DNA from: an uncultured Lachnospiraceae bacterium
Lineage (GTDB): Bacteria > Bacillota > Clostridia > Oscillospirales > CAG-272
NCBI GenBank assembly: GCA_964527575.1
Contig: CAZGQH010000001.1
Location: 1 to 25,500, forward strand
Reading direction: 5' to 3'
DNA length: 25,500 nt
A program made the position numbers and the translations under genes. Position 1 is the stretch's first letter; every line of letters begins with the position of its first letter. Positions 1 to 25,500 of the stretch are shown piece after piece. Under the pieces are notes generated by a model. That model saw only the letters and a program-made list of their open reading frames with translations. It searched no databases and had not been told where the DNA came from.

Positions 1-329
1 CACCACTCGGCCATCAAAATGCAGTCCCGGTAGTCGTAAAACCCGATCGATTCGAGATCCTCCTCGCCATCGATCCGGTACATATCAAAATGGCAGAGCC
101 GGCCGCTTCCCTCTCCGTACTCATTGACCACGGTGTAGGTAGGGCTCGCTACATCGTAGCCGGGAGCCAGGAGTGCAGCCGCCCCCCGCACAAAGGCGGT
201 CTTTCCGGCGCCGAGATCGCCGTACATCGCCACAAAATCTCCCGCCTTCAACTGGGAGGCCAGCAGCATCCCCGCCGACTCGGTCTCTTTCTCGCTGTGG
301 GAAAGAATCCGAAACAGAAGCTTACCCAT
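1..329 (-). CDS. tsaE: tRNA threonylcarbamoyladenosine biosynthesis ATPase TsaE (YjeE), 3' end truncated by the window edge; absent from the ORF track
   Basis: Manual translation from ATG at 329: MGKLLFRILSHSEKETESAGMLLASQLKAGDFVAMYGDLGAGKTAFVRGAAALL...ASPTYTVVNEY...LCHFDMYRIDGEEDLESIGFYDY...MAEW. Contains Walker A GDLGAGKT and the TsaE motifs SPTY, HFDMYR and EW. GGAGG RBS at 336-340. Confidence 0.93.
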   Translation of the reverse strand, partial: MGKLLFRILSHSEKETESAGMLLASQLKAGDFVAMYGDLGAGKTAFVRGAAALLAPGYDVASPTYTVVNEYGEGSGRLCHFDMYRIDGEEDLESIGFYDYRDCILMAEW

Positions 330-372
330 ACACATCCTCCGTCTTTCTATTACAGTCACCTGTTACCCTGCC

Positions 373-401
373 AGTATAGCACAGAAACGAGAAAAAAGCA
401 A
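373..401 (-). promoter_or_regulatory. sigmaA-type promoter for tsaE
   Basis: Minus strand TTGCTT-17 nt-TATACT with an extended -10 (TGC-TATACT), about 45 nt upstream of the tsaE start. Confidence 0.6.
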
Positions 402-466
402 TCGTTTCGCCATACTTCCTGTAAACATAGCAAGGCAGACACGCTTCGATAGCGACGACTTCTGCC

Positions 467-1711
467 TTACCGGTCAAAATAATAATTCCGATAATTCTTG
501 TAATGGGAGAGATAAAAACGGGTGATGCGTGCAAAACGCCGGATCGAAAAGTCATTCTTGTCATACAAGGTATAGAGGCAGTGCCGCGAAAGCTCCCGAA
601 TCTCCCGAGAGAGTTCCCGATCCTTCACATACTTGCGAAGCACCCCCTTCGGCACATTCGACCACATGCCCCCGGCCTTGCCGAACAGCACTGCATGTTC
701 CCTTCCGAAGACCACGCTTTCGATCATCTCTTCCATCATATTGATTCCGGCAGCCCGGACGAAAAAAGAGGATCGCCCCAGGCGGGGATTGATCTCAAAC
801 ATCAGATAGCGCCCGGTCTTCGCGTCATACTTCATGTCGATATTCGAAAAACCCCGGTAACCGATGGCGTTGAGAAAAGCTTCGATCTTTCGGTAGAGCG
901 CTTCCTCACTGCGGGGCAGAATCGCTGCATAATTGCCGAGCGTATAGGGGGCATATTCCTCCAGCACCGGCTGTCCCAGCGCCGAGACCCGCAGAATTCC
1001 CTCGTTATCCGAAAAGCTGTTGATCACCCGCATAGCGCTGTCCGGCCCCTCGATATATTCCTGCAGAATCAGCTTGCCGCCATAGCCCGCCTTGTCGAGA
1101 GCCTCCGCTACCCGGCGGTATTCCTCACGCGAGGCGAGAAAATAGACCTTTTTCTTACCCTCAAACTGGCAGTGCAGATATTCGTAGGCATTGCTGTTCT
1201 CAGGCTTTAGGATAATGGGATAGGAAAAGGGCAGGTCATCCCCGCCTGTCACACGTCCCTCCTTCTCCACCACCACGGTTTTCGGATAGTCCAGCCCGTG
1301 TTTCTCGCAAAGGGCGTAAAACTTATCCTTCGTCTCGAAGGAGGAAAGCAGCGCAGGATCGGGAAAGGCATTTGCCACAAGCCCCTCAAAACGGTCATAA
1401 TTCTTCGCCATCAGCGCCGCATAATAGTCCGAGCAAGCCACAACCACCAGCTTCTCATATTCGGCCGAGGCTTCCCGCAAAACCGAGAGCAGCGAAGGCA
1501 CAAAGATCTCCTCCCGGTCAAAATCCTCAAAAAGCCTACAGTCAAACAGCCGGCTGTATCGCGTGGGCGTCAAAAGCCTCTTGCAGACAAGAAGCGGCTT
1601 CACATCGTACTTCTCCCGGATCAGGCGCACATCGCCATAGGCGTTTTCATCGCTGCCCAAAATGATCGGCAAAAACTTTTTCTTCATCACAGATTCTTTA
1701 TCGGATGTCAT
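467..1711 (-). CDS. ATP-grasp carboxylate-amine ligase, D-aspartate ligase (Aslfm-like)
   Basis: Motifs recalled from enterococcal D-aspartate ligase run along the whole length: FLPIILGSDENAYG, TPTRYS, KDKFYALCEKHGLDYPKT, YPIILKPENS, QFEGKKK, LILQEYIEGPDSAMRV, GNYAAILP, GYRGFSNIDMKYD, FEINPRLGRSSFFV. Start placed at ATG 1711 (AGGA-containing RBS upstream); ATG 1687 is an alternative. Confidence 0.8.
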   Translation of the reverse strand: MTSDKESVMKKKFLPIILGSDENAYGDVRLIREKYDVKPLLVCKRLLTPTRYSRLFDCRLFEDFDREEIFVPSLLSVLREASAEYEKLVVVACSDYYAALMAKNYDRFEGLVANAFPDPALLSSFETKDKFYALCEKHGLDYPKTVVVEKEGRVTGGDDLPFSYPIILKPENSNAYEYLHCQFEGKKKVYFLASREEYRRVAEALDKAGYGGKLILQEYIEGPDSAMRVINSFSDNEGILRVSALGQPVLEEYAPYTLGNYAAILPRSEEALYRKIEAFLNAIGYRGFSNIDMKYDAKTGRYLMFEINPRLGRSSFFVRAAGINMMEEMIESVVFGREHAVLFGKAGGMWSNVPKGVLRKYVKDRELSREIRELSRHCLYTLYDKNDFSIRRFARITRFYLSHYKNYRNYYFDR

Positions 1712-1725
1712 CCCAATCCTTCTCC

Positions 1726-3300
1726 TCACAGACTGACCGCTTCTTTTTCGACCCTCGACCCTGCTTCACATGCATCAAGGCAGTGTGCAACCACCGCCTC
1801 GTCCCCTTCGTAATAGACCGCCCCGTAGGCCATCTTCTGTTCGGTCTCGCAGCCTTTGCCGCAGACGAGAATCAGACCGCCCTCTTTTTCAAGAAGCGAA
1901 AAGGCCGCCGCAATCGCATCCGCCCGAGGAAGGAGGATCTGGCAGTCCGCCCCACCGAGAGTCACATAAGGGGCGATCTCGCGGCAGATATCTTCTGCCT
2001 CCTCCGGACCGGGATCGTCTTCGGTCAGAATCACATGATCGACCCGTTCCCCCGCAACAAGCCCCATGTCCCGCCGCCGATTCTTCGCCTTCCCTCCGGG
2101 ACAGCCGAAAACCAGCACCTTCTTTTTACCGGGAAACTGCTCGTCCGCAAGATCCAGCAAAGCCTCCAGGCTCATCTTGTTGTGGGCATAGTCCACCAGC
2201 ACCGAAAGCGAGCGGTCCCGCGTTGTAAAGCATCTGCCCCGCCCGGGCACCGAAGCCCGGGCAAGACCCGCTGCCATAGAAGTGGGGGGGATGTTCAGCG
2301 CATAGGCAAGTGCCAGTGCCCCCAGGGCATTGGCGAGATTATAGCGCCCGGGAAGGGGCAGAGAGAAGCGATGTTCTTCTCCGGCAAAGAATACGGTAAA
2401 CTCACAGCCCGTCTCGGAAAACTCCGCTTCGCTGCAAAAGAGATCGTCCTCCTTCCGCCAGCCAAAGGTGATAAGCGAACAGCCGCAGGAAAGAGCCTTC
2501 TTATGTATTTTCTCGAAGTATTCGGCGCCCGAGAAAACACAGGCCGTTTTGGCATTTTCAAAGATCTTCAGCTTTGAGGCAAAATAGTCTTCAAAATTCG
2601 GGTGCTCCCGGTCGCTGATATGATCCTCCCCGATATTTAAAAAGGCCACCGCTTCAAAGTCAATTCCGGAAACTCGGTGATATTTCAGTGCCTGACTGGA
2701 CACCTCACAAACCGCAAAAGGAAGGTGGTTTCGTCCCGCCGCCGCCAGGCGCTGCCAGAGAGGGATTGCCTCCGGCGTGGTGAGCTGCGCCTTCTCTTCC
2801 CGCTCCCCGTCGTAGACTGAAAGCGACGAGATATGCGCATTGCGACGGCATCCTTGTTTTGCCGTATAGTCATCCAAAATTTCGCTCAGAAGAACCGACA
2901 CCGTGGTTTTCCCCTTGGTTCCGGTGATTCCCACCTTGCGGACAGGCCGAGCTTCCTCCCCATAAAAGACGCGGGCCGCAATCGCCATCGCAAGGCGGAT
3001 ATCCCGCACAATCAGACAGGGGGCATCGACATAGCCGGCATAGCGCTCCTCCGCCATATAGAGAAGCGCCCCTTTCTCCAGAGCGGAAAAAAGATACTCC
3101 CGCCGGAATGCCGCTCCCTTACAGACAAAGAGGAAGCCCGGCTTCACCTGACGGTTGTCGAAGGAGATACCGGTGATCGCCCCCTGCGGAATACCGACCG
3201 TTTCTTCGGGAATCTCGACCGTTCCTTGCGGCAGATCGGCTTCGATCAAAAGCCCCGCCTCTTCCAGCGCCTCGGCGATTGTCTTCGGAAAACAAACCAT
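1726..3300 (-). CDS. murE: Mur ligase, MurE family (UDP-MurNAc-Ala-Glu:diamino acid ligase), probably not meso-DAP-specific
   Basis: N-terminal DNRQVKPGFLFVCKG, P-loop GITGTKGKTT, LTTPE, EVSSQAL, FLNIGEDHISDREH, YFASKLKIF, VDYAHN, GKGCE. The specificity loop reads DDPG. ATG at 3300 follows an AAGGGGG RBS. Confidence 0.85.
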   Translation of the reverse strand: MVCFPKTIAEALEEAGLLIEADLPQGTVEIPEETVGIPQGAITGISFDNRQVKPGFLFVCKGAAFRREYLFSALEKGALLYMAEERYAGYVDAPCLIVRDIRLAMAIAARVFYGEEARPVRKVGITGTKGKTTVSVLLSEILDDYTAKQGCRRNAHISSLSVYDGEREEKAQLTTPEAIPLWQRLAAAGRNHLPFAVCEVSSQALKYHRVSGIDFEAVAFLNIGEDHISDREHPNFEDYFASKLKIFENAKTACVFSGAEYFEKIHKKALSCGCSLITFGWRKEDDLFCSEAEFSETGCEFTVFFAGEEHRFSLPLPGRYNLANALGALALAYALNIPPTSMAAGLARASVPGRGRCFTTRDRSLSVLVDYAHNKMSLEALLDLADEQFPGKKKVLVFGCPGGKAKNRRRDMGLVAGERVDHVILTEDDPGPEEAEDICREIAPYVTLGGADCQILLPRADAIAAAFSLLEKEGGLILVCGKGCETEQKMAYGAVYYEGDEAVVAHCLDACEAGSRVEKEAVSL

Positions 3301-3312
3301 CAAAACGCCCCC

Positions 3313-4716
3313 TTATTTCACAAAAATCTTCATGGCGTCAAAGATACTCTTCACCGGCAGATACTGCACATCTGGGAAAAGCTCGCCGGTCTTTTTCAGC
3401 TGCTCATAGTTCTTATAGGGCAAAACCACCGTGGTAAAGCCGAGCTTTGCCGCCTCCTTAATGCGAAGCCCGGCGGCGTCCACGCCCCGGCACTCGCCGG
3501 CCAGCCCCACCTCGCCGAAGGCAAGCAGCGAATCGGCCAGCGGAATATCCTTGATTCCCGAGATCAGAGCCAGCGCCATGGCCAGATCGGCGGCAGGCTC
3601 GTCCGGCCGGATACCGCCTATCACATTGACATAGGTATCGACCGTCGAAAACCGAAGTCCCAGCCGCTTCTCGAGAACCGCCAGCATCAGACAGAGCCGG
3701 TTGTAGTCCACCCCATCCGAAGTGCGCTTGGGAGAGGGATAGACGGTCTGGGCGGTAAGCGCCTGAATCTCGGTGACCAGCGGCCGCGTCCCCTCCAAAA
3801 GGCAGAGGGCGCAGTTGCCCGACACGCCCCGGGGCCGGTCGGCCAGAAAGACCTCCGAGGGGTTGTCCACCTCAAAAAGTCCCCGGTCGGTCATCTCAAA
3901 CACACCGATTTCGTTGGTGGCGCCGTAGCGGTTCTTGGAAGCGCGGATCACCCGATAGGCCTGCTGGCGCTCCCCTTCAAAGTTGATTACCGCGTCCACC
4001 ATATGCTCCAGCACCTTGGGACCGGCAATGCTTCCCTCTTTGTTCACATGTCCCACGATCAAAACCGACACACCGAAGTTCTTCGCCAGCGAGATGAAGC
4101 GCATGGCCGACTCCTTGACCTGAGTCACACTGCCGGGAGAAGAGGAAACACTGCTGCAGTACATGGTCTGCACCGAATCGACGATCAGATACTCCGGCTT
4201 CAGACGCTCGCACTCCGCAAGAATCTCCTCCACCTCGGTCTCGGTCATGATGTAGAGTTCTTCCCCCTCTACTCCGAGACGCTGGGCACGGTATTTGAGC
4301 TGACCGCCCGATTCCTCGCCCGAGACATACAGAACCCGCTTGTCCCGGCCTAAAACCCCCGAGATCTGCATCAGCAGCGTGGATTTGCCGATGCCGGGTT
4401 CCCCGGCAATCAAAAGCACCGAACCCTCCACAATGCCGCCGCCCAGTACCCGGTCAAGCTCCTTCATGCCGCTCTTCGAACGCATGTAGGCGGGCATTTC
4501 CAGTTCCCGATAGCGAACCGCCCGCGATTCGCCCCGCGGCAGAATGCGGGCGGCAGAGGATGCCGCCTTCGCCGCCGAGAGCGTCCCCGCCCTCACCTCC
4601 GGCTCGGGCTCCTGCTCCACGAAAGTCTCCCAGGCGCCGCAGGAGGGGCAGCGGCCGTAATACTTGGCCGACCGGTATTCACAGGCAGAACAGACATAAA
4701 AGGACTTGGCTTTCAT
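3313..4716 (-). CDS. radA: DNA repair protein RadA/Sms
   Basis: N-terminal C4 zinc finger (CSAC...GRCPSCGAW), Walker A GEPGIGKSTLL, YVSGEES, DSVQT, IVGHVNKEGSIAGPKVLEHMVD, KNRYG, and a Lon-like C-terminal domain. Confidence 0.97.
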   Translation of the reverse strand: MKAKSFYVCSACEYRSAKYYGRCPSCGAWETFVEQEPEPEVRAGTLSAAKAASSAARILPRGESRAVRYRELEMPAYMRSKSGMKELDRVLGGGIVEGSVLLIAGEPGIGKSTLLMQISGVLGRDKRVLYVSGEESGGQLKYRAQRLGVEGEELYIMTETEVEEILAECERLKPEYLIVDSVQTMYCSSVSSSPGSVTQVKESAMRFISLAKNFGVSVLIVGHVNKEGSIAGPKVLEHMVDAVINFEGERQQAYRVIRASKNRYGATNEIGVFEMTDRGLFEVDNPSEVFLADRPRGVSGNCALCLLEGTRPLVTEIQALTAQTVYPSPKRTSDGVDYNRLCLMLAVLEKRLGLRFSTVDTYVNVIGGIRPDEPAADLAMALALISGIKDIPLADSLLAFGEVGLAGECRGVDAAGLRIKEAAKLGFTTVVLPYKNYEQLKKTGELFPDVQYLPVKSIFDAMKIFVK

Positions 4717-4796
4717 CAATCAGAGTTCCTTTCTCATAAAACTCCCGCCCTCGCCTAGAGCCGGCAAAGGCATCGGAAAGGGATAAAGACGAGCGG

Positions 4797-5540
4797 TCAC
4801 CCGCCCGTCTTTTGACCCTCCAGATAGGAGAGAATCGCTTCGCAGAGAACACCCGCCATCCGCTCCCGGTAGTCGGCGCTGGCAAGGAGCGCTTCCTCGT
4901 AGGCATTGGAGAGAAAGCCGCACTCCACCAAAACCGCCGGCTTAGTGATCCGATGCAAGAGATAGATCGAGCTTCCCGCTTCTTTCATCGGACGTTTGTT
5001 TTCCGACTGAAGCTTCTCCACAATCGCTTTCTGCATCGTCTCAGCCAGAACGCGGCTCTCGGGGTGATTGGGGGAATAGTAAAAGGTCATTCCCTTCACC
5101 GAGGCGTCGGGAAATTTGTTCATGTGAATGCTGACAAAAAGGCAGTTTTCATTTTCCTCGGCGATCTTCAGCCGTGCCCGCAGATCGCCGTTTTTGGCGG
5201 AAGAAGCGCCCTCGGCGGTGAGCATCACATCCTCGCTGCGGGTCAGAAGGGTCTTCACCCCGGCCTTTTCCAGCGCCGCCGCAAGCTTCAGCGAGAGATC
5301 GAGGTTGAGCTCCTTCTCCAGCGTTCCCTTGACGCCCACAGCACCGCCGTCCATCCCCCCGTGTCCCGGGTCGATGATAACCGTCAGCTCTTTTTTCCCG
5401 TCTTCGTTATTGACAGACGAGGTCTTTGGTGCTACAATATTGCCAAGATAGGAAGAAAGCATAAAAATGCCGTAAGCCGCCGCCGCAAGAAGCGTGCAGG
5501 CGAACAAAATACAGAAAAATGCCTTGAGAAAAACTTTCAT
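4797..5540 (-). CDS. N-acetylmuramoyl-L-alanine amidase (Amidase_3), CwlD-like, with an N-terminal membrane anchor
   Basis: VIIDPGHGGMDGGA, LEKELNL, DLRARLKIAEE, FVSIHMN, PAVLVECGFLSN. Hydrophobic N-terminal segment. The CwlD assignment is an inference. Confidence 0.85.
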   Translation of the reverse strand: MKVFLKAFFCILFACTLLAAAAYGIFMLSSYLGNIVAPKTSSVNNEDGKKELTVIIDPGHGGMDGGAVGVKGTLEKELNLDLSLKLAAALEKAGVKTLLTRSEDVMLTAEGASSAKNGDLRARLKIAEENENCLFVSIHMNKFPDASVKGMTFYYSPNHPESRVLAETMQKAIVEKLQSENKRPMKEAGSSIYLLHRITKPAVLVECGFLSNAYEEALLASADYRERMAGVLCEAILSYLEGQKTGG

Positions 5541-5565
5541 AGGTCACCCGTTCCTCGTTTTTTTC

Positions 5566-5595
5566 ATGTATATGCCGCCAAAAGCCGGTTTATTT
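5566..5595 (-). promoter_or_regulatory. possible sporulation (sigmaE-like) promoter upstream of the amidase
   Basis: Minus strand AAATAAA-14 nt-CATATACAT, resembling the sigmaE pattern (ATA-type -35, about 14 nt, CATA..T -10). It sits inside a 12-bp inverted repeat, TTCCTCGTTTTT (5551-5562) / AAAAACGAGGAA (5598-5609). Confidence 0.3.
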
Positions 5596-5627
5596 TGAAA
5601 AACGAGGAAACCGAGTGAAATTATCGC

Positions 5628-6236
5628 TCAGGAATAACGCTTTGTGCCGGAATCCTTTCCGCCCTTCCTGAAAAAGCCGTCCTTGAATTTCACGCCGAAA
5701 AGATAGGATATCCCGGCCACAAGAATGGCAGGCAGCGGCAGAAGCGCCACCAAAATACTGTTGCCCGGAGAAAGCGTCTGAATCACACCGGTATACATCG
5801 CCTGAATGAAGCGGGCGATCAGATTGCAAACCCCATAGCCCGAACGCGCCCATGCGGGCGAGTAGAGGATTTCGGGGTCAAGCTCCCCGGTAAGCGAAAC
5901 GCCCATGATTAGACGGAAGATCACCGCCAGAATGCCGAGCAGCAGATTGAGTGAATTGGCCGCCAGTCCCACCAGAAAGAAACGCATGGGACGCGGGGAA
6001 ATCCTGCCTGCCTCGATGCGGATACCGTCCTTCTGTCCGTTCTCATAGCCCACCGTGAACACCAGATAAAGATAAAAGAGAATGCAGAAAACCGACGAGG
6101 CGGGAAAAAGCCAGCCCGCTTTGTTGGTGCTTCCTCCCGTCGCAAAGGCGGTAACCAAACCCATAATCATCAGACCCAGCTGAAAGACGATCAGCTTGAC
6201 GATGAGATAGGAATTTTCCTTAAAAAATTTTTTCAT
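5628..6236 (-). CDS. hypothetical integral membrane protein, about 4-5 TM helices
   Basis: 202-aa ORF with several hydrophobic stretches, an AAGGA RBS and a matching upstream promoter. No family recognised. Confidence 0.7.
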   Translation of the reverse strand: MKKFFKENSYLIVKLIVFQLGLMIMGLVTAFATGGSTNKAGWLFPASSVFCILFYLYLVFTVGYENGQKDGIRIEAGRISPRPMRFFLVGLAANSLNLLLGILAVIFRLIMGVSLTGELDPEILYSPAWARSGYGVCNLIARFIQAMYTGVIQTLSPGNSILVALLPLPAILVAGISYLFGVKFKDGFFRKGGKDSGTKRYS

Positions 6237-6312
6237 TTTCGCATCCTTTCAAACAAGGGAAACTTCCCCGGCCAAACAGAAAAAAACTCGCTTGTGCCGG
6301 ATAGACAGCTTC

Positions 6313-6341
6313 ATTATATACCAAATCGCCGGCGAATGCAA
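6313..6341 (-). promoter_or_regulatory. sigmaA-type promoter at the head of the membrane protein/amidase/radA/murE/D-Asp ligase gene string
   Basis: Minus strand TTGCAT-17 nt-TATAAT. Confidence 0.6.
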
Positions 6342-6388
6342 CCGCATTTTTCGTTTTTCATCCGATATTCATAAAAGGAGTCTCCGCC

Positions 6389-7417
6389 ATGAACGACAGC
6401 CCTCAGCTTGTCCGGGATTTTGTCACCTATAAGCTCTCGATACAGAACCGCTCCCCAAAGACCGTCGAGCAGTACGAGCTCGATCTCGTCATCTTCTTCC
6501 GCTTCCTTGTCGCCAAGGAACAGGGTCTTCCCACCCTCGGCGAGGAATTCGACAAGATCGATATTTCCGCGATCGACATCGATTTTATCCGGAAAATCCG
6601 TGAAGAGGACATCTACGAGTTCTTTCACTATGTCACCAAGGAGCGGGAGAACAAGGCGCGCTCCCGGGCGCGGAAGCTCTCCTCGCTGAAAACCTTTTTC
6701 CGTTATCTCGAGGTGACGAAAAAGCTCATCGACAAAAATCCCGCCTTAAATATCGAATCGCCCGGCGTCAAGCGGGCACTTCCGAAGTTCCTCAGCTTAG
6801 AGGAGAGCCTCACCCTTTTGGAAACGGTGGAAAAGGACACCGAGTCGGACAGCCGCACCCGGGACTTTGCCATTGTGACCCTCTTTCTCAACTGCGGCAT
6901 GCGGCTTTCGGAGCTCTGCGGCATCAACTTAAACGATATCGACAGCGAGCTACGCTCGTTGCGGGTGCTGGGCAAGGGTGCCAAGGAGCGGATCATCTAT
7001 CTGAACGACGCCTGCCGGGAGGCTTTGAAGGTCTGGATAGATGACCGCCAAAATCTGACCATCAAGGACAAAAACGCCCTCTTTATCTCCCGGCTCGGAA
7101 AGCGCATCAGCAATAAGACGGTGCAGTGGATGATCTACAAATACCTCGACCGGGCGGGGCTGGGCAACCGGCACCTCTCGGTCCATAAGCTCCGCCACAC
7201 CGCCGCCACCCTCATGTATCAGGAGGGCGGCGTGGATGTACTGGTGTTAAAGGACATCCTCGGCCACGAACAGCTGAATACCACCCAGATCTACACCCAT
7301 GTGAGCAACCGCCAGCTGGAAGAAGCCATTGACAAAAATCCGCTGGCGAAAAAAAAGGCCGACTTCCGCCCCAAAGAAGAAAAAGATATCCCCGAAGAAG
7401 AGAACGAAGAGGAATAA
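6389..7417 (+). CDS. xerC: tyrosine recombinase, XerC/XerD-like housekeeping type
   Basis: N-terminal SAM-like domain (RARKLSSLKTFFRYL) and catalytic residues in RDFAIVTLFLNCGMRLSEL, GKGAKER, HKLRHTAAT, LGHEQLNTTQIY. Flanked by housekeeping genes. AAGGAG RBS. Confidence 0.8.
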   Translation: MNDSPQLVRDFVTYKLSIQNRSPKTVEQYELDLVIFFRFLVAKEQGLPTLGEEFDKIDISAIDIDFIRKIREEDIYEFFHYVTKERENKARSRARKLSSLKTFFRYLEVTKKLIDKNPALNIESPGVKRALPKFLSLEESLTLLETVEKDTESDSRTRDFAIVTLFLNCGMRLSELCGINLNDIDSELRSLRVLGKGAKERIIYLNDACREALKVWIDDRQNLTIKDKNALFISRLGKRISNKTVQWMIYKYLDRAGLGNRHLSVHKLRHTAATLMYQEGGVDVLVLKDILGHEQLNTTQIYTHVSNRQLEEAIDKNPLAKKKADFRPKEEKDIPEEENEEE

Positions 7418-7419
7418 CC

Positions 7420-7465
7420 AAAGGACCGCCCGGAACGGCATGAAACCGTTCCGGGCGGTCCTTTT
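7420..7465. terminator. bidirectional intrinsic terminator between the convergent xerC and proC
   Basis: Perfect 19-bp inverted repeat AAAGGACCGCCCGGAACGG / CCGTTCCGGGCGGTCCTTT with a 7-nt loop. Confidence 0.85.
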
Positions 7466-7476
7466 GACGACAAACC

Positions 7477-8274
7477 TTATTGCAGCTCCTTCGTCCGCCG
7501 GTAGGCGGCCAGAACCGCGTCCATGACCGCTCCCCGCAGCCCCCCTCTTTCCAGAGCATGCACCCCCGCGATGGTGGTTCCGCCGGGACTGCAGACCGCA
7601 TCCTTCAGGTCCCCGATATGGCCGAAGGTTTCAATCATCTTTCCTGTCCCGACAAGCGTCTCTGCCGCATAGAGAAGAGCCTTTTCTCGGGTGAGGCCGC
7701 ACTCCACCCCCGCGTCGGCCAGCGCCTCGGCAAAGAGACAGACAAAGGCCGGCCCACAGCCCGACAGGGCGCTGGCGGCGTCGATCTTTTCTTCTTCAAT
7801 CTCGTCCAGCCGTCCGGCCGCCGAAAAGAAATCGACAAAATCCGCTTTATCCGAAGAGGACACCCCATCACAGGCGAACTGGATCATCCCCTCCCCGACC
7901 CGTACCGGCGTGTTGGGCATGATGCGGATCAGCGGGCGGCCAGAGTCTTCCAGCATCGCCCGCAGCGAAGCAAGCGATAAACCCGCCGCCATACTGACCA
8001 GCACCGCGTCCGGATTCTTATCAAACGCCTCTTTCAGAGAGGCCAGCGTCTCCGCCGCCATCTGAGGCTTGACCCCTAAAATCACAAAACGGCTGTTTGA
8101 AACCACCGTATCCGCATCGGAAGCCACAACGCCAAAGTTTTCCTGCAAGCGCTCGCATTTGGAGAAATCCCGGTCACAAACCGCAATCGTTTCTCCGCAA
8201 AGGCGCTTGGCAGCCGCTTCTGCCAGCGCGCCGCCCATATTGCCGACACCGACAAAACCCAAGGTATAGCTCAT
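7477..8274 (-). CDS. proC: pyrroline-5-carboxylate reductase
   Basis: Rossmann motif GFVGVGNMG, LGVKPQ, IRIMPNTP, SGCGPAFV, LKDAVCSPGGTTIAG. Confidence 0.97.
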   Translation of the reverse strand: MSYTLGFVGVGNMGGALAEAAAKRLCGETIAVCDRDFSKCERLQENFGVVASDADTVVSNSRFVILGVKPQMAAETLASLKEAFDKNPDAVLVSMAAGLSLASLRAMLEDSGRPLIRIMPNTPVRVGEGMIQFACDGVSSSDKADFVDFFSAAGRLDEIEEEKIDAASALSGCGPAFVCLFAEALADAGVECGLTREKALLYAAETLVGTGKMIETFGHIGDLKDAVCSPGGTTIAGVHALERGGLRGAVMDAVLAAYRRTKELQ

Positions 8275-8335
8275 CTTCTGTCTCCTCTTTTTGAAATCAT
8301 GATCGGTTATCTTCTGACATATCCCCAGCAGGCCC

Positions 8336-9601
8336 TCACCGGATCTGCCCGCTGCCCCGGATGATATACTTATAGGTGTTCAGCTCCGAAAGCCCCATCG
8401 GCCCCCGGGCGTGAAGCTTCTGGGTGGAAATGCCGATCTCACAGCCCTTTCCGAATTCGCCCCCGTCGGTAAAGCGCGTGGAAGCATTCACATAGACCGC
8501 CGCGCTGTCCACCCGAGAAAGAAAGCACTCCGCCCGCTTTTCGTCAGCGGTGATGATGGCCTCGCTGTGGTGGGTGGAATGGGATGCGATGTGGGAGAGC
8601 GCTCCGTCAAGACCGTCCACCACCTTTACCGCTAAGATATAGTCGAGAAATTCCCGGTCAAAGTCACCCGCCTCTGCGGGAGTGCCCGCAATACAGGAAG
8701 CCGCTTCTTCATCCAGCTTCAGCTCTACCGGCACCTTTCCCTCTCCGGCGCGCCGCTCGACTAGCCGCTCATGCAAAAGGGGGAGAAAAGCCGACGCAAT
8801 CGCCCGATCCACCAGACAGACCTCCGCCGCATTGCAGACCGAGGGACGGCTGGTCTTGGCGTTTTCAAGAATCGAAAGCGCCATGTCAAAATCGGCATGG
8901 CGATCGACATAGATATGGCAGATGCCGGTTCCGGTCTCGATACAGGGGACAGTCGCCTTCTCAAGACAGGTGCGGATCAGCCCGGCCCCTCCCCGGGGAA
9001 TCAGAAGATCCACAAGGCCCCGCGCCTGCATCAGCTTCACTGCTCCTTCCCGGCTGCGATCCTCCGCTAAGTTCACAAGCCCTTCGGGCAGTCCTATCGA
9101 GGAAAGCCCCTTTTGCAGGGCGGTTACAATCGCAGCACAGGAACGATAGCTCTCCCGCCCGCAGCGCAGAAAGGACAGATTGCCGCTCATCAGACAGAGC
9201 GCCGCCGTATCGGCCGCCACATTGGGGCGGCTCTCAAAGATCACTGCCACAAGACCGAAGGGCACCGAAATCTTCTTGATCAACATCCCCTTCGGATGGG
9301 TCACTTCCTCGAGCTCCCGCCCCACCGGGTCGGGAAGCGAGGCCACCTGCAATATTCCCTCCTTCATGGCTTCGATACGCTCTTCGGTGAGGAGCAGGCG
9401 ATCGAGCATGACCGCCCCCATGGCCTTTGCCTCGGCAAGGTCGACAGCATTGGCGGCAAGAATCGCCTCCCGCCCGACAGAGAGCGCCTCTGCCATGGCA
9501 GAGAGCGCCCGCCGTTTTTCTTCGGCAGAAAGGGATGCCGCAAAGGGTACAAGCGCCTTGGCTGCCCGCAGCTGCTCTTCAATTGACAAAATATCGCTCA
9601 T
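8336..9601 (-). CDS. proA: gamma-glutamyl phosphate reductase
   Basis: IFESRPNV, LLIPRGGAGLI, ETGTGICHIYVD, SRPSVCNAAE, HSTHHSEAIIT, VNASTRFTDGGEFG, GISTQKLHARGPMGL. Confidence 0.97.
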   Translation of the reverse strand: MSDILSIEEQLRAAKALVPFAASLSAEEKRRALSAMAEALSVGREAILAANAVDLAEAKAMGAVMLDRLLLTEERIEAMKEGILQVASLPDPVGRELEEVTHPKGMLIKKISVPFGLVAVIFESRPNVAADTAALCLMSGNLSFLRCGRESYRSCAAIVTALQKGLSSIGLPEGLVNLAEDRSREGAVKLMQARGLVDLLIPRGGAGLIRTCLEKATVPCIETGTGICHIYVDRHADFDMALSILENAKTSRPSVCNAAEVCLVDRAIASAFLPLLHERLVERRAGEGKVPVELKLDEEAASCIAGTPAEAGDFDREFLDYILAVKVVDGLDGALSHIASHSTHHSEAIITADEKRAECFLSRVDSAAVYVNASTRFTDGGEFGKGCEIGISTQKLHARGPMGLSELNTYKYIIRGSGQIR

Positions 9602-9646
9602 AAAACACTCCTTATTCGAACAACGACCGAGATCGTGCGGCTTCTA

Positions 9647-10414
9647 TCACTTTTTGGCGCGGAATTCGGTTCCCACCGGCCGCCCTGCCGCGATATCATA
9701 GAGTGCGGACGGCCGCGCCCCGTTGGCAATGATCATCGAACAGCCCGCCGCGAGAACGATTTTGGCCGCCGCCAGCTTGGTCTTCATGCCGCCGGTGCCG
9801 AAGCCGCTGCCGGCCTGTCCGCCCAACGCCTCAATCGCATCGTTCAGCTCCTCCACCAGTGGAATCAGCTCGGCGGAAGAATCTACCCGGGGATCGGCGG
9901 TGTAAAGCCCGTCGATGTCCGAGAGCAGTACCAAAAGATCGGCGCCCACACTCTTGGCCACCAGCGCCGACAGCGTGTCGTTGTCCCCCACCTTGATCTC
10001 CTCGGTCGCCACCGTGTCGTTTTCGTTCATGATCGGCAGCGCTCCCAGAGCCAGCAGCCGGTTTAAGGTATTGGTGAAATTGGCGTGGCGGTCGGGATGG
10101 GAAAAATCGTCCCCGGTGATCAGAATCTGCGCCACCGTATGACCGTATTCCGAAAAAAGCTTGTCGTACACATACATCAGCTCGCACTGCCCCACCGCCG
10201 CCGCGGCCTGCTTGGTGGGAATGTCGGCGGGGCGCTCCTTCAGAGGAAGCTTCCCTACCCCCATAGCCACCGCTCCCGAGGAAACCAATACCGCCTCGTG
10301 CCCCGCGTTGGCAAGATCGTTCAGCCCCCGGCAGAGCTCTTCGGTTCGCCGGATATTCAGCCGCCCCGTACTGTGCGTCAGGGTGGAACTTCCCACCTTT
10401 ATAACCATTCGCAT
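9647..10414 (-). CDS. proB: glutamate 5-kinase (short form, no PUA domain)
   Basis: VIKVGSSTLT, LVSSGAVAMG, QAAAAVGQ, PIMNENDTV, GDNDTLSA, LSDIDGLY, GTGGMKTKL. Confidence 0.97.
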   Translation of the reverse strand: MRMVIKVGSSTLTHSTGRLNIRRTEELCRGLNDLANAGHEAVLVSSGAVAMGVGKLPLKERPADIPTKQAAAAVGQCELMYVYDKLFSEYGHTVAQILITGDDFSHPDRHANFTNTLNRLLALGALPIMNENDTVATEEIKVGDNDTLSALVAKSVGADLLVLLSDIDGLYTADPRVDSSAELIPLVEELNDAIEALGGQAGSGFGTGGMKTKLAAAKIVLAAGCSMIIANGARPSALYDIAAGRPVGTEFRAKK

Positions 10415-10441
10415 ACCGTCACCCCTCCTTTGAATGCTACT

Positions 10442-10470
10442 ATTATACCCACAAGAGAAGGAAAAGTCAA
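10442..10470 (-). promoter_or_regulatory. sigmaA-type promoter of the proBAC operon
   Basis: Minus strand TTGACT-17 nt-TATAAT, followed by AAAGGAGG RBS and the proB ATG. Confidence 0.75.
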
Positions 10471-10520
10471 GAAAAAATACAATAACCGCAGACCCGCAAA
10501 CTTATAAATCCAAAAGAAGC

Positions 10521-10555
10521 AAAAAAGAAGTCCGAACCGGATCGGTTCGGACTTC
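10521..10555 (-). terminator. intrinsic terminator downstream of groEL
   Basis: 13-bp stem GAAGTCCGAACCG / CGGTTCGGACTTC followed on the minus strand by a T6 run. Confidence 0.85.
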
Positions 10556-10588
10556 CCAAAATATCGGCAGAAAATTGCTTGGAAGCGA

Positions 10589-12304
<1,716 letters not shown>

Positions 12305-12336
12305 CTATTCGCTGCGAACAGCCATTTCGCAGATAA

Positions 12337-12777
<441 letters not shown>

Positions 12778-12898
12778 TTACAAAAAATTAACATTTAATC
12801 CAATAAAAACCGACGCCGTCAACCCCAAGTCGCCGACAGGCCTTCATAACCCTTTATCTCTTTGAATAAAGATAGAGCAAAAACTCCGGGAGGAAACC

Positions 12899-14311
12899 AT
12901 GCTCCGCCTGATTACCACCTACCTGATCGGCCCGGCGCTGCCGGCTTTTTTGCTTTTTTCCGGCTTTTTCTTAAATATGAAGCTCTCGTTTCTTCCCTTT
13001 ACGAAGACCGGTGCCATCGCCAGAAGCCTCACGAAAAAGGTCGCCCCCGGCGGCGTCTCACCCCTGCGCGCCCTGTCGGTGGCGCTGGCCGGGACGCTGG
13101 GAGTGGGCAATATCGTCGGGGTAGCGGTGGCCCTCCGGGCCGGCGGGCCGGGAGCTCTCTTCTGGATGTGGGTGAGTGCCCTCTTCTCCATGGTGCTGAA
13201 ATATGGGGAGACTGTTCTCGCCCTCCGCCACCGAAAGCTCCGCACGCCTGCGGGAGAAATCCTCGAGCCCACCCCGAAAAATCGCATGGAACACCCATCT
13301 GCAAAGCTTGTTGGCGGTGCCATGTACTATATCAGAAGCCGACCGGGAGCATTTTTCTTTGCCCTCTTCTGCCTCGCCTCCTCCTTCACGGTGGGCAACC
13401 TCTTGCAGACCAACGCCGTGGCGCTCTCCTTTGAGGAGGTCTTCGGCATCCCACCGGCGGTCAGCGGCGTCCTCCTCGCCCTTCTCACCTTCTTTGTCAT
13501 CGTCAAGGGCATCGGCCGCATCTCCTCCTTCTGCGCCCTGGTGGTGCCGCTCCTCTCCTTTCTCTACCTCGCCATGTCGCTCTTTATCCTCTTAAAAAAC
13601 GGCGCCGCCCTCCCCTCCCTCTTTACCCAAATCCTGAAGAGCGCCTTTAGCCTAAAAGCCGCAGGAGGCGGCATCGGCGGCAGCCTTCTTCTCAAGGGAA
13701 TGCAGGTGGGCTTTGCCCGGGGACTCATCACCAACGAGGCGGGCTGCGGCACCGCTCCCATCGCCCATGCCACCGCCGAGACCGACTCCCCGGTGGCGCA
13801 AGGCTTTCTCGGTATCGTGGAGGTCTTCTTCGACACCATCGTACTCTGCACCGTAACCGGCCTTGTGCTGCTCCTCTCGATCGACCGCTACCCCACCCTC
13901 GACGGCATGGCGCTGGTCAACGCCGCTTTCGGCGAGACCTTCGGCCCGGTCGCCCCGGTCTTTCTCGCCATCGCCGTCTTCCTCTTTGTGCTGGCCACGC
14001 TGGTGGGCTGGTCCTTCTACGGAAAGAGCGCGCTGGAATACCTCACAGCGAAAAAGAGCTCCGGCTTTCTCTACTGCCTCGTCTTCTCCCTGACCGCCTT
14101 CTTCGGCGCCCTGGGCACCCCCGCCCTCCTCTGGACCCTCTCGGACATCACCTGCGCCGCCATGACCTTTCTCAATACCTCCACCCTCCTTCGCCGCAGC
14201 AGCGAGATCAAGGAGGAAACCGACCGCTATTTTGAAGAGGAAAAAACGAAGCGATCTTCAAAAGCAGGTCTGCTCCATCCCCCCAAAAAAGCAGAAAGAA
14301 GCGACCTGTAA
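12899..14311 (+). CDS. sodium:alanine/glycine symporter (AGCS family, AlsT-like)
   Basis: ALSVALAGTLGVGNIVGVA, GGPGALFWMW, GGAMYYI, GNLLQTN, RGLITNEAGCGTAPIAHA, VFFDTIVLCTVTG, TLVGWSFYG. Multiple TM segments. GGAGG RBS. Confidence 0.92.
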   Translation: MLRLITTYLIGPALPAFLLFSGFFLNMKLSFLPFTKTGAIARSLTKKVAPGGVSPLRALSVALAGTLGVGNIVGVAVALRAGGPGALFWMWVSALFSMVLKYGETVLALRHRKLRTPAGEILEPTPKNRMEHPSAKLVGGAMYYIRSRPGAFFFALFCLASSFTVGNLLQTNAVALSFEEVFGIPPAVSGVLLALLTFFVIVKGIGRISSFCALVVPLLSFLYLAMSLFILLKNGAALPSLFTQILKSAFSLKAAGGGIGGSLLLKGMQVGFARGLITNEAGCGTAPIAHATAETDSPVAQGFLGIVEVFFDTIVLCTVTGLVLLLSIDRYPTLDGMALVNAAFGETFGPVAPVFLAIAVFLFVLATLVGWSFYGKSALEYLTAKKSSGFLYCLVFSLTAFFGALGTPALLWTLSDITCAAMTFLNTSTLLRRSSEIKEETDRYFEEEKTKRSSKAGLLHPPKKAERSDL

Positions 14312-14331
14312 GGCCGCTTCTTTCTGCTTTT
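14287..14331. terminator. bidirectional terminator between the symporter and hsdR; left edge of the defence region
   Basis: Perfect 17-bp inverted repeat AAAAGCAGAAAGAAGCG / CGCTTCTTTCTGCTTTT. The symporter stop codon lies in the loop. Confidence 0.85.
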
Positions 14332-14345
14332 GAAAAGCTATCTTG

Positions 14346-17300
14346 TTATACCTCGTTCTGATCGGTCCAAAGTTCGCACTGGCGGATAACCGTATCGATG
14401 GCATCCTCATATTTTTCCGGCGGATAGTGATAGTGCTTCAAAAGCCGCTTGACCATCTTCCGCATACCGGCGCGGGCCGTCTCTTTTTTCTGCCAGTCGA
14501 TGGTACGGCTTTTGCGGAGCATTTCGGTCAGCTCGCGCGTCAAGGCGATCAAGGTATCGTTTTCGTAAAAATCCCGGATATGCTCCGGCTTCGTCAAAGC
14601 ATCGTAGAACGCCAGCTCTTCTTCCGAAAGTCCCAGCTTTTCTCCCTCCCTGCGAAGGGTGTTGATCTCTTCCGCCGTTTTCAGAATCTCTTTGATAACC
14701 TCTTCATTGGTAATCAGGCCGTTGTAGTAGGTGTTCATCAGCAGCGTGATCTTCTCGGAAAAGACAGTCGCCTTGACCACATTGGTCCGGCGATAGATCG
14801 CAATCTGCTCAGCCATAAGCTTCCGCAGGATCTCCGCCACCAGATTCTTTTCCTTCATCTTGGCGATTTCGGCCAGCACATCGGGATCGAAAAGCGAAAA
14901 ACGCTCCCCAAGCCTGTCGCTCTCAAAGAGGTTGATCACCCCCTCGGACTGAATGCTCGCTTTCAGAAGCGCATTAATCTCTGCGTTGATTTCCTTCAGC
15001 GAAAGTGGCTTTCCGCCACCGCCGCCCATGGTGATTTTCATCACGGCAGCGCGAACCGCTTCAAAATATGCCGCCGCATGGCGCTCTTCCCCGGTCGTCA
15101 TACTGGAACAGAGCGACTCTGCCTGACGGAGCAGCAGCGCCTCCTTAATAAACAGCTCTTTTCGTTTCGGCACTCGAGCGTCCAGAATAAAGTTGACGCC
15201 TCCGGTGATAACCTGTGCCTTTTCAAGCGGGGTTCCGGTGAAGAATTTACCGTGATCAAATCCATGAAACAGATCGCGGCAGACCTGCAGCTTCTCCTGA
15301 AATTTCGGATAGGCGGTCTTTCCGATATCCATATCGCCGTATTTCTGCCGGTCGCGGGCGGTATACTCCCGCATGGCCTCTTTGAGCGCGGATGCGATGC
15401 CGACATAATCGACGATCAGCCCGCCCTCTTTATCCCCGAACACACGGTTGACGCGGGCAATCGCCTGCATCAGATTGTACCCGTGCATAGGCTTGTACAC
15501 ATACATGGTGGCAAGAGACGGCAGGTCAAAACCGGTCAGCCACATATCCACCACAATGGCGATTTTCAAAGAATCATCGTTGTCCTTGAATCTGCGCGCC
15601 AGTTCTTCTTTATAGGCCTTTGTTCCGACAATCTCTTTCCAATCCTCCGGATCGTTGTTGCCACCCGTCATGACAACGGCAAGCTTTTCCTTCCAGCTTG
15701 GACGCAGCTCTAATATTTTACGATAAATTTTGATGGCGATGGGGCGGGAATAGGCCACGATCATCGCCTTTCCGGTCAGAAGATTCGCGCGGTTTGCTTC
15801 ATAGTGGGTGACGATATCCTCACACAGCGACTGTATCGTGGAATCCGCGCCGAGTACGCTTTCCATCTGCCCGAGCATCTTCTTGCTCTTCTCGATCGTG
15901 GCGCTGTCGGACATCTGCTCCAGCGCGTCATAGGTGGCGTCGATCAGTCGGAGCATGTCCGGGTCGAGCTTCAAATGGATGACACGGCTTTCGTAATAGA
16001 CCGGGCGCGTTGCGCCGTCCTCCACTGCCTGCGTCATATCGTAAATGTCGATGTAATCGCCGAACACCGCGCGGGTGTTGCGGTCCTTGGAGGATACCGG
16101 CGTGCCGGTAAACCCAACAAAAGTGGCATTGGGCAGCGCGTCATGAAGGATTCGCGCATTGCCGGTGACCACACGGGCTTCTTGGTTGCCCTCGCTGTCT
16201 TCGGCCATCACCACGCGCTCGTCAAAGCCGTATTGCCCCCGGTGGGCTTCGTCTGCGATAACCACAAGATTCCGGCGGTCGGAAAGCGGTGCCTCCCCCT
16301 TTTCAAACTTGAACATGGTGGTAAAAATAATGCCGTGTGCGGCCCGGCCGGCAAGGAGGGATTTCAGATGCTCCTTGCTTTCCGCCTGAAGCGGGGTCTG
16401 ACGGAGAAAGCCGGCGCATTTGCAGAACTGCGCGTAAAGCTGATCGTCCAGATCGATACGGTCGGTCATCACGACAATCGTCGGGCTATGTAATACCTCC
16501 TGCAAAAGATGCGCGTAAAAGACCATCGACAGCGATTTGCCGCTTCCCTGCGTGTGCCAGAAGACGCCGCCCTTCCCGTCGGTCCTGGTGGCAGCGACCG
16601 CTTTTTCTGCCGCCTTGCGCACGGCGAAATACTGGTGATAGCCGGCAAGAATCTTGGCCGGCTTTTCGGCATCGTCGGAGAAACAGATGAAGTTTTTCAG
16701 AAGATCAAGCAGCCGCTCCTTTTGAAACATACCCTCATAAAAGGTGTCAAACTGCGCATAGGCGGTGTTTTCGTAGCTGCCGTCCTTCGTTTTCCACTCC
16801 ATAAAGCGGTCAAATCCAGAGGTGATCGTCCCCGCCTTGTTGGTAGAAAGATCGCTGATGACGCAGATGGCATTGTAAATAAAGATCGATGGGATGTCCT
16901 GCATATAATTCCGGAGCTGATTGAAGGCATTTTCCGCGCCCACCTCGTCCTGAGAGGGACTCTTCAGCTCCATCAGGACAAGCGGCATACCGTTGATAAA
17001 TAAAAGGATGTCCGGACGGCGGTTGTTGCCGTTTTCGATGAAGGTATACTGATTAACCACCGAAAACTCGTTGTTTGCCGGCTTTTCGTAGTCAATCAGC
17101 CGCACAAGCGCCGCGCGCTCCTCCCCGTCCGCAAGATAATTCACCTCTACGCCGTCCTGCAGATACCCCGTGAAGGTGCGGTTCTTCTGCACAAGACTTC
17201 CGCTCTCAAATTCGCACAGCTTCCCCATCGCTTCCCGAATCGCCGCCATCGGCAGACCCCGATTGATCCGGACAAGCGCATCCTGAAGCACACCGGTCAA

Positions 17301-17414
17301 AAGTGGACTCGAAAAGTCCTCCCGATTCAGATCGGGAGCGTATATGTGGGTATATCCCATGCGCTCGAATAGCTCGATGATGGCTTGTTCGAAGGTAGAT
17401 TCGGTGAATGACAT
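14346..17414 (-). CDS. hsdR: Type I restriction enzyme subunit R
   Basis: Nuclease motif RRPDILLFING...ELK, Walker A WHTQGSGKS, IADEAHR, GFTGTP, IVVDMWLTGFD, QAIARVNR. 1022 aa. Confidence 0.96.
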   Translation of the reverse strand: MSFTESTFEQAIIELFERMGYTHIYAPDLNREDFSSPLLTGVLQDALVRINRGLPMAAIREAMGKLCEFESGSLVQKNRTFTGYLQDGVEVNYLADGEERAALVRLIDYEKPANNEFSVVNQYTFIENGNNRRPDILLFINGMPLVLMELKSPSQDEVGAENAFNQLRNYMQDIPSIFIYNAICVISDLSTNKAGTITSGFDRFMEWKTKDGSYENTAYAQFDTFYEGMFQKERLLDLLKNFICFSDDAEKPAKILAGYHQYFAVRKAAEKAVAATRTDGKGGVFWHTQGSGKSLSMVFYAHLLQEVLHSPTIVVMTDRIDLDDQLYAQFCKCAGFLRQTPLQAESKEHLKSLLAGRAAHGIIFTTMFKFEKGEAPLSDRRNLVVIADEAHRGQYGFDERVVMAEDSEGNQEARVVTGNARILHDALPNATFVGFTGTPVSSKDRNTRAVFGDYIDIYDMTQAVEDGATRPVYYESRVIHLKLDPDMLRLIDATYDALEQMSDSATIEKSKKMLGQMESVLGADSTIQSLCEDIVTHYEANRANLLTGKAMIVAYSRPIAIKIYRKILELRPSWKEKLAVVMTGGNNDPEDWKEIVGTKAYKEELARRFKDNDDSLKIAIVVDMWLTGFDLPSLATMYVYKPMHGYNLMQAIARVNRVFGDKEGGLIVDYVGIASALKEAMREYTARDRQKYGDMDIGKTAYPKFQEKLQVCRDLFHGFDHGKFFTGTPLEKAQVITGGVNFILDARVPKRKELFIKEALLLRQAESLCSSMTTGEERHAAAYFEAVRAAVMKITMGGGGGKPLSLKEINAEINALLKASIQSEGVINLFESDRLGERFSLFDPDVLAEIAKMKEKNLVAEILRKLMAEQIAIYRRTNVVKATVFSEKITLLMNTYYNGLITNEEVIKEILKTAEEINTLRREGEKLGLSEEELAFYDALTKPEHIRDFYENDTLIALTRELTEMLRKSRTIDWQKKETARAGMRKMVKRLLKHYHYPPEKYEDAIDTVIRQCELWTDQNEV

Positions 17415-17539
17415 ATTACTCTCCGATTAATTATTGTATTTTGTGTTTATTAAACTTTTGTGTTTAAAATATCAAGATAATTCTGTGATTTTTAAAATAT
17501 GATTACTGCATAATCTTATCAGCATAGCATTTTCATTGT

Positions 17540-19585
17540 CTATTTATCGCTAAGCACTTTTAACTGCTGCTTAAAATATTTTGAGCAAAGCTTGTCCTTT
17601 CGTTTTTCCGAAGATAGATATTCCCAAACTTTCCCCAAATATGTCGGTAAAGTTATCACAAAGAGATTAAAGAGCCATACGATTGCACTTACAATTACCT
17701 CACTTATGTCTTCACTCTCTAGAATGTTGGTTAGCAAACTTGCGATCGGCTTCACCTTGAATATCCAACACAGCAAAATAACCACTGCTAGCAATATTAC
17801 AATTCCTGTGACAATTAGTGGAATATGTGCTCGATGAGAAAACCATTCAACTTTTCTTTGAGCCTTTCTTTGAGAATATATTTGAGCATATTCTTCAGAG
17901 GACTTTTTGCTTTCTAATTCTTTTCTATATTCTTCCGTAGCTTTTTTCGATGCTTCTTTTTCTGCTTCAACGGCTTTTAACAATTCTTCTTTGTGCAATC
18001 CTTTTTCCTGTTTCAAAATTTTATCAAAAGCACAATCAACTGATACTTCATAATTTTCAGGATCATCGAAAGAATAATTACCTCTGTTTTCCAGAATCTC
18101 CTCAATGATACTTTCCTTAAGACGAGTATCAACTGTTTTTTGAGATATTACCGATAAAAGCTCAACTGGATTGATATTGATATTATCTTCTTCAGTGCGA
18201 AAATGTCTCAAAGTCATAAACATACAAAATGATTTGTAGTCATCATCTGTAGCTCTGCCAGCAACTTTTAAGATAATTGACAACCAAAGGCTGGGAATAA
18301 CCACAATCGGAACCCCGTTGAAGTTTTCCTCTGACCATGCGACAAGCAGTTGATCCGCAGAAACTATGTATTCGTTCATGCTCCATAGATTTTTTGCATT
18401 TGGAGGGCGTATTGAATTAATATACAGTACCTGACATACATCTGTTTTTATCGAATCATCGGTGGTTCTTTTATATGGTCTTTTTTCAGTTTTGTATTGT
18501 TTTAAACTTTCAAAAAGTTGTTGCTTCGTTTGGGAGGAAATATTGATGGTCGAAGAATCAACATATTCAAAATCTTTAATGGCGCTACTAATCTTGCTTA
18601 TCAAATATTTTCTGAAAGACGCATAATCATTGTATTTGTTTTGAATTTCTTTGCACCAGTTGTAATAAATCAAATAAAAATCATTGATTTCAAATCCACC
18701 AGATATCTTCGATAACATCTCTGCATTTACCGGAGGTTGAGCGTTCGTAATTGCTCGTATATATTTTATCTGTGCATCGATAACTCTATATAATTCATTT
18801 AGTACCGCACTCGAGTAACATAAAGTGATTCCAACTTCTTTGCATTTTTCAACAAATGCTTTTGAAACAAATTTTCGTTCATCTTTATTAAATCCAGCAA
18901 TTCTAAAAATAATATTCGTATCAAGGAAGAATTTTTTTCCTCTAAAGATCGACTTGGAAATTGTAGGATTTTTGTTCGATGTAATCAGACAATACTCATA
19001 GCAAGACGATATAACCGAATAAAGGAATCTGTTTTTATCATCATTTTCCCATCGTAAAAATTCATTAATAATTTCAATCTCTTCCGAAGATGGATTAAAT
19101 TCACTGTTAAATCTCAAAAAGGAAATCTTTTCTGAATCACCATCCATAATAGTAAGTAAATTTTGGGCATTTGAGTTAAAGCAATAATATAAAAAACTCT
19201 GTATAAGACTTAAAAGTGCGTTCTCGTCAAAATCAGTTCTTTCATCGGAAAAAAGTTTCAAATAGTATTTCAGTTTTTCCAATGCAGACGATTGTGCCGC
19301 CAATTGATTAGCCGTTTTTTCACTCAATTGGTAATACAGCCCGTTTTTTACAATTCTCCCCCGACCTTTTGCTTTAATAGCTGTCTCAATTTCAGTAATA
19401 TCAAACTCAAGTAGAAACTTATTTTTTATTCTTGTACAGATTTCTAAAGATGACTGCTCATTTTTCTCGGAATCAAATAGAATGTACTCAGCAAATTTGC
19501 AAATATACTTATCTCTGGTTGTAGCGCCCTGATTCTCGAGAATCATCGATAAACGAAGCAAGTCCTTCTCCTCGAAGTTTGTCAT
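17540..19585 (-). CDS. AT-rich 681-aa protein: putative PIN-like nuclease domain, coiled coil and two C-terminal TM helices
   Basis: Long ORF in very AT-rich DNA with a GGAGG RBS 9 nt before ATG. PIN-like pattern FFLDTNII (D222), SAVLNEL (E264), IKTDV (D382), IVSADQLL (D411). Charged helical stretch at about aa 521-580. Hydrophobic segments at about aa 588-609 and 630-650. ORF confidence is high; the domain call is moderate. Confidence 0.7.
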   Translation of the reverse strand: MTNFEEKDLLRLSMILENQGATTRDKYICKFAEYILFDSEKNEQSSLEICTRIKNKFLLEFDITEIETAIKAKGRGRIVKNGLYYQLSEKTANQLAAQSSALEKLKYYLKLFSDERTDFDENALLSLIQSFLYYCFNSNAQNLLTIMDGDSEKISFLRFNSEFNPSSEEIEIINEFLRWENDDKNRFLYSVISSCYEYCLITSNKNPTISKSIFRGKKFFLDTNIIFRIAGFNKDERKFVSKAFVEKCKEVGITLCYSSAVLNELYRVIDAQIKYIRAITNAQPPVNAEMLSKISGGFEINDFYLIYYNWCKEIQNKYNDYASFRKYLISKISSAIKDFEYVDSSTINISSQTKQQLFESLKQYKTEKRPYKRTTDDSIKTDVCQVLYINSIRPPNAKNLWSMNEYIVSADQLLVAWSEENFNGVPIVVIPSLWLSIILKVAGRATDDDYKSFCMFMTLRHFRTEEDNININPVELLSVISQKTVDTRLKESIIEEILENRGNYSFDDPENYEVSVDCAFDKILKQEKGLHKEELLKAVEAEKEASKKATEEYRKELESKKSSEEYAQIYSQRKAQRKVEWFSHRAHIPLIVTGIVILLAVVILLCWIFKVKPIASLLTNILESEDISEVIVSAIVWLFNLFVITLPTYLGKVWEYLSSEKRKDKLCSKYFKQQLKVLSDK

Positions 19586-19673
19586 TTTTGTTATCCTCCA
19601 TTTCGGCTAAATAATCACAGTCAATAAGTTCATCCATTGATGAGAGAAGCCACTTTACAATTTCATTAATCAT
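19509..19673 (-). CDS. candidate 54-aa acidic small protein overlapping the start of the PIN-like gene
   Basis: GAGGTG RBS (19682-19687) lies 8 nt before ATG 19673. Reads MINEIVKWLLSSMDELIDCDYLAEMEDNKNDKLRGEGLASFIDDSRESGRYNQR*. Overlaps the downstream gene by 77 nt, which lowers confidence. Confidence 0.3.
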   Translation of the reverse strand: MINEIVKWLLSSMDELIDCDYLAEMEDNKNDKLRGEGLASFIDDSRESGRYNQR

Positions 19674-19766
19674 ATCCATATCACCTCAACACCATTTTAT
19701 TTAGTATCGGCATTGATTGTGATATATAAACCCAAGTTAAAAAATAGTTAAACGATAATTAGCAGC

Positions 19767-20933
19767 TTAGAGCTGGACGGCAGAAACATCGATCTCGCCG
19801 GACATCAACTTCGGCAGAAGTGCATTCCGTAGTTCAGCTAACCTGATATTTTCAAGAGCATTGTAACGCATTTTGAGAAACATCGGTGCTACTGCTTCTC
19901 CAAACTTCGATAGACTCTGTTCATCAAATTTGGGGAGCCGGAACTGTCCTATGGTTTCAGCGGAAACACGCTGCCTTCCACTGCTACCATTCATGTTTTT
20001 GACTGCGTAATCGACAAACGCAGGATAACGAGCCAGACAGTACAGCATTTCAGCTGGTACACCATTTCTGGGAGCAAGCACAATATACTCTGTCGAACCA
20101 AAAGCTACTTCGCTCTCATCGAGAAAGTCAATGAAAGCAGTCTTGCCGTTTTCAAGGCATGGGGTAATACGCGCTAAAAGGGTATCACCATTGGTAAAAC
20201 GCATTCCTCCGTTAAATGCTTTAATTTCCCATCCAGAAGGAAATACTCCACTTGTTGATAACTGGCTCATATCAATACTTCGAGCGATTTGATTCTTTGC
20301 CAATACTCGCCTCGGGTTGAGATACGCATAATCAGACACCGTACAGTTGTCATTGTCAGCATCAATCATGAGCCTGTTAAAGAAAACAAATGCTTGCTGC
20401 TGTAAATTATCGTTTATCCGATTGTTGAGTTCAATTCTATCATCTAAGCACTTTAAGGTTGAAGCAATCACTTGCTGGTCATATAAGGGAGGAATAGGAA
20501 GCTCTAATAATTCCAGTACATTCTGTTGAACTCGTTGTCTTCCAGAAGATCCTACCATTGATTTTATTGCAGGATTTCTTACAAGCGGACTTGTTGCCAA
20601 ATAATATATAAAATTTGGATCACTTACACCCGGAATTGCCCGCATAACGATATATTCCGTAGAGCCAAATGCAACCTCATTATTATCAAGAATATTTACC
20701 AAGGCAGTCTTTCCGTTTTCCAAACACGGAGTAATCCTCGCCATAATGGTGTCACCGTTACGGAATTTTGCTCCACCTGAATACGCTTCAATCGTATATG
20801 CTGGAATATCTCTCGAAAAAGGATGCAAAACATCCATAGAAATTTTTTTAGCAATTGTACCTTTCGGCAATTTTTCCGATGGATTAAAGGAAATCACATC
20901 GTGTAATTTGCATTTTCTCCACTCAGATGCCAT
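19767..20933 (-). CDS. hsdS: Type I restriction-modification specificity subunit S
   Basis: Two TRDs separated by the conserved helical spacer ([35 protein letters not shown]), C-terminal [22 protein letters not shown] 20933 overlaps the end of hsdM. Confidence 0.95.
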
Positions 20934-22425
20934 ACCCAATTGCCCCCAGCTTTTCCCGGATTTCCTTCTCTAACTCGTGCGACTTTTCGAAAAGCTCAGC
21001 AAGTTCTCCGGTCAGTCGTTTCATTTTTTCGTCGAACGGCTCGTCATCCTCGGCCTGCTCCTCGATACCTACATAGCGTCCCGGTGTCAAGATGTAGTCC
21101 TGCTTGGCAATCTCCTCGGTGGTCGCAGCTGCACAGAAACCCTTTTCGTCGGCCAGCACGCCGGCCGCAAAGGCGTTGTAGGTATCGGCAATTTTCCGGA
21201 TGTCGCTGTCGGTCAGCTCGCGGTTCTTGCGTGTGACCATCGTGCCCATTTTGCGCGCATCGATAAAGAGGGTCTTGCCCCTCTGCTTCTTATTCTTTGA
21301 GAGAAACCAAAGCGACACGGGAATCGGCGTGGTATAAAAGAGCTGGGTCGGCATGGCAACGATGCAATCCACCAGATCGGCGCTCACGATATTCTTCCGG
21401 ATTTCTCCTTCCCCGCCGCTCTGGGAGGAAAGCGAGCCGTTGGCCAGCACCATGCCGATGCGTCCGTTGGGCGCCAGATGATAGATCATGTGCTGAAGCC
21501 ACGCAAAGTTGGCGTTTCCCGCCGGAGGCGTGCCGTATTGCCAGCGCAGATCGTCCGCCAACTTGTCCGCGCCCCAATCTGAGAGGTTGAAGGGCGGGTT
21601 TGCCATGATGAAATCCGCCCGGAGCGTCGGGTGGCAATCGTTGAAGAAGGTATCGGCGTTGAACTTGCCGAGATCGGCGTCGATGCCGCGAATGGCAAGA
21701 TTCATCTGCGCCATTTTCCAAGTGGTCGGGTTGGAGTCCTGCCCGTAGACCGAAATATCGTTGATGTTGCCGCTGTGGCTCTCGACAAATTTCGCCGACT
21801 GCACAAACATGCCGCCGCTTCCGCAGCAGGGGTCGTACACCCGCCCGTGGTAGGGCTGTAAGACCTCTACCAGTGTGCGCACCACGCAGGAGGGCGTGTA
21901 GAACTCACCCGCCAGCTTGCCCTCCTGCTCGGCAAATTTGGAAAGACAGTATTCATAGGTCCTGCCGAGAATGTCCTTCTCGTCCCCGTGCTCGATCATC
22001 TGAATATTGGTAAAGAGGTCGACAACCTCTCCGAGCCGGCGCTTGTCCAGCTCCGGACGGGCGAAATTCTTCGGCAGGATATCCTTCAGCCGTTTGTTGT
22101 CCTTCTCAATGGCGCGCATGGCGTCGTCAATTGCCGTACCGACTTCCGGCGTGTGCGCCTTTGCGGCGATATCGCTCCACCGTGCGCCCTGCGGCACAAA
22201 GAAAATGCCCTCGGAGGTGTACTCGTCGATATCCTCTTCAAATCCGTCGCCTTCGATTACAAGCTCTCTGTGTTTTTCCTCGAAGCGGTCGGAGATATAT
22301 TTCAGAAAGATCAATCCCAGCACCACATTTTTATATTCGGACGCATCCATATTGCCGCGCAGCACGCACGCTGCATCCCAGATCTGTTTTTCAAAGCCGA
22401 TTGCGGCGGTGATTTTTTCTGCCAT
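20923..22425 (-). CDS. hsdM: Type I restriction-modification methyltransferase subunit M (N6-adenine)
   Basis: [17 protein letters not shown], motif [12 protein letters not shown], motif IV ANPPFN, NFAWLQH. GGAGG RBS. Confidence 0.97.
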
Positions 22426-22545
22426 GTTATCCTCCGGATGACCGATAGAGGAAAGAGTCGCCCTATCGATAAGTATAATAGAATATTTGTCGAGTGTATA
22501 AAATTACCATATTCGTTCTGTCTTTGCCAGACACTTCATGTAGCA

Positions 22546-22575
22546 ATTATACCATATTGCCCCCTCTTTTTCAAC
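22546..22575 (-). promoter_or_regulatory. sigmaA-type promoter of the hsd operon
   Basis: Minus strand TTGAAA-18 nt-TATAAT with an extended -10 (TGG-TATAAT). Confidence 0.6.
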
Positions 22576-22604
22576 CGAAAAAGGAGATAAAAAGTCCAAA
22601 AGTC

Positions 22605-22633
22605 TTGCAAAAAGGGAGATTCTGCGTTATGAT
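22605..22633 (+). promoter_or_regulatory. sigmaA-type promoter of the acetyltransferase, divergent from hsdM
   Basis: TTGCAA-17 nt-TATGAT. Confidence 0.55.
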
Positions 22634-22706
22634 AAGAACAGCGCGATTCCGACAAAAACGGCGGCGCCGCGGCTCTGCCGATAAAACGATACTACGGAGG
22701 TACTCC

Positions 22707-23345
22707 ATGCGAGAAGAAGAAAAAATTGCAGCGGGCATCCTGTTCTGCCCCGCCGACCCGGAGCTGAAGGCCATCAAGCTCCGCACTCATAATTTGAACC
22801 TCGACTACAACGCTACCTACGAGGACGAGAGTGAAAAAAGAGCCTCCCTTCTCGGGGAAATTCTCGGCGAGATCGGCGAGGGCGGATTTTTGCAGGGACC
22901 AATCTTTTTCCACTACGGCAAGCATACAAGAATCGGGAAGAATTTCTTCGCCAACTTCAACCTTACCGTACAGGACGATGCCGCCGTCACCATCGGCGAC
23001 AACTGCAACTTCGGCCCGAATACCACCATCGTCACCCCGCTGCATCCTCTCCTCCCCAACGAGCGGAACGCCATGCTGACCGCCTCCGGCGAGAAGAAGC
23101 ACTTCTGCTACGCCAAGCCGGTGACAATCGGCAATAACTGCTGGTTCGGCGCGAATGTCACCGTCTGCCCCGGCGTGACCATCGGAGACAACTGCGTAAT
23201 CGGCGCGGGCAGCGTCGTCACGCGCGACATCCCCGCCGGCTCCCTTGCCGCCGGCGTTCCCTGCCGCGTCCTCCGCCCCATCACCGAAAAGGACAGCCTC
23301 CGTCATCACCCCGAAATCCTCGCGGACAATCGCATCATCGAATAA
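22707..23345 (+). CDS. sugar O-acetyltransferase (maltose/galactoside acetyltransferase family, hexapeptide repeat), 212 aa
   Basis: GGAGG RBS then MREEEKIAAGILFCPADPEL; HYGKHTRIGKNFFANFN, VTIGDNCNFGPN, YAKPVTIGNNCWFGANVTVCPGVTIGDNCVIGAGSVVTRDIP. The ORF-track start at 22494 is an over-extension. Confidence 0.92.
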   Translation: MREEEKIAAGILFCPADPELKAIKLRTHNLNLDYNATYEDESEKRASLLGEILGEIGEGGFLQGPIFFHYGKHTRIGKNFFANFNLTVQDDAAVTIGDNCNFGPNTTIVTPLHPLLPNERNAMLTASGEKKHFCYAKPVTIGNNCWFGANVTVCPGVTIGDNCVIGAGSVVTRDIPAGSLAAGVPCRVLRPITEKDSLRHHPEILADNRIIE

Positions 23346-23347
23346 CC

Positions 23348-23394
23348 ATCACCCATCGGGAACAACTCCAAGCACTCCCGATGGGTGATATTTT
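23348..23394. terminator. hairpin terminator between the acetyltransferase and the trailer end of the CRISPR array
   Basis: 14-bp inverted repeat ATCACCCATCGGGA / TCCCGATGGGTGAT followed by ATTTT. Confidence 0.7.
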
Positions 23395-23467
23395 GTCCGG
23401 GTGATTCCGGAACATTGTCGCGAGCAACCTCCCGCATCTTCCCCGCCCCGACAAATACGAGAATATT

Positions 23468-25500
23468 CTTTCAACCCACGCCCCTGCGCGGGGGCGACTT
23501 ATTTGAGGACGACAATATGAGGCAGTCAAATGTATTTCAACCCGCGCCCCCCGCGTGGGGGCGACGAGTCGTCTGCCAGTAATCCGATATCCAGCCGAGA
23601 TTTCAATCCGCGCCCCCGTGCGGGGGGCGACTCGGGTAATAAGACTTTGATGCCGTTTCTCTCGTAATTTCAATCCACGCCCCCGCGTGGAGGCGACCAA
23701 GGTCGATACAGCAATATGCCAAGGCGCAAGCCTATTTCAACCCACGCCCCATGCGGGGGCGACCTCCCTGATGGGGAACCTCATAATCCGTCATATCATT
23801 TCAATCCGCGCCACCGCGTGGGGACGACCAATGGATGGTACCGAACAGCGTCGAGTTCTGCAATTTCAATCCACGCCCCCTGCGAAGGGGCGACTCTCGC
23901 AAGACTTTCTTTCCTCCCACCCACGACATATTTCAACCCGCGCCCCCGCGAGGGGGCGACTGTGTTTGTTCCGCCTCACTACGATCTGTACATATTTCAA
24001 CCCACGCCCCCGCAAGGGAGGCGACTAAGGCCATTTTCGCTGCTGTAAAACATCGGAATATTTCAATCCGCGCTCCCGCGAGAGGGCGACATGTAGACTA
24101 CCGATTTATAACGGCACTAAGCAAATTTCAATCCACGCCCCCGTGCGGGGAGCGACCCAGCTTAGTCTGGAGTTCTGTGAGCAAATTGTCCTTATTCCAA
24201 CCCGCGCCCCCGTGCGGGGGCGACAAAAATTGAGAATTGGAGTATAATGTAAAAAAACGATTTCAACCCACGCCCCCGCGTGAGGAGCGACCTCCTCTGC
24301 GGTCTTATTCGCCGCATCCTGTGACTTTCAATCCGCGCCCCCGCGTGGGGGCGACCTCACCAATCGTGCAGCATTGTCAATACTTTTCAAAATTTCAATC
24401 CACGCCTCGTCCGGGGGGCGGGGCGACTTTGCCGGGAAGTTAAACAGCCATTCTTCGAAGATTTCAACTCGCGCCCCCGCGAGGGGGCGACCAAAACCGA
24501 TGATGTTGCCGGTGTCGGGATCACAATTTCAACCCACGCCCCCGCGGGGGCGACGGCAGAGACCGACCGCTCCCGGATATACCGCAAAAATTTCAACCCG
24601 CATCCCCGCATAAGGATGACTTCACCAATCACGCGGCATTGTCAATACTTTCCAAAATTTCAATCCACGTTCCCACGCGGGGGACGACAGTACAAAATCG
24701 TAATAGTTATCCCAAACTGCATAATTTCAATCCGCGCCCCCGCGAGGGGGGCGACGAGATGTCTGCCAGTAATCAGATATCCATCCCCACTTTCAATCCG
24801 AGCCCACAAGAGGGGGGCGACCCGCCTTGTTCGGGTACGGCATGGTAGGTTTTATCATTTCAATTCGCGCCCCCGCGAGGGGGGCGACATACAAGGAGGC
24901 AAAAAAATGATTCGTGGCGAAAATTTCAACCCACGCCCCCGCAAGGGGACGACAGAAGCATAACGGCTTCGGGGTAACGGCACTGATATTTCAACCCACG
25001 CCCCCGCGAGGGGGGCGACGAGCTTTATCCGGCATTATGGTGAGGGCTCCCGAATTTCAATCCGCGCCCCCGCGAGGGGGGCGACTTATCGGTTTCAGCA
25101 AGATGTCACTTGGTCGACTATTTCAATCCGCGCCCCCGCGAGGGGGGCGACGTAAGGAAATCTTTCATACCACCGTTTGGAGCTTAATTTCAATCCGCGC
25201 CCCCGCGAGGGGGGCGACGCAAGATCTTCGGTAAGTACTATTGGTCAAGTCATTTCAATCCGCGCCCCCGCGAGGGGGGCGACATACTCCACCTTGCCTT
25301 TTTCCGTCGTCTCGATCTATTTCAATCCGCGCCCCCGCGAGGGGGGCGACGGATATTCCTGGTTTTGAGGCATCGTATATAACGATTTCAATCCGCGCCC
25401 CCGCGAGGGGGGCGACGCTGAAAAGGGCTTGAGTCAGAAGCAGTATGATATTTCAATCCGCGCCCCCGCGAGGGGGGCGACCCTTTTGTTCATGAGAAGA
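23468..25500 (-). CRISPR. CRISPR array, type I-C-like repeat: 31 repeats, 30 complete spacers of 33-37 nt plus one partial; continues past the window
   Basis: Consensus on + is ATTTCAATCCGCGCCCCCGCGAGGGGGGCGAC (32 nt); on - it is GTCGCCCCCCTCGCGGGGGCGCGGATTGAAAT, with a 7-bp hairpin and the ATTGAAA(N) 3' end. Exact copies at 24724 and at the seven positions from 25054 to 25450; variants to the left. The ATTGAAA end and the degeneracy gradient put the leader to the right and transcription on the minus strand. No cas genes in the window. Confidence 0.96.

What the first reader, a model, noticed from the sequence alone, without database searches (positions are those of the whole stretch)
17540..19585. 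Candidate new RM-embedded defence effector: membrane-anchored PIN-like nuclease in the PrrC slot between hsdS and hsdR
Seen: gene order hsdM-hsdS-X-hsdR, all co-directional. X is 681 aa with an N-terminal region that may be a winged helix (aa about 25-90), a PIN-like acidic tetrad (FFLDTN D222, E264, D382, SAD D411, with a large insertion between E264 and D382), a charged coiled coil (about 521-580) and two TM helices (about 588-609 and 630-650). It has no Walker A, so it is not PrrC or RloC. Known: prrC lies between hsdS and hsdR in EcoprrI and acts as a back-up anticodon nuclease when the RM complex is inhibited; PIN domains are metal-dependent RNases and common toxins. Inference: X could be an abortive-infection RNase guarding the Type I RM complex, or one triggered at the membrane. 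I do not recognise this PIN+coiled-coil+2TM architecture as a named system.
Basis: partly seen in the sequence, partly recalled or inferred. Interest (0 to 1): 0.85.

Follow-up and report, generated by a model that had tools for sequence, protein, structure and literature searches.

The report
Membrane-tethered PIN-like nuclease inside Type I RM
A 681-residue gene of unknown family, sitting between hsdS and hsdR of a Type I restriction operon, encodes a membrane-anchored protein with a PIN-like nuclease core. It is probably a new stand-alone anti-phage or anti-plasmid gene that restriction operons have picked up, not a dedicated guard of the restriction enzyme.

Summary
On the minus strand the order is hsdM, hsdS, X (17540-19585, 681 aa), hsdR, apparently one operon.

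X matches no Pfam, NCBIfam, PHROG or PADLOC model above threshold, including PADLOC's HEC and PDC candidates. It belongs to a large unnamed family of at least 578 clusters at 50% identity, in Bacillota and Bacteroidota.

A confident AlphaFold model (pLDDT 91) shows five parts:
- an N-terminal winged helix;
- a helical linker;
- an alpha/beta core with a large helical insertion;
- a 76-residue charged single helix;
- a C-terminal two-helix membrane hairpin.

D222, E264 and D411 are invariant and D382 is 99% conserved in 119 diverse members. The best fold and sequence matches are PIN or VapC nucleases, but each is weak.

Relatives at 52% identity or more, wherever the flanks are readable, lie in the same hsdS-X-hsdR slot. 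More distant ones lie elsewhere: other Type I RM operons, defence islands, a prophage head module, plasmids. No partner gene is conserved.

Best reading: an autonomous membrane-tethered PIN-like nuclease for defence. A PrrC-like guard role is not supported as a family property. Function is untested.

The parts
22546..22574 (-). Promoter-like site upstream of hsdM (TTGAAA, 17 nt spacer, TATAAT, with TG), the likely operon promoter
   Evidence: 11 of 12 consensus matches, the best in the region. No terminator-like site lies in the hsdS-X or X-hsdR gaps.
20923..22425 (-). hsdM, the Type I RM methyltransferase subunit (500 aa)
   Evidence: N6_Mtase E 4.6e-112, HsdM_N E 2.7e-30.
19767..20939 (-). 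hsdS, the Type I RM specificity subunit (390 aa); GC 41%
   Evidence: Methylase_S E 2.6e-17. GC content.
19595..19599 (-). Shine-Dalgarno GGAGG, 9 nt upstream of the X start codon
   Evidence: Read from the intergenic sequence printed.
17540..19585 (-). Gene X, 681 aa: membrane-tethered PIN-like nuclease candidate; GC 33%, GC3 30%
19295..19516 (-). X aa 24-97: winged-helix domain, net charge about -1 across the family
   Evidence: secondary structure. Foldseek local hits to IclR, NadQ and Nse winged helices. WH_MCM3_C in 4 of 70 members; charge.
18941..19285 (-). X aa 101-215: helical linker domain holding invariant F176 and K184 and 99%-conserved W179
18206..18940 (-). X aa 216-460: alpha/beta PIN-like core. 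Strands: b1 218-221, b2 254-258, b3 340-342, b4 405-408. Conserved: D222, E264, D382, D411, R444. A helical insertion spans about 280-400.
17834..18061 (-). X aa 509-584: one long, highly charged helix (ER/K-type single alpha-helix spacer, about 11 nm if straight)
   Evidence: helix; no heptad periodicity, 43% charged, and spacer length conserved (median 127 residues from F456 to TM1).
17762..17827 (-). X aa 587-608: TM helix 1
17615..17701 (-). X aa 629-657: TM helix 2, followed by a basic cytoplasmic tail
   Evidence: the K/R distribution fits an N-in/C-in hairpin.
14346..17414 (-). hsdR, the Type I RM restriction/translocase subunit (1022 aa)
   Evidence: T1RH-like_C E 3.2e-93, SWI2_SNF2 E 2.7e-71, HSDR_N E 1e-41.

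Best explanation
X is a self-sufficient, single-polypeptide immune effector against phages or other mobile DNA. It is a metal-dependent PIN-like nuclease tethered to the cytoplasmic face of the membrane. The Type I RM operon carries it as embedded cargo in the hsdS-hsdR slot, which is a known insertion point. X does not depend on that operon.

**Working model, with the status of each step.**
1. A C-terminal two-helix hairpin anchors the protein with both ends in the cytoplasm. The hydrophobic segments and charge bias are shown. The topology is inferred.
2. A charged single helix of about 76 residues holds the catalytic head roughly 10 nm from the bilayer. The helix and its conserved length are shown. 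The spacer role is inferred.
3. The N-terminal winged-helix/helical module is not basic. It probably binds protein and keeps the nuclease off until infection, like an antitoxin fused in cis. This is inferred. It is hinted at by Bacteroidota loci where this module is a separate upstream ORF.
4. On infection the D222/E264/D382/D411 site cleaves nucleic acid. I favour RNA, because the motifs (hhhDTN, T..T..E, D at a helix N-terminus, SxD) and the best sequence hit are VapC-like. Cleavage would arrest the infected cell or the phage programme. This is inferred.

Probability that X is a defence or anti-MGE nuclease acting on its own: about 0.5-0.55. Given that, RNA versus incoming DNA as substrate: about 55:45.
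For: **Family and architecture**
- At least 578 clusters at 50% identity, mostly 640-720 aa.
- Invariant D222, E264, D411, R444, K184 and F176; D382 at 99%.
- AF2 model with pLDDT 91.2 and pTM 0.77.
- A TM hairpin present in all 119 members although its sequence is not conserved.
- K+R counts of 5 before TM1, 2 in the loop and 3 after TM2.

**PIN-like core**
- PIN_3 over aa 219-271, E 0.09.
- Among 70 members: PIN_12 in 6 (best 3e-4), PIN_3 in 3, PIN_8 in 2, PIN in 1.
- Foldseek PDB hits to AF1683 1w8i (prob 0.98) and HARP 8kd9 (prob 0.93), plus weak FEN1, EXO1 and XPG hits.
- BFVD top hit is a 'PIN like domain' protein, prob 1.00, E 0.013.
- A core-only profile against all PDB sequences returns one sub-0.1 hit, the defence VapC of VapKSC (9z7o_C, E 0.017), aligned from b1 through the helix carrying the Glu.

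**Autonomy**
- No conserved neighbour gene.
- Most distant homologues lie outside RM operons.

**Defence or mobile-element context**
- The same slot in every relative at 52% identity or more whose flanks are readable.
- Independent association with other Type I RM operons: L037 (hsdR of EcoEI type, X, hsdM, rhuM, hsdS), and L070 and L118.
- Next to TIR plus SIR2-pAgo on a Hymenobacter plasmid.
- Next to a Septu/PARIS/HEC-02-like ABC ATPase in L030, and to SLFN-AlbA_2 proteins in L019 and L032.
- Between terL and portal in a prophage, L022.
- Neighbours include recombinases, integrases and a relaxase, and HEC-02, PDC-S01 and MADS proteins.

**Evolution and composition**
- X is 57-74% identical between operons whose HsdM and HsdR are 85-95% identical. 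Nucleotide identity jumps at the X/hsdR border.
- X has 33% GC in a 54-60% GC locus.

**Precedents**
- Genes embedded in Type I RM are often defence genes (10.1101/2024.01.29.577857).
- DarTG2 lies between hsdS and hsdR (PMC12255303).
- DS-3 is a single-protein PIN defence with no antitoxin (10.1101/2025.01.08.631726).
Against: - There is no experimental evidence of nuclease activity, toxicity or phage protection for any family member.
- Every PIN match is individually below significance. Foldseek found nothing at E <= 1e-3. No Pfam PIN model reaches its gathering score. Profile-profile comparison with a PIN_12 clade gave probability of 5% or less.
- Enrichment near defence genes was not tested against a genomic background. 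Many neighbours are ordinary genes, such as carboxyltransferase, a P-type ATPase and SelO.
- A diffusible RNA substrate would not be shielded by a membrane tether. The RNase version therefore needs an autoinhibition step for which I have only indirect hints.
- A pattern-limited scan of viral contigs found no homologue.
Confidence: 0.5

Rival explanations
1. Entry-site DNA nuclease, like SNIPE or Shield. The membrane tether keeps a DNA-cutting PIN-like (FEN-type) head away from the nucleoid and close to where phage or conjugative DNA enters, so only incoming DNA is cut. There is no cell suicide.
For: - The membrane anchor is conserved in all members while its sequence drifts, and the nuclease core is the most conserved part. 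SNIPE homologues show the same pattern (PMC13190303).
- X occurs in a prophage head module, which fits superinfection exclusion. It also occurs on a plasmid near T4SS genes.
- Shield's ShdA is a membrane-bound nuclease that works alone (PMC10270631).
- Weak Foldseek hits include the DNA flap nucleases FEN1, EXO1 and XPG.
Against: - The motifs and the best sequence hit are VapC-type, a class known as RNases.
- The cytoplasmic part is not basic: winged helix about -1, linker -4, aa 461-520 -6, and only the core at +4. No DNA-binding surface like SNIPE's DUF4041 is evident.
- A spacer of about 11 nm lets the head reach well away from the membrane.
Confidence: 0.22
2. PrrC-like guard. In the window's clade X binds the HsdMSR complex, is held inactive by it, and fires when a phage anti-restriction protein (Ocr, ArdA or Stp-like) disables the enzyme.
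For: - X sits strictly in the hsdS-X-hsdR position in every relative at 52% identity or more whose flanks are readable (one short contig shows only hsdR). These span hundreds of contigs and have short gaps to hsdR.
- Embedding in unrelated Type I operons has recurred.
- The non-basic winged helix could be a protein-binding module.
- prrC occupies the same slot (PMC12707154; 10.1101/2024.01.29.577857).
Against: - Most of the family lies outside RM operons: at least 20 of 28 genome loci, and most metagenome loci below 50% identity. PrrC is almost always embedded.
- X diverges much faster than the flanking HsdM and HsdR, at 57-74% against 85-95% identity. Nucleotide identity shifts at the gene border. 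This looks like cassette exchange, not co-evolution with a fixed partner.
- X has no ABC-ATPase sensor domain.
Confidence: 0.13
3. Not an immune gene. X could be a mobile-element maintenance or housekeeping function that merely hitch-hikes in variable regions. Examples are a membrane-tethered RNA-processing enzyme (as RNase Y is tethered), an addiction toxin, or an entry-exclusion factor of ICEs and plasmids.
For: - Many loci carry recombinases, integrases, TnpV, MobL or VirB4/VirD4.
- Several neighbours are ordinary metabolic genes.
- Defence enrichment was not tested statistically.
Against: - The family is patchy and is disrupted in several genomes, which does not fit a housekeeping role.
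- X lies inside defence operons, not at element borders.
- It is adjacent to several distinct defence systems across two phyla.
Confidence: 0.1
4. The conserved acidic residues are not a nuclease site. The core is a Rossmann-like domain with another activity or a purely structural role.
For: - The fold search also returned tyrosyl-tRNA synthetase Rossmann folds with probabilities near 0.9.
- No PIN match is statistically significant.
Against: - Four acidic residues are conserved at the positions expected for PIN: after b1, in the helix after b2, at a helix N-terminus, and after b4 in an SxD motif.
- All annotated nuclease-type hits are PIN-like.
Confidence: 0.05

Closest known systems
PrrC / RloC anticodon nucleases embedded in Type I RM (EcoprrI)
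   Same: X occupies the same slot, between hsdS and hsdR, co-directional and apparently co-transcribed. Both are thought to be back-up nucleases in an RM operon.
   Different: - X has no ABC-ATPase or Walker A domain and matches no PrrC or RloC model.
- X is membrane-anchored and has a PIN-like core, not a PrrC nuclease domain.
- Most X relatives are not in RM operons, whereas PrrC almost always is.
VapC-type PIN toxins used in defence (VapKSC VapC 9Z7O; HEC-03B; DefensePredictor DS-3 and DS-5)
   Same: - The acidic active-site pattern and the hhhDTN motif are shared.
- The best PDB sequence hit is the VapKSC VapC.
- DS-3 is a single protein with a split PIN and no antitoxin.
   Different: - X is 681 aa and adds a winged helix, a helical domain, a PIN insertion of about 120 residues, an ER/K helix and a TM hairpin.
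- It has no separate antitoxin, kinase or ATPase partner.
- Sequence similarity is marginal.
SNIPE (TM + DUF4041 + GIY-YIG) and Shield ShdA (TM + RmuC): membrane-bound defence nucleases
   Same: - All are single membrane-anchored polypeptides with a cytoplasmic nuclease.
- The anchor is conserved in presence but not in sequence, and the nuclease is the most conserved part.
- All occur in variable or defence loci.
   Different: - The nuclease fold differs: PIN-like versus GIY-YIG or RmuC.
- X's anchor is a C-terminal hairpin, not an N-terminal single pass.
- X has no DUF4041-like basic DNA-binding domain.
- The substrate of X is unknown.
Defence genes found by 'guilt-by-embedding' in Type I RM, BREX, DISARM and Hma (HEC/PDC sets; DarTG2 in the EPEC RRDM island)
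   Same: X has the same genomic logic. DarTG2 also sits between hsdS and hsdR, a proposed insertion hotspot.
   Different: X hits none of the HEC or PDC models in PADLOC-DB v2, although those models are in the library used. It is mostly from uncultured gut and rumen Bacillota, which are poorly covered by RefSeq.
Pfam PIN_12 (PF16289) protein, embedded between hsdM and hsdS in the Hominenteromicrobium loci that also carry X
   Same: Both are PIN-type genes nested in the same RM operons. Six X-family members give weak PIN_12 hits.
   Different: - Profile-profile comparison of the two families is not significant.
- The PIN_12 protein is 313 aa and soluble.
- It is absent from the window.

Membership tests
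PIN-like nuclease superfamily | Three to four conserved acidic residues at the C-terminal ends of b1 and b4 and on the helices after b2 and b3 | tested here: met
   - D222 (after b1 218-221), E264 (helix 259-280, after b2) and D411 (after b4 405-408) are invariant.
- D382 (helix 376-392) is 99% conserved in 119 members.
- The motifs LDTN, T..T..E and SxD are present.
PIN-like nuclease superfamily | Three-layer alpha/beta/alpha fold with a parallel five-stranded sheet, shown by a significant structural match | tested here: inconclusive
   - The model has the right order of strands and helices.
- The top-probability hits are PIN proteins: 1w8i at 0.98, 8kd9 at 0.93, and a BFVD 'PIN like domain' protein at 1.00.
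- No hit has E <= 1e-3, and TM-scores normalised to the target are 0.28-0.48.
- The core could not be searched alone.
PIN-like nuclease superfamily | Sequence-profile match to a curated PIN family above threshold | tested here: not met
   - PIN_3 scores 14 bits against a cut-off of 27.
- PIN_12, PIN_3, PIN_8 and PIN give sub-threshold hits in 12 of 70 member scans.
- hhalign against a PIN_12 clade gives probability of 5% or less.
- The VapC 9z7o hit has E 0.017.
PrrC / RloC | N-terminal ABC-type ATPase domain with Walker A | tested here: not met
   No [AG]x4GK[ST] motif. No PADLOC, Pfam or NCBIfam ATPase hit.
PrrC / RloC | Embedded in a Type I RM operon between hsdS and hsdR | tested here: met
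   Met for the window and for relatives at 52% identity or more with readable flanks. Not met for most of the wider family.
PrrC / RloC | Physical masking by HsdMSR and activation by anti-restriction proteins | not testable with these tools
   This needs co-purification, multimer modelling or genetics.
VapBC-type toxin-antitoxin | A small adjacent antitoxin gene conserved with the PIN gene | tested here: not met
   - No neighbour is conserved across 28 loci.
- The 181-bp gap upstream in the window holds no ORF.
- In two Bacteroidota loci the N-terminal module is a separate upstream ORF. That could be a split form of the same protein.
SNIPE | DUF4041 plus a GIY-YIG nuclease | tested here: not met
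   No such Pfam or PADLOC hit, even at E <= 10.
SNIPE / Shield (functional class: membrane-bound defence nuclease) | A membrane anchor on a nuclease polypeptide | tested here: met
   Two strong hydrophobic helices lie at 590-608 and 630-648 and are conserved in presence family-wide. Localisation itself was not tested.
PADLOC-DB v2 known and candidate systems (including HEC-01..09 and PDC) | A match to any model | tested here: not met
   Zero families at E <= 10. The library demonstrably contains HEC and PDC models.
Type I restriction-modification system (the flanking genes) | hsdM, hsdS and hsdR all present and co-directional | tested here: met
   all three with strong Pfam matches; one strong promoter upstream of hsdM, and no terminator-like site in the gaps flanking X.

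The most novel reading that the evidence does not exclude
X founds a new class of one-protein immune nuclease. A VapC-like PIN head, fused in cis to its own winged-helix inhibitor or sensor, hangs from the membrane on a C-terminal hairpin through a rigid ER/K single-helix 'ruler' of conserved length. It patrols a shell of about 10 nm under the membrane, where phage or conjugative nucleic acid first appears. Type I RM operons of different families have captured it repeatedly as a second line of defence.
Probability: 0.3. Interest if true: 0.8.

Novelty: new variant of a known kind. Interest (0 to 1): 0.6.

Why it matters
If X is confirmed, it would add an unnamed family of roughly 600 clusters to the list of bacterial immune genes. 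The family is common in human-gut and rumen Bacillota and is also present in Bacteroidota.

It would also give a new design principle: a PIN nuclease controlled by membrane tethering through a fixed-length single-helix spacer, instead of by an antitoxin or an ATPase.

It offers a clean test of whether genes in the hsdS-hsdR slot guard the restriction enzyme, as PrrC does, or are simply independent cargo.

The family is widespread in gut commensals (one allele was seen on 772 contigs). It may therefore affect phage host range and DNA uptake in strains that are hard to manipulate genetically.

Tried and rejected
- **Single-sequence scans of X** against Pfam, NCBIfam, PHROGs, PADLOC and PDB sequences gave nothing above threshold.
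- **First AF2 run** with 13 close homologues was poor (pLDDT 55) and was discarded.
- **Full-length family profile against PDB** returned only TM and coiled-coil noise: a designed nanopore, WRB and GPCRs.
- **Profile-profile comparison with a PIN_12 clade**, built from the neighbour gene in L001, was not significant in local, low-mact or global modes. X is therefore not a PIN_12 member.
- **Scan of IMG/VR viral contigs**: no homologue, but the search is limited by its short patterns.
- **Search for a conserved partner gene** by all-against-all clustering of neighbours found none.
- **Payne et al. supplements**, searched for three family accessions and for PIN family names: no hits, but the tables are truncated in the copy held.
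- **Contexts of representatives P0121, P0122, P0125 and P0126**: contigs were too short to be informative, apart from an hsdS upstream of P0121.
- **Rfam on the whole window and repeat search around X**: nothing meaningful.
- **Cluster look-ups to name the organism**: no names returned.
- **Coiled-coil reading of aa 521-580**: rejected in favour of a single charged helix.
- **Relationship to DefensePredictor DS-3**: could not be tested, because no sequence was at hand.
Full report
**1. What is in the window**

The minus strand carries four co-directional ORFs:
- 20923-22425: HsdM_N + N6_Mtase.
- 19767-20939: Methylase_S.
- 17540-19585: X, 681 aa.
- 14346-17414: HSDR_N, SWI2_SNF2, T1R_D3-like, T1RH-like_C.

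A near-consensus promoter lies upstream of hsdM. No terminator-like site lies in the hsdS-X or X-hsdR gaps. X has a GGAGG 9 nt before its ATG (sequence). The four genes are therefore most simply one operon.

The locus sits among housekeeping genes: groES/groEL, proA/B/C-like genes, radA, a Mur ligase and an alanine symporter. These are on a 54-60% GC chromosome. X is 33% GC (GC3 30%) and hsdS is 41%. The same drop in GC at X is seen in three homologous loci.

**2. X is a real, conserved and unnamed protein**

X alone hits nothing above threshold in Pfam, NCBIfam, PHROGs, PADLOC or PDB sequences. The only relevant trace is PIN_3 at E 0.09 over aa 219-271.

A word-indexed search found 242 relatives. 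An exhaustive profile search of 1.84 billion representatives found 578 clusters at 50% identity, 308 of them with E < 1e-30. Nearly all are 640-720 aa and match end to end. Every name the sources give is 'hypothetical protein'.

Genome hits are in Bacillota: Oscillospiraceae, Ruminococcus, Faecalibacterium, Lachnospiraceae, Christensenella and Peptococcaceae. They are also in Bacteroidota: Capnocytophaga, Apibacter, Muribaculaceae and Chitinophagales. Further hits are on Hymenobacter and Clostridium plasmids.

**3. Anatomy**

With 119 diverse homologues AlphaFold2 gives pLDDT 91.2 and pTM 0.77. A first run with 13 close homologues was poor. The model shows:
- a winged helix (H24-38, H46-57, H63-73, hairpin 78-87);
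- a helical domain (101-215);
- an alpha/beta core (b1 218-221, b2 254-258, b3 340-342, b4 405-408, a fifth short strand near 428) with a helical insertion (about 280-400);
- further helices up to 500;
- one uninterrupted helix, 509-584;
- TM helices 587-608 and 629-657;
- a basic C-terminal helix.

*Conservation.* Across the 119 members (22-54% identity to X) the invariant residues are F176, K184, D222, E264, D411 and R444. D382 is 99% conserved, W179 99% and N224 98%. Conservation peaks in 160-460 and collapses in the stalk and TM region.

*Membrane anchor.* Every member keeps at least one strongly hydrophobic C-terminal helix, and 104 keep two. K+R counts are 5 in the 15 residues before TM1, 2 in the loop of about 19 residues, and 3 after TM2. 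This fits an N-in/C-in hairpin with the whole enzyme in the cytoplasm.

*Stalk.* The 509-584 helix has no heptad pattern and is 43% charged. The distance from the core to TM1 is length-conserved, with median 127 residues and interquartile range 120-136. I therefore read it as an ER/K single-helix spacer, not a coiled coil.

*Charge.* The winged helix is neutral to acidic (median -1), including its third helix. The core is basic (+4). The winged helix thus looks more like a protein-binding module than a DNA reader. This is an inference.

**4. Is the core PIN-like?**

For:
- The four acids sit where PIN sites do, with the typical local motifs: F-[FY]-L-D-T-N after b1, T..T..E, D at a helix N-terminus, and S-x-D after b4.
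- Of 70 members scanned, 6 hit PIN_12 (best 3e-4), 3 hit PIN_3, 2 hit PIN_8 and 1 hit PIN.
- Foldseek's highest-probability PDB hits are the PIN proteins AF1683 (0.98) and HARP (0.93), with weak FEN1, EXO1 and XPG hits.
- The top BFVD hit is annotated 'PIN like domain', with probability 1.00 and E 0.013.
- A profile of the core alone, searched against all PDB sequences, returns one hit below E 0.1: the VapC toxin of the VapKSC defence system (9z7o_C, E 0.017).

Against:
- Nothing reaches formal significance.
- hhalign against a PIN_12 clade is negative.
- Rossmann-fold tRNA synthetases also appear in the Foldseek list.

I put the PIN-like nuclease fold at about 0.8.

**5. Genomic context**

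*The window's clade.*
- Every relative at 52% identity or more with readable flanks has hsdM, hsdS and X followed by hsdR. This covers alleles seen on hundreds of contigs.
- The hsdS is often a phase-variable shufflon with a tyrosine recombinase.
- These operons usually lie on integrative-element-like DNA carrying HTH_17, TnpV, AAA_25 and Fic genes.

*Below about 50% identity the picture changes.*
- Of 28 species-level genome loci, 3 are inside Type I RM operons.
- Two of the three belong to the window's clade. The third is Capnocytophaga gingivalis, where the operon is of a different family and order: hsdR (EcoEI_R_C type), X, hsdM, rhuM, hsdS.
- Metagenome loci add two further RM-adjacent cases, L070 and L118.

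*Elsewhere X lies in varied settings.*
- Next to TIR and SIR2-pAgo genes on a Hymenobacter plasmid.
- Next to a Septu/PARIS/HEC-02-like ABC ATPase in L030.
- Next to SLFN-AlbA_2/HATPase proteins in L019 and L032.
- Near Eco57I-type methylase plus T5orf172-helicase pairs in L031 and L033.
- Between terL and portal plus ClpP in a prophage, L022.
- Near T4SS genes on a Clostridium plasmid.

*Pooled neighbour scans.* These list recombinases, integrases, RM methylases and a relaxase, and HEC-02, PDC-S01 and MADS proteins.

*Limits.* No neighbour family is conserved. I could not compute a background-corrected enrichment.

**6. Evolution**

Between operons whose HsdM and HsdR are 85-95% identical, X is only 57-74% identical. 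Nucleotide identity steps up sharply at the X/hsdR boundary and is lowest in the TM region. Either X evolves fast or its alleles are exchanged as a cassette. Both are usual for immune genes, and both argue against tight co-evolution with HsdR.

Several genomes carry disrupted copies: L017, L028 and L036. In two Bacteroidota loci the N-terminal module is a separate, overlapping upstream ORF followed by the PIN-TM part: L035 (112 + 564 aa) and L037 (174 + 518 aa). If these splits are real, they suggest the N-terminal module is a separable regulator, like an antitoxin fused in cis in X.

**7. Interpretation**

*Shown:* the gene, the family, the architecture, the conserved acidic site, the conserved anchor, the variable and often defence-linked contexts, and the absence of any partner or named-system match.

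*Inferred:* nuclease activity, defence function, topology, the trigger and the substrate.

*Best explanation (about 0.5).* X is an autonomous membrane-tethered PIN-like nuclease acting against phages or other mobile DNA, carried as cargo in the hsdS-hsdR slot. I lean to RNA cleavage after release of autoinhibition, because of the VapC-like motifs, the non-basic surface and the precedents of PIN-based defence (DS-3, VapKSC, HEC-03).

*Main mechanistic rival (0.22).* A SNIPE/Shield-like nuclease that cuts incoming DNA at the entry site (PMC13190303, PMC10270631).

*PrrC-like guard model (0.13).* This remains possible for the window's clade, but most of the family lives outside RM operons.

*Other rivals.* Non-immune roles (0.10) and a non-catalytic core (0.05) are less likely.

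**8. Comparison with what is known, and novelty**

X is not PrrC or RloC, because it has no ATPase. It is not SNIPE or ShdA, because the nuclease folds differ. It is not a VapBC pair, because there is no antitoxin gene. It is in none of the PADLOC v2 models, including the 'guilt-by-embedding' HEC and PDC sets (10.1101/2024.01.29.577857). Literature searches found no described system with this architecture.

The concept is established: defence genes nested in Type I RM, single-protein nucleases, and membrane-bound nucleases are all known. I therefore rate X a new variant of a known kind, carried by a new protein family.

Interest is 0.6. It is a solid, testable candidate with an unusual control design, but one of many embedded candidates, and it has no functional data.

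Noticed in passing
window 17415-20940: hsdS plus X and their flanking gaps form a low-GC block of about 3.5 kb (33-41% GC, GC3 30-36%). The hsdM, hsdR and chromosome around it are 54-60% GC (GC3 68-79%). X is also 12-20 points below its hsdM and hsdR neighbours in three homologous loci. This could reflect foreign origin, cassette exchange, or selection for low expression.
   Followed up: partly
L001-L006 (X at 10001-12046 in L001); L007-L010: In Hominenteromicrobium-type loci the RM operon carrying X also has four other features. One is a phase-variable hsdS shufflon with a tyrosine recombinase and inverted partial hsdS genes. Another is a second embedded gene, PIN_12 (313 aa), between hsdM and hsdS. 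There is a pair of Fic-domain genes upstream. A conserved 359-aa gene with no Pfam match lies just after hsdR. None of these is in the window.
   Followed up: partly
L022 4158-10231: In a Clostridiaceae MAG the X homologue (681 aa, intact, with a TM hairpin) is inserted between the large terminase gene and the portal plus ClpP protease genes of a prophage. It looks like a moron within the head module.
   Followed up: partly
L035 9594-11626; L037 9481-11542: In two Bacteroidota genomes the family protein is encoded as two overlapping ORFs. The N-terminal winged-helix module (112 or 174 aa) is followed by the PIN-TM part (564 or 518 aa). This is either domain fission, giving a toxin-antitoxin-like layout, or frameshifts.
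   Followed up: partly
L017, L028, L036; L059, L101, L104, L106, L107, L119, L121: A notable share of loci carry X homologues broken into two pieces or truncated inside the catalytic core. This fits a costly or toxic gene, but MAG and metagenome assembly errors are not excluded.
   Followed up: no
L037 6115-15371: The Capnocytophaga gingivalis Type I RM operon (hsdR with DUF4145 and EcoEI_R_C domains) has two embedded genes: the X homologue between hsdR and hsdM, and a RhuM-family gene between hsdM and hsdS.
   Followed up: partly
window 19734-19766 and 20399-20431: A 33-nt imperfect inverted repeat (73% complementary) links the gap just downstream of hsdS with the middle of hsdS. It may be a remnant of the hsdS inversion system seen in related loci, or it may be chance in AT-rich DNA.
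   Followed up: no
window 5500-7420: A tyrosine recombinase gene (6389-7417, +) lies next to a lower-GC stretch (about 50%) and a 202-aa ORF (5628-6236, -) with no Pfam match, among housekeeping genes. It could be XerC/D-like or the edge of an integrated element.
   Followed up: no
window 467-1729 (-) and 23335-23700 (-): Two ORFs, of 420 aa and 121 aa, have no Pfam match at E <= 1e-4.
   Followed up: no
L043 (Hymenobacter qilianensis plasmid) 6452-13262: A distant X homologue (710 aa) sits beside a TIR-domain gene and a SIR2 + Piwi (short pAgo) pair and a DNA methyltransferase. This is a compact plasmid defence island.
   Followed up: no

Follow-up and report, generated by a model that had tools for sequence, protein, structure and literature searches.

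A type I-C CRISPR array with 24 non-identical trailer-side repeats and two spacers matching its own cas3 promoter

The window (the whole 25,500-nt stretch of DNA analysed) has a CRISPR array at its end. Array parsing gave 31 repeats at 23468–25481: repeats 1 to 24 were 24 distinct sequences of 29–36 nt (mean of 4.2 differences from the consensus) with repeat 20 (24724–24755) as the sole perfect copy, repeats 25 to 31 were identical, and spacers measured 33–37 nt across the array. A preliminary description of this DNA had reported the same layout, namely seven identical rightmost repeats next to 24 that all differ, one perfect repeat among the latter, and regular spacers, and the parsing confirmed it.

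The consensus repeat displayed the type I-C form (2-nt 5′ end, 7-bp stem, and 11-nt 3′ handle), and the crRNA strand was the minus strand of the window. A second contig of the same genome (C2) began with a partial repeat and three perfect repeats, followed by the leader and a minus-strand operon cas2, cas1c, cas4, cas7c, cas8c, cas5c, and cas3. All seven genes had NCBIfam matches above cut-off, cas6 was absent, Cas5c matched a solved Cas5c (E 6e-72), and the relatives of Cas1 were mostly from Clostridia. Because the repeats were identical and the only cas1 found in the genome lay on C2, the contig of the window (C1) and C2 were treated as one locus; the array of C1 very likely continues on C2, by a join that was inferred rather than assembled. 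Array orientation and the TTC PAM were fixed by a single case, the protospacer of spacer 30 (Table 1), whose target region (5026–13414 of L039, from contig C16 of congener G009) contained large ORFs without Pfam matches plus a REP_ORF2-G2P gene and is a probable mobile element of the genus. The locus resembled canonical type I-C (Dvulg) in its gene set cas3–cas5c–cas8c–cas7c–cas4–cas1c–cas2, 32-nt repeat, 7-bp stem, 11-nt handle, and TTC PAM, but it differed in that homogeneity was lost over 24 units.

Table 1. Coordinates of the features discussed, in window positions
Feature	Coordinates	Strand	Basis or remark
Old block, 24 non-identical repeat-spacer units	23468..25053	-	array parsing; L042 identical over units 1-13
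Young homogeneous part, 7 identical 32-nt repeats (25-31)	25054..25500	-	contig stops within spacer 31; inferred continuation on C2 1-205, with leader and cas genes beyond
Hexapeptide O-acetyltransferase gene next to the trailer	22707..23345	+	identical gene-trailer junction in sister lineage
Spacer 2, homologue of spacer 20	23566..23599	-	7 differences, 3 synonymous codons in PAM-anchored frame
Repeats 5-17, exact period-4 cycle (CA, TG, TA, CG) at positions 8/11	23734..24554	-	pattern found post hoc
Spacer 5, homologue of spacer 21	23764..23797	-	13/33 differences, 4 synonymous codons
Spacer 14, CreR-type guide	24356..24391	-	first 18 nt = own cas3 promoter, C2 7966-7949 minus, behind TTC PAM
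Repeat 15	24392..24427	-	36 nt, aberrant loop; gives 5′ handle of guide 14
Repeats 18 and 19, on either side of guide 18	24590..24688	-	contain every one of the three compensated stem pairs when repeat 15 is left out
Spacer 18, diverged copy of spacer 14 (5 differences)	24621..24656	-	17/18 seed match, mismatch at position 5
Spacer 20, homologue of spacer 2	24756..24789	-	spacer comparison
Spacer 21, homologue of spacer 5	24822..24856	-	spacer comparison
Spacer 30	25417..25449	-	32/33 match with TTC PAM in congener contig (G009) near Rep (PF23343) gene

The stem changes of the old repeats comprised 11 G–U wobbles, three compensated pairs, and seven broken pairs; all seven stem pairs were present in 17 of the 24 repeats, one mismatch occurred in six, and two mismatches in one. 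The nine repeats listed in the preliminary description as carrying G-to-A changes in the stem arm were all verified, as were the four combinations at positions 8 and 11 and the recurring loops. The bias toward hairpin-keeping changes described there was modest: seven pairs were broken, and stem G>A changes stood to mirror C>T changes at 11:3 or 11:5 (two-sided p of 0.057 and 0.21, respectively), an excess short of significance. Since any plus-strand G>A change yields a wobble, the wobble bias is not separable from strand-biased deamination, and alone it is weak evidence for selection. Cytosine deamination, also put forward there, was indistinguishable from the G>A wobble excess but left 12 T8C changes and the C>A transversions unexplained.

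The determinants of processing were kept among the old repeats: terminal GAC in 24/24, the stem-base pair in 23/24, the pyrimidine after the cut site (RNA position 22) in 24/24, the next two G in 22/24, and handle positions 2–7 in 23/24. The handle had 23 changes at positions 8 and 11 and six across the other nine positions, and per-site variability correlated (Spearman 0.66, p 3e-4) with that of 46 natural consensus repeats of type I-C. According to published work, Cas5c reads the base of the stem and the nucleotides immediately downstream of it rather than the loop (PMC8524198). Because the processing determinants were kept and variability tracked the I-C family, purifying selection was argued for: judged from the sequence, selection for processing likely acts on the old repeats, which are probably still readable by Cas5c. 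The earlier suggestion that selection keeps them processable was supported by the kept GAC, stem-base pair, pyrimidine, and handle positions 2–7. The stem base was broken in repeat 21, and folds were weak or alternative in repeats 15 and 19. Divergence showed no gradient with age across the old repeats (rho -0.06) and stopped abruptly at repeat 25, and the repeats flanking guides 14 and 18 ranked among the most diverged (P 0.03).

Two features absent from the preliminary description were then identified: guides to the cas3 promoter, and a period-4 order of the repeats. Spacer 14 matched the cas3 promoter at 18/18 PAM-proximal bases and at 5/18 bases of its distal half. This site was the unique best among 82,027 TTC sites of the genome, 198 shuffled versions reached at most 16/18, and about 1e-5 matches as good would be expected genome-wide. 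The match covered the -35 hexamer TTGACA at C2 7955–7950 of a promoter that was predicted rather than mapped and was the only sigma70-like one between the upstream terminator and cas3. Because the promoter of a sister lineage (see below) differs over this stretch, the match of spacer 14 is allele-specific. An allele of the cas3 promoter fitting spacer 18 was also sought, and the single close cas3 relative found had a different sequence. Read alone, spacer 14 is probably a regulatory guide; by analogy with published I-C crlRNAs, guides 14 and 18 would repress the cas3 promoter. Among the other spacers, the one self-match to stand out was that of spacer 12 (24225–24259; 15-nt seed run, 24/35) at C270 1134, a T-rich intergenic site after a tRNA-like sequence and not a promoter. 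Spacer 12 itself contained a TATAAT box.

Autorepression of cas promoters by CreR/crlRNA guides is known (Liu et al., 10.1101/2023.03.10.532045; Shmakov et al., PMC10120712), and I-C crlRNAs of CRISIS loci give about 21-fold repression with 16 bp and TTC next to the -35 element (Shu et al., 10.1101/2024.12.27.630466). The guides described here shared with CreR/crlRNA the degenerate repeats, a canonical PAM, a partial PAM-proximal seed match of 15–20 nt next to or over the -35 element in the promoter of a cas effector, and an unrelated distal half. They differed in being full-length spacers in two copies (units 14 and 18) in the middle of a main array of 30-plus units, and not a solitary or two-repeat mini-array; no solitary repeat unit was found near the cas3 promoter of this genome. 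Four related loci in Clostridia genomes used solitary I-C crlRNA units as such guides, whose PAM-seed matches of 16–20 nt lay next to the promoter of cas3 or cas5 (L065 3357, L067 5860, L152 3325, and L155 16546). No in-array guide against a cas promoter was detected among 2767 repeat-adjacent sequences of 178 other loci, many of these loci being without the cas promoter. A solitary degenerate I-C-like repeat of the present genome lay on the minus strand of contig C163 (about 1914–1946; L093), intergenic and downstream of sugar-isomerase-like ORFs, and its adjoining sequence had no PAM-seed match in the assembled genome.

Cracr arrays (Liu et al., 10.1101/2024.10.29.618823) likewise have arrayed guides that aim Cascade at cas promoters, with I-C examples; they are borne on phages or plasmids outside CRISPR-cas loci and have two or three spacers, whereas the present guides were chromosomal, contiguous with an active host array, and accompanied by mostly non-promoter spacers. 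Host-type genes (GroEL, acetyltransferase, and type I RM) flanked the array in the window, and the junction was kept in the sister lineage. Exact patterns of guides 14 and 18 had no match on mobile elements in IMG/VR and JGI metagenomes, in which the lineage is thinly covered. CreR control itself is known, and the new elements are (i) promoter guides inside an array, (ii) the period-4 order, and (iii) diverged homologous spacer pairs.

The comparison among spacers gave three pairs (2/20, 5/21, and 14/18) far above every other pair in similarity. Both members of each pair shared the handle type (P 0.012), and two of the three pairs sat a multiple of four units apart. The differences of pairs 2/20 and 5/21 were of synonymous type when translated in register with the PAM as a Phe codon (combined P 0.002), and were not significantly so when any of six frames was allowed (P 0.43 and 0.095). 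These synonymous-type differences suggest that the members of pairs 2/20 and 5/21 were taken from one site in invader genes that had diverged, and are not decayed copies of each other. For the 24 old spacers, no protospacers beyond chance were found in IMG/VR (patterns both exact and degenerate), JGI metagenomes (exact patterns), phage and plasmid sequences (BLAST), or five congeners. Stop codons were present in 5/24 old spacers against 33% in controls, which was not a significant depletion. Spacer 22 (24889–24922) contained a ribosome-binding site plus ATG on the plus strand, and spacer 7 may encode a motif from the N-terminus of a DNA adenine methylase.

Bases 8 and 11 of the old repeats were ordered: (i) CA CG TG TA, CA TG TA CG, CA TG TA CG in repeats 1–12 and (ii) CA TG TA CG, CA CG TA TG, TG TG CA CA in repeats 13–24. 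Every block of four in repeats 1–20 held all four types, both sites were balanced 12:12, and same-type pairs at distances 1–5 in repeats 1–20 numbered 0, 1, 2, 11, and 0. The distance-4 excess had P 3e-5 for repeats 1–20 and P 0.001 for all 24; the pattern was noticed post hoc, and correction for the number of distances examined brings the value to about 0.01. The longest identical stretch between repeats one to three units apart was shorter than in permutations (P 5e-5 for repeats 1–20, 0.004 for repeats 1–24), as would be expected if close identical stretches were disfavoured. No period-4 similarity was detected in positions 12–32 or in the spacers, nor in other degenerate I-C arrays, and the search for alternating arrays in 400 order-level genomes gave one short match only.

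Several origins of the variant repeats and of their order were considered and rejected. Tandem duplication of a four-unit block was ruled out by the missing period-4 signal outside positions 8 and 11 and in spacers; import as half-repeat/spacer/half-repeat, by the lack of arm complementarity across spacers; serial inheritance from a mutating leader repeat, by neighbours no more alike than random pairs; and an error-prone polymerase in the cas operon, by the absence of an extra gene between cas3 and cas2. A passive deletion filter, simulated with crude toy models, gave a distance-3 excess or collapse to 3–11 units; deletion-only simulations reached the period-4 order in 4% of runs or fewer and, when run to completion, did not keep 20 units, so that retention of the old block needs selection or suppressed deletion.

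The array comparison was also applied to an unbiased set of 35 cas-anchored I-C arrays of nine or more units each (1101 repeats), none of which resembled the present one, the maximum being six distinct repeats per array. A metagenome scan targeted at heterogeneous arrays, which gives no frequency, found other long degenerate I-C arrays: L172/L194, L184, L191, L192, L204/L205, L206, and L207. Several of them adjoined cas3–cas5 genes, and L172/L194 were nearly identical in two assemblies; coordinates were 12438–13720 in L191, 5500–8600 in L192, and 6871–8163 in L207. The all-different-repeat state is rare yet recurrent among I-C arrays. The preliminary description had taken decay to be confined normally to the last few repeats; wider decay was indeed rare, but it did occur in several other I-C arrays. 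Trailer-repeat polymorphism, described as stabilising the terminal spacer (Garrett 2021 review, PMC8047081), similarly places variant repeats at the old end and has been proposed to counter recombination, but there it concerns the last repeat or few, whereas here it involved 23/24 interior repeats with no gradient and an ordered cycle. The sister lineage (SRR23219686, about 80–85% DNA identity) had the identical junction and three visible trailer repeats, all different, of types TA, CG, TG versus CA, CG, TG in the window. Its trailer spacers had no relation to those described here, so at this distance the architecture is conserved and the content of the library is not. The usual repeat change in the family was a mid-array block switch of the consensus, as in L086 (11450–15652) and L156 (6714–10537). 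About 40 IMG/VR contigs (L095–L150) carried a solitary I-C repeat, mostly different variants, and are Racr or Cracr candidates; viral contigs L241 (2714–3543), L236, L238, L239, and L242 shared one leader-like sequence with different I-C repeat families.

The best explanation, held with slightly better than even confidence, is that the old block serves as a guide library under selection and resistant to deletion, which would still be processed by Cas5c and would include CreR-type autorepressors. The array would belong to one active type I-C locus with two zones: an ordinary, homogeneous leader side, and 24 trailer-side units kept for long by selection on their content. Divergence among the trailer-side repeats would be confined almost wholly to places where Cas5c and Cascade can accommodate it (the loop, G–U wobbles, and RNA handle positions 22 and 25), so that most old units would still be cut into crRNAs, and near neighbours with little uninterrupted identity may resist deletion by repeat–repeat recombination. 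Units 14 and 18 would guide Cascade to the -35 element of the cas3–cas5–cas8–cas7 promoter via an 18-nt seed and TTC PAM, with pairing presumably too short to license Cas3, resulting in CreR-type autorepression from the main array; most other old spacers look invader-derived, the two coding pairs putatively representing homologous sites in diverged targets. Against this explanation stand the strong second-order selection that the anti-deletion logic needs, as simulations rarely gave period-4 order, as well as the missing age gradient, the abrupt stop at repeat 25, the lack of old-spacer protospacers, the unrelated spacers of the sister trailer, and the fold defects of repeats 15, 19, and 21.

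A mosaic of related arrays, the alternative offered by the preliminary description, was not well supported. In a wider form of it, old units would have been recombined in from other hosts' arrays or from phage or plasmid mini-arrays, and guides 14 and 18 would be captured Cracr-type anti-CRISPR guides. Solitary I-C repeats are indeed numerous on phages, with a different variant each time, and the trailer of phage array L241 is visibly a mosaic that includes chimeric repeats. Repeat 11 equals the trailer repeat of L037, the stems of repeats 18 and 19 are the consensus in family members, and the shared handle types of the spacer pairs and the described I-C Cracr arrays fit as well; yet most variants keep the stem arm of their own array, none equals a library consensus, neighbours are as different as random pairs, arms pair across spacers no better than by chance, no viral array with the alternating scaffold was found, spacer 14 fits the promoter allele of its own genome, and the sister lineage has the same architecture, which together leave capture unlikely. 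Rather unlikely is also a generative process of another kind, either a four-type repeat scaffold inherited or templated with spacers exchanged in place (for example by spacer–protospacer conversion or in-register recombination), or a past error-prone repeat duplication. The exact cycle with its balance and complete blocks, the sister trailer types with unrelated spacers, and the spacing, handle types, and PAM-frame synonymous differences of the homologous pairs speak for it, and against it count the post hoc nature of the pattern, its restriction to two positions of this one degenerate array, the perfection of the newest ten repeats, and the six-frame synonymous result. Quite doubtful is the extension in which a scaffold with a four-step handle code is inherited or regenerated and spacers are renewed within it to keep up with changing targets and with the cell's own cas promoter, which would add to acquisition at the leader end a second route by which CRISPR memory is maintained.

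That an old, silent block underwent relaxed or neutral decay with transcription-linked deamination bias appears improbable. In this and other degenerate arrays, no stem change was more frequent than plus-strand G>A (23:13, p 0.13), and the broken stem pairs and missing protospacers agree with decay, but such decay does not account for 23 changes at two tolerated handle sites against six at the other nine, intact critical bases, compensation in three stem pairs, the survival of a PAM-seed match perfect over 21 nt, and a non-random order. An assembly or sequencing artefact is hardly credible: the assembly is fragmented (77% complete, 386 contigs), and the confirming Logan contig L042 (SRR6824180) covers only units 1–13 and may derive from the same reads, but it is identical over 1810 bases (window 22515–24324), the same architecture recurs in the unrelated sample of the sister lineage, and errors would not spare functional sites.

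If the selected guide library is the right explanation, cas autoregulatory guides can sit in ordinary long arrays, a place that the published survey skipped; CreR-type control would then be undercounted, and some partly self-matching spacers would be regulators. The old block offers a natural test of whether repeat divergence protects spacers from loss, a question of array turnover, and its 23 natural repeat variants could map the tolerance of Cas5c, with a use in stable multiplex guide arrays.

In the type I RM system of the window, a low-GC ORF of 681 aa (17540–19585, minus strand) separated hsdS from hsdR; it had no Pfam or NCBIfam match and is a candidate defence effector.
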